NCBI GenBank assembly: GCA_039801225.1
Contig: JBDRUH010000001.1
Location: forward strand, 1,767-65,766
Direction of reading: 5' to 3'
DNA: 64,000 nucleotides
Source of the DNA: a candidate division WOR-3 bacterium
GTDB taxonomy: Bacteria > Hydrothermota > Tepidihabitantia > Tepidihabitantales > Tepidihabitantaceae
Every line of letters begins with the position of its first letter. Positions within the stretch are counted from its first letter, which is position 1. A program made the position numbers and the translations under genes. The notes beneath the pieces are model-generated. The model had not been told where the DNA came from. It saw only the letters and a program-made list of their open reading frames with translations, and searched no databases. Below are positions 1 to 64,000 of the stretch, one piece after another.

Positions 1-1290
1 GATATAGACAAAACTTTCGCACTTATGTTCAACCGCAGTTCTGGCGACAATGTGAGACCCAAACACATTTACCCGAATTGCCTCATCAGGATGATATTCA
101 AGGATAGGAACATGTTTATACGCCGCAGCGTGAAATACGATGTGGGGATGGGTGAGCTGAAAGGCTTTATTGACACTTTTCTCATCGGTTATATCACCCA
201 AGTAAGGAACTATTTTCAGTCGGGGATAGGACTTTCTCAGTTCATCTTCAATATAAAACAGATTAGAATCGTCTCTTTCAAAAAGGATAAGTTCTGCAAT
301 ATTAAAATTCGCCAGTTGCCGGCAAAGTTCCGAACCAATAGACCCCCCAGCCCCAGTGACCAAAATCCGCTTTCCGCCAAAGACCATTTCCATCTCCTCC
401 GGATTCACCACCACCGGTGGTCTGCCGGTCAACTCGTGGACCGCAATGGAGGCAAAGGATTCTTCCCCATTATTACCAGCCCCACCAAGAAGGTCGGTAA
501 AAGAGGGGATAATACGGGTTTGCACGCCTAAATCCAGTAACTTTTGGTAAAGTTTACTAACCGGATATCTTGGGTTTGAACTCAAGAAAATAAAAGCCGC
601 CTCAACCTTATTCTTAGGAACAATCTCCTCAATCTCATCAAAAGTCCCCAACACTTTCAAACCACCAACTACGGCACCTTTATTGCAAGGTTCAGGGTCA
701 ACAAACCCTATTATCCTATAGGGAAAGGGATTAATTCGGTGCAAAACATCAAGGAGGAAGTAACCCTTCTCAGAAGAAACCACCAGAACTGCCCGCTTGC
801 CTAACTTCCGGCGGATTACCTCCTGATAAAAGCGCTTACCCATCCGGACGGCAATGACACCACTGATGTTTAATAATCCCCAGGTCAGGGCTGACCAGGG
901 AGAAAGGGTGGCAAATAGCCCGGTTGCGGATAGACCTCCTATTACTATCGTGGTCAATATCGCAGGAAATGCTACTCGGGGAACATCCTGAAGGGAGAAA
1001 GTTGACCATTTTAACTGGTAGTTGGAAAGGATAAAGCCCAAAGCGATTTGGAAGCCAAGGGCTAAAATAGCATAAGGGAACACCTTAGTTAATAAATATC
1101 CTAATTTTATTGTGAGATGATGGGTTGCTACCATATATGTTACCGCACTGGCACCAAGCACAACCACCGCATCGCCAAAGAGATAAAATAATGTCCGCTT
1201 CCACTGCGTTGGCGCAATAAACCGCTGGATTGGGGTTGAATCTTCCCTGACCCCGAGTTGGTGTCGGGTAGAGTTAACATCTTCACTCAT
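1..1290 (-). CDS. Polysaccharide biosynthesis protein, CapD/PglF/WbpM-like membrane-bound NDP-sugar 4,6-dehydratase/epimerase (N-terminal ~430 aa; 3' end lies beyond the window start)
   Basis: Own reverse-strand translation from the ATG at 1288-1290: MSEDVNSTRHQLGV..., four predicted N-terminal TM helices, then the Rossmann motif RILVTGAGGSIGSELCRQL and FHAAAYKHVPILEYHPDEAI typical of the CapD/WbpM family. Missing from the ORF track because it runs off the window. The + strand ORFs 25..531 and 356..550 are antisense artefacts. Confidence 0.8.
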   Translation of the reverse strand, partial: MSEDVNSTRHQLGVREDSTPIQRFIAPTQWKRTLFYLFGDAVVVLGASAVTYMVATHHLTIKLGYLLTKVFPYAILALGFQIALGFILSNYQLKWSTFSLQDVPRVAFPAILTTIVIGGLSATGLFATLSPWSALTWGLLNISGVIAVRMGKRFYQEVIRRKLGKRAVLVVSSEKGYFLLDVLHRINPFPYRIIGFVDPEPCNKGAVVGGLKVLGTFDEIEEIVPKNKVEAAFIFLSSNPRYPVSKLYQKLLDLGVQTRIIPSFTDLLGGAGNNGEESFASIAVHELTGRPPVVVNPEEMEMVFGGKRILVTGAGGSIGSELCRQLANFNIAELILFERDDSNLFYIEDELRKSYPRLKIVPYLGDITDEKSVNKAFQLTHPHIVFHAAAYKHVPILEYHPDEAIRVNVFGSHIVARTAVEHKCESFVYI

Positions 1291-1542
1291 AGATAAAAAT
1301 TACTAATTTTATTCCCTGCTGTCAAGTTTTAACTTATTTTTACGCCAAGACATCGTTATTAGAGAATGGCGAGGGTAGTATTGGAGCATTGGTTGAAAAA
1401 GCCGGTAACCACACTCAGACCAAAATCCCCAAAATTTATATCTTAACTTTTTCCGACGGAGGGGGGAACCTGATGCTGTTGACAACGAAAAATATCGTTT
1501 TACTATAACGACAAATGAATAAAAAAGCGAATAGGAGGTTTT

Positions 1543-2025
1543 ATGGAGTTAAAAACCGTAACAATTGAAAAACCAAAAGAGGCAAACATAATTCTCGGTC
1601 AGTCACACTTCATCAAAACGATTGAGGATATCCATGAACTATTAATTACCTCGGTTCCCGGCATAAAATTCGGTCTTGCCTTCTGTGAATCGTCCGGTCC
1701 CTGCCTTGTTCGCCACTCAGGCACCGACTCAGAACTTGAGCATCTCGCTATCAAAAATGCGCTTAATATTGGGGCAGGACACTCATTTATTATCATCCTT
1801 GGCAACGCCTATCCGATAAATATCTTAAACGGGCTCAAACAGATTCAGGAGGTCTGCTCAATCTATTGCGCCACCGCCAATCCGGTCAAGGTGGTAATTG
1901 CTGAAGATGAGACGGGCAGGGGAATTTTGGGTGTGATTGACGGCGAAAAGCCCAAAGGGGTTGAAGCCGAAACCGAAATAAAAGAGCGAAAGGAATTCCT
2001 AAGAAGAATAGGGTATAAAACCTAA
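1543..2025 (+). CDS. Adenosine-specific kinase family protein (PF04008/DUF355-like), ~160 aa
   Basis: Strong RBS (aggagg) 8 nt upstream. Size and the motifs GQSHFIKTIEDIHELL, CATANPVKV and RRIGYK resemble the PAE2307-type adenosine-specific kinase family. Family assignment is from memory. Confidence 0.5.
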   Translation: MELKTVTIEKPKEANIILGQSHFIKTIEDIHELLITSVPGIKFGLAFCESSGPCLVRHSGTDSELEHLAIKNALNIGAGHSFIIILGNAYPINILNGLKQIQEVCSIYCATANPVKVVIAEDETGRGILGVIDGEKPKGVEAETEIKERKEFLRRIGYKT

Positions 2026-2364
2026 CTGAGGATGTAGATATGTAACATCTCTTAGACGTATTGAGTTCATTTATCATGCATTGCCGCATTGCATTAAGAC
2101 AAATACTCCATTAATTTAGAGCCCGAAATTTGCCAAGATTAACACGGATTTTTTGCCCTGTTGCTCTAAGTGCAGATTTTGCAAAGAGTTGTAAAGTTAA
2201 AGACCTCTGAAGGGGGCATGCCCCGGGCTAGCCCCATAGCAACACCCTCTCTTGGGACTACTCTCGGTCAAGCCCGGATTTTCGGCTTTAAATTGATGGT
2301 TAACGAATGGTTTGTCTAAGCATTTTTTGACATTTCTATCGGTTTTCTTTACCCTTTTCCTGCT

Positions 2365-2928
2365 ATGAATGAGAGTTTTTTTCTCGCTCTGTGTTTGCAA
2401 AGGCGGTCGGTTAGAAGGTTCAGTGAACGTCCGGTAGAAAGGGAAAAGATTACTCGGTGTCTGGAAGCGGCAAGGCTGGCACCCTCTGCCGACAACGGTC
2501 AACCCTGGCGTTTTGTTGTCTTTGACGACCCGGAGAAGAAATCGGCATTAGCGGATGCGGTTTTTAAAGGGATTTTTGTCGCCTCAAAGAATTTTGCCAA
2601 AGCGCCGGTTTTGGTCGCCCTTTTACTCAAGGAGAGTCTTTTGATCAACCGGCTGGGTGGCGGTGCCGCCGGAGTACCATTCCAATTTGTTGACGCTGGC
2701 ATTGCCGGAGAACATTTTGTTCTTGCCGCTACTGAGCAGGGGTTGGGCACCTGCTGGATTGGCTGGTTTAACTCTAAGGCGCTGCTCAAGCATTTAGGTT
2801 TGACCCGGGGTTATCGGGCGGTTGCGCTGATTGCTTTAGGCTATCCCGCCGAAGAGTTGGCACCGAGGACACCAAGACGCAAGCGGTTAGAAAGCATCGC
2901 CTTTTTCAATACACCACCAAAAGAGTGA
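2365..2928 (+). CDS. Nitroreductase family protein
   Basis: RRSVRRFSERPVEREKITRCLEAARLAPSADNGQPWRFVVF is the canonical nitroreductase N-terminal motif. Confidence 0.85.
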   Translation: MNESFFLALCLQRRSVRRFSERPVEREKITRCLEAARLAPSADNGQPWRFVVFDDPEKKSALADAVFKGIFVASKNFAKAPVLVALLLKESLLINRLGGGAAGVPFQFVDAGIAGEHFVLAATEQGLGTCWIGWFNSKALLKHLGLTRGYRAVALIALGYPAEELAPRTPRRKRLESIAFFNTPPKE

Positions 2929-2953
2929 TTAAGGAATAAATGAAAGGAGAAAA

Positions 2954-3526
2954 ATGGTAAAGAAGACCGTTTTAGTCTTAGAAGGGAGTCCGCGAAAGGG
3001 CAATACAACAGTTGTAACCGACTGGGTGCTTGCCGGTCTGGGGAAAAAGGGGGTTGACATTAAACGGCTGAGGGTATGTGAGTTGCATATCAATGGCTGT
3101 CAGGAATGTTTTGGCTGTTTTGATTATAAAACCCGAGCCGGCTGTCAGCAGGATGATGATATGCTAGAGATATATCAACTTCTGGTGGACAGCGATTTGA
3201 CCATTTGGACAAGTCCGATTTTTTGCTGGGGTGTTACCAGCCAGTTGAAGGCGGTAGTGGACCGCTGCTTCGCCCTTTTGAATGGTGAGAATCTTTTGAA
3301 AGGACAGAAGTGGGCGGTTATTCTTACCGCCGGTGGCGACCATTTTGATGGTGCTGATTTAGCGGTGGAGATGTTCCGAAGACTATCAGAGTTTGGCAAG
3401 ATGAAATATCTCGGTCAACTGGTCATCCCCAACTGTCCTGAGCCAAAACTCCTTAAAAGAAACCGGCAGGTTTTTCTGGAGGCGAAGCGGTTTGGCAAAG
3501 AACTGCGCCAGGAGATTTTCACTTAA
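2954..3526 (+). CDS. Flavodoxin-like NAD(P)H-dependent FMN reductase family protein
   Basis: LVLEGSPRKGNTT, then a Cys cluster (CQECFGCFDYKTRAGC) and DMLEIY/TSPIFCWGV match the FMN_red (PF03358)-type flavoproteins. RBS aaaggag upstream. Confidence 0.75.
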   Translation: MVKKTVLVLEGSPRKGNTTVVTDWVLAGLGKKGVDIKRLRVCELHINGCQECFGCFDYKTRAGCQQDDDMLEIYQLLVDSDLTIWTSPIFCWGVTSQLKAVVDRCFALLNGENLLKGQKWAVILTAGGDHFDGADLAVEMFRRLSEFGKMKYLGQLVIPNCPEPKLLKRNRQVFLEAKRFGKELRQEIFT

Positions 3527-3542
3527 TAGATGCACCTTGCCG

Positions 3543-5783
3543 GTGCGACAAGCATTAATCTCTGTTTTACTTTTTCTTATCCTTGGCGTCGCATCTGCCC
3601 CAGTTTTAACCGGGGCACTCAACGGGTTTATCCGCGACGCCAGTAGTGGCGAGCCGTTGGGTTATGCCACAGTTGAACTTAAAGGCACCGGTTTAGGCAC
3701 CGTCACCAATAACAAAGGCTATTTCTATTTGGGTGATATACCACCAGGCGATTATGAGGTTGAGGTCTCCTTCATCGGCTATGAGACCATCCAAAAGAAG
3801 ATAAAAGTTGCCGCGGAAAGGGTTCTAACTTTAAATCTGGAACTGAAGTTGGCACCGGTGGAGTTGGGTGAGGTGAAAGTTACCGCCGAAAGGGCGCGGT
3901 TTGAAAGGGAGGTGGAGGTCTCTACAAAAAGGCTTGACACCAGACAGATGGTGGTTGTCCCGCGGCTGGGTGGTGAAATTGACATTTTACGGACAGTGCA
4001 ACTTTTACCCGGTGTTATCACCGTCTCCGACTTTTCCAATAAACTTTACATCCGCGGTGGCTCACCAGATCAGAATCTAATTCTTTTGGATGGCATCACC
4101 GTTTACAACCCTTCTCATCTCTTTGGCGTTTTCTCGCCATTTGTGCCCGAGGCGGTCGCCGATGTTACACTCCTTGCCGGTGGTTTTGCGGCAAAGTATG
4201 GCTCCAGGCTCAGTTCCGTACTGGATGTAACCACCCGCGAAGGCAACTCAAAAAAGTATACCGGTGAAGGCTCAGTCTCAATGATTGCGGCAAAGGGAAT
4301 TGTTGAAGGTCCTTTGCCCAACGGCTCTTTTCTTTTTGCCGGCAGAAGAACCTATCTACCTGATGTCCTCCTTAAGGCGCTTGGTGCTCCGGGACTTGGT
4401 TATTACTTTTACGACCTAATGGCAAAGGCAAACTATCACCACCGCGACTACTCCCGGTTCACTTTTGCCGGAATCTGGAGTGAGGATGTGCTCTCCTTCT
4501 GGGACCCGGACCAACCCGAGGCTTTTAAAGCCAGAATGACCTGGGGCAACCGCGGTATCTCTTTAAGATGGCATACTATCTTCACACCGGTGGTTTATGG
4601 CGAACTCCTTGCCGCCTGGAGCAACTTTTTTTCCGGTTTCAATGTGAAGTTTGAGGAAAGCGGGGATGTGGTGATGAAAGGCGACCTCACCGGTTGGACA
4701 TTGAAGGGTGATTTCACCTATTATGCGAGCGACCGGCACACCATTGGGTTCGGATTTGAGACTCAGCCCAACCGGATGGGACTGAAGATTGAGTTTGACA
4801 CGGTTAGGTTTACCACCCAGGACACCCTGATTCCGATAGCAATTTATTGTGAGGATAAATGGGAAATCCGGCCCGGAAAGGTGTTTTTGAAACCCGGCTT
4901 GCGCCTCTCCTATTATTCCAATGGTAACCGGTTTGAACCGGAGCCGCGGTTGGGAGGAAAGTTTTTCATTAAGAAAAATACCGCCCTTAACCTTTCCTGG
5001 GGTCGTTTCACGCAACCACTTGTTACCCTCAATTCCACTGAGCCGGTTTTTGCCATCTATGATGAGTGGGTGCCGGTGCCGGAAAACCGACCCATACCGA
5101 GCGCTTATCACTACATCGCTGGCGTAGAACACTGGCTCACACCCGATTTAAATGTCCAGATAGAAGGTTATTACAAAGATTATAACCACCTTCTTGAGAC
5201 CCGTTATGGTGAGTATTTTACCCCTCCTGAATCACTCCTGAACGCCGAGGGCTTCTCCTATGGCGCCGAACTCCTTTTCCGGAAAAACTCAGGTAAAATT
5301 CAGGGCTGGTTTTCTTATTCGTTTATGTGGACTTGTCGACAGATAGGCACAGAGCGTTATCACCCCCATTATGACCGGCGCCATAACTGTAACCTTGTCC
5401 TGACCTTTCCCGCTCTTTTCTTAGGATTTGACCTCACCAGCCACTGGACGCTGGGCACCGGTCTGCCTTACGCCGGGGTAATCGGCTATTACCCGAAGGA
5501 GATAGAGCGCCCGGGTGGCGAACCGGCACAGGAGTGGAACTTTATCTATGGAAAAAGGGATGCCTTCCGCTATCCAGTTTATCACCGCCTTGACATCAGC
5601 CTGTTGAAAACCTGGCATCGGCGCTGGGGTGAGTTCACCCTTTTTCTTGATGTGATTAACCTCTATAACGCCAGGAATGTCCTTTTATACTACTGGGATG
5701 TCTCTTCCTCAGGACTACCGGAAAGGCACCAGATTAATATGATCCCCATATTGCCGACCTTAGGAATAAAGGCGAGGTTTTAG
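3543..5783 (+). CDS. TonB-dependent receptor-like outer membrane protein (N-terminal carboxypeptidase-regulatory-like domain plus Plug)
   Basis: The ORF track starts at ATG 3492, overlapping the upstream gene by 35 nt. In-frame GTG 3543 gives a signal peptide (RQALISVLLFLILGVASA). CarbopepD_reg-like SGEPLGYATVELKGTGLGTVTNNKGYFYLGDIPPGDYEVEVSFIGYE, Plug-like NLILLDGITVYNPSHLFGVFSPF, and a C-terminal aromatic residue (F). Start codon uncertain. Confidence 0.75.
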   Translation: MRQALISVLLFLILGVASAPVLTGALNGFIRDASSGEPLGYATVELKGTGLGTVTNNKGYFYLGDIPPGDYEVEVSFIGYETIQKKIKVAAERVLTLNLELKLAPVELGEVKVTAERARFEREVEVSTKRLDTRQMVVVPRLGGEIDILRTVQLLPGVITVSDFSNKLYIRGGSPDQNLILLDGITVYNPSHLFGVFSPFVPEAVADVTLLAGGFAAKYGSRLSSVLDVTTREGNSKKYTGEGSVSMIAAKGIVEGPLPNGSFLFAGRRTYLPDVLLKALGAPGLGYYFYDLMAKANYHHRDYSRFTFAGIWSEDVLSFWDPDQPEAFKARMTWGNRGISLRWHTIFTPVVYGELLAAWSNFFSGFNVKFEESGDVVMKGDLTGWTLKGDFTYYASDRHTIGFGFETQPNRMGLKIEFDTVRFTTQDTLIPIAIYCEDKWEIRPGKVFLKPGLRLSYYSNGNRFEPEPRLGGKFFIKKNTALNLSWGRFTQPLVTLNSTEPVFAIYDEWVPVPENRPIPSAYHYIAGVEHWLTPDLNVQIEGYYKDYNHLLETRYGEYFTPPESLLNAEGFSYGAELLFRKNSGKIQGWFSYSFMWTCRQIGTERYHPHYDRRHNCNLVLTFPALFLGFDLTSHWTLGTGLPYAGVIGYYPKEIERPGGEPAQEWNFIYGKRDAFRYPVYHRLDISLLKTWHRRWGEFTLFLDVINLYNARNVLLYYWDVSSSGLPERHQINMIPILPTLGIKARF

Positions 5784-6614
5784 ATGCCTCGGGCAATTTT
5801 GAGATTTACCATTATTTCCCTCTTCGTCACCGGCTGTGAGAAAACACCCGAGGGAGAGTTCATTCCGAAACTGGTTGTTCACTGCCTACTCCACACCGGA
5901 GAAAACCCGGTTCGGGCAAAGGTCAACCGTTCCTATAAAATTAACGAGCCTTTTGAATCCATTTTCTCCGGGGCAAATATAAGACTCTATTCCCACCTGA
6001 GTGAATGGCGGTTTGAGTATGTCGCGGCCGACTCCTATCGGACATCGGTGCCGGTTTTGGTTGAAGAAGGAGATACCTGGTTTATTCAAGTGGCACGGGA
6101 AGGTTTTGACACTGTTGAAGGAAGAACGGTTGTCCCTTGCGACTTCAAGATCCTTTTTCCCAACCCGGGTGACACCGTTTCAATTGAAGACTCTATGGTC
6201 TGGACAAGAAGCCCGAACTGCCAGGGCTATTTCCTCTCTTTTCGCCATATTGAGAGTTTAGATACCTTTTACTGGGACATAGTTTATCCTAACGACTCTT
6301 TCGCCTCCAATTATGACCCGGCGCGGGTCAATATCCCAAAGATGTTCTTTCTGCTAATTGTCGCGCCGCCGCCCGACTCACCACCTAAACCCTGCACCTT
6401 ACGCGTCTGGGCGCTGGATAGCAACTACTACCAGTGGGTGGCAGCCGGTGGTTTGGTCGCCGGTGGTGAGTTGGTAAGGGAAACAACCCGTCTCTTTGGT
6501 GGCTTGGGGGTGTTTGGGTCGGCGGTGGAGCGTTCGGTACCGGTGTTTGTCCGCTCTGCTACCGGTCCAGCCCAATTGAAGACCACCCCATTTTATCTTG
6601 ACATTAATCAATAA
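5784..6614 (+). CDS. Lipoprotein, DUF4249-like
   Basis: Lipobox LFVTGC after a signal peptide. Sits immediately after a TonB-dependent receptor gene (ATG one nt after its stop), the usual position of DUF4249 in Bacteroidota-like genomes. Family assignment is from memory. Confidence 0.55.
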   Translation: MPRAILRFTIISLFVTGCEKTPEGEFIPKLVVHCLLHTGENPVRAKVNRSYKINEPFESIFSGANIRLYSHLSEWRFEYVAADSYRTSVPVLVEEGDTWFIQVAREGFDTVEGRTVVPCDFKILFPNPGDTVSIEDSMVWTRSPNCQGYFLSFRHIESLDTFYWDIVYPNDSFASNYDPARVNIPKMFFLLIVAPPPDSPPKPCTLRVWALDSNYYQWVAAGGLVAGGELVRETTRLFGGLGVFGSAVERSVPVFVRSATGPAQLKTTPFYLDINQ

Positions 6615-6635
6615 CCGGTTATTATAATTTTAATT

Positions 6636-7664
6636 ATGGCAAAGAAATATACCGCTATTGAAACCTGGATTGTTCAGGAGGTAAAGCCGGTTGAGTCAAA
6701 TAGTGCCGAGCAAACCTACGAACGGTTGGAAAAGACCCCAGGTAATCTCCCCGTGATTGACCTCCCTCAGAACTTAAACGATGAGGCTCACTTCATTGAA
6801 GAGGCACAAATTGGGGACTTTGCCCTTCGCCTCGCCGGTGCCCAAAAAGTTCTTGATGTCGGCTGCGGTGACGGTTGGCCTTTATTGCGGTTAGCACCTT
6901 TATTTGACTCGGTTACTGGAATTGATGCCTCATCCCGCCGGGTGGCGAGAGCAACAGCCAATGCCGAACGCTTACAATTGAAAAATGTCACTATCAAACA
7001 GATGTCAATGACGGAGATGAATTTTCCGGACAACTCATTTGATGGAGTTGTTGCCGCCTCCGCAGTTGAACAGACCCCGGACCCTTATCAGGCGCTCCGG
7101 GAGATATTCCGGGTTCTGAAACCAGGAGGTAAGTTCCAAATTTATTTTGAAGCCTATGATGGAGAGGAAAAGGGGGTTAGCGAAAGGGTATTTATTACGG
7201 AAAATGAAGACTGCTACGGCTATCACTATGTCCTGAAACACCAGATGCCACCCTGGGAAAGAAATTATCTGGTGAAGTTCTCCCCTACCCCGGAGATGCA
7301 GGAGGAGTTCCGCCGACTGAGCAATCTGATTGAAAGACTTGGTTCGGTTCCGGCACAAGCCCCAGAAATCGGTTTGGAGTTTTTAGAAAGAAATCAAAAG
7401 TATATTATCGGTGGTAGTTGGTATGAACTGGAACATTTTACCACCAAGGCGATGAAAGAAACCTTGGAGGAGATCGGGTTTAGCGAAGTGCGCATCAGTT
7501 ATTCTGCCGCTACATTTGCCCGCCATTTCTTTAAAGAGATTAACCCTGCTGGTCTTACCGAAACCCAACTGAAAACCATCGTTATAGCACTGGCTAACCT
7601 CGCAGTGGGAATTGACGCACCCGCAGGACAAGGGGAACCGATTATAACTATCAAACCAAAGTAA
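6636..7664 (+). CDS. Class I SAM-dependent methyltransferase with a ~150-aa C-terminal extension
   Basis: Motif I VLDVGCGDGWPLL, motif post-I, LKPGGKF. Substrate unknown. Confidence 0.8.
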   Translation: MAKKYTAIETWIVQEVKPVESNSAEQTYERLEKTPGNLPVIDLPQNLNDEAHFIEEAQIGDFALRLAGAQKVLDVGCGDGWPLLRLAPLFDSVTGIDASSRRVARATANAERLQLKNVTIKQMSMTEMNFPDNSFDGVVAASAVEQTPDPYQALREIFRVLKPGGKFQIYFEAYDGEEKGVSERVFITENEDCYGYHYVLKHQMPPWERNYLVKFSPTPEMQEEFRRLSNLIERLGSVPAQAPEIGLEFLERNQKYIIGGSWYELEHFTTKAMKETLEEIGFSEVRISYSAATFARHFFKEINPAGLTETQLKTIVIALANLAVGIDAPAGQGEPIITIKPK

Positions 7665-7668
7665 TCCG

Positions 7669-8934
7669 ATGCTCCAGCCATCAACCGACAGCCGTCAGCC
7701 GATAGCGGTTTTGTTTTTGAGCCTCTGCCTCATTTTACTTGCCGGTTGCCATAAGGAAAAGCCAGGCGCCCCTTTAGGCAGTATATTCGCCCAGTTGAAA
7801 AAGCCTGAAGTATGGAAAGTCCCGAATATGAGTCAGGCGCAACTCATCGGGTTGAAACCAGGTGATGTCATCCTCACTTATGATGAAGAGGTAATAACCA
7901 CGATTGCCGACCTTTACCGGGCAGAGTCTTTAGTCAAAGGGAAAACCGGCAATGTCCAAATAACCATCTTCCGCAATGGAAAAGAACTTACCGTTGAGGC
8001 AAAACCGGAATTTTTAGGGTTTGCGCCAATTGCCTGGGCATATTCTGGCAGTCTGGCAAAGGCACTTGAGGACATTATGAACCACTTCGCCCAGCCCGGA
8101 TACTATGACTGGCTTAACGCCCTTACCGGCGAGGCATTCTCCTGCGCCATCCGGGAGGGCGACTGGAGTTCCTGGGGTGTTGATAGCCGCCGGGACGACA
8201 ATTTTGAAGAAATCGCCCGATTGACCGGTCTCTCCTTTACTCTCTTCTGGCGTGCCGACTCTTCTACTCCCTCACCAATTCCCCTCATAATTGAGGCGCT
8301 CAACAATAAACGGGTGCTTTTGGTGCGCGGCGGTTGGTCATATCCCAACCAACACCACTGGGGAATCATTACTCGTTACGAACCTGCCGATTCAACAGTT
8401 TATGGCTACACGATTGAGAATGGCGAAGAACAGCCTTTGAGCGGGCAGGTCTTGAGCCTTTATGAAGTAAAATGTCAAAAGAAGTTTTCCCCTGACCCCA
8501 CCGACTTTCTAATAACCGTTTTAGACCAGGCGTTAGAACTTGGTCTTGCCTCCAGTGATACTGGCTGGCATTCCGGACTTGAGGCTTATGATATCTTGGT
8601 GAAAGACCTTTCCCGATTGCCAATTACCTCAGAAGGAACAGAACTGGCGACCCAATTTTTTTATCGCCTAATCTGGCGATTGATCGCCCAGAAGGAGAGC
8701 GCCATCCGCTTTTTTGAAGATATGAAAAACGCCTTTCCAGAAAAAGCGGCTCTTTTTGATGAGGTTGTCGGGCGCCAGCGGGCGATACTGGGTAGATTGG
8801 AAGGGTGCGCGGCAACACACCTGCCGCTCAATAGCAAAGAAAATCAAGAGAAATTAACCCGGGTCTTGATAGAAATTCAGGAACTGGAGAACGACCTCTT
8901 AGGTATTTACGAAGAGATTATCGGCGAAATGTAA
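7669..8934 (+). CDS. Hypothetical lipoprotein (possible PDZ-like N-terminal segment)
   Basis: Signal peptide plus lipobox LLAGC. Only 4 nt after the methyltransferase gene, so probably co-transcribed. No confident family. Confidence 0.55.
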   Translation: MLQPSTDSRQPIAVLFLSLCLILLAGCHKEKPGAPLGSIFAQLKKPEVWKVPNMSQAQLIGLKPGDVILTYDEEVITTIADLYRAESLVKGKTGNVQITIFRNGKELTVEAKPEFLGFAPIAWAYSGSLAKALEDIMNHFAQPGYYDWLNALTGEAFSCAIREGDWSSWGVDSRRDDNFEEIARLTGLSFTLFWRADSSTPSPIPLIIEALNNKRVLLVRGGWSYPNQHHWGIITRYEPADSTVYGYTIENGEEQPLSGQVLSLYEVKCQKKFSPDPTDFLITVLDQALELGLASSDTGWHSGLEAYDILVKDLSRLPITSEGTELATQFFYRLIWRLIAQKESAIRFFEDMKNAFPEKAALFDEVVGRQRAILGRLEGCAATHLPLNSKENQEKLTRVLIEIQELENDLLGIYEEIIGEM

Positions 8935-8936
8935 AG

Positions 8937-9728
8937 TCACCAGCGCTTGCCTACCGAATGAACCTGCCAATTTCCCTTATCCTTTTTTAAATAAACCTCC
9001 ATCCCTCTCGGTCTCTTGATAATTTTTCTCCCGAAATAGTAGGGCGAAGGTTTTAAGTCTATAGTAACCAGCGCTACATCACCAAAATTTTTTACTAACC
9101 CAAACTCACAGAATACCGGCATTCGGGTAAGGAACTTATCTTGAATAATATCCTCCTTTGCCCGCCAGACAACCTGCCTCCCTGCTAAAACCTCAAAAGA
9201 ATCATTAATGTAACCGGTCTTCACTACTGCAATTGTATCTAATTTAATCTTACCCAATTTAATATGCTTCAGCCCTTCAGGAGAAATAAAAAACTCCAAT
9301 GACCTTTTAACAATTATCCGCAACTCTGTAGTATCTTTCATTCCGTATTGAAATGACTGGTCAAGGATTTGAGAAATCCAGGCTAACTCCCAACCCGAGT
9401 CGGTATAAATCCAGTTGTGATAAAGATACTCATAATCACTCGCCCCTTGAAAAAAAACATAGGTTGAGGCGTGTCCACCTAACCCGCGGGTATCAATCGC
9501 CTTATTCTGTAACCTCATAATCCGGCGACCCGCCTGCCAGGCTTTAAATGCCGAATCAAACCGAGAGTAGTCTATCTCCTGGCGAAAAGAAGTCACAAAT
9601 AAACGATAAATCCCCCGACTCTCGCCGTTCATCAGCGCCTCGCCAAACTGTTGAACCTTCAGGTTAAATTGATATTGGGGCTTTGGAGTAACACTAAAAA
9701 GTGTCAGAAAAAATATAATAAAATTCAT
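8937..9728 (-). CDS. Hypothetical secreted protein
   Basis: N-terminal signal-like MNFIIFFLTLFSV. Convergent with the upstream + strand cluster. No recognisable family. Confidence 0.5.
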   Translation of the reverse strand: MNFIIFFLTLFSVTPKPQYQFNLKVQQFGEALMNGESRGIYRLFVTSFRQEIDYSRFDSAFKAWQAGRRIMRLQNKAIDTRGLGGHASTYVFFQGASDYEYLYHNWIYTDSGWELAWISQILDQSFQYGMKDTTELRIIVKRSLEFFISPEGLKHIKLGKIKLDTIAVVKTGYINDSFEVLAGRQVVWRAKEDIIQDKFLTRMPVFCEFGLVKNFGDVALVTIDLKPSPYYFGRKIIKRPRGMEVYLKKDKGNWQVHSVGKRW

Positions 9729-9740
9729 AAAAGTTTAAAG

Positions 9741-9816
9741 CGGGCCCGACCAGATTTGAACTGGCGATCTTCGCCGTGACAGGGCGACGTGTTAAACCAG
9801 GCTACACTACGGGCCC
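9741..9816 (-). tRNA. tRNA-Asp (anticodon GUC)
   Basis: Manual cloverleaf: GGGCCCG/CGGGCCC acceptor, D-stem GTGT/ACAC, anticodon stem TCGCC/GGCGA with loop CTGTCAC, T-arm GCCAG-TTCAAAT-CTGGT, discriminator G, 76 nt. CCA not encoded. Confidence 0.85.
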
Positions 9817-9871
9817 AATTAGTAAATCATATATCTCTTTTGGTATTTGTCAATGAAAAGCGGCTGCCGTC

Positions 9872-12022
9872 TCACTCCAAAAGGAGCAGTTTATGCACCC
9901 CGTTAACCCCTTTTCCCAATAACCGGATGAAATATAATCCTGCTGGCACTCGCCTTCCCGAATTGTCAGTAAAGTCCCAAACCAAACCAGACCCGGATGG
10001 CTTTAATGCCCGCACCTTTTCCCCGGTAATATCATAAATCTCCAAGACAACCAGCGGAGAAAGACTGAGGACAACCGGTGCCGAACCTATCCTCCAAACT
10101 GTCGGCTGTCGGCTGGCGGCTGGCGGCCATCGGCCGTCATCTGACGGGTTCTCCTCCACCCCTGGGTTGAACCTGATCCAGAATGACCAGGATGTGCTAA
10201 AATCGCCCCAGCCAAAACGATTATAGCCTTTGCAAAACCATTTGTAAGACTTACCATAGGTAAAAAGGTTGTCGGGAAGAGAACAACAAGGGACAGTTGT
10301 TACCGCCCGCCAGATGGTGTCGCCCGCACCATAAACAACCCGGAAACAGAAACTGTCCAAATCATTACGGGTGGTATCAACTAATAGGACAACCGGCGGC
10401 GAGAAAAGCTGCTGACCGTTTGGCGGTGCGAGATGTTTCGGTGGCAGCGCACCACGAATCAACTTAAAACAGCCAAAAGTCCCATCTGCCGACATCAGGG
10501 TTCCATTCCGATACTGTCGCAAGCGAAGGCGGAAGGAGTCGCCAGAAGGAAGTTCTGGGCTGACGAACCAGTTATAAACACCGGTATCAGGCACACTATC
10601 AAGAAAATTCCAGGTCCTGCCGGCATTGAAGGAAATATCTATTGCTACCCAGTCTGCCGGATTGCCAAAGTTGTCCCATCGCACCAAAACGGTATCTCCA
10701 ATAAATAGTGTCTCGCCCTTGCCCAGTGAGTTGTAAAAGGTGTCTCCGAGTGGGTAAAGAAGTTCCAGTTTATATGCATCCGCACCATTGGGATGGGGCG
10801 ACCCGATATGGGAGTTGTCTTCACCGGAATAGTGCCACCACTCCGCCGGTTTCCACCAGGTGTTGTGGACATACAGGTCCTTTTCCGGTGTGCGATAGCC
10901 ATAAGCGGCTAAAGAGTGAATCGCCCAGGTTGCTGACCAGACAAAGGCATAACCATCGTCAATTTCATTAACAATCCTCTCCCAGGCCCAGTCGTTTGCC
11001 GGCGTGCCTAGGTCCTGAATAACCTCAAAGGAGTAGCCATTGTCATAGGCAACCAGCCAGAGCCCTGGGGCGACCGCCGGGATACTCGTTGCCCCTCGGG
11101 TTGTGTCGGTGCTCATCCTTATGGCGCACTCCCGCTGGACATTGGGAATCTGCTTGTCCCATTCACCTTCCACCATATCCCAGCGCATCCAGAACCAGTC
11201 AACCAACCGACCATAATTCTGGCTCTTATCAATATATCCCATAACCATTGCTGCCGCAGTGGGTGTGCAGCCATAACTCCAGTCGTAAAATGGCGCCTTG
11301 TCCGCATCGGGGACAAATACGGCGGTAAACTTACTAAAGTCCCGATTCAATGCCTCTGCCCACTCCTGTTGGTGAATCTCCGCCGCAAGTCTCTTTTCCT
11401 CATTGTCCAGGTTTGCCTTTTTCTTTAAATCGGCGATGTGGTTAACAAATTCTTCCCGGGAACAAAAGGTCTGTTCAAAATGAGGGGTGAATATTACCCG
11501 CTCTTTAGAGGAATTGGCAAACTCAAGAAAGGTGACCGGCATAATAAAATAAATCCGGCAGAGGTAAACATCTTCACCAAGAACAGCCTTCGCCCGTTTC
11601 AGACCTTCGGGGACCACCGCGTAGAACTCGGAAGTACCATAGCCATAACAGACAATTGGCGGTCGGTCGTAACGGGCAGAAATTAGTAGATGGCTGTATT
11701 TTGAACGCCATTTGGTCAAATCGGTATTGGCGGTCAGGTTTTCCTTTTCGGCAATAATGTCTTTAACCACTTCATCATAATCGGGAAATTCCTTGCCATC
11801 GGTGCGAAAGTGAAACATATAACCGGCGGTCTGACCTTCCTCGTCCACATAAGGAATAATTGTTCCGAGTCGGCATCCCGGCCATTCCGCCTGTGCCTTA
11901 CGCAGAGCAATCTCTTTAATAGTCTCAAATGGCACCGCATTGGGTGGTGTTGAGCCCACTTCCGGCAGAGAAATTGCCCAGAGTGCGCCTAAACTAAAAA
12001 CCAATATTAAAAACAGCCTCAT
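9872..12022 (-). CDS. T9SS-secreted protein with a C39-like/papain-like cysteine peptidase-like domain
   Basis: N-terminal signal peptide. The C-terminus (YDITGEKVRALKPSG...GLYFIRLLGKGVNGVHKLLLLE) matches the type-A T9SS C-terminal sorting domain. Internal Cys motif DWSYGCTPTAAAMVMGY resembles the catalytic Cys motif of C39-type peptidases. The domain call is tentative. Confidence 0.65.
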   Translation of the reverse strand: MRLFLILVFSLGALWAISLPEVGSTPPNAVPFETIKEIALRKAQAEWPGCRLGTIIPYVDEEGQTAGYMFHFRTDGKEFPDYDEVVKDIIAEKENLTANTDLTKWRSKYSHLLISARYDRPPIVCYGYGTSEFYAVVPEGLKRAKAVLGEDVYLCRIYFIMPVTFLEFANSSKERVIFTPHFEQTFCSREEFVNHIADLKKKANLDNEEKRLAAEIHQQEWAEALNRDFSKFTAVFVPDADKAPFYDWSYGCTPTAAAMVMGYIDKSQNYGRLVDWFWMRWDMVEGEWDKQIPNVQRECAIRMSTDTTRGATSIPAVAPGLWLVAYDNGYSFEVIQDLGTPANDWAWERIVNEIDDGYAFVWSATWAIHSLAAYGYRTPEKDLYVHNTWWKPAEWWHYSGEDNSHIGSPHPNGADAYKLELLYPLGDTFYNSLGKGETLFIGDTVLVRWDNFGNPADWVAIDISFNAGRTWNFLDSVPDTGVYNWFVSPELPSGDSFRLRLRQYRNGTLMSADGTFGCFKLIRGALPPKHLAPPNGQQLFSPPVVLLVDTTRNDLDSFCFRVVYGAGDTIWRAVTTVPCCSLPDNLFTYGKSYKWFCKGYNRFGWGDFSTSWSFWIRFNPGVEENPSDDGRWPPAASRQPTVWRIGSAPVVLSLSPLVVLEIYDITGEKVRALKPSGSGLVWDFTDNSGRRVPAGLYFIRLLGKGVNGVHKLLLLE

Positions 12023-12150
12023 TTTTTTCTCCTTTCTAATAATTTAGAATAAAGATTAATTTTATCTTATCTTCTCCCCCTGTCAAAAAGGAGAATGGAG
12101 AAGCGCCGACCTGCGAAGTCCAAACGGTGATCTCCAAAATGAAGGGTCCA

Positions 12151-13545
12151 TCAAACAAAAGCGCTTATCAGCGCTTCGGCTACAATGGGAATTTCATCCG
12201 AGCGGATGGTGCGAAAGTCTAAGAGATATTCCCCCTTTTCTATTCGCCCGAAGACCGGCGGACGGTAAAACCGCATCCGCTGTGCCAGTTCCTCCACCTT
12301 AATTTTTTTCGGTTTTATCGCCAAAACCCTTGACTCCAGACTCTCGGTCGCCAGCGAGCCACCCCCAACCTCGGCTTTTGCCGGCTTGATTTCCAAATCC
12401 GCCTGGTCGCCAATTTTGTCTTTTACCAAAATCAAAAGTTCATTAGCCCCTTTTTCCATTTCCGGCAGTGGCTTTAAGAGAATCTGTATCAAGGGATGCT
12501 CTTTTATCACCCGCTCCTCATCCAAAAAAAGTTCCAGTGTTCGCTCTAAAACTGCATAGGTAAGTTTACCACAGCGCAATGCCCGGGTTAATGGATTTTT
12601 CTTCATCCGGTCAATCAGGTCTCTACGGCCGACAATTATTCCCGCCTGACTGCCTCCGATCAGTTTGTCCCCGGAAAAACAGACGATATCGGCACCGGTA
12701 GCAATTGATTCAGCCACCACCGGCTCCTTCGGCAGTCCATATTTGGAAAGGTCAATCAGTGCTCCAGACCCGAGGTCATCAATCACCACAATGTTGTGTC
12801 GTCTACCAAGTTGAACCAGTTCCTCAAGTGGCACCTCCTTGGTAAACCCGATAATCCGATAATTGGAGGTGTGAACCCGGAGGAGCACCGCAGTATCCGG
12901 CGAGATGGCATCTTCGTAGTCCCGAAGGTGGGTGCGATTGGTCGTGCCCACTTCGACCATACGGCAACCGCTCTGTTGCATAACTTCAGGAATCCGGAAT
13001 GAACCACCAATTTCAATCAACTGACCCCGGGAGACGATAACCTCTTTCCCCTTAGCAATCGTCGAGAGAATTAAAAGTGTTGCGGCACAGTTATTGTTCA
13101 CCACCATTGCCGCTTCGGCACCGGTCAACTCGCACAAAAGCGATTCAATATGGCGATACCTGCTCCCCCGCCGTCCATCCGTCCGATTAATCTCTAAACA
13201 GCAAAAGTTCTCACTTACCTCTACAAGCGCCTTTTGGGCTAACTTAGCAAGAGGTGCCCTTCCTAATCCAGTGTGTAAAACTACACCCAAACCATTGATC
13301 GCCCGACAGAGGCTGGGTTTGAGGTTCTCTTGAAGCCTCATTTCCAATTCGTCAAGGTTGAACTCATCATCCTTCCCCTGTAGAAGTTTCTGCCGAATAT
13401 CCTCCAGATACTCCCGGATAACCCATTTGGCGAGCCGGGGATGCAGTTGACTCAAAATCGGTCGCAGGCGTTCGTCAGAAAGGAGTTTTTCTACCGCCGG
13501 TAACTGCCGGAGTCTTGCCTGACGGTCTTCTTCTCTTATTACCAT
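12151..13545 (-). CDS. selA: L-seryl-tRNA(Sec) selenium transferase (selenocysteine synthase)
   Basis: HTSNYRIIGFTKEV, CFSGDKLIGGSQAGIIVGRRDLI (PLP-Lys region), VVNNNCAATLLIL and the N-terminal LPAVEKLL are SelA hallmarks. Length 464 aa. Confidence 0.85.
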   Translation of the reverse strand: MVIREEDRQARLRQLPAVEKLLSDERLRPILSQLHPRLAKWVIREYLEDIRQKLLQGKDDEFNLDELEMRLQENLKPSLCRAINGLGVVLHTGLGRAPLAKLAQKALVEVSENFCCLEINRTDGRRGSRYRHIESLLCELTGAEAAMVVNNNCAATLLILSTIAKGKEVIVSRGQLIEIGGSFRIPEVMQQSGCRMVEVGTTNRTHLRDYEDAISPDTAVLLRVHTSNYRIIGFTKEVPLEELVQLGRRHNIVVIDDLGSGALIDLSKYGLPKEPVVAESIATGADIVCFSGDKLIGGSQAGIIVGRRDLIDRMKKNPLTRALRCGKLTYAVLERTLELFLDEERVIKEHPLIQILLKPLPEMEKGANELLILVKDKIGDQADLEIKPAKAEVGGGSLATESLESRVLAIKPKKIKVEELAQRMRFYRPPVFGRIEKGEYLLDFRTIRSDEIPIVAEALISAFV

Positions 13546-13548
13546 TGC

Positions 13549-14592
13549 TCAATGGACCAGTTTTTGCCGAATTAATGTCGCCCGACGCTCATCCCGCTCA
13601 CCTTCATCCAGTTTTTCACCTAAGAGAGCCTGCAGATTCGCCGGGCGAATCAAAATTAATAGTTGCGATACCTCGCTTAATTTCAACTCATTTATAATTC
13701 CCAACACCACACCAAGACGAACCATTGTTAAAAGTTCGGTTGCCTCTTCGGTGGAAATAATCCGTGCCCCGCGCAAAGTTCCTAACGCCCGAAAAACCTT
13801 ATCCTCTATCTCAACCCGCAAATGGTGCATCAGATACTCTCGTGCTTTGTATTCATACTCAATCATCTGACGACAGACACCGGTAAGGACATCAATTATT
13901 TCTGCCTCGGACTGACCCAATGTCCTTTTGTTGGAAATTTGAAAGAGATTGCCCCTGATCTCGCTACCCTCACCATAGATACCTCTTATTAAAAGCCCGA
14001 TAGAGTAAACCCCACGCAAAACCTTTTCAATCTCCTGGGTTAATACCAATCCGGGAAGGTGCAGTAAAACCGATGCCCGCATACCGGTGCCCAAATTGCT
14101 GGGACAGGTGGTAAGAAACCCCCAATCATTAGAAAAGGCATAGGCAAGTTGACCCTCCAACTTTTCATCCATCGCTGCTACCTTTTGAAAAGCGGTGGCA
14201 AAATCCAAACCGGATGCGAGCGCCTGAAACCGGAGATGGTCCTCTTCGTTTATCATCAGACTGAGCGTCTCATCAAAAGAAGCGAAAAGACCTTTTTTGC
14301 GTTTACCGACAACGAAATCTGGGGAAGCAAGGTGGCGTTCAACAAAGTAAAACCCTTCTGGCTCATTCAGCGAACCATCCTCCCAAAACAGCCCCTCCTT
14401 CAAGTAACCAGTCTCTTTTAATACCCAGCGGATCGTTTTTAGAACCCTTTCCTCTTCATCTGGTTTCATTCTTTCCGGAAAGGGCACATCAGCCAGGTTG
14501 CGGGCAAAACGGACCCGGCTGGAAATAACCACATCCGACTCCGGTCCGGTCGCCGCAAGCCAGGCGCCAACCTTCTCAGGTATCAACCTCAT
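13549..14592 (-). CDS. mcsB: Protein arginine kinase McsB (ATP:guanido phosphotransferase)
   Basis: Phosphagen-kinase signature FLTTCPSNLGTGMRASVLLHLPGL (CP.NLGT motif). Length 347 aa. Confidence 0.8.
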   Translation of the reverse strand: MRLIPEKVGAWLAATGPESDVVISSRVRFARNLADVPFPERMKPDEEERVLKTIRWVLKETGYLKEGLFWEDGSLNEPEGFYFVERHLASPDFVVGKRKKGLFASFDETLSLMINEEDHLRFQALASGLDFATAFQKVAAMDEKLEGQLAYAFSNDWGFLTTCPSNLGTGMRASVLLHLPGLVLTQEIEKVLRGVYSIGLLIRGIYGEGSEIRGNLFQISNKRTLGQSEAEIIDVLTGVCRQMIEYEYKAREYLMHHLRVEIEDKVFRALGTLRGARIISTEEATELLTMVRLGVVLGIINELKLSEVSQLLILIRPANLQALLGEKLDEGERDERRATLIRQKLVH

Positions 14593-15079
14593 TCTCTGTC
14601 TGTCTCAACAGGTCGCGTAAGGCTGCGGCTCGCTCATAGTCTTCTTCTTTTATCGCCGCATCCAACTCCGCGCGCAGCCGTTGCACCTCAAGCCGTTCTT
14701 GCGCCTTCTTCCTTCCTTTATTCGGCTCCTTACCTGTGTGACGAATTGAACCGTGGATTCGCCGGATTACCTGCTTTAACTCCTGTTCAAATGCGTTATA
14801 ACAATTCGCACACCCTAACCTGCCCCGGCGCTTAAACTCAGAGAAACTTAACCCGCAGGATGGACAGGTAAAATTTCGGCTTTCGGCTCTCGGCTCTCGG
14901 CTATCGGCCTCTTCTTTCTTGGGTGCGGTCTTCTCCACGCCGGAAAGCCCCCTTTTCCTGCCGCAGTCGGCGCAAATCATTAGTTCCACCGCATTCCCTT
15001 CCTTATCCAACACCTTCACCAAAACTATTCCTGGGTTCTTCCCGCAAAAATCACACAGTTTCATTGTGTAGTTCTCCAT
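14576..15079 (-). CDS. mcsA: McsA-like activator of protein arginine kinase (zinc-finger plus UVR domain)
   Basis: Two CxxC pairs (CDFCGKN...CADCGRK; CPSCG...CANCY) and a C-terminal UvrB/C-like motif (EDYERAAALRDLLRQ). Overlaps mcsB by 17 nt. Start may be the MKLCDF Met at 15064. Confidence 0.7.
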   Translation of the reverse strand: MENYTMKLCDFCGKNPGIVLVKVLDKEGNAVELMICADCGRKRGLSGVEKTAPKKEEADSREPRAESRNFTCPSCGLSFSEFKRRGRLGCANCYNAFEQELKQVIRRIHGSIRHTGKEPNKGRKKAQERLEVQRLRAELDAAIKEEDYERAAALRDLLRQTENEVDT

Positions 15080-15737
15080 CTTTAAGCACTAAGCGACGAT
15101 CCGCCCCGCGGGCAACCATCTCATTATGGGTTACCACTAAAATCGTTTTACCCCTTTCTTTGCTTAACCGCACCAATAGATTGAGTAAAGCCACTGACGA
15201 CCTTGAGTCCAAGTTGCCGGTGGGCTCATCAGCAAATACTATTACCGGCTCATTAACCAGCGCCCGTGCCACCGCTACCAACGCCTTTTCTCCACCCGAA
15301 AGTTCTGCCGGTCGGTGTCTCATTCTATAAGTAAACCCAATCTCTTCCAGCACTTCCTCGGCCTTAACAAATGCCATCCGTCGTTCAACCCCGGCGACGA
15401 GTAAAGGTATTGCGACATTCTCTAAGACAGTAAACTCGGCCAGAAGGTGGTGAAATTGAAAAACAAACCCGACCTTCTGGTTGCGGAATGCCGGCAACTT
15501 AGAATCAGGATAACTGAAAATGTCAAAAGAATCAAGCAGCACCTTCCCTTTATCGGGACGGTCAAGTCCGCCAAGGATATGCAAGAGGGTCGATTTGCCC
15601 GAGCCCGATGGTCCGACAATCGCCACCAGTTCGCCCTGACGCACCTCTAAGTTCACCCCGCGCAACACCTCCAGCCGCTCCGGACCGGTTTGGAAACTGC
15701 GCCAGATATTCTCCGCCTTTAGCACGCAATCACTCAT
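15051..15737 (-). CDS. lolD: ABC transporter ATP-binding protein, LolD/MacB family
   Basis: Walker A GPSGSGKST, signature LSGGEKA, Walker B VIVFADEPTGNLD. Followed by a LolC/E-type permease. Confidence 0.8.
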   Translation of the reverse strand: MSDCVLKAENIWRSFQTGPERLEVLRGVNLEVRQGELVAIVGPSGSGKSTLLHILGGLDRPDKGKVLLDSFDIFSYPDSKLPAFRNQKVGFVFQFHHLLAEFTVLENVAIPLLVAGVERRMAFVKAEEVLEEIGFTYRMRHRPAELSGGEKALVAVARALVNEPVIVFADEPTGNLDSRSSVALLNLLVRLSKERGKTILVVTHNEMVARGADRRLVLKDGELHNETV

Positions 15738-16950
15738 AACGAATCGCCTCTACCGGTTCCAGCCTTGCCGCCCGATATGCCGGATATATTGTCGCCACAA
15801 ATGTGATTAAGAGCGCCGAGGCACAGACAACGACAAAATCCTGCCACTGCATCTGCACCGGCAAATTCTTGATAAAATAAACATCACCCGGTAAGTTGAC
15901 AAACCGATACCGGTTTAAAAGACCTGAGATAACAAATCCAAATAGTGCGCCCAGAGCAGTACCCATTACTCCGATGCCAACCCCGGCGAGGATAAATATC
16001 TTAGTTATACTTGCCGATTTTGCGCCCATCGTTTTAAGAATGCCAATTTCTTTAGTTTTTCTTATTACCAGCATCGTCAGCATTCCCACAATATTAAATG
16101 CCGCCACAAGGACAATCAATACCAAAACGATGAAAGTTACCACCTTCTCCAAACGCAGAGCGGTAAAAATATTACGATTCTGTAGAATCCAGTCCGTAGC
16201 GCGAAAAGGCGCCCCTAAATCCAAAGCGATTCTTTTTGCCGTCCGGCCGGCATTATCCACATCAGCTACCCGAACCTCATAGCCGTTTATTTTACCCACC
16301 ATACCCAAAAACTCCTGCAACTCCGTCAGTCCGGCAAAAACAAAACTGGCGTTATACTCATACATACCGGCGTCAAAAATCCCGTTTACCCTGAAGGTCT
16401 TGGTTCGCGGTAGATAACCCAATGGTGTTGTGGTCCCGGAAAAAGGTGACGCAATCACCAACCGATCCCCGACAAAAAGTCCCAACATTCTTGCCAGTTC
16501 TATGCCAATCACCACGCCAAGAGAGTCAAAAGAAAAATCCCCTTCAACTACCATCCGAGAAATATCGGTCAACTCACCGCTTAATTTCGGGTCAACCCCG
16601 CGCACCACGCCACCCTCAACCACTGAACCCGCCCGCATCAGCACCTTAGCGTAGAGAAAAGGTGCCACCTGCACCACCCCCGGCACCCTTTTTATCTTCG
16701 CCACAATTGTATCCCCCTCACCCTGATACTCAATGGGTTTGTAACCAAACTGGGCAACAACAATATGGGGTGAGGCGCCCAAGATTCTATCGCGCAACTC
16801 CTTGTGGAAACCATTTTCCACCGAAAGGACGATGATAATTGCCGCCACCCCAACAAAAACCCCTCCGGTGGCAATTGCGGTCGTCCCGGAGAGAAACCGC
16901 CTTCCCTTTCCTTGAAGATAACGCCGGGCAACAAAAAACTCAAAGGACAT
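15730..16950 (-). CDS. lolE: Lipoprotein-releasing system permease LolC/LolE family (FtsX-like)
   Basis: 406 aa with an N-terminal TM, a large periplasmic domain and a C-terminal FtsX-type 3-TM bundle. Overlaps lolD by 8 nt. Confidence 0.8.
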   Translation of the reverse strand: MSFEFFVARRYLQGKGRRFLSGTTAIATGGVFVGVAAIIIVLSVENGFHKELRDRILGASPHIVVAQFGYKPIEYQGEGDTIVAKIKRVPGVVQVAPFLYAKVLMRAGSVVEGGVVRGVDPKLSGELTDISRMVVEGDFSFDSLGVVIGIELARMLGLFVGDRLVIASPFSGTTTPLGYLPRTKTFRVNGIFDAGMYEYNASFVFAGLTELQEFLGMVGKINGYEVRVADVDNAGRTAKRIALDLGAPFRATDWILQNRNIFTALRLEKVVTFIVLVLIVLVAAFNIVGMLTMLVIRKTKEIGILKTMGAKSASITKIFILAGVGIGVMGTALGALFGFVISGLLNRYRFVNLPGDVYFIKNLPVQMQWQDFVVVCASALLITFVATIYPAYRAARLEPVEAIRYE

Positions 16951-16953
16951 ATT

Positions 16954-18444
16954 TCACCTGTCGGCTGATTGCCGTCGGCTCTCGGTCTTCAACTGGGGAA
17001 AGAGAATCACATCCCGAATAGAATCTTGATTGGTAAAAAGCATCACCAGCCGGTCAATACCTATTCCCAAACCGCCAGTTGGCGGCATTCCATATTCCAG
17101 AGCAAGGCAGTAGTCCTCATCTAAGGTGGCAAACTCCTCCTGTCGTTTCATCCCCTCCTCAAACCGTACCCTTTGTTCCAACGGGTCATTCAACTCACTG
17201 AATGCATTTCCCAACTCCATCCCACAGACTACCGGTTCAAACCTCTCTACTAAACGGGGATTATCCCGATGGGACTTGGCTAATGGCGTCGTCTCCTTGG
17301 GATGGTCAATAACAAATGTTGGCTGGACAATTTTATCCTGGACCAACTCACTAAACAACTTGTCCAAAACCTTTGCCCTTGATGTTTTAGGGTTTATCTC
17401 AATGCCTGAGCGGGTAGCAATTTTATAAAGTTCCTCGTCCTGTAATTCCAATGGATTGACACCCAGTTTTTCCTCCAGCGCCTCAACAAACCTTAACCGT
17501 TGCCAGGGTTTACCAAAATCAATCTTCTGACCGGCAAAATCAATCTCTGTTCTCTGATACAACCCCAACGCCAGAAACTTAAACATCTCCTCAACCAGCC
17601 CCATCATATCCTGATAATCGGCATAAGCCTGGTAAAGTTCCAGTTGGGTAAACTCCGGGTTGTGAAACCGGTCCAGCCCCTCGTTGCGGAAATCCTTTCC
17701 TATCTCATAGACCTTTTCCAATCCCCCGACAATCAACCGCTTCAGATACAACTCGTCCGAAATGCGCAAAAAGAACTCCTTTTCCAAAACATTGTAATAA
17801 GTTTGAAAAGGTCTTGCCGCCGCCCCACCGTAAATTGGCTGGAGAATTGGTGTTTCCACCTCAATAAACCCCCGGCTATCTAAAAAATTCTGGAGCAGTC
17901 GGACAATTTTAAAACGGAGCAAAAAAACTTGCTTTGACTCCTGATTTACCAATAGGTCAAGATACCTTTGCCGATACCGTGTCTCAATGTCTCTCAAACC
18001 ATGGAACTTCTCCGGCAACGGCCGCAATGACTTCGCCAATAACCTCCACTCCCGGATGTGAATGGTAATCTCCCCGGTTTTAGTTTTAAACACCTCACCT
18101 CTTAACCCTAAAATATCACCGATATCTAACAGTTCCAACATTTTAAAAACCTCTGTCCCCAGGGTGTCCTGCCGGAAATAAACCTGCACCTTTCCCTTTT
18201 CGTCCTGGATGTGACCAAACTGGGTTTTACCGTGAATCCGCCGTGATATGAGCCTTCCCGCAACACTCACCTGAGTCTGGGATTGACTCAACTCTTCAAA
18301 ACCCTCAATCACCTCTTGGGTGGTGTGCGTCCGCTTGTAATGATAGGCATAAGGCAAAACACCCATTTTGCGCAACTGGCTCAACTTCTCCAGTCGCACC
18401 TCATAGCCACTCTCGCAGGGTTGATGTTTTTCCACTTCACTCAT
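16954..18444 (-). CDS. lysS: Lysine--tRNA ligase (class II)
   Basis: FIEVETPILQPIYGGAAARPF, DFRNEGLDRFHNPEFTQLELYQAYADY, and the C-terminal GGLGIGIDRLVM. Confidence 0.9.
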   Translation of the reverse strand: MSEVEKHQPCESGYEVRLEKLSQLRKMGVLPYAYHYKRTHTTQEVIEGFEELSQSQTQVSVAGRLISRRIHGKTQFGHIQDEKGKVQVYFRQDTLGTEVFKMLELLDIGDILGLRGEVFKTKTGEITIHIREWRLLAKSLRPLPEKFHGLRDIETRYRQRYLDLLVNQESKQVFLLRFKIVRLLQNFLDSRGFIEVETPILQPIYGGAAARPFQTYYNVLEKEFFLRISDELYLKRLIVGGLEKVYEIGKDFRNEGLDRFHNPEFTQLELYQAYADYQDMMGLVEEMFKFLALGLYQRTEIDFAGQKIDFGKPWQRLRFVEALEEKLGVNPLELQDEELYKIATRSGIEINPKTSRAKVLDKLFSELVQDKIVQPTFVIDHPKETTPLAKSHRDNPRLVERFEPVVCGMELGNAFSELNDPLEQRVRFEEGMKRQEEFATLDEDYCLALEYGMPPTGGLGIGIDRLVMLFTNQDSIRDVILFPQLKTESRRQSADR

Positions 18445-18661
18445 CGGGGTTAACTATAACTTCCATTCCGCTTCAAGTCAAAAACCACAGAACAGATTAT
18501 GAGAAACCCTAAATCCGAAATCCTAAATTCTAAACAAGTTCAAAGCACAAATGTTCTAAATCCAAAATGTTTTGATAATTGGGATTTTGGTATTAGAAAT
18601 TGTTTAGGATTTAGTGCTTTGAAATTAGGATTTATTAATCTCCTTGCGGTAAAGGAAAAGG

Positions 18662-19243
18662 TTGTTAAAATATGTGTTGATGAGAGTGGCTTCCCAATTC
18701 AAAAAATACCGGGATTCCGAGGGTGGTTTGGCAAAAATTAGCCTTACTGAACGAATGAAAATGTCCTGGCGACGCCAGAACTACTGGCTTACAGTGGTAA
18801 TCCTGACAGTTATAGGTGGAACTATGATGCTATTAGTACCCAACAGAAAAAGAGAATTTTCCACATTGCCCAGACCGGAAACTTCTCCCCCGGATTATAA
18901 GATTCTATGGGTGAAAGAGACGCCGATAGAAGGAAAGGAAGGGTTGACGGTTGGCGGGTTAATAAAACCCGGATTAAACTCCAATGACCTTCGCATAGTT
19001 CTGGACTGGGTTTTGTTCTCAGTTTTAGATGACTACAACCGAATAAAGCGTCGGAATATCAGAGTAATTTGGGCGTATCTTTATGAAGATGCCGGCGCCG
19101 GTTTGGCTAATTGGCGGGCGATGGCGGTTTGGGTTGACCCAAAACTGCCGAAAAAACACCATCCTACCGCTGCCCGGATAGGTGGTGATGCAATAAAAAA
19201 AGGTCCGGTAGAATACGACTTTACCAATCCAATTATAAAATAA
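18662..19243 (+). CDS. Hypothetical single-pass membrane protein
   Basis: TM helix WLTVVILTVIGGTMMLLV. Alternative start at ATG 18755 (MKMSWRRQ). No family recognised. Confidence 0.5.
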   Translation: MLKYVLMRVASQFKKYRDSEGGLAKISLTERMKMSWRRQNYWLTVVILTVIGGTMMLLVPNRKREFSTLPRPETSPPDYKILWVKETPIEGKEGLTVGGLIKPGLNSNDLRIVLDWVLFSVLDDYNRIKRRNIRVIWAYLYEDAGAGLANWRAMAVWVDPKLPKKHHPTAARIGGDAIKKGPVEYDFTNPIIK

Positions 19244-19256
19244 AAGGGGGTGAAAA

Positions 19257-28545: not shown

Positions 28546-28812
28546 ATGAATAATGGCTGGGAATACAAGTTCTTGCAAATAGATATCAATTTGAGTCCGA
28601 TTTTGAAAATGGCTCGCTGGGGTGTCCAAGTGCCAGGCGAAAAAAAGCCGCGGGATACTATGGAAGGAGTGGAGGCTTATGTAAACGACCTTGGCCGGGA
28701 AGGTTGGGAACTGGTGGCGACTGTGAACGGAACCGATCACAGTGGTGTAATTACCCGGGCGATCCTTTTCTTCAAAAGACCCATCACCGCGAAGGATACA
28801 ACAATGCAATAG
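28546..28812 (+). CDS. DUF4177-like small protein
   Basis: WEYKFLQIDI...GREGWELVATV pattern resembles DUF4177. RBS aggagg upstream. Confidence 0.5.
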   Translation: MNNGWEYKFLQIDINLSPILKMARWGVQVPGEKKPRDTMEGVEAYVNDLGREGWELVATVNGTDHSGVITRAILFFKRPITAKDTTMQ

Positions 28813-28814
28813 GG

Positions 28815-29306
28815 ATGAAGTTCAGCGGGATTGATGCCTTAGCAACTGGTATTGTCTCATTAGTTGCCGGAATTCAGTTTCTTCGGGCAATAAGAGATTT
28901 TTCCCTGGTATTCTATGAAACTATCTTTCTGATTGCATCATTGGTCGCCGCGGTGAAGATATTTATGCCGGTGCATAATTTGAGCGGGCTGTCGGTACCG
29001 GTATCTTTTTTGGTAATATTTGTAATCTTCGCGATATTGGGAATAATCATCGCCAGTATATTCAACCAGACTCTGGAGTTTGGTTTTGGCAGTTTCAACT
29101 ACTTCTTCGGACTGCTCATCGGTATCGCTTGTGGTTTTGTCGTCGGTCACACCGCCCTCAGGACGCTAATTATCGCTTATCGAGAAACAAAGCCAGAATT
29201 GGTTGAATCAATTCACCGTTCCTGGATGGCGAGCCAGGTACTTTATTTTGGTGCCTTTCGGGAATTACTCGGAATGTTAAGAATCGCCCGGTATCACAAT
29301 ATTTAA
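28815..29306 (+). CDS. Hypothetical polytopic membrane protein
   Basis: Start moved to ATG 28815 (MKFSG...), 3 nt after the DUF4177 stop. About 4 predicted TM helices. Confidence 0.5.
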   Translation: MKFSGIDALATGIVSLVAGIQFLRAIRDFSLVFYETIFLIASLVAAVKIFMPVHNLSGLSVPVSFLVIFVIFAILGIIIASIFNQTLEFGFGSFNYFFGLLIGIACGFVVGHTALRTLIIAYRETKPELVESIHRSWMASQVLYFGAFRELLGMLRIARYHNI

Positions 29307-29343
29307 CTTAAAACAAAACCACCTTAAATGGCAATCCAACTTC

Positions 29344-29437
29344 GCAAACCTAAAGGTAGTCGCACAGCGACCTGCCCGAATCGGGCAGAGTGCCCTACAT
29401 ATACCCTTTTTGGCTTTTGGATTTTAGATTTTGGATT
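29344..29437. repeat. Intergenic member of the nested palindromic repeat family (core gcaaacctaaaggtagtcgcacagcgacctgc ... gcagagtgccctacat, followed by a ttttggc-type microsatellite)
   Basis: A shared 32-nt core with 36974-37005 (exact). 13-nt termini gcaaacctaaagg and gccctacat shared with 32356-32380. The internal palindrome ctgcccgaatcgggcag. Confidence 0.6.
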
Positions 29438-29446
29438 ATATCTCCT

Positions 29447-29785
29447 TTACCAGCGTCGGTTGGAATAGCCTCCACCGCTACGACCTCCGCGGTGAGAACC
29501 ACGAGTGCCACGACCTCGGACACCACCTCTACTTTCAATTCGCTCCCGGGCTTCAGCCACTTTCAACGCCCGGTCCTCCCAGTTATAGCCATTCAGATTG
29601 GAAATCGCTGATTGAGCCCCCTGGTCATTAGCCATCTCTATAAAAGCGAACCCCCGCGGACGGTTGGTAAACCGGTCGGTAACGATATTTACTGAAACTA
29701 CCTCACCCTGCTGACTGAACAAGTCACGCAGTTGATCTTCTGTTGCGCTGAATGGTAAATTACCTACAAACAAGCGCCTTGACAT
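29447..29785 (-). CDS. RNA-binding protein (RRM domain with RGG-rich tail)
   Basis: RNP1/RNP2: LFVGNLPF and RGFAFIEM. C-terminal GGVRGRGTRGSHRGGRSGGG. Confidence 0.85.
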   Translation of the reverse strand: MSRRLFVGNLPFSATEDQLRDLFSQQGEVVSVNIVTDRFTNRPRGFAFIEMANDQGAQSAISNLNGYNWEDRALKVAEARERIESRGGVRGRGTRGSHRGGRSGGGYSNRRW

Positions 29786-30063
29786 GTTTATCCTCCTATA
29801 TATTGTTATGCCTTAGAGCGTTCAAAAATGGTGGACTTGCGGGTAGGTAGTTTTTCCGCCCCACCAGCATCGAACGGTCTTAAGTTCTTCCCGGGTTATT
29901 TCTCAATTGTTGGCTGATAACCCGTCTTCAGTCAACAATCAATAATACCCAAATTCCTGATAATGTCAAATTTTTTAGGAGATTACCGATGATACTCTCA
30001 GCTGTCAGCGGAATGAATCAGCCGAGGGGCTTGACCCGGAAATAACTATTGGTAAATTAGATT

Positions 30064-31062
30064 ATGCTTTATCGTGAGGCCGGTGTTGATATTGACCGGA
30101 TGAGTGCGGTGAAAAAGGAGATTGCTCAACTGGTGAAAACGACCTTTTCCCCTGAGGTCCTCTCCGAAATCGGGCTCTTTGGCGCGCTATTCCGCTGTCC
30201 AATGGGGAAAAATCCCGTTTTAGTAGCAAGTTGTGACAGCGTTGGAACTAAGGTCTTTATAGCTAAAAATCTGGGTGTCTACCACACGGTAGGCATTGAT
30301 ATTGTCAATCACTGTGTAAATGACATCTTAACCTTGGGGGCAAAACCACTTTTCTTCCTTGACTACATCGCCCATTCTGATCTCAAGAACAGTCAATTGG
30401 TTGATATCGTCAAAGGTCTTTCCCGTGCTTGCCGGATGAACAACTGCTCTCTGGTTGGCGGTGAAACGGCAATGATGCCCGATTTGTATCGCCCGGGTGA
30501 TTTTGATTTGGTCGGTTTTATCGTCGGGGTAGTAGAGAAAAAGAAAATTGTCAACCCTGAGAGTCTTGAGCCGCAAGATCTGGCTATCGGCATCCCCTCT
30601 AGCGGTCTGCACACCAACGGTTATTCCCTTGCCCGAAAAGTTTTATTTTCTAAAAACCGATTCACTGTCTCTTCCCGATTGAAAGGCTTAAGGCGTCCGT
30701 TGGGAAAAGAGTTGCTGGTGCCCCATCGCTCTTATCTTTGGCTCGTTTACCCTCACCTTGAGCATATTAAAGCAATCGCCCACATCACTGGCGGTGGGTT
30801 TTATGAGAATATCAAACGGTTACTGCCGCCAGAGAGGGCATGTATTATCAAAAAGTCATCCTGGCGCCCCAAGCCAATCTTCCGACTGATTCAGCGCTTG
30901 GGTAATATTCCAGACACGGAGATGTATCGGACATTCAACATGGGGATGGGAATGGTGCTATTTATCTCACCGGAACGGAAAGAAAAGGTTCTAAGGGCCA
31001 TCCCCGGGGCGAAGGTGATTGGGAAAATTGTCCGTGGTACATTTGGCGTGGTGGTTATATAA
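30064..31062 (+). CDS. purM: Phosphoribosylformylglycinamidine cyclo-ligase (AIR synthetase)
   Basis: YREAGVDID, CDSVGTK, HCVNDILTLGAKPLFFLDY. Confidence 0.9.
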   Translation: MLYREAGVDIDRMSAVKKEIAQLVKTTFSPEVLSEIGLFGALFRCPMGKNPVLVASCDSVGTKVFIAKNLGVYHTVGIDIVNHCVNDILTLGAKPLFFLDYIAHSDLKNSQLVDIVKGLSRACRMNNCSLVGGETAMMPDLYRPGDFDLVGFIVGVVEKKKIVNPESLEPQDLAIGIPSSGLHTNGYSLARKVLFSKNRFTVSSRLKGLRRPLGKELLVPHRSYLWLVYPHLEHIKAIAHITGGGFYENIKRLLPPERACIIKKSSWRPKPIFRLIQRLGNIPDTEMYRTFNMGMGMVLFISPERKEKVLRAIPGAKVIGKIVRGTFGVVVI

Positions 31063-31067
31063 GAAAT

Positions 31068-31985
31068 TTATGCCCGGGGGTGAAAGGTTTTATAAACCTC
31101 GCGCAGATAACTGCGGTCAATATGGGTGTATATTTGAGTTGTGGTAATACTTTGATGTCCGAGCATCTCCTGGACAGCGCGCAAATCAGCGCCACCTTCA
31201 AGGAGATGGGTAGCAAAGGAATGACGGAGAGTGTGCGGTGTTACCCGGCGTTTGATTCCCGCAAGGTGCCAACATTTCTTTAATATTTTCCAGAACCCCA
31301 TTCGGGTGAGACGAGCGCCACGGATGTTCAAAAAGAGGTAGGGATTACTTTTCCCGCGGCTGTAATAGGGTCGGGCGATGTTGAGATAATCCTTCACCGC
31401 CGAAATTGCCAGTTCCCCTAATGGCACCATTCGTTCCTTGCCTCGTTTACCGATAACCCGGACAAACCTCTCACTTAAATCAATATCACCTGTCTTCAAA
31501 TTAATGAGTTCTGAAACCCTCAAACCAGCCCCATAAGCCACCTCTAACATTGCCTTTGCCCGCAATACCCAGAACCGGTTAGCCACCTTCTCGGCACCCT
31601 CTATCAATTGGGCAACTTCTGATTGACTGAGCGTATCTGGTAGGTGATGCGGTACCTTGGGCACTTTTAAATCAACCGTTGGGTTGCAGGGTAAATTATA
31701 CTCGTTTACTAAAAAATCATAGAAGGAACGAATCGCTATTAACTTACGCGCTAAAGTAGAACTGGCTAACCCACAGTCGGCAAGGTGTCTAATATAATCT
31801 CTAATTGCCGCGGTCTGTGGGTGGTTCAGTCTTTCTTTAAAAGGACCGCTAAGAAATTGCTTCACATCGGTAAGATAGCAGTCTACGGAGGTTTTACTTA
31901 TCCCTCTCTCTACTAAAAGGTAATGGGCAAAACGCTCCAATATCTCGCTTTGTGGCTCTTGCCCGATTCGGGCATTATATTTCAA
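31068..31985 (-). CDS. Site-specific tyrosine recombinase XerC/XerD family
   Basis: RHSFATHLLEGGADLRAVQEMLGHQSITTTQIYTHI (R..H..Y catalytic region). Length 305 aa. Confidence 0.85.
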   Translation of the reverse strand: MKYNARIGQEPQSEILERFAHYLLVERGISKTSVDCYLTDVKQFLSGPFKERLNHPQTAAIRDYIRHLADCGLASSTLARKLIAIRSFYDFLVNEYNLPCNPTVDLKVPKVPHHLPDTLSQSEVAQLIEGAEKVANRFWVLRAKAMLEVAYGAGLRVSELINLKTGDIDLSERFVRVIGKRGKERMVPLGELAISAVKDYLNIARPYYSRGKSNPYLFLNIRGARLTRMGFWKILKKCWHLAGIKRRVTPHTLRHSFATHLLEGGADLRAVQEMLGHQSITTTQIYTHIDRSYLREVYKTFHPRA

Positions 31986-33585
31986 GGTCTGTCTTAGATA
32001 TTATAGTATCTTTCTCAAACCTTTCATCCGGTAAAGGATGATCCTGATTATAGTGGAGACCGCGGGACTCAAGACGGCGCTGGGCGCAGGCAACAATTAG
32101 CCGGGCGGTAAAAAGGAGATTGCGGAGTTCTAAACTATGAATTTCGCAAGCACTGGACACTTGGGATTGAGAACTGAGCACTGATAGTTCTGCCGCCGCT
32201 TTTTTCAGCCCGGCATCACTCCGGACGATTCCCGCATAACGCCACATTATCTCCCGCAGACGCCTTGGCAAATGTGGAAGTGCGAATGCGAAATGCGGAA
32301 ATTCTGAATTCCGAATTCCGAATTCTTTTGGCTTTTGGCTTTTGCCTTTACTTTTTGCAAACCTAAAGGTTTGCCCTACATTTTCCTGTGCCGCTATCGC
32401 CGCCCTTTCGGCAAATACCAGCGCCTCAAGAAGCGAATTGGAGGCGAGGCGATTTGCGCCATGAAGTCCAGTGCAGGCACACTCACCTGCGGCAAAAAGC
32501 CCTTTTATCGTAGACTCTCCCCAGGAGTTAACCAAAACTCCACCGCAGACATAATGAGCTGCTGGAACAACCGGAATCGGCTCCCGGGTAATATCTATTC
32601 CCAAATCAAGGCAGGTTTTGTAAATATTGGGAAACCGCTCCTTTAATCTTTTTGGCGGTATCGGCGAGCAATCCAACAGCACAAATTCCTCCCCGCGCCG
32701 GGCAATTTCAGCAGCAATTGCCCGAGCAACTACATCCCTTGGTGCCAAAGAGCCATCAGGATGGTAGGCGTTCATAAAAGGCTTACCATCCCTGGTCCGC
32801 AAAATTGCCCCTTCCCCCCTAACTGCCTCAGAAATAAGAAACGCCCGGTCGTCTATCTTTCTCCCGTAGAGCGTGGTTGGATGAAACTGGATAAACTCCA
32901 TATTGGCGATTTTTGCTCCTGCCCGGAACGCCATAGCAATTCCATCGCCAGTGGCAATCATAGGATTTGTGGTATGAAGATAGACCTGACCAATTCCTCC
33001 TGTTGCAAGAAGGCATACCCGGGAATGGACAAGGACCATCTCTTTGGTGGATTTATTTAAAACAATCACCCCCCAGTATTCGCCGTTTTCATTTAAAACA
33101 ATATCAACAGCAAAATGCTCCTCCCAGATTTTTACATTTGGTTGAGAACTCACCACCTGAAGCAGACCTCGTTCAATTTCAAACCCGGTGGCATCCTGAG
33201 CGTGAACAATCCGCCGCCGCCTGTGTCCGCCCTCCTGACCGAGGTCAAACTGCGGTTCACCTTTGACATCAACCGTGGCAGAAAACTTTATTCCTAACGC
33301 CCATAACTCCCGGACGAGGCGTGGACCAGATTCGGTAACCAGTTTCACAATATCCTTGTGGGCAAGACCCGCGCCAACCCTAATCGTATCCTCGTAATGA
33401 ATCTGGGGATTATCATCTTCTGCGACTGCAGCGGCGATCCCGCCCTGAGCATAGTTGGTATTTGACTCCGGGCTCTCCTTCTTTGTCACAATAAGGACAT
33501 TCCCTTTCTCTTTTAATTTATAAGCAAACCAGAGTCCGGCGATTCCGGAACCAAGAATTAGATAGTCAACCGTGATTTGATCCAC
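31975..33585 (-). CDS. nadB: L-aspartate oxidase
   Basis: N-terminal FAD motif LILGSGIAGL. FAAGECACTGLHGANRLASNSLLEALVF. C-terminal ESRGLHYNQDHP. Contains an in-frame repeat-derived insert (see finding at 32281-32385). Confidence 0.85.
   Translation of the reverse strand: MDQITVDYLILGSGIAGLWFAYKLKEKGNVLIVTKKESPESNTNYAQGGIAAAVAEDDNPQIHYEDTIRVGAGLAHKDIVKLVTESGPRLVRELWALGIKFSATVDVKGEPQFDLGQEGGHRRRRIVHAQDATGFEIERGLLQVVSSQPNVKIWEEHFAVDIVLNENGEYWGVIVLNKSTKEMVLVHSRVCLLATGGIGQVYLHTTNPMIATGDGIAMAFRAGAKIANMEFIQFHPTTLYGRKIDDRAFLISEAVRGEGAILRTRDGKPFMNAYHPDGSLAPRDVVARAIAAEIARRGEEFVLLDCSPIPPKRLKERFPNIYKTCLDLGIDITREPIPVVPAAHYVCGGVLVNSWGESTIKGLFAAGECACTGLHGANRLASNSLLEALVFAERAAIAAQENVGQTFRFAKSKGKSQKPKEFGIRNSEFPHFAFALPHLPRRLREIMWRYAGIVRSDAGLKKAAAELSVLSSQSQVSSACEIHSLELRNLLFTARLIVACAQRRLESRGLHYNQDHPLPDERFEKDTIISKTDLEI
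32281..32385. repeat. Member of the nested repeat family located in-frame inside nadB (gaattccg tandem, ttttggc microsatellite, gcaaacctaaagg-tttgccctacat core)
   Basis: Shares gcaaacctaaagg and gccctacat with 29344-29400 and 36974-37112. Encodes ...TFRFAKSKGKSQKPKEFGIRNSEFPHFAFALP within the NadB C-terminal linker. Confidence 0.55.
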
Positions 33586-33596
33586 TCTCCAGTTCG

Positions 33597-34280
33597 TTAC
33601 AGTCGGTATGAGACCTTCACGCCTGGCTGATTTTCTGCCGGTTTAAATTCAAGCCGACTACTCAACTTAGCCTCGGGCAGGAAAAACAGACAATCTAAAA
33701 AACTTACCAGCCGGTTCAAGACCAGTGCGGCAGCAAGAAAACTGGCGTTCATCCCGGCAGTCCGTGCGGCTCTTCTCGTGCGCCAGTAGGAATAAATGCG
33801 GATTGAGTCTGAACTCCAGTCCCACTGGGCGCTACCAAAATACCCCCGCGCCTGGTAATATCGGCGCTGGGCATCCGGGTCATTAGGATACAGTTCTCTT
33901 GCCTCCCTTCGGATATCTTCATTGAACTGTTCGGCATTATCGTAAACCTCCAGCGCCCGGTAATAACGGCGGTCGGTTATGGTAATGTCCGCACTGGCAT
34001 ATCTTTTGGCGATAAGCCGGGCGTCTTGCTCCCGGCTCTTCTGTAACCAAGCAAACCCTGCCCAACCCGAAAAGAAAATGCCATCCATCCATAGCATCAC
34101 CTCTCCCCGTTTTTTCACCCCGCTAAGCAACTGCCCACTACCAGGTAGAACTATAGAACTCAGCATCACAACACCTCGCCCCAGTTTCTTGGTTTTGAGT
34201 TCCTGGTTTTGAGTTTTAGAAAATATGAATTCTGAAATAGGGGAATTGCTGACTAATAAGACCGCCAGAACCAAACTCAT
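33597..34280 (-). CDS. Hypothetical membrane protein (DUF5683-like)
   Basis: SIVLPGSGQLLSGVKKRGEVMLWMDGIFFSGWAGFAW resembles the DUF5683 motif. Weak. Confidence 0.4.
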   Translation of the reverse strand: MSLVLAVLLVSNSPISEFIFSKTQNQELKTKKLGRGVVMLSSIVLPGSGQLLSGVKKRGEVMLWMDGIFFSGWAGFAWLQKSREQDARLIAKRYASADITITDRRYYRALEVYDNAEQFNEDIRREARELYPNDPDAQRRYYQARGYFGSAQWDWSSDSIRIYSYWRTRRAARTAGMNASFLAAALVLNRLVSFLDCLFFLPEAKLSSRLEFKPAENQPGVKVSYRL

Positions 34281-34335
34281 TTTCCCTCCTTATTTTTCTT
34301 TTTACTGCTTACTCTTTGCTCTTTAATTTCTAGCC

Positions 34336-37203
34336 TCATTCAATAATCAATTTCTTTCCGGTTATCATGCTTTTATAGCGGACAGTTAAAAAATAGACTC
34401 CAGGAATGAGCCCATCCAGGGCAACCTCCTCTTCAGCTACTCTTAGTTGATATCTCTTTACCTCTCGCCCCGATACATCATAAATACCGATATAAGCACC
34501 GGCTTGGGCAGCAACCTTGATACTTCCCTTTCGCGAGAGAATTGTGGCGCACATTTGGCTTTTGGCTTTTGGCTTTTGGCTTTTAACTTCCTCCACTCCA
34601 ATCAGATTCCAGTCGGTAAGTTTGGCATAAATGTCCCATCCCCGGTGCCGACGGTTGTCAGTCCAGGTAAAAGCAATTCTTTCCCTGTTAGCAGCAACGC
34701 TCTGACCAACAGTCCAGTGGACATTTTTCGGGAATATATTGGGTTCATTAATTTTCTTATTGTTGCTGACTCTTGTTCCATCTTCTCGGAACCGCTGGCA
34801 GTAAATCTGCGGATTGCCATAACCTTCCCTTTCATCGTTAAACATAACCACCAGCCTGCCCGAAGGGTCAAAGGAACAGGTTGGTGAGTAGGCGTCGTAA
34901 TCAAACCCTAAGGGTTCGTTAATCCGTTCATTCTCGCCCAGTGGCTTACCGATTGAGTCCAACCACTGCAGATAAACATTATAGGTCTCGTTTCTGGTAT
35001 CCTCCCAAGCGATCGCTATCCTCCTCTCATCCGATATGGCACAGGCTGGATAACCCTGATAAACGGCACTAGCGTCAGTATTCACCCGAATATTCCCGCC
35101 TATTCTTGAACCATCAGGACGGAATAACTGACAGTAAATATTATAATCACCATCCCGTAAGTCCATCCAACTTACAACCCATTCTCCAGAAGAGTTCATC
35201 GCTACGCTGGCATAACAACCTTCTGCGGCAGGGTCACTAACTAAAAACTCTGGACCCTGGGGATTGCCACTTTCGTCATAAAGCCGGGCAAATATCTGCG
35301 CCTTCCCTTCTCGATAATCAGTCCAGACAACCACCGCCCGATTGAAAGAATCAAGGGCACAATAGGAATACCACTGAAAGCCACCACTCGCATCAGAATT
35401 CACCCGAAAGTTGCCACCGCTCGGCTCACCTTCTCTATCAAAAAACTGACCGTATATATCCGCTTCATCACCTCTGATCTCGGTCCAGGTAACAAGAAAC
35501 CGTCCTTTGCCACCAGCAACACTGGGGTAATAATGGAGCGCACCAGGCAGTTCCTCATTTACTTTAATATTATCGCCTACCTCTTTTCCTAAAGAGTCAA
35601 ACACCGCGAAGTAGATGTCCGATTCACCATTTCGCTCATCATCCCAGGCGATGCCAATATTGCCCTGGCGTTCCATTCCGATTGATGATGTCCGCTGATG
35701 AGCACTAGCGCTATCATCATTCACCTTGAAATTACTGCCAATCGGTGTCCCATCCCGAGCGAGCCTTTGACAGTAGATATCCAAATTCCCTGCCCGGGCG
35801 TCAGCCCAGGCAACCCAGTAACCACCATCCAAAGTGGCTGCCACACTTGGTGAATTTTGGCTGGCTCCCCCGATGTCGGTATTTATTTTAAACTCATCTC
35901 CTATCCGATTGCCCTGGATATCAAACCGCTGGGCATAAATGTCCTCCTGTCCATCCCGACAATCGGTCCAGACAATTATAAACTCACCCAATTGATTTAT
36001 CGCCACATCACTGCCGAACTGGTCGGCATCGCCGTTATCGTTATTAACCCGGAAGTTGTCGCCTATCGGCTCGCCCGAACTTGAATAAATCTGGGCATAA
36101 ATATCCCCCTGACCGCGGCGATGGTCATCCCAGGAGATGACAAACTCACCGCTCGGAGAAACACCGATTGACGGTGACCACTGAGTGCTGTCATCGGTTG
36201 TAACCTGAATGTTATTACCCAACCTGGTGCCATCAAACCGAAATCGTTGAAAGAATATGTTCCAGTCCCAGGCGTTGTTTCCCCTTCCATCCATCCATAC
36301 AACCACAAACCTGCCCGAGTCATCACTTCCTACCGAAGGTTCATACTGATTGGCATAACCAATCGGGTCATCATTTACCCGAAAATTACCGCCTTGGGGT
36401 GAGCCATCGGGGTTGAAAAATTGAGCATAGATATCGCCAGTAAGCCCAAATCTTCGGTCATCCCAGGCAACAAGTGCCGTGCCATCCGCTCCTATGGAAA
36501 CACTGGAAATACTCTGGTCTCCTGCTACCCCAGAATCACTCACCCGGAAATTATCACCAATTCTTGTTCCGTCAGCATCAAACCATTGAGCGAACACATC
36601 CGAGTTGCCAATCTCTCGCCGGTCCTCCCAGGTGAAGAGAAACTTACCATCCAAACCGATAGCACCTGCCGGGTCGCCCTGCCAGCCCATCGTTATATCG
36701 GTATTAACCCGCTCATTTGTTCCGATAGGATGACCGCTGGAGTCAAACCGCTGAAACCATATATCAGCATCACCATCCCGAAACTCATACCAGGCGATGA
36801 CAAATGAACCATCCGAACCTATAGCAATTGCCGGACCGGATTGAGGACAACCACCGGTTATATCATCATTACATAGAAAGTCACCCCGGATGACACTATC
36901 TCTGTCACCCTTATAGGACAAGGCTTTAGCCAACAAAAATGTAGGGCAAGGCTTTAGCCTTGCTTTTCCGAATGCAAACCTAAAGGTAGTCGCACAGCGA
37001 CCTGCGTGCTCCACACAAGGGAGCCCAAAGACAGATGACCGAAGACCGTCTCCGGTCTCCCGTCTCCTGTCTTCTGTTGAGCGGGGTTTGGGGCACGCAG
37101 AGTGCCCTACATTACTCGTGGGGATATTAGCCAAGTTGTAGGACAACGCTTTAGCCCTACCTTCTCCCAAAATCATAAATCCCAATATGAGAATTAAATT
37201 CAT
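34336..37203 (-). CDS. T9SS-secreted protein with ~14 tandem ~48-aa repeats (W.D.R.G..DIY.QRFD..G...G.NFRVN.D motif), family unknown
   Basis: N-terminal signal peptide MNLILILGFMILG. C-terminal type-A sorting domain (IGIYDVSGREVKRY...IPGVYFLTVRYKS...KKLIIE). Repeat periodicity read directly from the translation. The N-terminal ~90 aa and a C-terminal KSQKPKAKSQ linker are encoded by repeat-family DNA. Confidence 0.7.
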   Translation of the reverse strand: MNLILILGFMILGEGRAKALSYNLANIPTSNVGHSACPKPRSTEDRRRETGDGLRSSVFGLPCVEHAGRCATTFRFAFGKARLKPCPTFLLAKALSYKGDRDSVIRGDFLCNDDITGGCPQSGPAIAIGSDGSFVIAWYEFRDGDADIWFQRFDSSGHPIGTNERVNTDITMGWQGDPAGAIGLDGKFLFTWEDRREIGNSDVFAQWFDADGTRIGDNFRVSDSGVAGDQSISSVSIGADGTALVAWDDRRFGLTGDIYAQFFNPDGSPQGGNFRVNDDPIGYANQYEPSVGSDDSGRFVVVWMDGRGNNAWDWNIFFQRFRFDGTRLGNNIQVTTDDSTQWSPSIGVSPSGEFVISWDDHRRGQGDIYAQIYSSSGEPIGDNFRVNNDNGDADQFGSDVAINQLGEFIIVWTDCRDGQEDIYAQRFDIQGNRIGDEFKINTDIGGASQNSPSVAATLDGGYWVAWADARAGNLDIYCQRLARDGTPIGSNFKVNDDSASAHQRTSSIGMERQGNIGIAWDDERNGESDIYFAVFDSLGKEVGDNIKVNEELPGALHYYPSVAGGKGRFLVTWTEIRGDEADIYGQFFDREGEPSGGNFRVNSDASGGFQWYSYCALDSFNRAVVVWTDYREGKAQIFARLYDESGNPQGPEFLVSDPAAEGCYASVAMNSSGEWVVSWMDLRDGDYNIYCQLFRPDGSRIGGNIRVNTDASAVYQGYPACAISDERRIAIAWEDTRNETYNVYLQWLDSIGKPLGENERINEPLGFDYDAYSPTCSFDPSGRLVVMFNDEREGYGNPQIYCQRFREDGTRVSNNKKINEPNIFPKNVHWTVGQSVAANRERIAFTWTDNRRHRGWDIYAKLTDWNLIGVEEVKSQKPKAKSQMCATILSRKGSIKVAAQAGAYIGIYDVSGREVKRYQLRVAEEEVALDGLIPGVYFLTVRYKSMITGKKLIIE
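36938..37112. repeat. MITE-like composite repeat with inverted termini atgtagggca ... tgccctacat, carrying a nested copy of a second repeat (gatgaccgaagaccgtct...)
   Basis: 10-nt perfect terminal inverted repeat. Internal 32-nt core identical to 29344-29375. An 18-nt segment identical to 23916-23933. Flanked by three ggctttagcc motifs. Lies inside the 5' coding region of the gene above. Confidence 0.55.
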
Positions 37204-40200
37204 CGGACAATTGCCAGTTTAGCAAACCTTATTTCTTTTTTTGTTCCATTCTCTACCCGCAGCCTAATAATATAAACTCCCGGAGGTATTTTCTTTAAGT
37301 CCAAAGAGGTTTCATTATCGGCTAATGAAACCGCCTGCCCTTGAAACTCTTTTACAAGCGGTTTGCCGCTCATATCCAAGAGCATAAGCCACACCTTGTT
37401 GTTGCCCTCACCGAGATAATATCGGACATTAACATTGTCTCCTGCTGGATTGGGATAGAGATAAAATGAGTCTATCAGTTTGGGAGAAGAGGAAACCATA
37501 GGCGGGATATAAGGAAGTAAACCGGTATGGCAGGGGTCGTGATAGGCACAAGACCAGTCAGGTGAAACGGTTGCCCCGGGCATTTTCCAAACATAGAAAA
37601 CACCTTGGTCCGAACCAACCGCTATCTCCGATATTCCGTCCTGGTCAATGTCTGCGACCAGAGGAGTTGCGCTGACGGAAGCGGTTGCCATCAAAGGAAA
37701 GTAGGACAACATAGTGCCATTAGTTCCGTCAAAACCGAGGACACCATATTGGGGCGAACCGATGACAATATCCCTTACCCCATCGCCATTCAAATCTACC
37801 GGAATTGGTGAAGAACGATACTCAAACGGCACATCATAGGTGATTATCCAGTTACCGGCCAGTTCTTTTTTAACAAAAGTAGACTCGTGGAGAAAAGGGT
37901 AGTTGGTAACCAGAAGCGCGTTGCGATTGAAGGCAAATATTTTATGCCGAGAGGCTAAAAGGATGTCAAGGTAGCCATCATTATTCATATCACTTACCGA
38001 GACGGTCCCTTGAAAAGGATGCTCTATTAGTTCCCGGGATTCAAACACCACCCTTCCATCCTGCTCCACTATATAAAGCCGGTAGTTATGCTCGCCACCG
38101 GCAACCACCGCTATCTCTAAAACACTATCCCGGTCAAAATCACAAACCACCGGCTGCGCCTGAACATAAAATGGCGCATTACCCAAAACAATCGGGAAGT
38201 TATTAATTAGGCTGCCATCGGAATTTAATAGAAACAGCCGACTGTCACCCGAGAGCACCACAATCTTAGGCTGGATGGTATCGGTAACCGCCACCGGTGC
38301 CCTTATTTCCGAACCGATATAAACCGGAAAATTCCCAACCGCCTCCCCGGTTCCTTTCCAGGCATAAAGCCGCATATCGGTTGCACCAACGATAATATCT
38401 TTTAACCCGTCTCCATCAAGGTCACTAAGCACCGGGGGCGCCTTTATTCGGTCAACGGTCTTCATCATCGCCAATAATTGACCGGCACTGCTATAGACCC
38501 GCACACTTCGGTCATCGCCGGCAACGACAACTTCCAGCCCAGGACTAACCGCCACATCACCGATGGCAATGTCAACACCAATTGACGTTCCGGTATTAAT
38601 GAACCCGCCATTAGGATAACGGTAGCCCTGACCAAAAGGAAGCCAGGCGCTTACCTGACCGGCGCTGTCCGCGGTAACAATCTCTATCGTATCATCGCCG
38701 TCCAAGTCGCAAGCAAACGCACTAAGAAACCGCGACCCCCTACCCTGGTCAACCGGGAAACCCGGCTGGTTAAGTTCCCAGTTTACCTTTACCGGTATGA
38801 CCGTATCCTTAAGCCGGTCAAAAGTGTCTTTTACTCCTAATAGCTCTATCGCCAGGAATGTCTTACCACTATAGCCATCACTGTTCGGATTGGTCCGGGC
38901 ATTAAATTTGTCATTATAACCCTGCCGGGAAAAGGCATCAAATTTGTAACCATAAACTTCATATTGATAGTTGTATGTCTGCCAATAGGGAACATCAAAG
39001 TCCTGAATGCCGTCCGCCTCTTCCAGGTCAACCCCCTTGTGTGCCGGGTCAATATTAATCGCATTATAAGGAGCGTAATCGGCAATAACCTTTTCGTCAA
39101 TATGCCATATTAAAATACCGCTCCCGGGTTGAAAAAAGTCATACTCGTTGGACTCAACCCCGATTAACACGCCATCCTCAACATCAACAATTATTGTATC
39201 CGGCTTTCGCACATCGGTCTGCCGGTTTTCAATCAGGAAATACTCATTTTCATTTATGGGCACCTTCACCACTGTCGGATAGGCGCTATCCGGTCTAAGA
39301 CCGAAAGACCCGGTGTCCATCGCTGCGGCATAAATCAATATTGAATCCCTCGGCACCCGCACTTCTACCGGCTGAATAAAACCCAAACTCACCCGGTTAT
39401 AGGCATCAAGGAAACCAGGTATAACCCCTGGTGGCGCACCGGCACCATAATCTCCTAACCAGCCACCATAACCCATCAGACTCCAAGCACCGACACCCAT
39501 TGTTGCACCGGTCACATCGTATAAATCGTATGCACCCAGAAGATGGGCAAACTCATGGGCTAATGTCCCTGCTAAACCAACCATTCCGGCAAGATTGGTC
39601 TCCCCTTTCTCGGTCAAAGTGTCCTGGCGCATCATCTCCGGCAAAACCGTTGCCTGCTCAATTCTCGTCCTACCCTCATCCACCAAAATATAAGGCTCAC
39701 CCAGATAAGCCTCCATCGCACCCGGTGGAATCTCTCCGGCTAAAAGGTCATAAGGACTGTCCCATTTTCCATCAGCCGCATAATCGGACTGGAGACCACT
39801 GCCCGCATGAAAGATGATAAATTCATCATAATCACTAAACCGAATCGCTGTGTCCTCATCAGCCACCTTAAACGCATCCCGCATCAGCCGAACCAGTCCG
39901 AACTCTATCCCCTCATAGGAAACCGTATCGCCATAAAAGCGCATCTCCCGCGGCAACTGATAAGCCTCCTTTTCCCCTTCCGGCATCACCCGGAAGTCAA
40001 CATAAAGTTTACCCAGTGACTGTGCCCGATAGTAGTTTCTTAAACCCTCCATCAGCCTTTCAAAATACCGTTTGAAGTGGGGCGGGTCGTAAAAAAGACC
40101 GGAATCGGGCGAAAGGAAGCCAAAGGTGTCCATCTTACCATTTCCGGTAGTCAGCCTCGTAGTGTCTTCAACAAACTCCACCCGTAAACACAGCACCCTA

Positions 40201-40454
40201 ACGGTATCAACCTCGCCCATTTTTAATCTTTGAATTCGGGCGATGTCCTTCTCGGTTGGATGAAAACGAAATCGGGCAAAGGGCGAAGTTCCTCCTTGTT
40301 GGATGGTAACTGCCGGAATAAGCCTCTTGGTAAAATCTATCTCTTGGCTTTTTTTCTCCATTCGGGATTTGGCAAGGGTGACCCTATGCGCCTCAACCGA
40401 AACGGGCAAAAAAAACAGCCCCAATATTAAAAAAGTTATTGTATTATTCAACAC
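37200..40454 (-). CDS. T9SS-secreted M6-like (immune inhibitor A-type) zinc metallopeptidase with FG-GAP/VCBS repeats
   Basis: HEFAHLLGAYDLYD (HExxH...D resembling M6). FG-GAP-like DLDGDGLKDIIVG, DLNGDGVRDIVIG, DIDQDGISEIAVG. C-terminal sorting domain LYPNPAGDNVNV...GVYIIRLRVENG...LAIVR. The stop overlaps the start of the downstream cargo gene (ATGA). Confidence 0.75.
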   Translation of the reverse strand: MLNNTITFLILGLFFLPVSVEAHRVTLAKSRMEKKSQEIDFTKRLIPAVTIQQGGTSPFARFRFHPTEKDIARIQRLKMGEVDTVRVLCLRVEFVEDTTRLTTGNGKMDTFGFLSPDSGLFYDPPHFKRYFERLMEGLRNYYRAQSLGKLYVDFRVMPEGEKEAYQLPREMRFYGDTVSYEGIEFGLVRLMRDAFKVADEDTAIRFSDYDEFIIFHAGSGLQSDYAADGKWDSPYDLLAGEIPPGAMEAYLGEPYILVDEGRTRIEQATVLPEMMRQDTLTEKGETNLAGMVGLAGTLAHEFAHLLGAYDLYDVTGATMGVGAWSLMGYGGWLGDYGAGAPPGVIPGFLDAYNRVSLGFIQPVEVRVPRDSILIYAAAMDTGSFGLRPDSAYPTVVKVPINENEYFLIENRQTDVRKPDTIIVDVEDGVLIGVESNEYDFFQPGSGILIWHIDEKVIADYAPYNAINIDPAHKGVDLEEADGIQDFDVPYWQTYNYQYEVYGYKFDAFSRQGYNDKFNARTNPNSDGYSGKTFLAIELLGVKDTFDRLKDTVIPVKVNWELNQPGFPVDQGRGSRFLSAFACDLDGDDTIEIVTADSAGQVSAWLPFGQGYRYPNGGFINTGTSIGVDIAIGDVAVSPGLEVVVAGDDRSVRVYSSAGQLLAMMKTVDRIKAPPVLSDLDGDGLKDIIVGATDMRLYAWKGTGEAVGNFPVYIGSEIRAPVAVTDTIQPKIVVLSGDSRLFLLNSDGSLINNFPIVLGNAPFYVQAQPVVCDFDRDSVLEIAVVAGGEHNYRLYIVEQDGRVVFESRELIEHPFQGTVSVSDMNNDGYLDILLASRHKIFAFNRNALLVTNYPFLHESTFVKKELAGNWIITYDVPFEYRSSPIPVDLNGDGVRDIVIGSPQYGVLGFDGTNGTMLSYFPLMATASVSATPLVADIDQDGISEIAVGSDQGVFYVWKMPGATVSPDWSCAYHDPCHTGLLPYIPPMVSSSPKLIDSFYLYPNPAGDNVNVRYYLGEGNNKVWLMLLDMSGKPLVKEFQGQAVSLADNETSLDLKKIPPGVYIIRLRVENGTKKEIRFAKLAIVR

Positions 40455-40532
40455 TTCTCACCTTTCTTTCAACATTTTGAATCTTACTCAAAAAAACAAA
40501 GAGGGCAAACTCCGGGCTTACTTACAGGAAAG

Positions 40533-40621
40533 CGGAGAGAGAGGGATTCGAACCCCCGATACCCTTGAAAGGGTATACGTGATTTCGAGTCACGCGCCTT
40601 CGTCCACTCGGCCATCTCTCC
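40533..40621 (-). tRNA. tRNA-Ser (anticodon CGA)
   Basis: Manual fold: acceptor GGAGAGA/TCTCTCC, anticodon stem CGTGA/TCACG with loop CTCGAAA, long variable arm, T-loop TTCGAAT. 89 nt. Confidence 0.8.
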
Positions 40622-40630
40622 AATGCTCTT

Positions 40631-41104
40631 TCAACCCTTGCGCCCTGCCGCCTCTTCCCGCTTCTCGCTGAAGAACCTTCTCAATAGTTCTGCCGACTCC
40701 GCTGCCAAGACATCACCGTTAACCTGCAACCGGTGATTGAAGCGGTTGTCCTGAGCAATGTTGTATTGCGAACCCAAACAGCCAAACTTAGGGTCTCTGG
40801 CACCAAACACCACCCTATCTACTCGGGAAAGGATGAGCGCGCCGGTGCACATTAAACAGGGTTCCAGGGTAACATACACCGTTACCCCGCTCAATCGCCA
40901 GTTATTCAAAGTTGTTGCGGCAGCGGTTAGTGCCAGTATTTCGGCATGGGCGGTTGGGTCCTTCAGCGCCTCAACCCGGTTGTGTCCCCGTCCGATTACA
41001 CTGCCATTTTTGACAATTACACAGCCAACCGGCACCTCATTCTCCACGAGTGCCGCCTCCGCTTCACTCAGTGCCAGCCGCATCCACTTCTCGTCTTCAC
41101 TCAC
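40631..41104 (-). CDS. tadA: tRNA adenosine(34) deaminase
   Basis: HAEILAL...TLEPCLMCTGALILSRVDRVVFGARDPKFG (CMP/dCMP deaminase zinc motif H.E...PC..C). Confidence 0.85.
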   Translation of the reverse strand: MSEDEKWMRLALSEAEAALVENEVPVGCVIVKNGSVIGRGHNRVEALKDPTAHAEILALTAAATTLNNWRLSGVTVYVTLEPCLMCTGALILSRVDRVVFGARDPKFGCLGSQYNIAQDNRFNHRLQVNGDVLAAESAELLRRFFSEKREEAAGRKG

Positions 41105-41128
41105 CTATACCTTTACCTCTAATTTTAA

Positions 41129-41202
41129 CGCGCCCGGCGCGACTCGAACGCGCAACCTACGGATTCGTAGTCCGGCACTCTATCCAATTGAGCTACGGGC
41201 GC
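41129..41202 (-). tRNA. tRNA-Arg (anticodon ACG)
   Basis: Manual fold closely parallels E. coli tRNA-Arg(ACG): GCTCAATTGGATAGAGT D-arm, anticodon loop CTACGAA, T-arm GCGCG-TTCGAGT-CGCGC. 74 nt. Confidence 0.85.
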
Positions 41203-41249
41203 TTCATCAATTTTATTTTACGGCGATGCCTTAAAAAGTCAAACCCAAT

Positions 41250-42725
41250 TTACTTTTCGCAAACGGTATTGGGTGGCAGTTCGTAGTTTGGTGCCTCTTT
41301 GATTATTGTGATACTGTGGGGATGGCTCTCCCGCAAACCGGCATTGGTAATCCGGACAAACTCGGCATTTTTCTGAAATTCGGCAATCGTCCGGCAGCCA
41401 CAAAAACCCATTGCTGCCCGAATCCCGCCCTCAAGTTGGAAAAGGACATCTTTAACGCTACCGCGATAAGGCACCCTGCCGACAATCCCTTGGGGCACAA
41501 GTTCTGCTCCACTTTCCTGAAAATACCGGTCCCAGGAACCTTTTCGCATCGCATCTATTGAGCCCATTCCCCGGTAAACCTTATACCGTCTTCCCTCAAG
41601 AAGCACATCCTCTCCTGGACTCTCATCAGTTCCTGCCAGCAGGTTGCCCATCATTACCGAACTGGCGCCAGCGGCGAGCGCCTTGGCGATATCGCCCGAA
41701 TACCTAATTCCACCGTCGGCAATCACTGGGATATTGAACCTCTTCGCCACGCTCACACACTCCATAATCGCAGTTAACTGCGGGACACCAACACCGGCAA
41801 CCACCCGGGTGGTGCAAATTGAACCAGGTCCAATACCAACTTTCACTGCGGAAACCCCTATCCTTGCCAGCGCCATTGTCCCTTCCGCGGTAGCAACATT
41901 CCCCACAACAAGTTCCAAATCCGGATAACGCCGTCGCAGAGCCTTTGCGGTATCAATTACTCTACTGGAATGACCGTGGGCGGTATCTATGACAATCGCA
42001 TCAACTTCAGCTTCAATAAGCGCCTCTGCCCTCTTTAGCGCCTCCTTACCAACACCAATCGCCGCCGCCACCATTAAACGGCGCTTGCCATCAACAGTGG
42101 CAAATGGATACTCAACCCTTTTGATGATGTCCTTAGCGGTAATAAGCCCCTTGAGCCTGCCGGCACCATCAACTATTGGCAACTTTTCAATCCGGTGCTT
42201 TTTTAAAATCTTGCGCGCCTGTTCAAGGGTGGTCCCTACCCGGGCGGTGATCAACCCCTTTGCCGTCATCACCGCCTGCACCGGCTTACTCTCTTCATCC
42301 TCAAAAAGCAGGTCGCGGCGGGTAACGATACCCAACAACTTACCCTTTTCATCCACCACCGGTAGTCCGGAAATGTTGTGCTGAGCCAAAAGGGTGCGCG
42401 CCTCTTCAACTGTCCTCTCCGGTGTAATACTCACCGGGTCAGTAATCATTGAACTCTCTGCCCGCTTAACCTTTGCCACCTCGGTCGCCTGGAACTCAAT
42501 GGTGCAATTCTTATGAATTACTCCAATGCCACCCGCTCGTGCCATCGCAATCGCCATTTTTGCCTCAGTAACCGTATCCATCGCCGCACTCACTAACGGC
42601 AGGTGCAGTTTTATCTTCCGAGTGAATCGGCTCTCAGTTAAAACCTCAGCCGGAAGGACCTTTGACTCCATAGGGACAAGAAGGACATCGTCAAAAGTTA
42701 ATGCCTCTTTCATCATTATCCTCAA
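41250..42725 (-). CDS. guaB: IMP dehydrogenase
   Basis: Two CBS domains, catalytic loop [37 protein letters not shown]. Confidence 0.9.
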
Positions 42726-43429
42726 AACTTCTTTTTTAAACTCTGAATATAAGTCAAAAAGAACTTCACCTCTTCGGCTTTGTCGGCAGCTGGTCTCCCC
42801 TTTTTCAGATACCGCTCATAAACCCTCTCTGCTTTGGCTAAATCTCCTGCCTTACGATAACATCTCCCGGCGCCAAGGAGCGCCTCAAAACCCAAAGTTG
42901 ATTGAAAATACCTTTGATTAACCCGCTCATACACCTTTGCCGCCTTGAGGTAATTCCCTTGCTGCTCCTCACAGATGGCGATGGCTAACATCGCCGCAGG
43001 AATTAAGACCGGGTCCTTTTTCGCCTTCTTTAAAAAAATCTGAAACTCTCTCTTTGCCTCATCAAGCCGGGGTGGCTGGGAACGGGAATAGAGAACACCT
43101 AAATAGTAATGTGCCTTAATTCCGGCATATTCTTTACCAAACCTCCCTGTAAGGTCCTTCAACGCCCGCTCAGCATAATCATGGTTACCCTGAAACAGAT
43201 TCCCTATCGCATCCATTAACCGCAACTCCACCTCAGGATTTTTTACCGGCCGGGGCCGATTATGCAGGAAAAGTATTCCACCGATGATTACCAAAAGCCC
43301 AACTACTACCCCGGTCCAAAACCTTTTTGGGTTGGCATAATAAAACGCCGCCACCCGCTCAACCATCTCTTGAAACTTATCCTCTTTCAGTTCCTCTTTA
43401 CTCACCCGATGCTTTACCTTCACAATCAC
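42722..43429 (-). CDS. Membrane-anchored tetratricopeptide repeat protein
   Basis: N-terminal TM (FWTGVVVGLLVIIGGILFL) followed by TPR-like helical repeats. Overlaps guaB by 4 nt. Confidence 0.65.
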   Translation of the reverse strand: MIVKVKHRVSKEELKEDKFQEMVERVAAFYYANPKRFWTGVVVGLLVIIGGILFLHNRPRPVKNPEVELRLMDAIGNLFQGNHDYAERALKDLTGRFGKEYAGIKAHYYLGVLYSRSQPPRLDEAKREFQIFLKKAKKDPVLIPAAMLAIAICEEQQGNYLKAAKVYERVNQRYFQSTLGFEALLGAGRCYRKAGDLAKAERVYERYLKKGRPAADKAEEVKFFLTYIQSLKKKF

Positions 43430-43445
43430 TCCATTTTTAACGCTC

Positions 43446-43519
43446 TACCCCTGGCCCGATTCGAACGGGCGACCTGCGGTTTAGGAAACCGCCGCTCTAT
43501 CCTCCTGAGCTACAGGGGT
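43446..43519 (-). tRNA. tRNA-Arg (anticodon CCU)
   Basis: Manual fold: acceptor ACCCCTG/CAGGGGT (A1-U72), D-stem GCTC/GAGC, anticodon stem GCGGT/ACCGC with loop TTCCTAA, T-arm GCCCG-TTCGAAT-CGGGC, discriminator A. 74 nt. Confidence 0.7.
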
Positions 43520-44162
43520 TCACATCTCATTATAAACGCTTCTCATCAACTGTCAAAAGGGTGTATAAGTCAAATCCCTGGGCGACATTTTGGTTTTCTC
43601 CAACAAGAGATATACCAATGGGCTCTTAGGTTTAAATTTCCGGGAAAAATTCCGAAGGTAACAAAAGGGATAATTGGCGGGGTTAAGATGAGGGTAATCC
43701 TGATGGTGAAATAGAGGATTTCCGCCAAGATTACTTAGCCAGTTATGGGCGTAATCAATTTCCGAGCGACTCAAGAAATTACCGCCCAAATTATTTGGGA
43801 GATAGTCTGAAGAATTATGAACGAAGCGATTTTTAGGATTACTTAGTTAGATGGCAATTTAACAGTTCATCTCGGGGGCTACCTGGGGGCTGGGGTCTAA
43901 AATTTTGTGCCATCACTATAACATTTTGAAGATCAAGGCGATATTCAATAAAAACCCTTTTATAATTTTCTACCTATAGGTAGAATTTTTTGCAGGGCAA
44001 ATTGCAGCCTTTTCCCAATACTTCACCCTGAGTTCTAATAGCCTTTTTAATTAAAAGGCTTGCCTTGAGGGTAGCCGAAAGGATGAGCCGATGGAGAGGT
44101 CAATCGGTATTGAACCTGAAATATAGAATCGCTATTCGGAAAAATGAGGTCTAAATTATTGA

Positions 44163-44729
44163 TTGAATATGAGTAATGAAAAAAAAGGACCCGTGCGACA
44201 GATGGTAGAGCATCTGATGGAGTTAGAGGCTAACGCCCAGAGTTTGAAGAACGAATACCTTCGTTTACTCGCGGATTTTGATAATTTCCGAAAACGGATA
44301 GAAAGGGATATGGAAATCAGACAGGAGGCGGAAGTGGCGAAATTGATGGCTGACCTTCTGCCGGTATTGGACAACTTTGGGCGAGCGCTTAGCGCAACGG
44401 CTCAATTACCCCAAGAAACGGCAAGGAATTGCCCAAATGCGGAGAGCAAAGAAAGGGGTGTAGAGAACGGAATTATGAAGGGTATTGATATGATATATAA
44501 AGAGTTATGCGCGGTATTGGCAAAACACGGGCTGAAAGAGTTCAGTTGCCTTGGTGAGGAGTTTGACCCGAGGGTGGCTGAGGCGATAAGTTTTGTTGAG
44601 AAAGATAAAGAATCTGAAAACCGGGTGGTTGAGGAGTTGTGTCGGGGTTATGAGTATCGGGGAAGGGTTTTGAGACCGGCACGGGTTGTTGTGGCAAAAA
44701 CAATTAATTCAGGAAAAGAAAAAGTTTAA
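44163..44729 (+). CDS. grpE: Nucleotide exchange factor GrpE
   Basis: LKNEYLRLLADFDNFRKRIERD and the C-terminal RGYEYRGRVLRPARV. Confidence 0.85.
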   Translation: MNMSNEKKGPVRQMVEHLMELEANAQSLKNEYLRLLADFDNFRKRIERDMEIRQEAEVAKLMADLLPVLDNFGRALSATAQLPQETARNCPNAESKERGVENGIMKGIDMIYKELCAVLAKHGLKEFSCLGEEFDPRVAEAISFVEKDKESENRVVEELCRGYEYRGRVLRPARVVVAKTINSGKEKV

Positions 44730-44751
44730 ACTTTGAAAATGGAGGTGGATT

Positions 44752-46641
44752 ATGAGTAAAGTTATTGGTATTGACCTTGGAACAACATTCTCCTGTGTTG
44801 CGGTTATGGAGCGGGGGCAGCCAGTGGTTATCCCCAATCCCGAAGGTGGTAGAACAACACCTTCAGTTGTCGCAATAGGGAAGGAGCGACTGGTAGGAAC
44901 TCTTGCCAAACGCCAGGCGGTAATTAACCCGATGTCAACCGTTTACTCAATCAAGCGGTTTATGGGTAGGCGGTATGCCGAAGTTACCGAGGAGATTAAG
45001 CGGGTGCCTTTCCGGGTAGTAGAAGCGGCAAATGGCGATGCCTGGGTTGAGGTTGATGGCAAAAGGTTCTCACCACCTGAGATATCGGCGATGATTCTCT
45101 CCTACCTGAAGAAGGCGGCTGAATCCTACCTCGGTGAGGCGGTAACCAAGGCGGTTATTACCGTTCCGGCCTATTTCAACGACTCCCAGCGCCAGGCGAC
45201 AAAGGATGCCGGGAAAATAGCCGGGCTGGATGTTTTAAGAATCATCAATGAGCCAACCGCAGCCTCACTGGCTTATGGTTTGGACAAAAAGCGCTCCGAG
45301 CGGATTGCTGTTTACGATTTGGGTGGCGGAACTTTTGACATCTCAATCCTGGAGATCGGTGAGGGGGTTTTTGAGGTGCGTTCTACGAATGGCGACACCC
45401 ACCTTGGTGGTGATGACATTGACCAGCGGATAATGGACTGGATTATTGAGGAGTTCCGCCGCGAGCACGGCATTGACCTGTCCAAGGACAAAACCGCTTT
45501 ACAGCGGATAAAGGAGGCGGCAGAAAAGGCGAAGTGTGAGCTTTCCACATCTCTGGAGACAACAATCAGCCTGCCATTTATCTGCGCCGATGAGAAAAAA
45601 GGTCCCTTGCACATTGATTATCGTCTGACCCGGGCAAAACTTGAATCACTGGTTGAAGACCTTCTCCAGAGAACTCTGGGACCGGTAAGACAGGCGTTAG
45701 AGGATGCCAAGATTACCCCGCGAGACATTGACGAGGTAATTTTAGTTGGCGGACAGACAAGGATGCCCAGAGTTCAGCAACTGGTGCGGGATTTCTTTGG
45801 CAGGGAGCCTCACAAGGGAATCAATCCGGATGAGGTGGTGGCGATTGGCGCGGCGATCCAGGGCGCGGTATTAGCCGGTGAAGTCAAGGATGTCGTGCTC
45901 TTAGATGTAACTCCACTTTCTTTGGGAATTGAGACCGCCGGGGGGGTATTCACCAAGATAATTGAGCGGAATACGACAATTCCGACCCGGAAGAGCCAGA
46001 TATTTACCACCGTTGAAGACAACCAGACTACGGTGCGCGTCCATGTCCTTCAAGGCGAACGGGAAATGGCCGCAGATAACCGAACATTGGGAATGTTTGA
46101 CCTGGTGGGAATAACTCCAGCCCCGAGGGGAATTCCTCAGATTGAGGTAACTTTTGATATTGATGCCGACGGTATCCTCCATGTTACCGCAAAGGATAAG
46201 CTCACCGGCAAAGAGCAGAGTATCAGAATTACCGCCTCCTCCGGATTGACCAAGGAGGAGATAGACCGGATGATCAGCGACGCCCAGGCGCATGCGGCTG
46301 AAGACCGGCGTCGTCGGGAAATTATTGACAGCCGGAACCGGGCCGATACAATCATATACCAAACGGAAAAGAGCCTCAAAGATTTAGGCGACAAAGTAAC
46401 CGCTGAGGAACGTCGGCAGATTGAAGCGGCAATCGCCCGCCTTAAGGAAGTGATGAAAGGAGATAATAAGCCGGCGATTGACTCGGCGGCTGAGGAGGTT
46501 CAACGATTAATGAGCAGTATGGGAGAGAGGCTCTATAAAGAGACCGCTACCGGTGGCAAAGAGACCGGGAAGACAAAGGGCGATTCAGAGAAAAAGGTTG
46601 AGGCGGATTATACGGTAATTGATGAAGATGAGAAAAAGTAG
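44752..46641 (+). CDS. dnaK: Molecular chaperone DnaK (Hsp70)
   Basis: [37 protein letters not shown]. Length 629 aa. Confidence 0.95.
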
Positions 46642-46743
46642 GTTTAGTTAAAGGAGGTGAATTTTTCGCCGAGGCACTGGTAATGGTTCATATACGGTAT
46701 TAGACCGGAGGTTATAGAACCATTAGCCTTTAGTTTGTAAGGA

Positions 46744-47883
46744 ATGCCGACAACAAAACGGGACTATTATGAGGTTTTGGGAGTTTCACGGAACGCTACG
46801 CCAGAAGAGATAAAATCGGCATACCGTCGTCTGGCAAAAGAGTATCATCCCGACCGAAATCCCAATAACCGCCTTGAGGCAGAGGAAAAGTTCAAAGAAC
46901 TGTCCGAGGCTTACGAAGTCCTCGCCGACCCTGAGAAACGCCGGCTTTATGATGCTTATGGGCATGAAGGTGTTTCCACCCAGTTCGGACCCGGAGGGTT
47001 TGATTTCCGGCGTCACTTCACCCATGAAGAGGACCTGGCGGATATCTTCAGTGACCTTTTCCGGGGATTCGGCACCGGCGGAGGAACAGGGAGTATATTT
47101 GACCTTCTGTTCGGAACGGAAACAGCCCGAACCACCCGAACAGCCCGCGGGCGGAATATTGTTATCCGTCTCCGTTTAAATCTGGAGGAAATCGCCAATG
47201 GTGCCAATAAGGAAATCAAATTCTCCCGGTATGAAGTGTGCCCTGAGTGCCAGGGGGTAGGCGGCAGTGGCAGGACTATCTGCCCCACCTGTCATGGGCA
47301 GGGACGTATAAAACGGCAGACCAGTTCCTTCTTCGGTCAGTTTGTTCAAGTCTCCACCTGTCCTGATTGTGGCGGGAGCGGTGAAAGGGTGCGGAACCAG
47401 TGCCGAAGATGCGATGGAACCGGTAGAGTAAAAGAAAGTCGGACTCTGAAGGTGAAAATTCCTGCCGGGGTATCTTCGGAAACTCCGATTGTCCTGAATA
47501 ACGAAGGTCACTGGGGACCGAGCGGTCCCGGCGATGTGATTATTCAAGTGGAGGAAAAGGAACATCCACTATTCATCCGCCAGGGGGATGATGTGATAGT
47601 AGAGGTGCCCGTGTCAATAGCCACCGCGGTTTTAGGCGGAAGGGTAAAAGTGCCAACTCTCAGCGGGGTGAAGGAGATTGACCTACCGGCCGGAACCGCT
47701 TCCGGAACTGTCTTACGGCTCCGTGGAGCAGGAATAAAGCGTCTCGGAGGAGGTGTTGGTGACGAACTGGTGCGAATTGTAATTCACATTCCCAAACATC
47801 TTACCCGTGAGGAAAAGGCGCTTTATCGTCAACTAAGTGAGATTCAGTCCGAAGCGGTGCCCGAGCCGAGAAAACCAAAATAG
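46744..47883 (+). CDS. dnaJ: Molecular chaperone DnaJ
   Basis: J-domain HPDRNP. Gly-rich linker. Four CxxCxGxG zinc-finger repeats ([33 protein letters not shown]). Confidence 0.9.
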
Positions 47884-47889
47884 TAATAA

Positions 47890-48612
47890 GTGGAAATTTT
47901 TTATATTCCTGATATAATTGATAATACAGAATGGGTAACAATTACCGGTGCGGAGGCAAAGCACATCACTAAGGTTCTGCGCCACAAAGCGGGTGACGAA
48001 CTGTTTGGTACCGACGGCAGGGGAAACGAGTTCCGACTAAGAATTGAGCAGACGCGCGGCACAACCATTATATGCCGAATTGTCGAAAAGAAAACCGGCA
48101 GGCGCGAACCGAAACATCGGCTGGCGTTAGCCCAGGCGTTACTGAAGGGCGACAAACTCTCTCAGGTGGTTGAGGGCGCTACTGAAGTGGGCGTAAACGA
48201 AATCATCCCTTTTGTCAGCAAGCGGGTTATTGGTAAAATGGGTGAAACAAAACGTCGGCGGCTGGAGAAGGTGGCGATAAGTGGGATGAAGTCCTCCTTG
48301 CGAACGGTGCTGCCTAAGATTGGTGAGGTGGTTGACATTCTTAGACTTTTAAAGCGCTTTGCCGAATTTAGCCAGGTACTGGTTGCTTATGAGGAAGAAA
48401 AGGAAACCGGGTTGGCACAGGTGCTAAAACGCGACATCCAGTCACTCTTACTCATTGTCGGTCCGGAAGGAGGGTTCACCGATGATGAGATTAAACAGAT
48501 GAAGGAAGCCGGGGCAATCCCTTTTACCCTCGGTCCGAGAAGGTTGAAGGCGGAGACCGCTGCCCTGGTAGTAAGTAGTTTGTGTTTAGGTTTGTTAGGT
48601 GATTTGGGTTAA
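47890..48612 (+). CDS. rsmE: 16S rRNA (uracil1498-N3)-methyltransferase RsmE family
   Basis: Length and motifs (AKHITKVLRHKAGDEL; SPOUT-type C-terminal half LLIVGPEGGFTDDEI) match RsmE. Confidence 0.75.
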   Translation: MEIFYIPDIIDNTEWVTITGAEAKHITKVLRHKAGDELFGTDGRGNEFRLRIEQTRGTTIICRIVEKKTGRREPKHRLALAQALLKGDKLSQVVEGATEVGVNEIIPFVSKRVIGKMGETKRRRLEKVAISGMKSSLRTVLPKIGEVVDILRLLKRFAEFSQVLVAYEEEKETGLAQVLKRDIQSLLLIVGPEGGFTDDEIKQMKEAGAIPFTLGPRRLKAETAALVVSSLCLGLLGDLG

Positions 48613-48637
48613 AAAAGAAAGGAGGTGTTAAAAATAA

Positions 48638-48832
48638 ATGGTAAGTATTACTGTCAAAGAAGGCGAACCTTACGAGAGTTTTATCCGTCGGTTTCGCCGG
48701 GCGTGTGAACAGGCGGGTATTCTGCGTGAGGTGAAGCGTCGCGAGTTTTACGAGAAACCGAGTGAGCGACGCAAGCGTAAACTGGCCGAAGCCCGCCGCC
48801 GCATCTATCGGAAGCAGCTATTGGAAAGATAA
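48638..48832 (+). CDS. rpsU: 30S ribosomal protein S21
   Basis: MVSITVKEGEPYESFIRRFRRACEQAGILREVKRREFYEKPSERRKRK is a near-consensus S21. Confidence 0.9.
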   Translation: MVSITVKEGEPYESFIRRFRRACEQAGILREVKRREFYEKPSERRKRKLAEARRRIYRKQLLER

Positions 48833-48839
48833 CCGAAGG

Positions 48840-48863
48840 AAAGGCAAATCTCAAAAGCCAAAT
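48840..48863. repeat. Second copy of the 24-nt dispersed repeat aaaggcaaatctcaaaagccaaat (rpsU-mutS2 intergenic)
   Basis: Exact match to 24137-24160. Confidence 0.6.
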
Positions 48864-48935
48864 GCAAAATTGGCGCGGTACACTCGTCCATTTTGGTCGG
48901 ACAGAAATTTTTGTCTGTCATCACGAGAGGTAGCA

Positions 48936-51308
48936 GTGGATAAAGAAACACTGAACGCCCTTGACTTTCCTCGCCTTAAGGAGATATTAGTGAATTTTTG
49001 CACCACCGAGTTGGGCAGAGAAAAAGCCCAACAGTTGATGCCCAATTTAACCCCAGCAGAAGCAAAACTGGAACTGGACCGGCTGGAGGAGGTCTTAGAA
49101 CTAAACCAGGAACCACCGCTGAGCGGCATTGTTGACATCAGAACTTTAATTACCCAGGCACGGGTAGGAAGGGTATTAACCCCTGGAGAACTTCTGAAGG
49201 TTTATGCCACCTGTACCGGTCTGCGGGCAAGCGAGGAGTTTTTTCGACGTTACAAAAAAGACCAAAGAGCGCTGAGAGGAAAAAAAGAGCCGACCGCCAA
49301 CGGCCGACAGCCGAACGAAGAAAGTGACCTTGGGTCTTTAGTAAATGATATTGTCTCATTCCCGGAACTGGAACAGGAGATTAAACGGGTGATTGACGAA
49401 TCCGGAATGGTGCGCGACACCGCCAGCCCGAGGTTAGCAGAAGTTCGGAGTGAGTTAAAAGAACGGCGCAACCAACTGGTGGCACAATTGGAAAGAATGA
49501 TTGAAACCAATCCAGATTGGTTTGAAGGACCGGTGATGGTTCGCCGGGAGCGGTTTGTTCTGCCGGTAAAGTTACCCGAAAAGAACCGGGTCCCGGGAGT
49601 GGTTCATTCGGTATCGGACACCGGTCAAACGGTGTTTATTGAGCCGTTAACCACCATCCCGGAGCAGAACCGACTCCAAGAATTGCGCGACGCCGAGAAG
49701 GAGGAGATAAACCGACTTCTGCGCGACCTGTCGGCAAAAGTGGCCACCTTTGAGACAGAGCTAAGCCGAGCATTGGACCGGGTTGCCGCTCTGGACCTGC
49801 TTATTGCCAAACGCCGGCTGGCGATAAAATTCAACTGCCATAAACCAATCATTACCGATGAAGGAAAAATAGAATTAGTCCAGGCAAGACACCCGCTCCT
49901 TCTCCTCCATAAACAGGAGGTCGTTCCCTTAGACCTTCGTTTCCCTGATGGGGTAAATGTTGTCATTGTTTCTGGACCGAATGCCGGCGGAAAGACGGTG
50001 GTTCTAAAAACCTTGGGGCTTTGCAGTCTATTGCTCAAAGCCGGGATGTTTGTCCCGGCAGCCTCAGGAACAAAGTTACCTTTCTTTGAGAAGATTTTTG
50101 CCGATATCGGTGACGAGCAGTCGCTTGAGGCGGATATGTCCTCATTTACCGCCCATCTGAAACGGCTAAAAGAAATTCTCCTTGAGGCGGATGGACGAAG
50201 TTTAGTTTTAATTGACGAAATTGGTGCCGCCACCGCCCCTGAAGAAGGTGCCGCGCTGGCGATCGCGGTCTTGGAAGAGTTACGGAATCGGCAAATTTCC
50301 ACTGTTGCCACCACCCATTTCAACACCCTTAAACTCTTTGCCCGGAATGAGCCCGGGATGGTGAATGCGGCGATGGAGTTTCAAAACCGACCGACCTATC
50401 GGCTGATAATGGGAGTGCCGGGAGAGTCAAGCGCGTTTGAAATCGCCGAAAGTCTGGGTTTCCCAGCTCAGCTATTGGCGCGGGCAAAGATGCGGCTGGG
50501 CAAAGAGTGGCTTGACTTAAGTGCCAAATTAAGAACGCTTGACAAAAAATTACAGGAGGTGGAAAAGGAACGAGGCGAATTAAGGACGGAGAGAAGCCGT
50601 GTTGAACAACTGGCAAAGGAATATCAGACGAAATTAGGGGAATTTGAAATTTGGCGAAAGGAGCAGATGGCTCACCTCCACGAGGAGGAGGAGCGCTTCC
50701 TTAAGGAAACTCGCCGCCAGGTGGAAAATCTGATTCGGGAATTGAGGGAAGAAAAGGCAAACCATAAAAGTATCGTCCGGGCAAAGCGGTATATTGAGGA
50801 GCGACTGAGTCAATTGAGTAAGGAACCAATCAGCCAACAGCCGGCTATGACCGGGGAAAGTCTGGCGATAGGCGATGTGGTGGAGTCAAGATTATTTCAC
50901 CGCCAGGGTCAGATAATAGAGTTGAAAGGAAACCGGGCGGTGGTGGCGTTTGGCAATATCAAAACGGAGTTGGACATCCGCGACCTAAACCCAGCCGTCA
51001 GCCCTCAGCCGACAGCCAACCGCGGACAGCCGAATGAAGAACAATATGAGTTTATCCCCAGGCTGAATGTCCGGGGAATGACCAAAGAGGATGCGGTGAA
51101 TGCGCTTAACCGCTTTCTTGAGGAGGCAACCATCGCCAGAGTAAATGAGTTATCAATTCTTCATGGAAAAGGAACCGGTGCCCTGCGCTCAATCATCTGG
51201 CGTCGGTTGAAACAGGATAAACGGGTTATGGAGGTCAGATTTGCCGAGCCGGCGGAAGGCGGAATGGGTGTAACATTGGTCAGGCTGAGGTTAAGTAGTA
51301 ATGATTAA
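48936..51308 (+). CDS. mutS2: Endonuclease MutS2 (MutS domain plus C-terminal Smr)
   Basis: Start set at in-frame GTG 48936 (VDKETLNALDFPRLKEIL). The track ORF from 48762 would overlap rpsU. Walker A SGPNAGGKT. C-terminal Smr (LNVRGMTKEDAVNALNRFL...LHGKGTGALR). Confidence 0.85.
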   Translation: MDKETLNALDFPRLKEILVNFCTTELGREKAQQLMPNLTPAEAKLELDRLEEVLELNQEPPLSGIVDIRTLITQARVGRVLTPGELLKVYATCTGLRASEEFFRRYKKDQRALRGKKEPTANGRQPNEESDLGSLVNDIVSFPELEQEIKRVIDESGMVRDTASPRLAEVRSELKERRNQLVAQLERMIETNPDWFEGPVMVRRERFVLPVKLPEKNRVPGVVHSVSDTGQTVFIEPLTTIPEQNRLQELRDAEKEEINRLLRDLSAKVATFETELSRALDRVAALDLLIAKRRLAIKFNCHKPIITDEGKIELVQARHPLLLLHKQEVVPLDLRFPDGVNVVIVSGPNAGGKTVVLKTLGLCSLLLKAGMFVPAASGTKLPFFEKIFADIGDEQSLEADMSSFTAHLKRLKEILLEADGRSLVLIDEIGAATAPEEGAALAIAVLEELRNRQISTVATTHFNTLKLFARNEPGMVNAAMEFQNRPTYRLIMGVPGESSAFEIAESLGFPAQLLARAKMRLGKEWLDLSAKLRTLDKKLQEVEKERGELRTERSRVEQLAKEYQTKLGEFEIWRKEQMAHLHEEEERFLKETRRQVENLIRELREEKANHKSIVRAKRYIEERLSQLSKEPISQQPAMTGESLAIGDVVESRLFHRQGQIIELKGNRAVVAFGNIKTELDIRDLNPAVSPQPTANRGQPNEEQYEFIPRLNVRGMTKEDAVNALNRFLEEATIARVNELSILHGKGTGALRSIIWRRLKQDKRVMEVRFAEPAEGGMGVTLVRLRLSSND

Positions 51309-52983
51309 ACCCGAGGTGATTGAACAAATCCGCGAAGAGACCGATATTGTTGCCTTGGTGGGTAGTTACCTGCCGTTAAAAAAGGTGGGCAGAAATTATC
51401 GGGGGTTGTGCCCATTCCACTCGGAGCGGTCACCGTCGTTTTATGTAAGTCCAGAGCGACAGTCCTATCACTGTTTTGGCTGTGGGGCAGGGGGTAATGC
51501 GTTCACTTTTATAATGGCTTACGAAAAAGTGGACTTCCCTGAAGCGGTAAAAATTCTTGCTAAACGATTGGGCATTAAAGTAGCCGAAACCTTCTCTTAT
51601 GGGAACCAACCACTTTATGAGGTATTAGAGTTAGTAGCCCGATTCTTTGAAGAGAATTTAACCAAATCAATAGAGGCACAAAGTTATCTAAAAAAACGCG
51701 GCTTGAGCCGGGCAACTATCAAGCGGTTTCGTCTCGGATTTGCACCGGCGGGCAATCTCCTGCGCGGCGCCGGGAAAAAATTGGGGGTCTCGGAAGAGCA
51801 TCTTCTCCGCGCCGGGCTTTTGTTTAAGAAGGAAAACGGTCTTATTGACTATTTCCGCGAGCGAATTGTCTTCCCGATATTCTCGCCCTCCGGTAAGATA
51901 ATTGGTTTCAGCGGCAGAGTGCTTGATGATAGCGAACCGAAGTATTTGAATTCACCCGATAGTCCGGTATTTCATAAAGGAGAAATCCTCTATGGGTTTT
52001 TCCAAGCAAAGGGCTATATTAGAGAGGAAGTACCGATTTTGGTTGAGGGGAATTTTGACCTACTTTCTTTAGTAGAACGGGGTATCAACAATGTGGTTGC
52101 CCCCTTAGGAACCGCATTAACTGTTAATCAGGCGCTGTTACTAAGACGCTATAATCGCCAGGTTTTCTTATGTTTTGATGGCGATGAGGCGGGAGAGAAA
52201 GCCTGCCGAAGGACAATAGAGGTATTTTTGCGCGCCGGCGTTGAGCCACAAATAATGAAGTTGCCCGAAGGAAGAGACCCTGATAGTTACATCCGGGAGG
52301 CAGGTATTGAAGGGTTCTCCCTCCTTATGCGCCAGGCGGTTGATTTTGTTGACTTCATAGTAGGGATGAAGCGAGGCAAAACCGTAGGTGAAAAGCGAGG
52401 TGTTATCAGTGAACTGGCAGGACTGGTGCGAATAATGAGCGATGAGACCGCTCGGGAGTTGTTCGCTAATAAGATCGCCCAGTTGTTTCAAATTAATCGG
52501 CATCTAATCCTCTCCGGCGATAGCGGGGAGAGACTCGGACCCGATTCGGGTAAGGAGCAAAGAGGTGTACCAGTTTCTTTAAACAGAGGGATAGAAGAGA
52601 AATTTGTCGCGGCAGCGAGTCAGGATAAAAACCTTGCCCAGATCGCCCGAGAGTTAAAACTTTCGGAAATGGTTGAGGATGAATGTTTAAAAAGGATAGC
52701 CCGGCTTATAGAAAACCATTATGATAAATCCGGGTTTGGACTCGCCTTGTTAATTGATATGATGGAGGACGAAGCGGATCGTTCGCGGATCGCCCAGTGG
52801 GCGTTTACCGAAACAAACCTGCCTAAAGAAGAGGAGTTTCGCATCCGTCTGCAACGATTTCGTGCCCGATGGCTCCATAGGCAGATTGAGGCGGCACATC
52901 GGGCGGGTAAAGAAAAAGAGGTGGAAAGCCTCGCCAGGGAACGAGAGGTATTATTGAAAGATGTTGTCAAAAAAGAGGGGTAA
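51301..52983 (+). CDS. dnaG: DNA primase
   Basis: Zinc ribbon [40 protein letters not shown] region EGNFDLLS...DGDEAGEKA. Confidence 0.9.
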
Positions 52984-54652
52984 TATGAAAAAGAATAAAG
53001 ATAATTTGCCAAAGCGACTTTTGTTTAAAAAAGCCCGAGACCAGGAAACTGAAACCGGCGAAGATAACGACTTTCAGTTGCCCAACTGGCTGGAAAAGGT
53101 CTACAAAAAGGCGGCGGCAGACCGCCAGATTACCTACGATGAGCTGGAGGAGTTACTCCCGGATGAGGTCCTTATGGTACCCGAAAGACTGGAAGAGGTT
53201 ATCGCCGACTTGGACCGCAACGGCATCCAGATGACCGACTCTCATCTGGGAAAAAGTTCCCTCCAGCGCGGACTCAAACCGGTAGTGCAGCGGACCGATG
53301 ACCCGACCAAGGCATATTTCCGGGAACTGGCAAAACTGCCACTCTTGGATCGAGAGGATGAGGTAAAATATTCCCGAGAGATGGAGGAGGGCTATAAAAA
53401 TCTCATCCAGTATTTGTTTGAGCCGGTGCCGATGATGCTCCGGCTAATAGAGGAGTGTAAACCAGTAGAGGAAGGGACACGCTCTCTTGACCAGGTTGCC
53501 CGGGTGGAGTTTGAATGTTTGTTTGATAAGAAGGCGCTATCACGAGAAAGGGTTAAATTTATTCGCTGCCTCCGGGATATCAGACGAATCGCCGAACAGA
53601 TTAGCCTCCTTTCCGCTCGCCCCACAACGCCGAAAGTTAAAAAGGAGATTGCCCACCTGCGCCACCGCGCCTTTAACCGGATTCAAGCCCTTTCCCTCCA
53701 GCACCATATCATCAATAACTTTCTGGTGCAGTTTAAGGAGTTGGCAAAACAGGCTCAGGAATATTACGAACGCTTAAAGAACCTCCGGGAAGAAGGAAAA
53801 GAGAAGAGTGAAGAGGCAAAGGCGTTAAAGAGCAAACTGAAAGAGATACAGAAATTTTTGGGGAAAAACCCGAACCAGCTCAAGGGGATTCTGGCAGCGA
53901 TGACCGAATGCGAAGAACGAATCCTTGCTGCCCGGGATAAAATGATAGAAGGAAATGTCCGACTGGTAATCTCAATCGCTAAACGCTATATCAATCGCGG
54001 GCTGGAATTCGCTGATTTATTAGAGGAAGGAAATGTCGGTCTGATTAAGGCGGTGGAAAAATTCAATTATCGGAAAGGATTCAAGTTTTCCACCTATGCC
54101 ACCTGGTGGATTAAACAGGCAATAACCCGGGCGATTGCCGACCAGTCTCGCACGGTAAGGGTTCCAGCGCACATTATTGATGCAATTAATAAAGTGGCAA
54201 AAATCCAGCGCCGTTTTATGCAGACCTGCGGCAGGGAAGCAACAACCGCTGAACTTGCTCAACGGCTTTCCACACCAAAAGAGAAGTTGGAGGCATTAGG
54301 AAAAATCGCCCAATTTGGTGTCTCAATAGACAAGCCGATCGACGAAGAGGAATCAAGTTTCATTGGCGATTTTATCCATGACGACAAAACCGTCTCTCCT
54401 TCCCATCGGGCGGCAGTGGAACTCTTGGGCGAAAAATTAGAAATGGCTTTACGCACCCTCACCCGCCGCGAAGAAAAGGTATTACGACTGCGCTTCGGAA
54501 TGGGGGATGGTCAACCCCGAACCCTGGAAGAGGTCGGGCAGATATTCAATATCACCCGCGAGCGGGTCCGACAGATTGAGGCCAAGGCGTTGAGGAAATT
54601 ACCCCATCTTTTAAGTAGCAGTGATATTCAAGAGTTGCTGAAACTTTTATAA
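52961..54652 (+). CDS. rpoD: RNA polymerase sigma factor RpoD (sigma-70)
   Basis: Regions 2-4: [73 protein letters not shown], and the region 4.2 HTH. Confidence 0.9.
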
Positions 54653-54654
54653 AA

Positions 54655-55125
54655 ATGTTCCTCGGAATTATCTCCGATACCCACGATAACTTGGACCGGG
54701 TGCGATCTGCTGTGACACTTTTCAACCGGCTGGGCGTTGACCAGGTAGTCCATTGCGGTGACATCATTGCCCAATTTGTCTTGAGTGAATTTGTTCTATT
54801 AAAGGCACCTTTGACTATTGTACTGGGCAATTGTGACGGTGATAAGGAAGCGTTAAGAAAAAGAGCCGCGGAACTGAAAATCAAAATAAATGACCCTCCT
54901 TGGGAATTTACATCAGGAGGAAAGAAACTCTTTGTTACTCATAAGCCTGCAGAACCGATTCCAGATTGCGATTACTACATCTATGGTCATACCCACCGGT
55001 GCCGATACGAACCCGGAAAACCGTTAATAATAAACCCTGGCGAGGCATGTGGTTGGCTAAGCGGTAGAGGCACTGTCGCGGTCCTGAATACCGAATCGGA
55101 TGAGGTGAAATTTTTTGACCTGTAA
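54655..55125 (+). CDS. Metallophosphoesterase, YfcE/MJ0936 family
   Basis: GIISDTHDN, VHCGD, GNCDG, YGHTH. Confidence 0.8.
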   Translation: MFLGIISDTHDNLDRVRSAVTLFNRLGVDQVVHCGDIIAQFVLSEFVLLKAPLTIVLGNCDGDKEALRKRAAELKIKINDPPWEFTSGGKKLFVTHKPAEPIPDCDYYIYGHTHRCRYEPGKPLIINPGEACGWLSGRGTVAVLNTESDEVKFFDL

Positions 55126-55831
55126 CCGAGAAAAAATTAGTGAAGAAATCGTCCCGGGGTTGTATGTAGTTTCTACCCCGATTGGCAACCTGAAAGACAT
55201 AACCTATCGGGCACTGAATGTCCTTGCTCAGGTAGACCTTATTGCCTGCGAAGATACCCGGCGGACCGGTCTGCTCCTTAAGCACTTTGGCATTGAAAAT
55301 CGCCTTCTCCCATATCATGAGTATAACAAAGTCCGTCAAACACCAATTATTCTTAACCTTTTAACTCAGGGGAAATCGGTGGCGCTGGTAAGTGACGCCG
55401 GAACCCCGGGAATTTCTGACCCGGGATTCTACTTAATTCGGGCGGCGGCGGAACGAGGCGTTCGGATCGTTCCGGTTCCTGGCGCTTCAGCACTGCTGGC
55501 TGCCCTAGTCGTCTCCGGTTTGCCATCTGACCGTTTTGCCTTTGAGGGGTTTTTACCCAAACGCGCAGGAAGGCGCCGAAAACGGCTCCTCTCGCTTATT
55601 AAGGAAACAAGGACGATGGTTTTTTGCGAATCGGCTCGGCGGGTCAGGCGGTTTCTTGAAGAGATAGAGGAGTTGTTCGGGGAAAGGAGGGTGGTGGTAT
55701 GCCGGGAACTTACCAAAAAATTTGAAGAGGTCATAAGGGGAACGCCGTCGGAAATACTCTCGGAAATCAAAGACAGGGAACTAAAGGGTGAAGTTGTTGT
55801 CGTGGTAGCCGGCTATGAGGAACAAAACTAA
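55115..55831 (+). CDS. rsmI: 16S rRNA (cytidine1402-2'-O)-methyltransferase
   Basis: LYVVSTPIGNLKDITYRALNVLAQVDLIACEDTRRT is the RsmI (tetrapyrrole methylase fold) N-terminal signature. Confidence 0.85.
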   Translation: MTCNREKISEEIVPGLYVVSTPIGNLKDITYRALNVLAQVDLIACEDTRRTGLLLKHFGIENRLLPYHEYNKVRQTPIILNLLTQGKSVALVSDAGTPGISDPGFYLIRAAAERGVRIVPVPGASALLAALVVSGLPSDRFAFEGFLPKRAGRRRKRLLSLIKETRTMVFCESARRVRRFLEEIEELFGERRVVVCRELTKKFEEVIRGTPSEILSEIKDRELKGEVVVVVAGYEEQN

Positions 55832-56396
55832 AACCATTGGCAGAAGACTATTACATCCAGCGGTAAAAGTTTTGGCCTCTCTCCACGTCAGTCCCACAGC
55901 GGTTACTTTAACCGCATTGCCTTTAAGTATCGGTGCCGCAATTCTCTTTTCTCAAGGGTTATTTACCTGGGCGGGCATCACCGTATTTCTTGCCGGGCTA
56001 TGTGACACCTTAGATGGTGAAATTTCTCGCCTTACCGGAAAAACCTCCTCAATTGGTGCCTTCCTTGATTCTACTGTTGATCGGGCAAGTGAGGGGATTG
56101 TCCTTATCGGCATCGCCTGGTATTACCTTCCGTTCAGCCGTTTTGGGGTAATAACCGCCTTCCTTGCTCTCCTCTTTTCTCTTTTGGTAAGTTACGCCCG
56201 GGCTCGGGCTGAAGGAATAGGAACGATTTGCACCGTTGGGGTATTTGAAAGACCGGTCCGGGTTGCTATTTTAGTCTTCAGTGCGCTCCTCTTAGGCAAA
56301 AGCTACTTACCTTGGGGACTCCTCCTCATTGCCCTCGGTAGTTTCATTACCTTTCTTCAAAGGATTTATTGGACCGTAAAACACCAGCGGCGATGA
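55815..56396 (+). CDS. CDP-alcohol phosphatidyltransferase family protein (PgsA-like)
   Basis: D-G-x2-A-R-x8-G-x3-D-x3-D-type motif: LCDTLDGEISRLTGKTSSIGAFLDSTVDR. Multi-TM. Confidence 0.75.
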   Translation: MRNKTKTIGRRLLHPAVKVLASLHVSPTAVTLTALPLSIGAAILFSQGLFTWAGITVFLAGLCDTLDGEISRLTGKTSSIGAFLDSTVDRASEGIVLIGIAWYYLPFSRFGVITAFLALLFSLLVSYARARAEGIGTICTVGVFERPVRVAILVFSALLLGKSYLPWGLLLIALGSFITFLQRIYWTVKHQRR

Positions 56397-57676
56397 GCAC
56401 CCGGGTTCTCCTTGTCGGTGTCGTAAAGTCCGGTCGGGAACGGTGGGCTAAAATTGAGGGTTTAGAGGAATTGGCCGCATTGTGCAAAACCTCCGGGGGA
56501 ACGGTAATAGAAAAACTAATCCAGGTCCGCTCCCATCCTGACCCGGCAACCTTGATTGGCAAAGGGAAAGCCCGGGAGTTGAACACCATCTGCACCACCT
56601 ACGATATCCACTTAATTGTCTTTGATGATGAACTTACCCCCACCCAGATAAGGAATCTTGAGGACATTATCGGTGTCCGGGTTATTGACCGCCCGGCATT
56701 GATTCTGGACATTTTTGCCATTCATGCCCGGACCGCCGAGGCAAAGACCCAGGTAGAACTTGCCCAGTTGGAGTATTTAAAAACCCGATTAACCGGCTCA
56801 GGACTGGAAATGTCCCGATTAGGTGGGGGTATTGGTACCCGTGGTCCAGGTGAGACGCAACTTGAGGTTGACCGCCGCCGGATTGAACAGCGAATCCAAA
56901 CCCTGCGTCAAAGACTCGCCCGGATTGACCGCGAGCGACAGGTGCAGCGGAAACGGCGCAGCAATATCCTCCAATTTGTCCTTGTTGGCTACACCAATGC
57001 CGGTAAGTCAACCGTTTTCAACCGACTAACCAGGGCGCACACAAAAGTCTCTGACGAACTCTTTGCTACCCTTGATGCCAACACTAGACTTTTGAGATTG
57101 AGTCACAATATTTCGGCGGTATTAACCGATACCGTTGGTTTTATCCGCAACTTACCCACCCAGTTAATCGCCAGTTTCCGCTCCACTCTGGCAGAAATCA
57201 AAGATGCCGACTTAATTCTCCATATTGCCGATGCCAGCGCCCCTCAGGTAAACGAACAGATAGCAGCGGTAAAGGAAACGCTCCAGGGACTCGGGGTGGG
57301 CGAAAAGCCGACACTACTCATCTTCAATAAAATTGATCGGGTTTTTGATGAAACAGTCCTTCTCCGGCTAAAGGAGCACTACGAAGATTCGGTATTTATC
57401 TCCGCCCTTACCGGTTATGGGATAGAAAAACTACTAAAAAAAATACGCTCTTTCGTGAACCGTCTCTTGATAACAAAAACATTTATCATCCCCAGCGAAC
57501 GCTGGGATCTGGTAACCCAGATCCTCAACGCCGGGGAACTTCTCGGCGACGAGGAAATCAATGGCAAACGCCGTCTCAAAATAAGAAGCTTTCCGGCAGA
57601 AATTGCTCGCTTACGCAAACTCCTTACTGCCGGTCGGCTGACGGCTGAGGGCTCGACCGCTATTCCTCTATTTTAA
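56393..57676 (+). CDS. hflX: GTPase HflX
   Basis: Start moved to ATG 56393 (MSTRVLLVG), an ATGA overlap with the upstream stop. HflX N-domain and the GTRGPGETQLEVDRRRI motif. G1 GYTNAGKST. Confidence 0.85.
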   Translation: MSTRVLLVGVVKSGRERWAKIEGLEELAALCKTSGGTVIEKLIQVRSHPDPATLIGKGKARELNTICTTYDIHLIVFDDELTPTQIRNLEDIIGVRVIDRPALILDIFAIHARTAEAKTQVELAQLEYLKTRLTGSGLEMSRLGGGIGTRGPGETQLEVDRRRIEQRIQTLRQRLARIDRERQVQRKRRSNILQFVLVGYTNAGKSTVFNRLTRAHTKVSDELFATLDANTRLLRLSHNISAVLTDTVGFIRNLPTQLIASFRSTLAEIKDADLILHIADASAPQVNEQIAAVKETLQGLGVGEKPTLLIFNKIDRVFDETVLLRLKEHYEDSVFISALTGYGIEKLLKKIRSFVNRLLITKTFIIPSERWDLVTQILNAGELLGDEEINGKRRLKIRSFPAEIARLRKLLTAGRLTAEGSTAIPLF

Positions 57677-57848
57677 TTGCGCTTGCCGGACAATCCTCCG
57701 CCGCTTGATGAACACACTCTTCAGCGCCTTCCGGCACCACATCCGACTTCACATTCGCCACATCACCGTTTAGTTCAAACACATCCGGACAAGAGTCCGC
57801 ACACAGTCCACAACCGGTACACAGTTCTTTATCAATTGCTACTTTCAT
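57660..57848 (-). CDS. 4Fe-4S ferredoxin (single cluster, 62 aa)
   Basis: CTGCGLCADSCP ... CP cluster motif. Confidence 0.75.
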   Translation of the reverse strand: MKVAIDKELCTGCGLCADSCPDVFELNGDVANVKSDVVPEGAEECVHQAAEDCPASAIKIEE

Positions 57849-57907
57849 TTTCCTCCTTTTTTAAAAACGCTATATCTAATACTGGAAAAATTTACTTTGT
57901 CAAGAAA

Positions 57908-59060
57908 TTATTCACTAAAATCTTTTGACCGGTTTTTACTCTCCGGCTCCCCTTTATTCCCTTTGGACTTAGGCATTGTCAGAAAGGCGTGGACAAACTC
58001 ATCAATATCACCCTCCAGGACTTTATTGACATCATGCGTCTCCACGCCGGTCCGATGGTCCTTTACCAGTTGATAAGGAAAGAGGACATAAGAGCGAATC
58101 TGATAGCCCCAGGCAATATCGGTCTTGGCCGCATCAAACTTCTCCAATTTCGCCTCCTGCTCTTTTTTGTAATATTCGTAAAGTCGCGAGCGCAGAACCT
58201 TGAGGGCGTTCTGCTTGTTCTGAAATTGAGAGCGTTCATTCTGACAGGTTACGACAATGCCGGTAGGTAGATGGGTGATCCGCACCGCCGAACTGACCTT
58301 ATTGACATTCTGACCGCCATGCCCACCAGCGCGGAATGTCTCAATTTTTAACTCATTGGGATTGAGCGCCACTTCAATCTCCTCTACTTCTGGAAGAACC
58401 GATACCGCGGCAAAACTGGTATGACGTCGGCGATTGGCATCAAATGGCGAAATCCGAACCAGCCGGTGCACCCCCATCTCCGATTTTAAAAGCCCATAGG
58501 CATAAGCTCCGGTAACCTCCATCGTAACATCTTTAATACCCGCCTCTTCATTGGGTTGCAGGTCAAGGATTTCGTAACTGAGCCCCTTTCTTTCAAAATA
58601 ACGAGTGTATAGTCGCAAAAGCATCTCTGCCCAATCACACGATTCGGTGCCGCCGGCCCCGGGATGAATTGAAAAAATTGCTGCCCGATTGTCCTCTGGG
58701 GCACGGAAAAGTGCCATCTTCTCAAGTTCCCCAAATTCCTGATTGATTCTCTTGAGATGGTCCTGAAGTTCCTCCAAAACCTTTTCGTCAGTTGAAAACA
58801 GTTCCTGTAACTCCTGAGTTTCTTTAATTTCTGTCTGCAATCGCTCCACCCGGTTAATGACATCTGATATTACTGCTATCCGGCGCAACACCTCTTGCGC
58901 CTCCGCGGGATTACCCCAGAACTCCTTATTTGCCGCTTTGGTATTGAGTTGGGCGAGTTCGTTCCGGAGTTTATCTATCTCAAAGAAACTCCGTAATTTT
59001 ATTTAACTGGGTAGTGAGGTTTTCCAGTTGACCCGGCTCAAGAACCTGGTAGCCACCCAT
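57908..59060 (-). CDS. prfB: Peptide chain release factor 2, programmed +1 frameshift near 58980-58985
   Basis: Frame 0: ATG 59058-59060 gives MGGYQVLEPGQLENLTTQLNKITEFL then in-frame TGA at 58980-58982 in the context CTT TGA G, preceded by a GGAG Shine-Dalgarno-like element. The +1 frame continues as EIDKLRNELAQ... into the track ORF 57908-58891. SPF motif (RISPFDANRRRHTSFA) and GGQ (RAGGHGGQNVNKVSS). Confidence 0.85.
58977..58992 (-). other. RF2 autoregulatory +1 frameshift site (ACGGAGTTT CTT TGA G)
   Basis: Canonical CUU UGA slippery/stop context with an internal SD-like GGAG 3 nt upstream. Read directly from the sequence. Confidence 0.8.
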
Positions 59061-59070
59061 AGAATTGCGG

Positions 59071-59292
59071 TTATTTCTTCTTGGACTTTTTCTCCCCTTG
59101 GGCGTAGCGCCGCCGGAATTTCTCCACCCTGCCGGCGGTATCAACAATTTTCTGCTTACCGGTAAAAAAGGGATGACAGGCCGAGCAAATTTCTACATGG
59201 ATTTTCGGTTTGGTGGAACGGGTCTTAAATGTATTACCGCAGGCGCAGGTTACCACGCATTCCTTATAATCGGGGTGGATTTTGGGCTTCAT
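59071..59292 (-). CDS. rpmE: 50S ribosomal protein L31
   Basis: [27 protein letters not shown]...[13 protein letters not shown] (zinc-ribbon type L31). Confidence 0.9.
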
Positions 59293-59304
59293 TTTGACTC
59301 CTTT

Positions 59305-60576
59305 TTAACTTTCGCTCATTGATTGCAGAAACTCTTTATTATTCCGGGTAAGACGCATCTTGTCAAGAACAAACTCCATCATCTCCACTGGGTTGAGTTC
59401 AGCAAGGAGTTTCCGGAGGACCCATATCCGGTTGAGTTCAAATTCGCTAAGCAAGAGTTCCTCCTTACGGGTCCCGGAGCGTTGGAGGTCAATCGCCGGA
59501 AAAATTCTCCGGTCCGCCAGCCGACGGTCAAGAATAAGTTCCATATTACCCGTCCCTTTGAACTCCTCAAAAATAACCTCATCCATTCTGGAGCCGGTTT
59601 CAATCAAAGCGGTGGCGATTACGGTGAGGCTGCCGCCCTCTTCAATGTTACGCGCCGAACCAAAGAACTTTTTCGGTTTCTGGAGGGCATTGGAATCAAG
59701 ACCGCCAGAAAGTGTTCGCCCAGAATGAGGCACTACCAAGTTATGAGCCCGGGCAAAGCGGGTGAGCGAATCAAGGAGAATAACCACATCATATTTATTC
59801 TCCACCAACCGCTTTGCCTTCTCTAAAACTATATCCGCCACCTGGACATGCCTCTCCGGTGCCTCATCAAATGTTGAACTCACTACCTCGGCTTTCACCG
59901 ACCGTTCCATATCGGTTACCTCTTCGGGTCGCTCGTCAATCAAAAGAATGATAAGTTTGATTTCCGGGTGATTGGCGGTGATACTATTGGCGATCTTCTG
60001 CAAAAGAACGGTTTTGCCCGCTCGCGGTGGTGAAACAATCAAACCGCGCTGTCCCTTACCGATAGGAGTGAAAAGGTCCACTACCCGCATAGAAAGGTCA
60101 TTGCGTTCTTCAACCTCCAGTCGGATGCGTTCCTGAGGATAAAGCGGGGTTAGGGCATCAAAAGGTATGCGTGGTCTTTCTTCAGAAAGGGGAATGCCAT
60201 TTATTGTCTCAATTTTCAGAAGGGCAAAGTATCGTTCACTATTTTTCGGCGGCCGTGCCAGCCCGGTTATGGTATCACCGGTCCGCAGTCCAAACTTTTT
60301 AATCTGGGAGGGAGAAACATAAATATCATCCGAAGATGGCAGGTAACTGTATTCCGGCGAACGGAGAAAACCAAAACCCTCCTCTAAGATTTCTAAAACA
60401 CCGTCTACCTGAACGCCGCCCTCTCCCCCCTCTGCGGCTCGTTCCCGTGCCTTTGCTTCCAGAATCGCCATAATCAAACCATGCTTTCTCTTTGACCGGT
60501 AATCAGGAATGTTTAATGATTCAGCGATCTCATAGAGTTCGCTTATTTTTTTACTTTTAAGTTCTTCCTGAGTCAT
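59305..60576 (-). CDS. rho: Transcription termination factor Rho
   Basis: Walker [14 protein letters not shown]- and R-loops. N-terminal OB RNA-binding domain ([17 protein letters not shown]). Confidence 0.9.
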
Positions 60577-60746
60577 AAGGCTCCTTTCTCTTACTTTTTA
60601 TTTTCTCCCGGTAAGGAGGTCAGATATTAACTGGAGACGCTACTCCGGGATTTTTTTGCGGTATATCTCCGGCTCAACTTCTTTAGACTAATTAATTATA
60701 GAAAAAATATTTTACCTGTCAAAGAAAACCAACATCCTCTGTGAAT

Positions 60747-62066
60747 ATTCAGCGATAATGTCATAGGGAAATTATTCAGGGAAAATGTCATATTGACAGG
60801 TTTGGGTTTATGAGAGGGATGGGGTTGTTACTATGGTGGTAGTATGGATGAAGTATTATCGTTTAATTTCAGGAGGGTCGATATGGATAGATTGCAGGTT
60901 CTTACGAGGACTTTTGATAATCTGACGGCAGCAAGCGCTGCTAAGATACTTGATCTCAGTCCGCGCCAGGTGTTCCGTCTCAAGGCGCGGCTTCGGCAAC
61001 TCGGACCGGAAGGTATAGTGCACGGCAACCGTGGTCGCACGCCGATAAACGCCAAGCCGAAGAGGCTACGCCGTTGGGTCTTATCACTCTACGAAAAGGA
61101 GTTCTCCGACCATACCATTGCTCACTTCAGTGATGTTTTGGCCGAGGAATATCACCTCAGAGTGGGCTACAGCACCCTTTGGCGGTGGTTGCATAAGGCC
61201 AATCTTGTCCTTTCCACCTACCACACTCCTTCCCACCGCCGACACCGGGAACGCCGGGCAAGGTTTGGCGAACTGCTCTTCTTGGACGGCAGCCCACACC
61301 CTTGGTTTGGACTATCACGCCCCTCCGTAACACTGATTCTGGCTACCGATGACGCCACCGGCAAGCCCCTCTACGGTCTCTTCGCCCCACAAGAGACCCT
61401 AAATGCTTGTTTTGAGGTGCTTTACCATATCTGCCGCAAATATGGCATCCCAGGCGCACTTTATCTCGACCGTGCCAGCCACTTCACTACTACCAGACAC
61501 GGCGGCATCCACCGATTTCAAAGAGACGACCAGCTCACCCACTTTGAAGTTGCCCTCAAAACACTGGCAATTGAACCTATCTTCGCCCACAGCCCGCAAG
61601 CACGAGGAAGAGGTGAACGCATCAATGGGTCGTTCCAGCGCCGACTCGTCCCAGAACTGCGCCGTAAGGGTATCACCGACATCGCCACTGCCACCAATTA
61701 TCTCAATCAGATATTCATCCCCCAATATGCCCGGAGGTTTGGCCGACCACCAAAAGACCCAAACCCCGCCTTCCACCACATACCAAATGGCACTGACTTG
61801 AGAACCATCCTCTGCGTAAAGGAGACACGCACCGTTGCTAATGATGACACTATCTCCTACAAAGGCATCACCTATCAACTCCTCCTTACCAGACAAACAC
61901 CATCCCTCGTCGGTGCGAAAATTGAAATCCAAGTCTGGTTTGACAACTCAATCCATGCCTTCTATCCTCACCTCGGTGAAATCCCTATCCGCCCTCTCCC
62001 CAAACTCACCTCAAATACCCCTATGACATTTTCGCTGAATACTTAGTATGACATTTTCGCTGAAAT
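60747..62066 (+). mobile_element. ISNCY-like insertion sequence (~1.3 kb) with the 19-bp terminal repeat present twice at each end
   Basis: Left attcagcgataatgtcata (60747-60765) and attcagggaaaatgtcata (60775-60793). Right, reverse complement of tatgacattttcgctgaat (62022-62040) and tatgacattttcgctgaaat (62047-62066). 18/19 identity as inverted repeats. Confidence 0.7.
60844..62046 (+). CDS. DDE transposase, ISNCY (IS1202-like) family, N-terminal HTH
   Basis: N-terminal HTH (AAKILDLSPRQVFRLKARL). rve-like DDE core (LFLDGSPH..., ALYLDRASHF, E in the PELRRKG region). The family call is from memory of ISNCY transposase features. Confidence 0.65.
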   Translation: MDEVLSFNFRRVDMDRLQVLTRTFDNLTAASAAKILDLSPRQVFRLKARLRQLGPEGIVHGNRGRTPINAKPKRLRRWVLSLYEKEFSDHTIAHFSDVLAEEYHLRVGYSTLWRWLHKANLVLSTYHTPSHRRHRERRARFGELLFLDGSPHPWFGLSRPSVTLILATDDATGKPLYGLFAPQETLNACFEVLYHICRKYGIPGALYLDRASHFTTTRHGGIHRFQRDDQLTHFEVALKTLAIEPIFAHSPQARGRGERINGSFQRRLVPELRRKGITDIATATNYLNQIFIPQYARRFGRPPKDPNPAFHHIPNGTDLRTILCVKETRTVANDDTISYKGITYQLLLTRQTPSLVGAKIEIQVWFDNSIHAFYPHLGEIPIRPLPKLTSNTPMTFSLNT

Positions 62067-62092
62067 TTGACATCCCCTGCACCATTTCCGTA

Positions 62093-63502
62093 TCAGCGCA
62101 GTTGAGCGCGGTATTCGTAGCGGGTGAGGATATTGGGCGAGGCAATCCAGAGATAGCGGTTATCGGCATAAAGGGCGGTAATTTCTTTATTGGGCAGTCC
62201 GTTACTCTGGTCAATGGTTGTCCAGGTGTGGCTTTTTAAATTGTAGGCGATTACTCTCTCCTGCTCACCGATAAAGAGTAGTTCTTCGGTTGCCGCCATT
62301 ACCCGAACCGGTTGGGAAAGGTCAAAGCCGGGAGGAATGAGATGGCTCCAGGTGTTGGTGGAGTCAAGTTGCAGAATCCCGCCCCGAATTCCGAAAAACG
62401 CCATCTTTTTGCTCGGGGTGATGCTGAACACCCCCCAGTCGCTTTTGGCAAATGGGTCGGTTATTCGGGTTAACCCGCTGTCATGTAAGAGAAAGAGTCC
62501 GTAGTCGGTGGCCACGAGCGTTGACTCCCGCACCAAGGCGAGGGCATTCACCCGGGTTTTGAGCCGGCTGATGTTCTGGAGTTTTCCCTCTCCAGTAAGA
62601 AAATAAAGCCCATCTTCGGTGGCTAATAAGAGGGAGTTACTGGCAAGGGGAAGCAGTGCGGTCAACTTCTCCTGGCGGTGGAGGTCAAGAAGGGGAGCGA
62701 TGAACCGCATTCGGGAAGGGGTAAGTTCACCCGGACGGTAAGAAAAGTGGTGCCAGTTGCCCGCCGAGTCAATGAGAGCCGCCCGGTTTTCTGATAGTAG
62801 CCAAAGACCTTCCTTTCTTTTGAGGACCTGCTGGATAGTCAGGTTAATCGGACCGAGTCGGAGCTCATTTTCCTTAAACCCGTAACGGAGGTTGTAGATG
62901 ATAATCCCATAATCCTGGGCAACCACGAAGAGGCGATTGTGCCTTTCCTCCACCCAGACCCTGGTGAACGGGTGGGAGATGAGTTGTTCGTCAACGACGA
63001 AATATGGGGTGAGGAATGGGAACATTTTGGGGTGAGTGGTGTCTTTCTCACCGAACCAGGTGACCGGTTCTAATACTTCTGAGACCGGTGTGTACAGGTC
63101 GGCGACTCGCTCCTTGCGAAACAGCCCGGATTCGGTATCAAAAAATGCCCCGCTGGTAGTGATACCGATGGAACGAATTTTCTTAAAAGGTGGACTGAGC
63201 CGTTGGACCCTACCCGTAATAGGAAGGTAGTGGTAAAGGGTAGATTCGGTGGCGATTAGGAGTTCATTATATGCCGGGCTAAAGGCACACAGTTTAATCT
63301 TTTCGGCGATACCATCGGCGGAAGTTAAAGTCCTTAGATGCTGGTAGCGGTGGCTATCAAAGATATAGATGCCATAGGGCACCGCAACATAAATCGCCCG
63401 GTTGCTGGTGGTGACAGAAAAGACTTCCGCCATTGAAGGATAAACAAGCCAGTAACCGGGCTCATAACTTAAAGAAAGGGCAAAAAGGAGAAGGTGAATC
63501 AC
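62093..63502 (-). CDS. Secreted beta-propeller repeat protein (two-component-regulator-propeller-like repeats)
   Basis: Signal peptide. Repeated motifs of the type GLPNKEITALYADNRYLWIASPNILTRY resemble Reg_prop repeats. Confidence 0.55.
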   Translation of the reverse strand: MIHLLLFALSLSYEPGYWLVYPSMAEVFSVTTSNRAIYVAVPYGIYIFDSHRYQHLRTLTSADGIAEKIKLCAFSPAYNELLIATESTLYHYLPITGRVQRLSPPFKKIRSIGITTSGAFFDTESGLFRKERVADLYTPVSEVLEPVTWFGEKDTTHPKMFPFLTPYFVVDEQLISHPFTRVWVEERHNRLFVVAQDYGIIIYNLRYGFKENELRLGPINLTIQQVLKRKEGLWLLSENRAALIDSAGNWHHFSYRPGELTPSRMRFIAPLLDLHRQEKLTALLPLASNSLLLATEDGLYFLTGEGKLQNISRLKTRVNALALVRESTLVATDYGLFLLHDSGLTRITDPFAKSDWGVFSITPSKKMAFFGIRGGILQLDSTNTWSHLIPPGFDLSQPVRVMAATEELLFIGEQERVIAYNLKSHTWTTIDQSNGLPNKEITALYADNRYLWIASPNILTRYEYRAQLR

Positions 63503-63511
63503 CGGGCTCTG

Positions 63512-64000
63512 TTACTGGGCTAGTAGAATTTTAGCGAGCGCCTTCGGGATGTAGTTTAAAAGGTCACCGGCGGCAAGGGAATATCCAGTTAGCTCTTCAG
63601 CACCAATGTCACCGGCGAGACCGTGAAGGAAAGTTCCGATAAGCGCGGCGTTAATCGGCGAGGCGCCCTGGGCAATAAGACCGGCTAAGAGACCGGTGAG
63701 GACATCACCGGTCCCTCCTGATGCCAGACCGGAGTTACCGGTTGGGTTGACAAACACCTGTCCGTCCGGCGTGGCGATAACCGTTGGTGCGCCTTTTAAG
63801 ACCAAGACACATTTGTGGTTAAGGGCAAACTCCCGGGCGACAGTTATCCGGTTAGCGTTGATTTCTGCCGGGTTCTTGCTGATAAGCCGGCTCAACTCAC
63901 CGGGATGAGGCGTAAGGATTAAAGGTGCCTTCACCTCTTTAAGAATTTCTATTGCCCCGGCAAGGTTGTTCAACCCGTCGGCGTCAATAACGGTGGGTTT
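63512..64000 (-). CDS. nnr: ADP-dependent NAD(P)H-hydrate dehydratase (YjeF C-terminal domain), 5' part beyond the window end
   Basis: GDVLTGLLAGLIAQGASPINAALIGTFLHGLAGD and the kinase-fold LTPHPGE motif. The open frame continues to the window edge. Confidence 0.75.
   Translation of the reverse strand, partial: KPTVIDADGLNNLAGAIEILKEVKAPLILTPHPGELSRLISKNPAEINANRITVAREFALNHKCVLVLKGAPTVIATPDGQVFVNPTGNSGLASGGTGDVLTGLLAGLIAQGASPINAALIGTFLHGLAGDIGAEELTGYSLAAGDLLNYIPKALAKILLAQ

Follow-up and report, generated by a model that had tools for sequence, protein, structure and literature searches.

GTAG-tagged REP and REPIN elements between genes and in frame within protein linkers of a candidate division WOR-3 bacterium

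Which kind of repeat is found, in a candidate division WOR-3 bacterium, both between genes and inside open reading frames that stay open across it? The initial annotation of the window, i.e. the whole stretch of 64,000 nucleotides analysed here, described a family of short nested palindromic repeats, intergenic and in frame, and likened it to the Rickettsia palindromic elements (RPE). The repeats were all present, with their shared cores, 10-nt inverted termini and nesting. An exact 32-nt repeat joins 29344-29375 to 36974-37005, with about 2e-10 pairs sharing 32 exact bases expected by chance in 64 kb. The core GCAAACCTAAAGG was located at 29344, 32357 (and not 32356) and 36974, GTAGTCGCACAGCGACCTGC at 29356 and 36986, each 1 nt away from the position first given, and GCCCTACAT at 29392, 32373 and 37104. 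The ggctttagcc sequence, announced three times, is exact at 36922 and 36950 (GGCTTTAGCC), but the copy at 37147, CGCTTTAGCC, carries one mismatch. The 13-mer cccgtcttcagtc, considered as a family core, was rejected as being at chance level. The window contains six REP units at three loci within 8 kb, one locus of the three being extragenic, and the other 56 kb hold none.

Table 1 Features of the repeat loci in the window.
Feature	Position	Strand	Context
Relative of the nested insert's heptamer-rich core	23912..23954	+	84% to 37030-37072; family D9
Composite right-end REP, single copy	29344..29400	-	spacer between convergent genes
Heptamer array TTTTGGA/TTTTGGC, ~4.3 units	29408..29437	.	directly 3' of RRM gene stop codon
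Three abutting heptamer arrays (GCCAAAA, AATTCGG, GCATTTC-like unit)	32262..32349	-	in nadB
Intact right-end REP GCAAACCTAAAGGTTTGCCCTACAT	32357..32381	-	in frame within nadB; GTAG on coding strand
T9SS cargo ORF, 955 aa	34336-37203	-	carries REP cluster near N-terminus
(GCCAAAA) array, 4.4 units	34554..34584	-	linker before T9SS C-terminal sorting domain
Whole REP cluster	36914..37161	-	in-frame aa 15-97 of T9SS cargo ORF
Degenerate left-end REP TAGGACAAGGCTTTAGCC	36914..36931	+	repeat family D11
Intact left-end REP ATGTAGGGCAAGGCTTTAGCCTTGC	36939..36963	+	left half of REPIN
Composite right-end REP	36974..37112	-	REPIN right half; repeat families D9, D12
Degenerate REP TGTAGGACAACGCTTTAGCCCTACC	37137..37161	+	within REP cluster

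Read directly from the window sequence, the REP unit consists of GTAG-G followed by a hairpin in which a 4-nt loop closes a stem of 7 bp, and exists as a left-end version with a GGC-stem (GTAGGGCAAGGCTTTAGCCTTGC) and a right-end version with an ACC-stem (GCAAACCTAAAGGTTTGCCCTAC). The GTAG-G lies 5' of the hairpin at 36941(+) and 32379(-), and the composite REPs are likewise headed by it at 29398(-) and 37110(-). In line with the palindromic nature first assigned to them, the REPs and the REPIN fold as DNA more stably than shuffles (z -3 to -7), with -6.4 kcal/mol (z -3.0) for the nadB REP, -7.5 kcal/mol (z -3.3) for the REP at 36939..36963, -13.2 kcal/mol (z -3.3) for the composite at 29344..29400 and -48.7 kcal/mol (z -7.0) for the REPIN (36936-37114), which is closed by the pair ATGTAGGGCA/TGCCCTACAT. 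Metagenomes were then scanned with a pattern permitting 16 stem combinations, 4 complementary and 12 not, and complementary stems were present in 144 of the 146 matches. A CCTAC-tagged partner was found at most 90 nt away for 75 of the 142 distinct copies (median spacer 12 nt); these partner hairpins, which the pattern left free, formed a fully paired 7-bp stem 49 times out of 75, and 8 distinct stem sequences were represented. Nearly all copies (137/146) were outside long ORFs. The palindromic elements are of the REP class, kept as stem-loops by compensatory stem changes.

The extragenic locus is bordered by a gene at 28704-29306(+) and by the convergent RRM gene at 29447-29785(-). On the + strand this composite reads GCAAACCTAAAGGT, a 33-nt insert AGTCGCACAGCGACCTGCCCGAATCGGGCAGAG and TGCCCTACAT; among the loci compared the insert was found in the window lineage only, where the composite at 36974..37112 carries a matching one. 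In the 99.8% identical strain L001, 49 nt of the composite are missing between AGGT microhomologies, and this deletion is the sole structural difference from the window over about 25 kb. The position near both gene 3' ends, typical of REPs (PMC3733652), would also suit RNA or DNA signals maintained by the host (3'-end stabilisers, terminators, protein-binding sites) and spread by recombination or gene conversion. Gene conversion would moreover yield the observed sharing of variants within genomes, as the composite, and a 36-nt loop insert in the WOR-3 MAG L178, each recur among copies of one genome. Such an origin seems quite improbable: no T-run was found 3' of the hairpins and no Rfam family matched them, and it leaves unexplained the copies in the middle of nadB and after a signal peptide, as well as a transposase gene framed by both hairpin types.

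This gene, flanked by both REP hairpins in three other WOR-3 MAGs (L177, L178 and L180) and five metagenome contigs (L060, L066, L072, L106 and L138), encodes a HUH/Y1 transposase of about 160 aa. The protein matched the broader superfamily model Pfam Y1_Tnp (E 1e-10 to 1e-11) and, with 93-97 bits for a cut-off of 80, the NCBIfam model REP_Tyr_transpos (NF047646) of the REP-associated tyrosine transposases (RAYT); it scored 28-34 bits with the IS200 model NF033573, below the cut-off of 55, and the closest solved structure was 4ER8, TnpA-REP. The 23-mer of the 36939..36963 type was found, identical, upstream of the RAYT genes in L060, L072, L106 and L177-L180, and in the three MAGs the TAA stop codon of the gene lies inside the loop of GCAAACCTAAAGGTTTGC. 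L177 and L180 contain about 10 REP units in 8-13 kb, at loci picked for the presence of the RAYT gene. No RAYT gene was detected in the 64-kb window, in the fetched parts of L001 and of the relative L002, or in L181, and the enzyme is thus known only from those other WOR-3 MAGs, which are lower in GC than the window lineage. We consider it very probable that the cores are GTAG-tagged REPs, that their two versions are the ends of an IS200-like RAYT unit, that the gene-less doublets are REPINs, and that some copies lie in frame in protein linkers. It is possible, albeit somewhat unlikely, that the elements are MITEs of a still autonomous, horizontally moving IS of the IS200/IS605 type rather than cargo moved by a domesticated RAYT present in one copy. 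Hairpins forming the ends of a unit with a Y1 transposase gene speak for a MITE origin, which would also agree with the >1,800 transposase homologues spread over many phyla, whose contigs are often very short, as multi-copy DNA predicts, with the identity of the 23-mer in hosts of 27-70% GC and with the tandem REPIN arrays bordering the gene. However, it is the RAYT equivalog model whose cut-off the protein clears, its IS200 score being too low, and the GTAG tag and REP doublets are hallmarks of RAYT systems (PMC3733652).

Among the intragenic copies assigned to this RAYT-linked REP family, the one in nadB encodes residues 402-410 of NadB (NVGQTFRFA), the remainder of the inter-domain linker (KSKGKSQKPKEFGIRNSEFPHFAFALPHLP) being encoded by the abutting heptamer arrays. 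Conserved NadB domains are present on both sides of this linker, and the AlphaFold model has a pLDDT <50 at residues 405-434. The linker has no stop in the ORF frame, and 1 and 2 in the other two frames. As the initial annotation had supposed for a lineage-specific insertion, the REP is kept in L001 and is absent from the 92% orthologue of L002 and from 20/20 more distant orthologues. All these orthologues have linkers unrelated to that of the window, the equivalent one in L002 being composed of GCCGACA heptamers. Related contigs end at or near the repeats, L001 beginning at window position 34326 and the L002 contig within the N-terminal cluster of the T9SS gene, as could occur if the repeats had arisen as artefacts when the MAG was assembled or binned. 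This is scarcely credible, since an independent assembly, GCA_965648965.1, contains this nadB linker (differing by 2 SNPs) as well as the spacer element, and since the same REPs were found in >120 unrelated contigs.

In the T9SS cargo ORF, the REP cluster follows the signal peptide MNLILILGFMILG and precedes the conserved block DSVIRGDFLCNDD. Because the same two hairpins flank the RAYT gene in other WOR-3 MAGs and contigs, the doublet at 36939-37112 is a REPIN, i.e. both ends without the gene, with inverted 10-nt termini at 36939 (ATGTAGGGCA) and 37103 (TGCCCTACAT). Its right hairpin holds nested hairpin inserts: the CTGC/GCAG hairpin is enlarged by a palindrome of 91 nt, inserted at 37006-37096 and including a (GAGACGG)n heptamer array. 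Homologues of the T9SS protein are about 40 residues shorter across this region. The cluster could be viewed as an untranslated leader between two genes, its intragenic status being an illusion of annotation, as the NCBI annotation (P0121, 865 aa) starts downstream, at a TTG inside 36914-36931, and as many N-terminal REPs are probably non-coding (PMC3733652). We find this unlikely: a signal peptide is missing from the 865-aa form despite its T9SS sorting domain, whereas the 955-aa ORF opens with MNLILILGFMILG, which aligns with the signal peptides of the homologues, its ATG overlaps the stop codon of the upstream gene (ATGA), and no stop interrupts its frame over 101 codons at the N-terminus, while the alternative frames contain 5 and 8. 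Nor would a displaced start apply to nadB, with its conserved domains on either side, or to the 484-aa protein of L002, another T9SS cargo protein in which a REP and a composite lie in frame at a non-homologous site.

The frame was found open at 3/3 intragenic sites, as had been claimed, and the other frames contain stops. The reading frames of NadB and of the T9SS protein do both include the TFRFA peptide; this is no coincidence of frame, because a REP in the GTAG orientation has one stop-free frame only. Pairs of empty and filled sites with exact junctions were searched for among the relatives and none was clean, their linkers and spacers being replaced wholesale. Comparison of the sequences supports the intragenic copies as probable lineage-specific insertions and not ancient peptide segments, and we infer that the REP inserts are translated.

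The ttttggc microsatellites counted as family members were confirmed as heptamer arrays at 29408, 32300/32325 and 34554, but they are simple tandem repeats, a class separate from the palindromic REPs. The array at 34554..34584 is in frame and encodes KSQKPKAKSQ, and diverged arrays occupy the equivalent position in L002 and in the 81% homologue P0122. The second repeat said to be nested in the REPIN stood in part: the 18-mer GATGACCGAAGACCGTCT is shared by 23916 and 37034, for a chance expectation of 0.06 pairs in the 64-kb window, and the similarity continues over 43 nt at 84% identity; the 13-mer CCCGTCTTCAGTC at 23941 and 29921, on the other hand, carries no significance, since chance alone should give about 61 exact pairs of that length. 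The 23912..23954 segment is located just 3' of the FTHFS gene stop codon and showed no significant fold of its own.

The following mechanism may be proposed. The gene of the IS200-like unit encodes the RAYT; where it is absent, an inverted doublet remains whose two ends are separated by 10-60 nt, the REPIN. On the model of E. coli TnpA-REP and IS608, the RAYT would recognise GTAG and the hairpin on single-stranded DNA, and cutting and rejoining there would spread REP and REPIN copies; we infer such RAYT-driven movement in the window genome. Coding copies would persist only where the linker is tolerant and unstructured, the length keeps the frame and the stop-free frame is read, which would be why the peptides VGQ(G/T)F(S/R).. 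and ARLKPCPT recur. REP hairpins may in addition act as hot spots for second-order hairpin inserts, hence the nested look of the elements, while the heptamer arrays would be independent, slippage-prone simple repeats filling the same permissive linkers.

Among known systems, tandem heptanucleotide arrays (STRR) are reportedly dispersed across cyanobacterial genomes, and very small hairpin repeats are said to be nested within each other and within genes; these are alike by description, in another phylum and with unit sequences unlike those of the window. In IS200/IS605 elements and their miniature derivatives, subterminal hairpins also flank a Y1 transposase and gene-less forms keep the two ends, but the WOR-3 protein falls short of the IS200 NCBIfam cut-off and reaches the RAYT one. 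With RPEs the elements share the occurrence of palindromes between genes and in frame inside them, with products apparently still functional. RPE-1 measures some 100-150 bp. The initial assignment to an RPE-like kind does not hold, as the elements of the window carry a GTAG tag, measure 23-25 nt, are linked to a cognate RAYT and are set apart by tag and description, whereas RPE-4 and RPE-6, the short intragenic RPEs of Rickettsia, are CGTC-tagged and have no dedicated transposase (PMC3733652). In-frame REPs in flexible protein linkers are uncommon, yet the behaviour, first presented as rarely described elsewhere, is already on record for Opitutus terrae, Thauera, Rickettsia conorii and other species, together with GTAG REPs and hetero-dimers of unlike stems like those seen here (PMC3733652). 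The intragenic REPs of Opitutus terrae, Thauera and others (Di Nocera et al. 2013, PMC3733652) are similarly single or dimeric and in frame, encode 20-80 residues and are often near the N-terminus; the genes stressed in that work are of DNA replication and repair, instead of nadB and T9SS cargo proteins, and the window inserts differ in sharing linkers with heptamer arrays. WOR-3 is missing from the list of phyla with GTAG repeats (PMC3733652), and the better-known GTAG families are genus-specific, while the window 23-mer occurs in many phyla (27-70% GC). The closest likeness is to the REP/BIME-RayT system of E. coli (PDB 4ER8) and the REPINs of Pseudomonas fluorescens, which have a GTAG 5' of a short stem-loop, inverted doublets, the same hairpins on either side of a cognate HUH/Y1 transposase gene, and copies that are mainly extragenic and close to gene 3' ends. 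In contrast to both, the left and right WOR-3 hairpins are systematically unlike, the RAYT stop codon lies within the right-hairpin loop, and second-order hairpin inserts are frequent in the WOR-3 family.

The repeat cores reported for this region in the initial annotation were recovered with coordinate offsets of at most one base. GCAAACCTAAAGG was present at three positions of the window (29344, 32357 and 36974), the perfect inverted termini ATGTAGGGCA and TGCCCTACAT at 36939 and 37103, and GATGACCGAAGACCGTCT at 23916 and 37034, inside a match of 43 nt (84% identity). An exact stretch of 32 bases is common to the copies at 29344 and 36974, for a chance expectation of about 2e-10 such pairs per 64 kb. 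The 13-mer CCCGTCTTCAGTC (23941 and 29921), also proposed as a shared core, was found to be at chance level, with about 61 exact 13-mer pairs expected, and the ttttggc runs belong to another repeat class, that of tandem heptamer arrays. Chance expectation ruled out this 13-mer (cccgtcttcagtc) as part of the family. Read GTAG-first, the unit, a short GTAG-tagged hairpin repeat or REP, consists of (A)T-GTAG-G followed by a hairpin of 7-bp stem and 4-nt loop. Two versions of it, separated by compensatory stem changes, are present in the window. The copies at 29344 and 36974 correspond to an ACC-stem REP that is interrupted behind GGT; the insert is the same in both (AGTCGCACAGCGACCTGC ... GCAGAG) and carries two small hairpins, one of which is enlarged in the 36974 copy by a palindrome of 91 nt that includes a (GAGACGG)n array. 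Folded as single-stranded DNA, the plain units gave -6.4 and -7.5 kcal/mol (z about -3 compared to shuffles) and the doublet 36936-37114, closed by the 10-nt termini, -48.7 kcal/mol (z -7.0). No RNA family was found for the repeats in Rfam at gathering and E-value thresholds. The homologues of NadB and of the T9SS proteins assign the window to candidate division WOR-3.

Coordinates of the REP versions, host genes, heptamer arrays and nested REP copies (window positions, except for the L178 locus)
Feature	Position	Strand	Sequence or basis
REP version 1	36941	+	GTAGGGCAAGGCTTTAGCCTTGC
REP version 2	32379	-	GTAGGGCAAACCTTTAGGTTTGC
RRM protein	29447-29785	-	Pfam
Xer-type integrase	31068-31985	-	Pfam
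L-aspartate oxidase, NadB	31975-33585	-	Pfam
955-aa ORF with T9SS C-terminal sorting domain	34336-37203	-	Pfam
M6 peptidase/FG-GAP T9SS cargo	37200-40454	-	Pfam
Heptamer array (example)	7675-7706
Heptamer array (example)	10099-10138
Heptamer array (example)	14876-14908
Heptamer array (example)	18504-18534
Heptamer array (example)	24134-24168
Heptamer array (example)	49289-49317
Heptamer array (example)	50992-51033
Heptamer array (example)	57635-57653
REP copy with nested element, L178	5000-5045		CTTCAAGAACCGATGGTTCTTTCAGAACCAGAGGTT
REP copy with nested element, L178	6660-6710		CTTCAAGAACCGATGGTTCTTTCAGAACCAGAGGTT
REP copy with nested element, L178	7705-7755		CTTCAAGAACCGATGGTTCTTTCAGAACCAGAGGTT

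A REP-associated tyrosine transposase (RAYT) was looked for. The window and the portions retrieved from its closest relatives contained none, and a phmmer search with E. coli RayT gave nothing in the six-frame ORFs of the window and of loci L001-L055. RAYTs were recovered in metagenome loci (L057 onward) through an N-terminal motif and HUH. At five loci (L060, L066, L072, L106, to which L144 is identical in sequence, and L138), a gene for a protein of about 160 aa has a GGC-stem hairpin immediately upstream and a right-type hairpin at or over its 3' end. The product is a Y1_Tnp protein (Pfam, E 1e-10 to 1e-11), and a database search with that of L072 gave 1,815 homologues at E <= 1e-10, the named hosts including WOR-3, Elusimicrobiota, Saganbacteria, Acidobacteriota, Desantisbacteria, Margulisiibacteriota, Brocadia, Kuenenia, Scalinduaceae, Omnitrophica and Deltaproteobacteria. 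In the three WOR-3 MAGs compared for RAYT context (GCA_039802125.1, GCA_039802105.1 and GCA_026416055.1), two or three direct copies of ATGTAGGGCAAGGCTTTAGCCTTGC precede the RAYT gene, and the last RAYT codons with the TAA stop lie inside GCAAACCTAAAGGTTTGCCCTACAT; these flanking sequences are exactly the two units of the window. On NCBIfam NF047646 (REP-associated tyrosine transposase), which has a cut-off of 80, the RAYT proteins scored 93-97 bits; on the IS200 model they scored 28-34 bits, below its cut-off of 55. Among solved structures, their nearest relative is E. coli TnpA-REP (4ER8). The hairpins flanking the gene thus identify the GGC-stem REP as the left end and the ACC-stem REP as the right end of the RAYT unit. 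Window segment 36939-37112 is the gene-less form of this unit, a REPIN.

The distribution of the family was investigated with sequence patterns. A genome-contig scan with GTAGGGCAANNNTTTAGNNNTTGC, the window unit plus one base, which gives breadth and not a census, returned matches only to a sister motif whose loop has 5 nt; most came from one Thermodesulfobacteriota MAG (21 loci), others from Scalindua, Nitrospiraceae, Desulfobacterales, Nostoc and further hosts, and many were inverted doublets. In the Thermodesulfobacteriota MAG JBNAWB01 (L003-L032), the sister REP GTAGGGCAAGCCTTTAGGGCTTGC (5-nt loop) is the core of a MITE-like unit, about 120 nt long, that is present in at least 21 copies and has both flanks conserved. 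On viral contigs, only 2 of 23 matches to a loose pattern were complementary, the other 21 being non-complementary chance matches inside coding DNA, and the metagenome pattern was therefore tightened; the composite-insert pattern AAGGTAGTCGCNNNGCGACCT gave no matches on these contigs. The JGI metagenome scan with a stem-degenerate pattern, permitting 16 stem combinations (4 complementary, 12 not), led to at least 146 matches in at least 120 stretches. Among the matches listed, the stem was complementary in 144 of 146, the host GC ranged from 27% to 70%, and the usual layout was GTAGGGCAAGGCTTTAGCCTTGC, a spacer (median 12 nt) and a differently stemmed hairpin ending TTGCCCTAC; the partner hairpins, which the pattern did not constrain, showed perfect 7-bp stems in 49/75, with 8 stem variants. 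A full-text literature search with the REP sequence returned nothing relevant, only unrelated primer matches. REPIN doublets were also seen as regular tandem arrays in L111 (4348-4944, 96-nt period, at least 7 units) and in L072 (6804-7548, 80-nt period), where the arrays flank the RAYT gene; a CRISPR reading of both was ruled out, the 'spacers' being themselves repeated. The WOR-3 MAG loci L178 (10200-10700) and L177 (10200-10260) contain a second GTAG REP family (GTAGTGGCAGACC..GGTCTGC and GCAGACC..GGTCTGCCACTAC), so that several REP types are present in those genomes.

Copies of the repeat had been proposed to lie inside coding sequences without breaking the frame, and the sequences bear this out. 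In nadB, residues 397-438, the linker from FAD_binding_2 to the C-terminal helical domain, are encoded by a REP and three heptamer arrays, with no stop across the insert in the ORF frame versus 1 and 2 in the other frames. When 23 orthologues are aligned, this linker proves hypervariable, both in its length and in its sequence. In the 99.8% strain L001, independently assembled (GCA_965648965.1), it has the same DNA as in the window with two SNPs, whereas the 92% relative L002 has GCCGACA heptamers without REP; the insert is thus lineage-specific. AlphaFold gave a pLDDT below 50 for residues 405-434, which might form a disordered loop, the support being weak because of the shallow alignment. 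Heptamer arrays were in strong excess in the window, where 16 of the 27 TRF arrays have a period of 7 or 14, compared to about 0.9 per shuffled window. Of 15 heptamer arrays, eleven are inside ORFs, with peptides such as SRQPT, DSREPRAESR and KSQKPKAKSQ, and one linker can hold different heptamers in different relatives, as in nadB (GCCAAAA/AATTCGG in the window versus GCCGACA in L002). The pattern resembles the cyanobacterial STRR repeats.

In the 955-aa T9SS cargo ORF, residues 15-97 correspond to four REP units (36914-37161). On one side of them is a signal-peptide-like start, MNLILILGFMILG, which aligns with the signal peptides of homologues, and on the other a conserved DSVIRGDFLCNDD block; the homologues have about 40 fewer residues in this region. 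The ORF frame has no stop in 101 codons compared to 5 and 8 in the other frames, and the ATG overlaps the stop codon of the upstream gene. The NCBI annotation of the same gene (P0121, 865 aa) starts at a TTG at 36931, inside a degenerate REP, and is without the signal peptide, which is encoded 270 nt upstream of the annotated start. This short start is probably an annotation error due to the repeat cluster, and the long 955-aa form is more likely than the annotated one. Reading frames, signal peptide and start codons give good reason to believe that the inserts are translated, which is our judgement and not a computed value. The L002 orthologue of the T9SS cargo gene 25188-26633 carries in frame, before the sorting domain, an intact REP and a composite one (a right-end REP interrupted by the 33-nt-type insert) (..ENVGHSAWGGRKATTLLFPTVGQTFRFASS..), while the window gene has no REP at the corresponding site. 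In the metagenomes, 9 of the 146 copies listed are inside long ORFs, among them a REPIN that directly precedes another T9SS sorting domain in L114 and REP units that directly follow signal peptides in L131 and L149.

The C-terminal sorting domain of gene 25188-26633 itself differs from that of its 92% orthologue (window 23957-25280; L002 10317-11771). A remnant coding for the ancestral sorting domain survives at 24105-23960, beyond an insert of some 1.2 kb with flanking 46-nt direct repeats (24000-24045 and 25234-25279, 80% identity) that also contains hairpin repeats and small ORFs. In segment 24180-24330, two longer hairpin repeats in inverted orientation (..GTCATTCCGACCGAACCAATGGCGAGTGGAGGAATCCC.. 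and its complement) surround a heptamer array, and a fragment of this hairpin family, GAGGAATCCCTTTCGG.., is present in the T9SS N-terminal region of L002 (positions 1-60).

The TFRFA peptide common to two of the in-frame copies follows from the element itself. In GTAG orientation, two of the three frames hold a TAG (ATG-TAG; CTT-TAG) and the sole open frame, GTA-GGG-CAA-ACC-TTT-AGG-TTT-GC, gives VGQTFRFA, the left end giving VGQGFSLA; the same frame recurs in the in-frame copies, those of L002 and the metagenome loci included. With a single stop-free frame, the common peptide is forced by the element and is no sign of shared descent of the two sites.

Comparison of the window with the 99.8-99.97% strain showed one structural difference in about 25 kb, a 49-nt deletion inside a composite REP, bounded by AGGT microhomology. 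In L178, three REP copies have the 36-nt hairpin element CTTCAAGAACCGATGGTTCTTTCAGAACCAGAGGTT in the loop, each time inserted at GGCTTT^AGCC; it was absent from the corresponding copies of the sister MAG L177, and none was seen outside REPs. Extra hairpins within the REP loop also exist in other metagenome copies. Nesting is therefore a recurrent property of the family, originating either from copying of a variant REP or from a second element targeting the hairpin. A broader reading, which we regard as rather unlikely, would be that the REP pair and its RAYT are one lineage that has spread across many phyla, among them WOR-3, Elusimicrobiota, anammox Planctomycetota, Omnitrophota and Acidobacteriota, and has kept the same 23-nt hairpins in hosts from 27% to 70% GC. 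The hairpins would then be specific landing sites for smaller hairpin elements, parasite-on-parasite, with the 33-nt insert (two window copies) and the 36-nt insert (three L178 copies) as examples of the second tier, and the arrangement would repeatedly supply linker-coding sequence to secreted proteins.

These results add an uncultured phylum, candidate division WOR-3, to the range of the REP/REPIN-RAYT system, and provide a concrete rule, one stop-free frame, for the same peptides arising from in-frame REPs. For annotation, the consequences are a T9SS signal peptide trimmed by PGAP, probably via the REP cluster, and assemblies that break at the repeats. Cross-phylum hairpin identity and recurrent nested inserts are modest leads for the mobile-DNA field, and the excess of heptamer arrays is a separate lead worth following; no new category of element is opened by the finding. 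Di Nocera et al. 2013 (PMC3733652) described REP super-families with a GTAG or a CGTC tag, dimers in head-to-head and tail-to-tail orientation, some of them hetero-dimers of unlike stems, REP-framed RAYT genes, and in-frame REPs, often near the N-terminus, within genes of bacteria such as Opitutus terrae, Thauera and Rickettsia conorii. The window elements agree with the GTAG-REPs in the features tested here. The Rickettsia elements RPE-4 and RPE-6 are of the CGTC class (PMC3733652), and RPE membership was ruled out on tag class, so that the term 'RPE-like' of the initial annotation fits the behaviour, namely the in-frame copies, and not the family. The observations of the initial annotation are confirmed, and its interpretation is supported in part. 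The elements of the window are very probably WOR-3 members of the GTAG REP/REPIN kind associated with RAYT, with in-frame copies in permissive linkers.

Follow-up and report, generated by a model that had tools for sequence, protein, structure and literature searches.

Results

A repeat-derived linker in NadB

The window analysed here, a 64-kb stretch of DNA from a candidate division WOR-3 bacterium, carries on its minus strand an intact nadB coding sequence (31975..33585), which in the list of open reading frames translates to an L-aspartate oxidase of 536 residues. Pfam assigns FAD_binding_2 to residues 7-385 and Succ_DH_flav_C to residues 441-530, and E. coli NadB (1CHU) matches the protein with E = 1e-123. 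Residues ~401-441 are encoded by a variable, repeat-derived segment of 119 nt (32265..32383, minus strand), delimited by blastn against a relative of 92% identity (L001), for which the match runs to 32384 and picks up again at 32264. A preliminary description of this DNA had put a repeat insert at 32281-32385; the place was right, and the non-homologous segment is slightly wider. The peptide TFRFAKSKGKSQKPKEFGIRNSEFPHFAFALP is present in the NadB translation, and the repeat-coded linker peptide takes in ...AAQENVGQTFRFAK... and ...FALPHLPR....

The segment begins, in the direction of translation, with a GTAG-tagged REP hairpin (32357..32381, minus strand; coding strand ATGTAGGGCAAACCTTTAGGTTTGC) that encodes VGQTFRFA. 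Read from 32381 to 32357, its parts are AT-GTAG-G-GCAAACC-TTTA-GGTTTGC, with the GTAG head at 32376-32379, a 7-bp stem formed by 32357-32363 with 32368-32374 and a 4-nt loop at 32364-32367. The core GCAAACCTAAAGGTTTGCCCTACAT at 32357-32381 is the sole exact match in the window and does not occur in shuffled sequence. Written single-stranded with its GTAG head, the REP sequence reads GTAGGGCAAACCTTTAGGTTTGC.

Three heptamer arrays follow, all on the minus strand. Array A (32325..32356), (AAAGCCA)n on the coding strand and (CTTTTGG)n on the plus strand, encodes KSKGKSQKPK in 3.6 good copies and one decayed copy; TRF reports 32325-32349 at period 7 with 94% matches, shuffled sequence gives ~0 matches, and the unit recurs in the window at 29408, 34554 and 48852. 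Array B (32300..32325), (GAATTCG)n coding and (AATTCCG)n on the plus strand, encodes EFGIRNSEF in 3.7 copies (TRF period 7, 94% matches; 0 expected from shuffles). Both tandems had been noticed in the preliminary description, as 'ttttggc' in two to three copies and 'gaattccg' in three; the repeats exist, with CTTTTGG (3.6 copies, 32325-32349) and the 7-nt AATTCCG (3.7 copies, 32300-32325) as their units. Array C (32267..32299) is decayed, with about 5 (CATTTCG/TTTCGCA)-like units interrupted by indels, GCGAAAT-like on the plus strand; it encodes PHFAFALPHLP and retains a partial i/i+7 identity trace. The array is more regular in a near-identical relative (L003), which reads CCGCATTT in place of the window's CCACATTT, and it lies one mismatch away from the TTTTGCA family at 24242. 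An apparent terminal inverted repeat spanning the whole insert (AAATGTAGG ... CCACATTT), considered as a decayed REPIN doublet, was rejected: L003 has CCGCATTT there, and the 3' end fits array C.

The length of the whole segment preserves the nadB reading frame, and the REP and all three arrays lie in frame. The REP sits in the sole stop-free frame of its strand, and the array units are stop-free in every frame. The earlier view that repeat DNA is read in frame within nadB is borne out; the repeats belong to dispersed families, and the gene is intact and under selection. An intein was not found at the segment, which encodes ~40 residues of low complexity as against intein blocks and at least ~130 residues, and an Rfam scan of the window at gathering thresholds returned only 4 tRNAs, with no intron or structured RNA at the segment.

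The REP family and its transposases

By sequence, the nadB hairpin falls exactly within a GTAG REP family whose stem covaries and whose copies form inverted doublets. Of the three main flavours of the family, one is this very 25-mer, found at least 38 times among the metagenome matches listed; the pattern is present in at least 120 metagenome stretches. Among these matches the two variable stem pairs are complementary in 127 of 133 copies, in six pair combinations (GG/CC 60, AC/GT 38 and CC/GG 19 among them), and half of the copies (64 of 127) are accompanied by an inverted partner no more than 80 nt away. Intragenic copies are rare: among the matches listed, 7 of 127 are spanned by a frame that stays open for 150 nt or more in both directions. 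The copy in nadB, a singlet, lacks an inverted partner, and being intragenic it departs from the extragenic location of GTAG-type REPs.

Within the 64 kb, REP heads occur at three loci, as five GTAGGGCA heads together with GTAGGACA variants; A/T-rich bases and then AT precede all five GTAGGGCA heads, and a compensated stem variant, GCAAGGC/GCCTTGC, is found at 36941. One locus, extragenic between convergent genes and 3' of an RRM gene (29447-29785), is a composite of REP and heptamer array (29344..29437, minus strand; family D17) that shares the GTAGGGCA head and CCTTTAGGTTTGC tail, holds a 33-nt nested hairpin insert and continues into a (TTTTGGA/TTTTGGC) array at 29408-29437. Another (36915..37165, minus strand) is a cluster of 3-4 REP heads in which (GAGACGG/GACCGAA) heptamers are nested. 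It is read in frame within a 955-aa T9SS-tailed protein, past the signal peptide, and amounts to about 45-55 extra residues compared with the orthologues in L088, L084 and L085.

Y1_Tnp genes (PF01797, E = 1e-9 to 1e-11) with this same REP on both sides were found in L111, L106, L133 and L192. REP-associated tyrosine transposase (RAYT) genes are REP-flanked also in named WOR-3 MAGs (L209-L211), and in WOR-3 MAGs the neighbourhood of RAYTs holds 8-13 REP heads per 12-20 kb. Queries with an approximate E. coli YafM and with the L111 RAYT found no RAYT in the 64-kb window or in the nadB loci of close relatives; judging from the other WOR-3 MAGs, the nadB-bearing genome probably encodes such a transposase.

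Heptamer arrays across the window

In the window, tandem repeats are enriched at period 7 and at no other period, with 14 arrays against 0 in 20 shuffles; there are no tandem arrays of period 6 or of periods 8-15. When array units were compared at any rotation and on either strand, 20 of 120 pairs differed by at most one mismatch; 500 random sets gave 2.2 such pairs on average and never more than 7. The density of heptamer arrays is 0.17-0.20 per kb in WOR-3 DNA, as against 0.036 per kb in an outgroup of 1.32 Mb of nadB loci from other phyla (NadB 42-57% identical, among the matches listed).

Two further arrays encode protein linkers. An (AAAGCCA)n array of 4.4 perfect copies (34551..34585, minus strand; TRF 100% matches) encodes KSQKPKAKSQ in the same 955-aa protein, ahead of its Por_Secre_tail domain (residues 903-954, Pfam). 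Six copies of (CAGCCGA)n (50992..51033, plus strand; TRF) are read in frame as residues ~744-757 of MutS2, between MSSS (704-742)/SH3 and Smr (768-843; Pfam). Heptamers are enriched 3.6-fold within 150 nt of REP heads; since periods 8 and 9 are likewise enriched 3.3-3.7-fold, a specific physical link between REPs and heptamers is unsupported.

Turnover of the linker among relatives

The preliminary description took the repeat-coded peptide for some 35 residues absent from typical NadB linkers such as that of E. coli. Alignment of orthologues gave a different picture. Residues 8-520 of 1CHU align to residues 5-517 of the query with few gapped positions across the linker and no net gap, which rules out a net insertion relative to E. 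coli; the linker is found in all 35 aligned WOR-3 orthologues, and in a set of 117 orthologues its length, between ends set by our own delimitation, ranges over 30-60 aa with a median of 41. Relatives therefore have a linker of similar length made of unrelated DNA, the pattern that the preliminary description had named as speaking against an insertion, and the segment represents replacement or turnover in a pre-existing hypervariable linker, with no added length.

In L001, 77 nt of unrelated (CAGCCGA)n replace the 119 nt between flanks of 92% identity. At least three further lineages carry different heptamers in the NadB linker, for example (AGTCAGA)n in L085 and (TCACCCA)n and others in L086. 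Every close divergent relative has a different linker, a pattern that fits either insertion or gradual replacement. Across eight distinct linker DNAs, i/i+7 identity is 0.48-0.61 in the repeat-bearing ones against 0.25-0.30 in four others, and at the peptide level period-7 repeats occur in 28 of 117 orthologue linkers, compared with 0-2 for periods 5, 6, 8 and 9.

It is improbable, in our estimation, that the linker is itself functional and selected, whether as a phase-variable contingency locus, as a hairpin in the mRNA acting by ribosome pausing or transcript stabilisation, or as a flexible charged tether. A change in heptamer units would shift the frame, because 7 is not a multiple of 3, and would remove the C-terminal domain; however, the arrays are just 3-4 units long, so that slippage should be rare, and unit numbers are equal in the window and L003 (in a weak test of two genomes), the difference between them being two point changes. 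The coding-strand RNA of the segment folds better than shuffles (z = -3.1), REPs are able to act as RNA elements (PMC3733652), and heptad-periodic linkers of the ESRVQSP type are retained across a large orthologue clade at ~60% protein identity, a hint of persistence. Yet the 92% relative is wholly different here, so that neither a given peptide nor a given hairpin has been kept; as a biosynthetic housekeeping gene, nadB is neither a surface nor a contingency gene, and the same arrays are also present in unrelated linkers and in intergenic DNA.

Selection and structure of the flanking domains

The NadB domains are under purifying selection. Values of dN/dS for the N-terminal part are 0.06-0.08 (0.079 compared with L002), and the aligned orthologues share 138 invariant columns. 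In a structure model run with AlphaFold2, mean pLDDT in blocks of ten over residues 401-440 is 62, 52, 39 and 61, whereas neighbouring blocks reach 93-96; values below 50 occur solely at residues 409-415 and 423-434, both inside the linker. Confidence thus collapses in the linker alone.

These data bear on the proposal that nadB is a decaying pseudogene, or that its C-terminal domain is dispensable, and that junk has accumulated as a result, a view we consider very unlikely. The C-terminal dN/dS against L001, the closest divergent relative, is 0.48, from ~16 substitutions alone, and in sequence searches the match to an archaeal NadB of known structure (2E5V, 472 aa) is confined to query residues 10-392. 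Against this, the C-terminal dN/dS is 0.139 on the longer L002 branch, ESRGLH and other C-terminal motifs are among the invariant columns, the domain directly past the linker is modelled with pLDDT 86-94, the open reading frame is uninterrupted in all relatives examined, and the nadB neighbourhood keeps its synteny among the relatives compared.

We give almost no credence to the suggestion, also made in the preliminary description, that an assembler mis-joined repeat DNA into nadB. The segment is low in complexity and rich in repeats, a typical site of assembler error, but the independent assembly of L003 (GCA_965648965.1; 99.8% identical over 8.3 kb) carries this 119-nt segment at the identical position and differs in it by two SNPs, the reading frame is intact, and the assemblies of three relatives carry other repeats at exactly this site. 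That an ordinary fast-evolving linker merely resembles repeats by coincidence is equally hard to credit: linkers do diverge fast, and the period-7 signal is absent from four of the eight linker DNAs, but the hairpin is identical at 25 of 25 positions to a recurrent REP consensus, the arrays keep 94% matches over 3.6-3.7 units where about none is expected, and related unit pairs far exceed those of the random sets.

Discussion

The repeat features in the nadB linker are real and far above chance. With repeat identity, family membership, turnover among relatives, selection on the flanking domains and a low-confidence model of the linker all observed, the linker is, in our judgement, quite probably composed of a REP and heptamer arrays that are tolerated as passengers in an unconstrained stretch of the protein. 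The linker between the FAD-binding and capping part and the C-terminal helical domain would be a structurally unconstrained loop, and in WOR-3 it may serve as a sink for selfish or slippage-prone DNA of two kinds, both common in these genomes: GTAG-tagged REP hairpins of the REP/RAYT system and dispersed heptanucleotide tandem arrays. In the lineage of this nadB, the linker codons are made up of one REP singlet and then three heptamer arrays, with a predicted outcome of a low-complexity peptide of ~40 aa, normal in length for a linker, in a NadB that still functions. The REP may have arrived by RAYT-mediated single-strand insertion and the heptamers by replication slippage or another dispersal process; loss of repeats could proceed by microhomology deletion, and the linker peptide is presumably neutral.

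Repeats of this kind have already been described in other bacteria, as intragenic GTAG REPs and as heptanucleotide simple repeats, and the present case reveals no new mechanism. GTAG REPs and REPINs are mobilised by RAYTs (TnpA-REP; Di Nocera et al. 2013, PMC3733652; Bertels & Rainey 2011, PMC3116915), and GTAG-type REPs have stems of 5-13 bp and loops of 2-20 nt (PMC3733652, Table 1). The family described here resembles them in its GTAG head with a short palindrome behind it (in the nadB copy, a stem of 7 bp and a loop of 4 nt), in head-to-head doublets that make up half of the copies among the matches listed, in a REP-flanked Y1 transposase gene (REPtron), and in being chiefly extragenic with some in-frame copies in known proteins, thought to lie in loops or linkers; intragenic GTAG REPs have been placed in 'flexible linkers or loops' (PMC3733652). 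It differs in that the pattern GTAGGGCAA-NN-CTTTAG-NN-TTGC is absent from the PMC3733652 main text, in that it spans very diverse hosts, on contigs of 26-57% GC, and in that in nadB a singlet is fused to heptamer arrays. Named sources of RAYT relatives include WOR-3, anammox Planctomycetes, Deltaproteobacteria and Margulisiibacteriota.

The Rickettsia palindromic elements (RPEs) offer a parallel in behaviour: there too, a selfish palindromic repeat is translated in frame in essential or housekeeping proteins where the extra peptide is tolerated. The host lineage is different, and RPE-1 elements are longer insertions that increase protein length (PMC3733652), whereas in nadB a 25-nt REP and simple repeats replace a pre-existing linker without any net lengthening. 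Since GTAG REPs within genes and Rickettsia RPEs within known proteins are on record (PMC3733652), to call the nadB case unusual, as was done at first, overstates it.

Heptamers are the commonest long simple repeats, for which slippage has been proposed, and the known examples include cyanobacterial STRR and the TAACTGA repeats of Beggiatoaceae (PMC4679880, citing Mrazek 2007). In that account they share with the present arrays a strong over-representation of period 7 in arrays of 2-6 units and an occurrence as few units at many loci, sometimes within ORFs, at protein ends or outside domains. Unlike them, the window units belong to the CAGCCGA, AAAGCCA, GAATTCG and GACCGAA families, and most are stop-free on both strands and often translated as protein linkers; the TAACTGA repeats lie chiefly immediately upstream of start codons, unlike the window arrays.

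More speculatively, the heptamers might, instead of arising by local slippage, constitute a dispersed, actively propagating STRR-like class of WOR-3, maybe coupled to REP/RAYT or to hairpin loops, that repeatedly rewrites permissive protein linkers. Across lineages the NadB linker holds at least four unrelated heptamer families, and one heptad-periodic version persists clade-wide; we nevertheless hold this proposal to be rather doubtful. If it were true, protein linkers would be a regular habitat of a mobile simple repeat and a source of peptide novelty.

On the reading that the repeats are tolerated passengers, NadB provides a clean natural case of arbitrary sequence absorbed by the inter-domain linker of an enzyme, in which close relatives carry wholly different repeat-coded linker peptides while their catalytic domains are strongly selected. 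The case also documents a REP/RAYT family common to WOR-3 and several other phyla. For the annotation of uncultured lineages, VGQGFSLA, VGQTFRFA and heptad-periodic runs are to be taken as marks of REP and heptamer DNA, not as protein motifs.

Composition of the NadB linker

The nadB gene (31975-33585, minus strand) encodes a 536-residue protein whose top match among solved structures is E. coli L-aspartate oxidase (1CHU, E = 1e-123). Pfam assigns residues 7-385 to FAD_binding_2 and residues 441-530 to a C-terminal domain of the fumarate-reductase type. Between them, the coding strand runs ...GCACAGGA, AAATGTAGGGCAAACCTTTAGGTTTGC, then AAAAAGT AAAGGCA AAAGCCA AAAGCCA AAAG, directly followed by AATTCGG AATTCGG AATTCAG AATTTCC, and ends with GCATTTC GCATTC GCACTTCC ACATTTGCC AAGG, CGTCTGCGG... 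This DNA comprises a hairpin core (32357-32381; unique within the window, with no match in shuffles), a CTTTTGG array of 3.6 copies (32325-32349), an AATTCCG array of 3.7 copies (32300-32325) and a decayed third heptamer array (32267-32299). A preliminary description had named the hairpin core and the first two arrays; all three are present, and the peptide it quoted is found in the NadB translation. The repeat that it read as 'gaattccg' has a unit of seven nucleotides rather than eight. The source names of NadB homologues suggest that the organism is related to candidate division WOR-3. A XerC/D-type tyrosine recombinase gene (31068-31985, minus strand) shares 11 nt with the nadB stop; because the order nadB-xer-purM is kept across the WOR-3 loci fetched, the gene appears to be resident and not a component of a mobile element.

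Variation among orthologues

A linker between ALVFAERAA and RLRxxMWxYAGIVR is present in all 35 aligned orthologues, where its sequence is unalignable and its length variable (30-60 residues, median 41, in 117 orthologues by our own delimitation); E. coli NadB residues 8-520 align to query 5-517 with few gapped positions across it. In a relative of 92% identity (L001), the DNA alignment stops at window position 32384 and resumes from 32264; between these points, 77 nt of (CAGCCGA)n heptamers stand in place of the window's 119 nt. Other relatives carry (CTTAAC)4 (L002, 83% identity), (AGTCAGA)n (L085), or (TCACCCA)n, (TTCGCCG)n and (CCTCCCT)n (L086). DNA identity between positions i and i+7 is 0.48-0.61 in the heptamer-bearing linkers, excluding the hexamer linker of L002, and 0.25-0.30 in those of four other relatives. 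At the peptide level, 28 of 117 orthologue linkers have a period-7 self-identity score of at least 5, with counts of 0-2 for periods 5, 6, 8 and 9. The linker DNA is thus repeat-derived, as had been proposed, but the term insertion does not stand, since relatives have linkers of the same length with unrelated DNA, the very observation that the preliminary description had named as counting against it. These comparisons indicate that the linker is hypervariable and that the repeat DNA there is not a net insertion. Elsewhere in the protein, in one orthologue (P0014, locus L087) a further low-complexity stretch of 24 residues (PPVFGPRSSVSFSTSTSTSTLSFL) is inserted in the capping-domain region (alignment columns 124-147); none of the 35 other aligned NadB sequences has it.

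An AlphaFold2 model of NadB (mean pLDDT 82) gives 62, 52, 39 and 61 for successive blocks of ten over residues 401-440 and 93-96 for the adjoining blocks, consistent with a disordered tether. Most probably, the repeat DNA is a passive, tolerated occupant of this linker. That it serves instead as a functional linker, phase switch or RNA hairpin is unlikely: the linker is not conserved between close relatives, and an independent assembly (L003, GCA_965648965.1) has no unit-number polymorphism relative to the window, although a heptad-periodic linker does persist across one NadB clade. In that whole clade (P0026-P0083, ~60% identity to the query), the linker is of the EVRSQKS or ESRVQSP type, reflecting either an old array maintained by homogenisation or selection, or repeated gains. 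It is less probable still that nadB is a pseudogene; its ORF is intact in every relative, and the alignment retains 138 invariant columns, including the C-terminal ESRGLH. Values of dN/dS are 0.06 (N-terminal) and 0.48 (C-terminal, about 16 substitutions only) against L001, and 0.079 and 0.139 against L002. The assembly artefact once suspected is refuted, as L003, 99.8% identical over 8.3 kb, shares the 119-nt segment with two point differences. A chance resemblance of the linker to repeats is likewise refuted.

Heptamer arrays

Period 7 is the sole enriched tandem period in the window, with 14 arrays (at least three units at 85% identity) versus none in 20 shuffles; the same count found no array of period 6 or 8-15 there. 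The window has 0.17 arrays per kb and eight WOR-3 loci have 0.20, compared with 0.036 per kb in outgroup nadB loci (1.32 Mb). Among 120 pairs of heptamer units, 20 are at most one mismatch apart in any rotation or strand, where 2.2 are expected (maximum 7 in 500 random sets), so the units are not independent; they form the chain CAGCCGA - AAAGCCG - AAAAGCC - AAAATCC - AAAATGC. Most are stop-free on both strands. In the account of MacGregor (2015, citing Mrazek 2007; PMC4679880), heptamers dominate the long simple repeats of some bacteria, polymerase slippage is their proposed cause, and copies inside ORFs are occasional and lie at protein peripheries.

Three arrays lie in frame in linkers of other proteins: before the Por_Secre_tail domain of a 955-residue protein (34551-34585), in the part of MutS2 that joins the SH3-like (MSSS) domain to Smr (50992-51033) and in the HflX C-terminal region beyond its matched domains (57633-57653). 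MutS2 (48762-51308, plus strand) has two further in-frame arrays (48840-48870 and 49289-49317); repair genes figure often as hosts of intragenic repeats (Di Nocera et al., PMC3733652). The 955-residue ORF (34336-37203, minus strand) encodes a T9SS-tailed secreted protein with a signal peptide. Right after that peptide, the reading frame runs through three or four REP heads and a hairpin of (GAGACGG/GACCGAA) heptamers (36915-37165, minus strand). They encode an N-terminal excess of ~45-55 residues over orthologues in L088, L084 and L085. At this site, L001 carries (CCGCTGT) heptamers instead.

The unusually long intergenic stretch at 23909-25187 (1.3 kb) holds several repeat modules and an AT-rich, ORF-free core (~24360-24900), and gave no Rfam match at gathering thresholds. 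Among these modules, GGCTCCGTCATTCCGA... and ...GAGGAATCCCTTCGCTCGGGGCAGGC recur at ~8945-9015 and 1-60 of L001. A small ORF (24924-25169, plus strand) has a sub-threshold DUF7387 match (26.5 bits versus a 27.9 cut-off), and its C-terminal part (ENFDFCNLHFDF) coincides with a (TTTGACT/TTTGCAA) heptamer array (~25090-25125).

The REP family and its transposases

In the hairpin, ATGTAGGGCAAACCTTTAGGTTTGC, a GTAG head precedes a perfect stem of 7 bp with a 4-nt loop. Metagenome stretches that fit the degenerate pattern ATGTAGGGCAANNCTTTAGNNTTGC number at least 120. Among the matches listed, 127 of 133 copies have complementary bases at the four free stem positions (GG/CC 60, AC/GT 38, CC/GG 19, AG/CT 5, GC/GC 4, TG/CA 1; the nadB copy is AC/GT), a case of compensatory change preserving the stem. 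Inverted doublets, [ATGTAGGGCAAGGCTTTAGCCTTGC]-spacer-[GCAACCCTAAAGGGTTGCCCTACAT], make up half of the 127 unique contexts among these matches, and only 7 of the 127 lie in a frame that stays open for 150 nt or more on each side, which puts the nadB REP in a small intragenic minority. Of the three frames on its strand a single one is stop-free (VGQTFRFA), and it is the frame used. In sequence and structure the nadB hairpin is a GTAG REP; this copy departs from that class in lying inside a gene and in being a singlet. The main text of a 2013 survey (PMC3733652) does not include the family.

With an E. coli RAYT sequence as the starting query, tblastn followed by Pfam confirmation recovered Y1_Tnp (PF01797) ORFs in L111, L106/L116, L133 and L192 (E = 1e-9 to 1e-11), with the motifs FMPDHLHLL (HUH) and Y-I-F-x-NPVRKGLV. 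The L111 ORF (1179-1658) has REP doublets on either side (1101-1160 and 1664-1721), and the same REP flanks a RAYT gene in three WOR-3 MAG contigs (L209-L211). This is the REPtron arrangement, which defines GTAG REPs and RAYTs (PMC3733652, PMC3116915). Source names of the transposase relatives include candidate division WOR-3, Deltaproteobacteria, Kuenenia/Brocadia/Scalinduaceae, Desantisbacteria, Saganbacteria and Margulisiibacteriota. No RAYT lies within the 64-kb window, so we can only infer one in this genome.

REP-coded VGQGFSLA peptides also occur within called RAYT ORFs, with one to three N-terminal copies in L106 (4977-5528), L133 (2591-3046) and L209-L211 (from 10001), where start codons may have been called too far upstream; the L192 ORF (464-865) has one copy (TVGQCFSIA) within the conserved region. 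A 35-nt (5 x 7) insertion distinguishes the closely related L209 (~10656-10700) and L210 (~10656-10735); it falls exactly within a REP hairpin loop downstream of the RAYT gene, recalling the hairpin-nested heptamers at window 37000-37100.

Origin of the repeat-derived linker

For a passively tolerated occupant, the REP would have reached nadB by RAYT-type single-strand insertion, and the heptamer arrays would have arisen or spread through slippage or an unknown dispersal process. The gene would retain only in-frame, stop-free outcomes, and further insertion together with microhomology deletion would turn the linker over. A 45-nt indel within a composite REP downstream of an RRM gene (window 29325-29369 versus L003 4950-4960) is bounded by an AGGT direct repeat. 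As the two assemblies are 99.8% identical, it indicates that a REP has recently been the site of deletion or insertion, and offers a visible case of the proposed turnover.

In-frame palindromic repeats in functional proteins are known from intragenic GTAG REPs and Rickettsia RPEs; the nadB linker combines such a repeat with STRR-like heptanucleotide arrays. What is novel is only mildly so: the cross-phylum spread of the REP family and the recurrent rewriting of one enzyme linker by heptamers.

Follow-up and report, generated by a model that had tools for sequence, protein, structure and literature searches.

Heptanucleotide repeats are the most abundant class of simple sequence repeats (SSRs) with 5-11-nt units in most surveyed prokaryotic genomes, as that survey is summarized in later work (Mrazek 2007, via PMC4679880 and PMC4692102). 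In the same summaries, cyanobacterial STRRs and other long SSR families have a 7-nt unit, short arrays of typically 2-6 copies, many dispersed copies, a specific over-representation of period 7, and several unit sequences per genome; STRRs, the TAACTGA repeats of Beggiatoaceae, and the GGGNATC repeats of Xanthomonas and Nostoc are presented there as mainly intergenic. In neuO (Escherichia coli K1, phage CUS-3), a tract of the heptanucleotide AAGACTC lies at the 5' end of the ORF, comprises 3-53 units (commonly about 20, and 21 in the assayed strain MS7163), and permits a full-length product only in the correct frame class; its length heterogeneity has been measured within cultures and among genomes (PMC13001214). 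The classical tracts of hmw1A/hmw2A in Haemophilus influenzae, which also pair a 7-nt unit with a surface adhesin, sit in the promoter, number 13-38 copies, and adjust the level of transcription instead of the reading frame; in one strain, an (AATTTTG)14 tract lies within the gene and is accompanied by a frameshift (PMC2651432). In Porphyromonas gingivalis, the linker that precedes the C-terminal domain is the normal site of PorU-type processing of T9SS cargo, and RgpB ends in a seven-strand beta-sandwich domain after a disordered linker (PMC4804311).

The window, a 64-kb stretch of DNA from an uncultivated candidate division WOR-3 bacterium, contained a heptanucleotide tract in the gene of a predicted T9SS cargo protein. 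The most probable reading (probability about 0.7) is that this tract belongs to a genome-wide, lineage-specific repeat family, composed of short tandem heptanucleotide arrays and resembling the cyanobacterial STRRs and long SSRs, with which it shares unit length, low copy number, dispersal, the preference for period 7, and the variety of units. The AAAAG(C/T)C unit itself forms arrays in many filamentous cyanobacteria. Unlike the mainly intergenic families of those summaries, the arrays of the window were mostly found in ORFs, in frame and at linkers or termini, and the WOR-3 host sets them apart from STRRs in the strict sense. As in neuO, the tract lies within an ORF whose full-length product requires the correct frame class, but it is at the 3' end and has 4 units; it also differs from the classical hmw tracts in its position inside the ORF. 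An AF2 model gave the cargo protein the same arrangement of disordered linker and seven-strand domain as RgpB, whereas the linker is encoded by a repeat, which has been described for no known T9SS cargo.

The cargo protein and its repeat-encoded linker

The 955-aa ORF (34336..37203, minus strand) was predicted to encode a tandem beta-propeller T9SS cargo protein (AF2 mean pLDDT of 86). The NCBI gene model (P0001, from a candidate division WOR-3 MAG) covers only the last 865 aa and lacks a signal peptide. The start codon of the ORF (ATG at 37203) shares bases with the stop codon of the preceding gene, an arrangement also present in the orthologous loci L001 and L002; from this conserved ATGA overlap, the ORF begins with MNLILILGFMILG, after which come approximately 60-90 repeat-encoded residues. 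A composite repeat insertion made up of hairpin mini-elements and GACCGAA/CCGTCTC heptamer arrays (36936..37112, minus strand) lies in this 5' part without disrupting the frame; its product, aa 31-90, is disordered. In the whole model, pLDDT fell below 50 only at residues 1-3, 10-101, and 871-884, the last of which lies between confidently modeled propeller and sorting-domain folds.

The C-terminus was identified as a T9SS type A sorting domain (aa 886-955; 34339..34548, minus strand), scoring above the curated cut-offs of PF18962 (27.4 bits vs. 27) and TIGR04183 (27.9 bits vs. 23), and it was modeled as a seven-strand beta-sandwich with predicted strands at 887-954 and a pLDDT of about 90. 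The profile matches began at position 17-22 because this clade has a degenerate first-strand motif, ATIL or PTVV in place of the YPNP of known T9SS cargo, and only distant homologs keep YPNP. Replacement of the first strand by array sequence was considered and rejected, as the strand is degenerate throughout the clade and the modeled domain is complete. Foldseek returned a match to PorZ (5m11) with a low TM-score (0.29-0.34), which is taken to indicate no more than a double propeller of generic type followed by a C-terminal domain. A neighboring gene matched a T9SS-dependent M6-like family below the cut-off of the model.

The tract is a perfect heptanucleotide array (34554..34584, minus strand) of four AAAAGCC units followed by a degenerate AAATGTG; TRF reported a period of 7, 4.4 copies, 100% matches, and a score of 62. 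It was the only perfect array of at least three copies at periods 5-12 in the window, compared with 0.0 expected from 30 dinucleotide shuffles. The earlier note had assigned the 28-nt string ggcttttggcttttggcttttggctttt to 34551-34578, which is off by 6 nt (it occupies 34557-34584), and had given an outer span of 34541-34592, which does hold the array. On the coding strand, GTT precedes the five units, and the translation is V-KSQKPKAKSQM-C (aa 873-885), in which KSQKPKAKSQM represents aa 874-884. The sequence, the translation, and the profile matches thus bore out the claim of that note that the tract encodes the linker directly ahead of the sorting domain. The AAAAGCC unit contains no stop codon in any frame. 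Programmed ribosomal frameshifting at the tract was rejected on the basis of its sequence and established knowledge, since CAAAAGC does not conform to the X XXY YYZ slippery heptamer.

The inter-domain linker as a whole (aa 866-885; 34549..34608, minus strand) extends from the last propeller strand to the first sorting-domain strand and is hypervariable across homologs. The array-coded columns, 874-884, were the least conserved in the alignment, with a top-residue frequency of 0.13-0.24, and they coincide with the modeled disorder at 871-884. The spacer between W865 and G912 measured 46 aa; across 93 homologs it ranges from 41 to 59 aa, with a median of 47. The array-coded residues are translated as part of this linker, which, by analogy with P. 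gingivalis, may be the site of PorU-type processing.

Period-7 arrays in the window and in related genomes

A search for strict arrays in the window detected six at period 7 and none at periods 4-6, 8-13, or 15, with none in 20 shuffles; the three strict matches at period 14 correspond to 2 x 7. Period 7 also accounted for 14 of the 32 TRF rows. Approximately 17 arrays of five unit families (AAAAGCC, CAGCCGA, GACCGAA/CCGTCTC, AATTCCG, and AAATCCT) were distributed over the 64 kb, and about 11 of these 17 were located inside ORFs, while intergenic DNA was still enriched for arrays relative to its share of the window. Most of the other arrays were imperfect, in contrast to the four identical units at 34554-34584.

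Several proteins carried arrays in frame at a linker or terminus, namely NadB, MutS2, HflX, a McsA-like protein, and a second putative T9SS cargo protein. In NadB, two abutting arrays (AATTCCG x3.7 and CTTTTGG x3.6 as plus-strand units; 32300..32349, gene on the minus strand) encode KGKSQKPKEFGIRNSEF in the linker that separates two Pfam domains (7-385 and 441-530), and the protein is 13 residues longer than its L002 ortholog. The second of these (32325-32349) belongs to the AAAAGCC family, as does an intergenic array of TTTTGGC/TTTTGGA x4.3 (29408..29437) that adjoins a hairpin element at 29344-29400 and lies 10 nt past the stop codon of an RRM-protein gene (29447-29785, minus strand); both occurrences had been reported correctly before. 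MutS2 contained a CAGCCGA-family array of six copies (50992..51033, plus strand) between MSSS (704-742) and Smr (768-843), and its ORF harbored two more arrays at 48836-48876 and 49289-49317. A TCGGCTC array of 4.7 copies (14876..14908, minus strand) was in frame in a 167-aa UVR-motif (McsA-like) protein. In a 716-aa C39-like protein, a CTGTCGG-family array (10099..10138, minus strand) encodes aa 629-642 directly ahead of a weak T9SS sorting-domain match (TIGR04183, E = 0.002 on a C-terminal fragment, sub-threshold). The 227-aa ORF downstream of the cargo gene carried a period-14/7 array (34186..34215, minus strand) near its N-terminus within a 33-nt in-frame insertion that is missing from L001 and L002. 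The repeats are therefore not specific to surface or variable genes, given that nadB, mutS2, hflX, the McsA-like gene, and intergenic DNA also contain them. Rfam identified only four tRNAs in the window, with no match at the arrays or hairpin elements, and the core of the hairpin element had no matches in JGI metagenomes or in the comparison loci.

Among 120 homologs of the cargo protein, a heptamer linker was present only in the window and in L001, an ortholog of 81% identity. In more distantly related WOR-3 orthologs, the linker is of the ordinary hypervariable kind, similar in length but free of heptamers. The L001 array likewise has five units, in the identical frame, and its linker peptide, KSEKSKVKSQK, is likewise K/S-rich and of equal length. 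Its unit, however, is AAAAGTC: three neighboring units share an identical C>T difference from the window, a pattern very unlikely to arise by independent point mutation (probability of about 1.5e-7). This concerted change in unit sequence indicates that the tract is mutationally active and has been turned over since the split from L001. Out-of-frame lengths probably occurred in the course of this turnover, unless units changed three at a time or by conversion. Strict period-7 arrays were present in the window and L001, and the syntenic DNA of five further WOR-3 relatives, 106 kb in total, had none; judging from these loci, the proliferation of heptamers is confined to a narrow lineage. The exact 3'-junction pattern had no matches in JGI metagenome contigs, an exact-protein look-up of the 955-aa and 865-aa products returned no record, and the C-terminal 156 aa, used as a protein query, recovered only fragments of 44-49% identity.

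A tolerated repeat, a switch, or an inserted element

Membership in a repeat family would account for the tract as follows. Heptamer arrays presumably arise and become homogenized through replication slippage or local conversion. An array could persist in this gene where the linker between the beta-propeller body and the sorting domain is structurally unconstrained and hypervariable, and where the unit, free of stops in all frames, yields a hydrophilic K/S/Q/P/A spacer of the usual length; the repeat would thus be tolerated because the encoded linker is hydrophilic and stop-free. Selection would then hold the number of units frame-compatible, as export would be lost on gain or loss of a single unit, making the tract a liability of the sequence rather than a demonstrated regulatory device. 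Several observations argue against this reading: the product is surface-destined and so belongs to the usual class of contingency genes, an array occurs at the same junction in the second putative T9SS cargo protein (10099-10138), and the tract is perfect and mutationally active while most other arrays of the window are imperfect.

The earlier note had proposed a candidate phase-variation switch between secreted or anchored and non-secreted states. As a contingency locus, the tract would change its number of AAAAGCC units at an appreciable rate by slipped-strand mispairing, and the protein would alternate between a full-length, exported, surface-attached cargo and a truncated periplasmic form without the sorting domain. 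The frameshift logic of the note was correct, since a change of one or two units results in products of 903-919 aa that lack the sorting domain and a change of three units keeps the frame. The tract is perfect by TRF, within an ORF, and of a unit length not divisible by 3, and the concerted change relative to L001 points to turnover. Precedents are available in neuO, the closest, which is ON at unit numbers divisible by 3 (PMC13001214), and in the intragenic tract of hmw1A (PMC2651432), and the loss of C-terminal sorting-domain residues blocks T9SS export in P. gingivalis (PMC4804311). On the other hand, four perfect units fall short of the length expected for hypermutability (13-38 in hmw, about 20 typical and 3-53 overall in neuO), and with the tract at the 3' end of the gene, the OFF state would still cost the synthesis of about 900 residues. 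Equivalent in-frame arrays in nadB, mutS2, and hflX, where switching is implausible, make a special explanation for the tract at 34554-34584 needless. Absence of length heterogeneity in deep reads and a fixed copy number across related genomes had been named as evidence against a switch; the identical unit number and frame in L001, the sole relative with the array, agree with the latter half. No length variant was found in the collections searched, which include no close strains. A contingency locus is accordingly considered unlikely, and the genome probably tolerates the tract as a repeat rather than using it as a dedicated on/off switch. If it were a true switch, no contingency locus would have been proposed before it for an uncultivated WOR-3 bacterium, and none that acts by removal of a T9SS sorting signal. 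Where heptanucleotide repeats abound genome-wide, a perfect frame-breaking tract in a surface-protein gene is insufficient to call phase variation.

A small mobile or templated element, by which the arrays were delivered or seeded together with hairpin mini-elements and 34554-34584 represents an old in-frame insertion, would fit the lineage-specific burst of arrays. Arrays adjoin or sit inside hairpins of the form GCAAACCTAAAGGT...CCCTACAT at 29344-29437, 32300-32381, and 36936-37112, and in-frame insertions relative to orthologs were found in the 227-aa ORF (33 nt), in nadB, and at the 5' end of the cargo gene. However, inspection of the sequence beside 34554-34584 revealed no hairpin, terminal repeat, or target duplication, the linker is no longer than in homologs without arrays, and the order of arrays and hairpins varies from site to site, which leaves this origin quite improbable. 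Rickettsia palindromic elements and the small dispersed repeats of cyanobacteria are comparable to the hairpin mini-elements. Retention of the lysine-rich KSQKPKA repeat for a function of its own, such as interaction with anionic LPS or a linker length suited to sortase processing, would agree with the K/S-rich peptide of equal length in L001 and with the dependence of A-LPS attachment on linker length in RgpB (PMC4804311). The linker sequence is unrelated in 118 of the 120 homologs, though, and similar peptides are encoded by the same DNA unit in the cytoplasmic NadB and MutS2, which argues for an origin of the repeat at the DNA level; selection on the peptide is very improbable. A combined account is, taken as a whole, rather improbable: a recent burst in a narrow WOR-3 lineage, driven by an active lineage-specific process such as a peculiarity of polymerase or repair or a very small mobile element, would have placed heptamer arrays and hairpin mini-elements in frame in linkers of housekeeping and secreted proteins alike, and the tract would also serve as a low-frequency switch for surface display. 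The in-frame arrays and hairpin mini-elements in disordered linkers of housekeeping proteins, present in one WOR-3 lineage and absent from its relatives, may interest researchers of repeat dynamics and linker evolution.

The AAAAGCC unit also forms short arrays, mostly of 3-6 copies, in many genomes elsewhere; filamentous cyanobacteria account for about half of the loci found. The host was identified as candidate division WOR-3 and not cyanobacterial, since the identical protein P0001 carries that annotation and gene order is conserved with WOR-3 MAGs. Cyanobacterial contamination was rejected, as the arrays lie inside genes of this conserved order. HIP1 (GCGATCGC) was barely enriched in the window, with three matches compared with 0.6 expected.

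The AAAAGCC tract and the cargo gene

The tract (34554-34584, minus strand) had a period of 7, 4.4 copies, 100% matches and a TRF score of 62, and was the sole perfect array with at least three copies at periods 5-12 in the 64-kb window; dinucleotide shuffles contained none. Its coding (minus) strand reads GTT (AAAAGCC)x4 AAATGTG CGCC and is translated as V-KSQKPKAKSQM-C, residues 873-885 of the 955-aa ORF at 34336-37203 (minus strand). The 28-nt string quoted in the earlier note was present and inside the outer span of that note, at 34557-34584 rather than 34551-34578 (a 6-nt slip). The C-terminus of the cargo scored above the curated cut-offs of PF18962 (27.4 bits; cut-off 27) and TIGR04183 (27.9; cut-off 23). 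An AlphaFold2 model with an alignment of 93 homologs as input (mean pLDDT 86) had residues 104-863 folded as a long tandem beta-propeller body and 887-954 as a beta-sandwich of seven strands, with pLDDT <50 only at residues 1-3, 10-101 and 871-884. Because the last of these segments coincides with the repeat-encoded one, the tract is predicted to encode a disordered linker directly before the T9SS sorting domain, where it had been placed originally.

The gene order of dCMP deaminase, M6-like T9SS protein, cargo, ~220-aa protein, nadB, integrase-family and AIR-synthase-family (AIRS) genes was found in six other WOR-3-type contigs. An identical protein is on record for a candidate division WOR-3 MAG (P0001), with an internally annotated start and 865 aa. 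The 955-aa model is probably the correct one, because its start codon, the ATG at 37203, shares bases with the stop codon of the preceding gene (ATGA), an arrangement that is identical in L001 and L002, the contigs carrying the 81%- and 70%-identical orthologs. The public annotation, which has no signal peptide, probably truncates the gene (36936-37203, minus strand). In that region the ORF runs uninterrupted through about 180 nt of inserted repeat elements, which encode a disordered stretch (pLDDT <50 at residues 10-101).

Simulated gain or loss of one or two units shortened the product to 903-919 aa, with a brief out-of-frame tail in place of the sorting domain, as the frameshift logic of the earlier note had it, and a three-unit change preserved the frame. 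In Porphyromonas gingivalis, T9SS cargo linkers are unstructured, PorU cleavage within them is sequence-independent, and A-LPS attachment depends on linker length (PMC4804311); by analogy, the same may apply in WOR-3. The region from the conserved DW(N/D)L motif to the sorting domain's first strand (ATIL or PTVV in the cargo's clade, YPNP in distant homologs) was hypervariable among 120 homologs, and the array-coded columns of the 93-sequence alignment had top-residue frequencies of only 0.13-0.24. In that alignment, the W865-G912 spacer was 46 aa in the window protein (median 47, range 41-59); the array fills the linker without making it longer. Repeat-caused damage to the sorting domain was ruled out, as a partial profile match (from position 17-22) is common to the whole clade.

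Heptamer arrays across the window

A scan requiring at least 18/21 self-matches per scanned stretch detected six arrays at period 7 and none at periods 4-6, 8-13 and 15, while shuffles had none at every period; the three matches at period 14 represent 2 x 7. Period 7 also accounted for 14/32 TRF rows. Arrays of the AAAAGCC/CTTTTGG family lay at 24134, 24242, 25090, 29408, 32325, 34554 and 48836, those of the CAGCCGA/TCGGCTG family at 7675, 10099, 14876, 49289, 50992 and 57635, those of the GACCGAA with CCGTCTC family at 23912 and 37030, and those of the AATTCCG and AAATCCT families at 32300 and 18504, respectively. The AAAAGCC unit was found, as reported before, in frame in nadB (32325-32349) and, between genes, at 29408-29437, 10 nt beyond the end of a gene for an RRM protein.

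About 11 of the ~17 arrays fell inside ORFs, each in frame and placed at a linker or a terminus. The NadB array sits in the linker separating the FAD-binding and C-terminal domains; the MutS2 ORF (48762-51308, plus strand) contained three, one at 50992-51033 (MSSS-Smr interdomain) and two at 49289-49317 and 48836-48876, the last possibly 5' of the true start. Other arrays were located at the C-terminus of HflX, in frame in an McsA-like protein with a UVR motif, and at the N-terminus of a lipoprotein. A 716-aa C39-like protein (9872-12022, minus strand), a putative second T9SS cargo, carried, at a junction equivalent to that of the cargo tract, a CTGTCGG-family array (aa 629-642) followed immediately by a weak sorting-domain match below the cut-off. 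Units inside ORFs were stop-free in all frames and mostly in the orientation giving hydrophilic peptides (KSQKPKA, QPTADSR); the AAATCCT unit includes TAA and was seen between genes only. Such a pattern would follow if arrays formed throughout the genome and were retained at sites where they do no harm.

The stretch at 23909-25187 comprised 1.3 kb without long ORFs, in which heptamer arrays numbered at least four. A 46-nt direct repeat had one copy there, at 24000-24045, and a second, 80% identical, at 25234-25279, just within the next ORF. The C-terminus of a HicB-like small ORF (about 24930-25170) was encoded by a heptamer array.

Arrays in relatives and other genomes, and the proposed switch

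The closest ortholog, in L001 (Logan assembly of SRR8371833; 81% protein identity, shared gene order), has GTG AAAAGTG (AAAAGTC)x3 AAAAGTG at the matching site and frame, again five units (as in the window with its degenerate AAATGTG), encoding VKSEKSKVKSQK. The linker DNA of L002 (70% identity) and of all more distant homologs was unrelated. Three neighbouring units show the identical C>T difference between the window and L001 arrays, and each array is internally homogeneous. Independent point mutation at a flanking pairwise divergence of about 25% gives such a concerted change a joint probability of ~1.5e-7, which indicates that the tract was homogenised after the two lineages split, via slippage, unequal exchange or conversion; over evolutionary time it is mutationally active. 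Strict period-7 arrays numbered six in 64 kb of the window, one in 6.7 kb of L001 and none in the 106 kb that five further WOR-3 relatives provided as syntenic DNA, suggesting recent, lineage-specific proliferation. In-frame gains relative to orthologs were 13 codons in nadB, an insertion of about 150-180 nt following the signal-peptide region in the cargo gene, and 33 nt close to the N-terminus of the 227-aa ORF that lies downstream of the cargo. This 33-nt insertion, with its period-14/7 array, CTCAAAACCAGGAA (34186-34215, minus strand), is absent in L001 and L002.

Exact matching of (AAAAGYC)x3-AAAAG to species-representative genomes gave at least 120 loci outside the window. Among the 120 listed, 56 were cyanobacterial, mostly filamentous (Nostoc, Scytonema, Aerosakkonema, Okeania, Calothrix and others), while Bacteroidota contributed 28 and candidate phyla radiation (CPR) bacteria 12; Acidobacteriota and one Candidatus Parabeggiatoa MAG were also represented, and certain genomes (for example Aerosakkonema sp. 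BLCC-F183) supplied many. Since the matches listed usually had 3-6 copies (3 in 74 arrays, 4 in 36, 5 in 17 and 6 in 8, with a few long), a four-unit AAAAGCC array is unremarkable. About a third of the listed arrays were within long stop-free stretches. Heptanucleotide repeats are over-represented in Xanthomonas and Nostoc, with four units preferred, and three tandem heptanucleotides occur in Calothrix (Rehm et al., PMC4692102). A proposal by Mrazek 2007, as summarised in PMC4679880, explains their abundance by a slippage preference related to the polymerase.

We regard the tract, with a probability of roughly 0.7, as a member of a lineage-specific, genome-wide heptanucleotide repeat family. 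Arrays would arise genome-wide and persist where harmless; the copy in the disordered, hypervariable cargo linker would be tolerated, its unit number kept compatible with the frame and its product serving as a hydrophilic spacer. The phase-variation switch of the earlier note was right as to tract position and frameshift effect, but switching itself fits poorly with period-7 arrays across the window, housekeeping genes included. A genuine ON/OFF switch acting on T9SS export, probably a slow one, would agree with the homogenisation since the L001 split and with the loss of the sorting domain, but is improbable given the in-frame arrays in nadB, mutS2 and hflX, for which ON/OFF switching is not a sensible reading. 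Moreover, L001 has five units in the identical frame, and the unit number is equal in both lineages with the array (window and L001), which is half of what the earlier note had named as refuting a switch. Proven heptanucleotide switches are also far longer than the four units here: neuO carries AAGACTC x3-53, commonly about 20, and is ON if the unit number is divisible by 3, with measured within-culture heterogeneity (PMC13001214), and the promoter tracts of hmw1A/2A have 13-38 copies, with an intragenic (AATTTTG)14 tract in one strain (PMC2651432). A small mobile or templated element as the source of the tract is less likely still.

N-terminal repeats and a hairpin mini-element

In L001, a GCTTTTG-type array (3314-3342), the hydrophobic reading of the unit, supplies the codons for the ortholog's signal-peptide core (LLAGWLLVFAG), and an AGTTCGT array lies 3' of it (3393-3418); therefore, repeats in the N-terminal region of the cargo differ by lineage. 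The window also contained a dispersed hairpin mini-element, GCAAACCTAAAGGTTTGCCCTACAT, at 32357-32381 (plus), 36939-36963 (minus), 29344-29400 (plus) and 36974-37112 (plus), with no match in Rfam, relatives or JGI metagenomes. A second copy, GCAAGGCTAAAGCCTTGCCCTACAT, retained the CTAAAG loop and the CCCTACAT tail, and its stem changes were compensatory. Longer copies were interrupted by nested hairpins and heptamer arrays, two of them sharing an identical 32-nt 5' part. One copy was in frame within nadB, and another, within the 5' end of the cargo ORF, was flagged as terminator-like.

Follow-up and report, generated by a model that had tools for sequence, protein, structure and literature searches.

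Organization of the locus

The window, i.e., the whole 64-kb stretch of DNA that was analysed, carries on its reverse strand two large open reading frames, referred to as gene 1 and gene 2, whose stop and start codons overlap by 4 nt in the sequence ATGA (for an overview see Table 1). Both reading frames and the overlap were found as described in the original prediction of a two-gene operon. The two proteins have identical entries at NCBI that originate from a candidate division WOR-3 MAG, MEO0070500.1 for gene 1 (100% identical, P0121) and MEO0070499.1 for gene 2, with annotations that are one and 90 codons shorter, respectively. The NCBI version of gene 2 begins at a TTG codon, comprises 865 aa and would drop the signal peptide. 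The ATG within the overlap and its context, CCGATGAAT, are retained together with the ATGA in the closest relative, and because of this conservation in orthologues the shorter start was rejected. A scan for promoters and terminators returned sites no more frequently than in shuffled sequence, and an Rfam search of the window yielded four tRNAs only.

Table 1. Features of the gene pair and the gene downstream of it; positions refer to the window.
Feature	Position	Strand	Description
Gene 1	37200..40454	(-)	1084 aa, GTG start; M6-like metalloprotease with FG-GAP propeller and T9SS C-terminal domain
Predicted Sec signal peptide, gene 1	40389..40454	(-)	aa 1-22, ...PVSVEA/H; hydrophobic core followed by VEA motif, read from sequence
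M6 (InhA-like) catalytic domain, gene 1	39195..40229	(-)	aa 76-420; PF05547, TIGR03296 and 4yu5 matches
Zinc-binding/catalytic motif HEFAHLLGAYD, gene 1	39525..39557	(-)	H300, E301, H304, G307, D310 (HExxHxxGxxD)
FG-GAP beta-propeller, gene 1	37485..38777	(-)	aa ~560-990; FG-GAP HMMs and structure model
Type-A T9SS C-terminal sorting domain, gene 1	37203..37460	(-)	aa 999-1084; PF18962 39.3 bits (cut-off 27), TIGR04183 44.4 bits (cut-off 23)
Gene 2	34336..37203	(-)	955 aa, ATG start; double beta-propeller T9SS cargo protein
Probable signal peptide, gene 2	37147..37203	(-)	aa 1-19, MNLILILGFMILGEGRAKA; judged from the residues themselves; N-termini of orthologues similarly short and hydrophobic
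Disordered linker, gene 2	36895..37146	(-)	aa 20-103; pLDDT <35; carries REP-like palindromic elements
N-terminal closing ('velcro') strand, gene 2	36835..36894	(-)	aa 104-123, SVIRGDFLCNDD...; fits fourth-strand motif GxNFRVNxD, completes blade 14
Blades 1-7, first seven-bladed propeller, gene 2	35689..36834	(-)	aa 124-505
Blades 8-14, second seven-bladed propeller, gene 2	34588..35688	(-)	aa 506-872
Type-A T9SS C-terminal sorting domain, gene 2	34339..34545	(-)	aa 887-955; HMMs and seven-strand beta sandwich in the model
Downstream gene	33597..34280	(-)	227-aa predicted membrane protein, family unassigned; strong AAGGAGG ribosome-binding site in front of it

Gene 1 combines an M6-like domain with an FG-GAP propeller

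The product of gene 1 matched Peptidase_M6 (PF05547) over aa 76-358 with 44.3 bits (cut-off 22) as well as FG-GAP_3 (PF13517; 71.9 bits, cut-off 26.9) and FG-GAP (PF01839; 66.9 bits, cut-off 22.1), in line with its initial description as an M6-like protease with FG-GAP repeats. The score against TIGR03296 (83.7 bits) stayed below the cut-off of 110.8, and a profile of gene 1 orthologues matched InhA (peptidase family M6, PDB 4yu5) at an E value of 1e-3 and over aa 28-347 of the profile only. By the Pfam match, the zinc motif and the profile match gene 1 resembles InhA, however, the relationship is distant, and the C-terminal FG-GAP propeller and the sorting domain lie outside the matched features. 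The segment HEFAHLLGAYDLYD (aa 300-313) contains the residues of the zinc-binding motif, all five of which are invariant in 41 orthologues, suggesting that gene 1 probably encodes an active InhA-like M6 zinc metalloprotease.

The best-scoring family of gene 1 is NF052323, annotated as 'T9SS-dependent M6-like inactivated metalloprotease' (374.1 bits, E 1.5e-111, five stretches). The profile of this family has 1043 positions, a length close to that of gene 1, and both are likely to share the M6-like domain, the propeller region and the sorting domain. However, the score does not reach the equivalog cut-off of 600 bits and the HExxHxxGxxD motif is intact, so that an assignment to this family of inactivated enzymes was rejected; gene 1 rather represents an apparently active relative of NF052323. 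In the structure model, the catalytic domain was obtained with moderate confidence only, and the FG-GAP region with a pLDDT of ~90. The best fold match of the propeller was the eight-bladed Cake8 (TMt 0.87, rmsd 3.0), followed by BamB, and as modelled it probably has eight blades as well.

Gene 2 forms two consecutive seven-bladed propellers

Gene 2 contains 14 tandem repeats between aa 124 and 872. This number and the consensus motif were in agreement with what had been proposed earlier, but the proposed period of ~48 aa is too short, as successive Trp residues of strand 2 lie 52-59 aa apart (median 54). A profile derived from blades 1-7 alone recovered seven units within aa 506-861 with 297.7 bits, whereas none of the 200 shuffles used as the control in this non-circular test exceeded 6.6 bits. 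The AlphaFold model of the protein is of high confidence (mean pLDDT 85.9, pTM 0.78) and displays 14 four-stranded blades followed by a beta sandwich. Repeat 14 lacks a fourth strand of its own and consists of three strands only. In the model, residues 104-110 of the N-terminal closing segment form a strand (pLDDT ~83), and D108, F109 and N112 do not vary among 90 homologues.

PorZ (5m11; E 2e-13), Elp2, GH74 and EMC1 were the top Foldseek matches of gene 2, all of them with seven-bladed propellers in tandem. The seven-bladed bacterial lectin CV39L superposed on one half of the protein (TMt 0.77, 15% identity). An arrangement of the blades in a single 14-bladed ring was rejected, as CV39L covers one half and all full-length top matches are double seven-bladed; both the model and this superposition (TM 0.77) fit the two 7-bladed propellers suggested beforehand. 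Apart from CV39L, the group of seven-bladed lectins includes PLL, PHL and BP39L; a relative of gene 2 gave a weak match to the BP39L family, but no significant sequence match was found between gene 2 and these lectins.

The cut-offs of PF18962 and TIGR04183 are passed by both proteins of the pair, so that the predicted type-A sorting domains are present on both. For gene 2, the score lies just above the Pfam cut-off (PF18962, 27.4 bits versus 27; TIGR04183, 27.9 versus 23), and a profile of its homologues also matched solved C-terminal sorting domains (e.g., 8glk_D, E 1e-6). At the opposite end of the protein, a 20-mer occurs in three copies within the linker (0.02 expected), along with nested inverted repeats (fold z-score -6.0). 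This linker is ~81 nt longer than that of the closest relative and does not align to it. Due to these REP-like insertions, export of the copy of gene 2 in this particular genome is not assured.

PorZ is required for the attachment of T9SS cargo and binds anionic LPS and PorU. PorZ of Porphyromonas gingivalis (PG1604, PDB 5M11) resembles gene 2 in its two consecutive seven-bladed propellers with four-stranded blades, in the N-terminal segment that closes the last blade by contributing its strand 4, and in the C-terminal type-A T9SS beta sandwich (PMC5121618). However, no sequence homology is detectable between the two proteins, and gene 2 was not matched by the PorZ model NF052228 even at E values as high as 1. 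The repeats belong to a different family with a period of 54 aa, the orientation of the domains differs (TM 0.38-0.45), and unlike PorZ the family of gene 2 has many paralogues. Judged by the model, the PorZ-like topology formed from an unrelated repeat would have arisen by architectural convergence or, alternatively, by very deep divergence.

The repeat of gene 2 belongs to a large extracellular family

The repeat had been regarded as not assignable to any known family. This view did not hold, since gene 2 matched two NCBIfam models with repeat motifs of the same type, TIGR04275 'beta_prop_Msarc' (60.3 bits over six stretches, cut-off 85) and NF053835 'PDIAV motif-containing lipoprotein' (30.8 bits, cut-off 90), although both scores are sub-threshold. 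Four relatives, P0268, P0271, P0296 and P0277, pass TIGR04275 with 88-126 bits and match the repeat profile of gene 2 at E <1e-180. By the curated rule gene 2 is hence not a member of TIGR04275 but a divergent relative. Both TIGR04275 and NF053835 are uncharacterised, and no relevant literature on TIGR04275 was found. Gene 1 and gene 2 both belong to protein families that are already catalogued but uncharacterised. In the HMM search no well-characterised family of known function was matched by the repeats: the 2025 copy of Pfam contained no model for them and returned sub-threshold matches to GH43 (17.5 bits, cut-off 32.2) and ZNRF3 only, and the homologue profile of gene 2 hit the sorting domains but none of the repeats among the PDB sequences. 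One homologue, P0008, carries a precomputed PF28532 annotation.

The repeat profile of gene 2 matched 53,711 representatives of clusters at 50% identity. Several paralogues occur per genome, and the family includes giant proteins in which the number of repeats rises to 63. Companions of the repeat module are fn3, Big_5, cohesin, PKD and cadherin domains as well as T9SS sorting domains, which is company typical of binding modules. The fusion protein P0296 joins a 14-blade module, colinear and with 38% identity over aa 103-861, to a TIG domain, a propeller of the FG-GAP type and a sorting domain at the C-terminus, and P0268 shows a similar fusion. The FG-GAP region of P0296 was also considered as an orthologue of the gene 1 propeller; this was rejected, as the likeness is merely generic.

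Conservation of the gene pair in WOR-3

The gene pair was also found in related MAGs. In all of the 40-odd orthologous WOR-3 loci with upstream sequence (39-64% identity), the M6/FG-GAP gene is located immediately upstream of the propeller gene. Of 42 loci, at least 24 show an overlap of 4 or 1 nt between the two genes, and the gap amounts to no more than 18 nt in almost all loci if the start is placed at the first possible codon, whatever its type. The order deaminase, M6, propeller, 227-aa protein, nadB and xerC is kept across loci with 40-64% identity. As the flanking deaminase, nadB and xerC genes are equally syntenic, the adjacency of the pair may partly reflect general collinearity. The more distant propeller paralogues in WOR-3 and other FCB phyla have no M6 neighbour. 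No genes for the T9SS translocon or motor (SprA/Sov, PorV, PorKLMN) were found within the window, and the literature searched yielded no relevant work on WOR-3 with T9SS or on M6 with FG-GAP and T9SS.

Potential function of the gene pair

On balance, it appears probable that the two genes form a coupled operon of exported surface proteins which jointly capture and degrade extracellular substrates. Such an operon would be inherited vertically in candidate division WOR-3 and translationally coupled, and both proteins may be exported via Sec and the T9SS and remain attached to the cell surface. Gene 1 would provide the InhA-like M6 zinc metalloprotease, probably active and fused to a propeller of about eight blades, and gene 2 a non-catalytic platform of two seven-bladed propellers in PorZ-like topology, built from the widespread TIGR04275-related extracellular repeat. 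The latter would most likely bind a polymer or a substrate of the protease, or tether the protease at the surface, and the two proteins would most likely act together on extracellular substrates. The adhesin in the secreted adhesin/protease pair suggested earlier is putative. It is less probable, yet conceivable, that they are independent T9SS cargo proteins which are adjacent only through collinearity of a WOR-3 gene block and have no functional partnership. The retention of the gene order from the deaminase to xerC as a whole and the occurrence of propeller paralogues without M6 are consistent with independent cargo, however, the overlap or short gap preserved in most orthologous loci and the fusion of the 14-blade module to FG-GAP propellers, or its location next to them, in other proteins and loci argue for a partnership.

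The rare topology common to gene 2 and PorZ, with PorZ being the second-best full-length structural match, also raises the question whether the pair serves as an analogue of the T9SS attachment complex that is specific to this lineage. In that case, the propeller would take the role of PorZ in presenting a glycolipid anchor and the protease would act in PorU-like processing. PorU is a cysteine protease, and PorU and PorZ retain their sorting domains. The sorting domains on both proteins and the position of the pair in a block of housekeeping genes that is conserved among the WOR-3 orthologues would fit. Nevertheless, we consider this role improbable, as beyond the sorting domain there is no match to the NCBIfam models for PorZ and PorU, the repeat family is very large with several paralogues per genome and giant multidomain members, and PorU is not an M6 enzyme. 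It is similarly hard to envisage that in WOR-3 the pair has replaced the PorU/PorZ attachment module of Bacteroidota without being homologous to it, with the PorZ-shaped double propeller and the M6 metalloprotease processing and anchoring T9SS cargo together; if true, T9SS surface attachment would have been reinvented outside Bacteroidota. Finally, the double propeller might itself be an enzyme, e.g., a lyase or a glycosidase resembling GH74 or GH43. The highest query-normalised TM values (0.40-0.42) were obtained for GH74 double propellers, GH145 and PL42 propellers are among the structural matches, and weak Glyco_hydro_43 and BNR_4 matches occur in gene 2 and its relatives (BNR_4 in one homologue with 26.6 bits, cut-off 27.3). 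However, all of these family matches are below the cut-off and lie inside the generic blade repeat, and the identity to the structural matches is ~10%. In addition, the conserved residues are consensus positions present in every blade and do not point to a single active site, and the presence of as many as 63 copies of the module in giant proteins speaks against catalysis as well, rendering an enzymatic role very unlikely.

For WOR-3, a lineage without cultured representative, the pair provides a concrete surface module of protease and propeller that is conserved throughout the phylum. It also highlights a very large family of extracellular double-propeller repeats, ~54,000 clusters, for which there is no 2025 Pfam model and no solved structure detectable by sequence; with a structure or a ligand known for a single member, tens of thousands of proteins would gain an annotation. 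The 227-aa protein encoded downstream is a possible further component of the system of the gene pair. This protein had no match in Pfam and NCBIfam, and a homologue with 36-60% identity is encoded directly 3' of gene 2 in every orthologous locus with a contig of sufficient length.

Architecture and genomic setting of the gene pair

The two overlapping genes of the original prediction were both recovered: a 1084-aa ORF (gene 1) and a 955-aa ORF (gene 2), which are co-oriented and share an ATGA comprising the stop of the former and the start of the latter. In NCBI, their products are 100% identical to MEO0070500.1 ('FG-GAP-like repeat-containing protein') and MEO0070499.1 ('T9SS type A sorting domain-containing protein'), respectively, both encoded on a contig of 82,988 nt in a MAG of candidate division WOR-3. 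The surrounding DNA is core chromosome, with DnaK, IMPDH, MutS2, DnaG, RpoD, LysS, SelA, Rho, NadB-like and XerC-like proteins and four tRNAs encoded in the window. A strong AAGGAGG site precedes the ORF of a 227-aa predicted membrane protein, which has no family match in Pfam or NCBIfam.

Features of the gene pair and of other ORFs in the window
Feature	Position	Strand	Remarks
Gene 1, 1084-aa ORF	37200-40454	minus	ORF call; GTG start
Gene 2, 955-aa ORF	34336-37203	minus	ORF call; ATG start
REP-like palindromic elements in coding linker	36905-37165	minus	5' end of 955-aa ORF
GTAGGGCAAGGCTTTAGCCTTGC	36941-36963	plus	GTAG head and hairpin
227-aa predicted membrane protein	33597-34280	minus	LPGSGQ motif; about three hydrophobic segments
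716-aa ORF	9872-12022	minus	Peptidase_C39_2, 24 bits, exactly the cut-off
481-aa ORF	25188-26633	minus
469-aa ORF	62093-63502	minus
SelA (L-seryl-tRNA(Sec) selenium transferase)	12151-13545	minus	571 bits
AIRS-family gene	30064-31062	plus	could be SelD, ThiL or HypE

Elsewhere in the window, the 716-, 481- and 469-aa ORFs received marginal family assignments or none. As SelA is encoded here, the organism probably uses selenocysteine.

Gene 1 encodes an apparently active M6-like protease

The 1084-aa protein has an N-terminus that reads as signal-like (…PVSVEA|H), an M6 catalytic domain (PF05547, 44.3 bits against a cut-off of 22), four FG-GAP matches above cut-off and a type-A sorting domain, in agreement with its earlier description as an M6-like protease with FG-GAP repeats; the sorting domain predicted for the product of gene 2 was found as well. 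The TIGR03296 score fell under its cut-off. The best family was NF052323, 'T9SS-dependent M6-like inactivated metalloprotease', at 374 bits (cut-off 600). The five zinc-motif residues H300, E301, H304, G307 and D310 do not vary among 41 orthologues, which indicates an apparently catalytically active relative of this family. A profile built from the orthologues reached InhA (4yu5) at E 1e-3. The structural model had a mean pLDDT of 72, with values of about 90 for the propeller and the sorting domain and weaker ones for the catalytic domain, and its FG-GAP propeller matched the eight-bladed Cake8 (TMt 0.87) and also BamB.

Gene 2 encodes a predicted tandem seven-bladed propeller

Fourteen tandem repeats span aa 124-872 of the 955-aa protein. 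Their consensus had been read accurately as VxWxDxRxGxxDIYxQRFDxxGxxxGxNFRVNxDxxGxQxxP, the length of about 48 aa proved too short: the near-invariant Trp of strand 2 recurs every 52-59 aa (median 54). A profile made from blades 1-7 alone found seven units in the C-terminal half at 297.7 bits, whereas none of 200 shuffles scored above 6.6 bits. Repeat 14 is without a fourth strand of its own, and a fourth-strand motif lies just ahead of repeat 1 (aa 104-118, SVIRGDFLCNDD), with D108, F109 and N112 invariant in 90 homologues.

The AlphaFold2 model, computed from a 90-sequence alignment (mean pLDDT 85.9, above 90 over most repeats; pTM 0.78), comprises 14 four-stranded blades and a strand at aa 104-110, preceded by a disordered region (aa 1-101) and followed by a seven-strand beta sandwich (aa 887-954). 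In Foldseek searches against the PDB, the top matches were tandem seven-bladed propellers, namely a ciliary WD protein, PorZ (5m11; E 2e-13 over 946 columns), Elp2, EMC1, GH74 and BT4663, and half of the protein superposed with the seven-bladed lectin CV39L (TMt 0.77, rmsd 4.1). Because of these matches we read the protein as two seven-bladed propellers, as had tentatively been suggested from the sequence, and a single 14-bladed ring was rejected. In PorZ of Porphyromonas gingivalis, an N-terminal segment provides strand 4 of blade VII in the second propeller, and the two propellers are followed by a C-terminal domain (PMC5121618), which is exactly the arrangement in our model.

The repeat belongs to a large catalogued superfamily

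The repeat is covered by no model in the 2025 copy of Pfam, and, with the exception of the sorting domain, no solved structure was detectable by sequence for the 955-aa protein. Within NCBIfam, sub-threshold matches were obtained to TIGR04275 'beta_prop_Msarc' (60.3 bits over six stretches, cut-off 85) and NF053835 'PDIAV motif-containing lipoprotein'. An exhaustive HMMER search with a 54-position repeat profile matched 53,711 cluster representatives at E <=1e-3 and 10,537 at E <=1e-30, most of which contain 13-15 repeats. As several of these matches pass the TIGR04275 cut-off (88-126 bits), the repeat is a divergent member of a superfamily that is already catalogued, although uncharacterised, and its proposed novelty could not be upheld. 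In many of the large repeat proteins the number of repeats equals or comes close to a multiple of seven (21, 28, 42, 56, 63); examples are P0258 (7,923 aa, 63 repeats), which is the longest, P0243 (7,213 aa, 58 repeats) and P0241 (3,809 aa, 42 repeats). For one homologue of the 955-aa protein, P0008, the precomputed Pfam accession was PF28532.1, which may be a recent entry covering part of the family.

Genomic relatives were located in WOR-3, Zixibacteria, Calditrichota, Ignavibacteria, Chlorobiaceae, Fermentibacteria, Marinimicrobia, Latescibacterota and Cytophagia, all of them within the FCB superphylum. In relatives the module is joined to type-A or type-B T9SS sorting domains, fn3, Big_5, cohesin, PKD, cadherin, RTX, TIG and FG-GAP, a set of partners that is typical of extracellular binding modules.

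Conservation of the gene pair and its possible role

Synteny was compared by tblastn across 86 related loci. The M6/FG-GAP gene was located directly upstream in every locus that had upstream sequence and a propeller protein at least 39% identical, and in the same loci a homologue of the 227-aa protein and nadB followed downstream where the contig reached that far; in the WOR-3 orthologous loci that extend so far this homologue lies directly 3' of the propeller gene, at 36-60% identity. This arrangement is kept in about 40 species-level genomes, among them the complete WOR-3 chromosome CP070680.1. The protease gene was absent at those of the 86 loci below about 38% identity; here the propeller genes are paralogues, frequently with more than one in a genome, and include some from other phyla. 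The two genes overlap (-4 or -1) in at least 24 of 42 loci, and in almost all the gap does not exceed 18 nt if the earliest start codon, of whatever type, is used. Just upstream of a deaminase gene, two related loci encode further sorting-domain peptidases, an M14 carboxypeptidase with an InhA-like MAM domain and FlgD_ig (L001, 1679-3937) and a short 552-aa M6 protein (L006, 1999-3657), which suggests that secreted proteases are concentrated locally.

The two genes form an operon, conserved in WOR-3, for a predicted surface protease and a propeller protein: they are co-oriented and overlap, one encodes an intact M6 zinc site with an FG-GAP propeller and the other a PorZ-shaped double propeller, and both products carry type-A T9SS sorting domains. 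Judging from what is established for type-A T9SS cargo in Bacteroidota, both proteins would be exported by Sec, guided through the T9SS by their sorting domains and released or anchored at the cell surface, where the propellers may act as binding platforms for the protease substrate or for tethering. We somewhat favor such a pairing of surface-exported protease and binding platform. That the two are independent cargo proteins within a collinear block, which also holds the 227-aa homologue and nadB, is rather unlikely. Fusion proteins provide independent support for a tie between the two propeller types: P0296 is colinear with aa 103-861 of the 955-aa protein (38% identity, E 7e-138) and continues with TIG, an FG-GAP propeller and then a sorting domain, and P0268 is similar; the FG-GAP parts resemble gene 1 only generically.

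Despite the likeness to PorZ, we regard an analogue of the attachment complex that PorZ forms with PorU as very improbable, and the GH74 match notwithstanding, a catalytic double propeller of that kind is about as improbable. The gene pair was confirmed as observed, and the original prediction was largely right apart from the novelty of the repeat, whose family is huge and catalogued, though functionally blank. The pair would hardly surprise a specialist, but it offers a useful starting point for the annotation of both an uncultivated phylum and a very large family of domains.

Start site and REP-like element of the propeller gene

The NCBI start of the propeller gene (MEO0070499.1, 865 aa) is an internal TTG 90 codons downstream, which drops the hydrophobic N-terminus. 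In contrast, the closest relative (81% amino-acid identity) and most orthologues retain the ATG in CCGATGAAT, which overlaps the protease stop, and the orthologues have short, signal-like N-termini. The TTG start was therefore rejected in favor of the 955-aa call, and the overlapped ATG is probably the true start. In most orthologues, the linker between signal peptide and first propeller strand contains ER(T/S)PxNPRPLP, a motif that the window protein lacks and that is degenerate among its closest relatives (alignment A1).

The region ahead of the propeller measures 107 aa in the window protein; for 90 homologues the median is 66 aa. Its linker (aa 20-103) is about 81 nt longer than, and not alignable to, that of the closest relative; it contains GGCTAAAGCSTTGYCCTAYA three times (0.02 expected) and nested inverted repeats, and it folds with a z-score of -6.0. 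At least 120 metagenome contigs contain this 20-mer, usually as GTAGGGCAAGGCTTTAGCCTTGC and often adjoined by related hairpins with covarying stems. It represents a family of REP-like elements with a GTAG head, comparable to RAYT-associated REPs. The reading frame of the 955-aa ORF stays open across the element.
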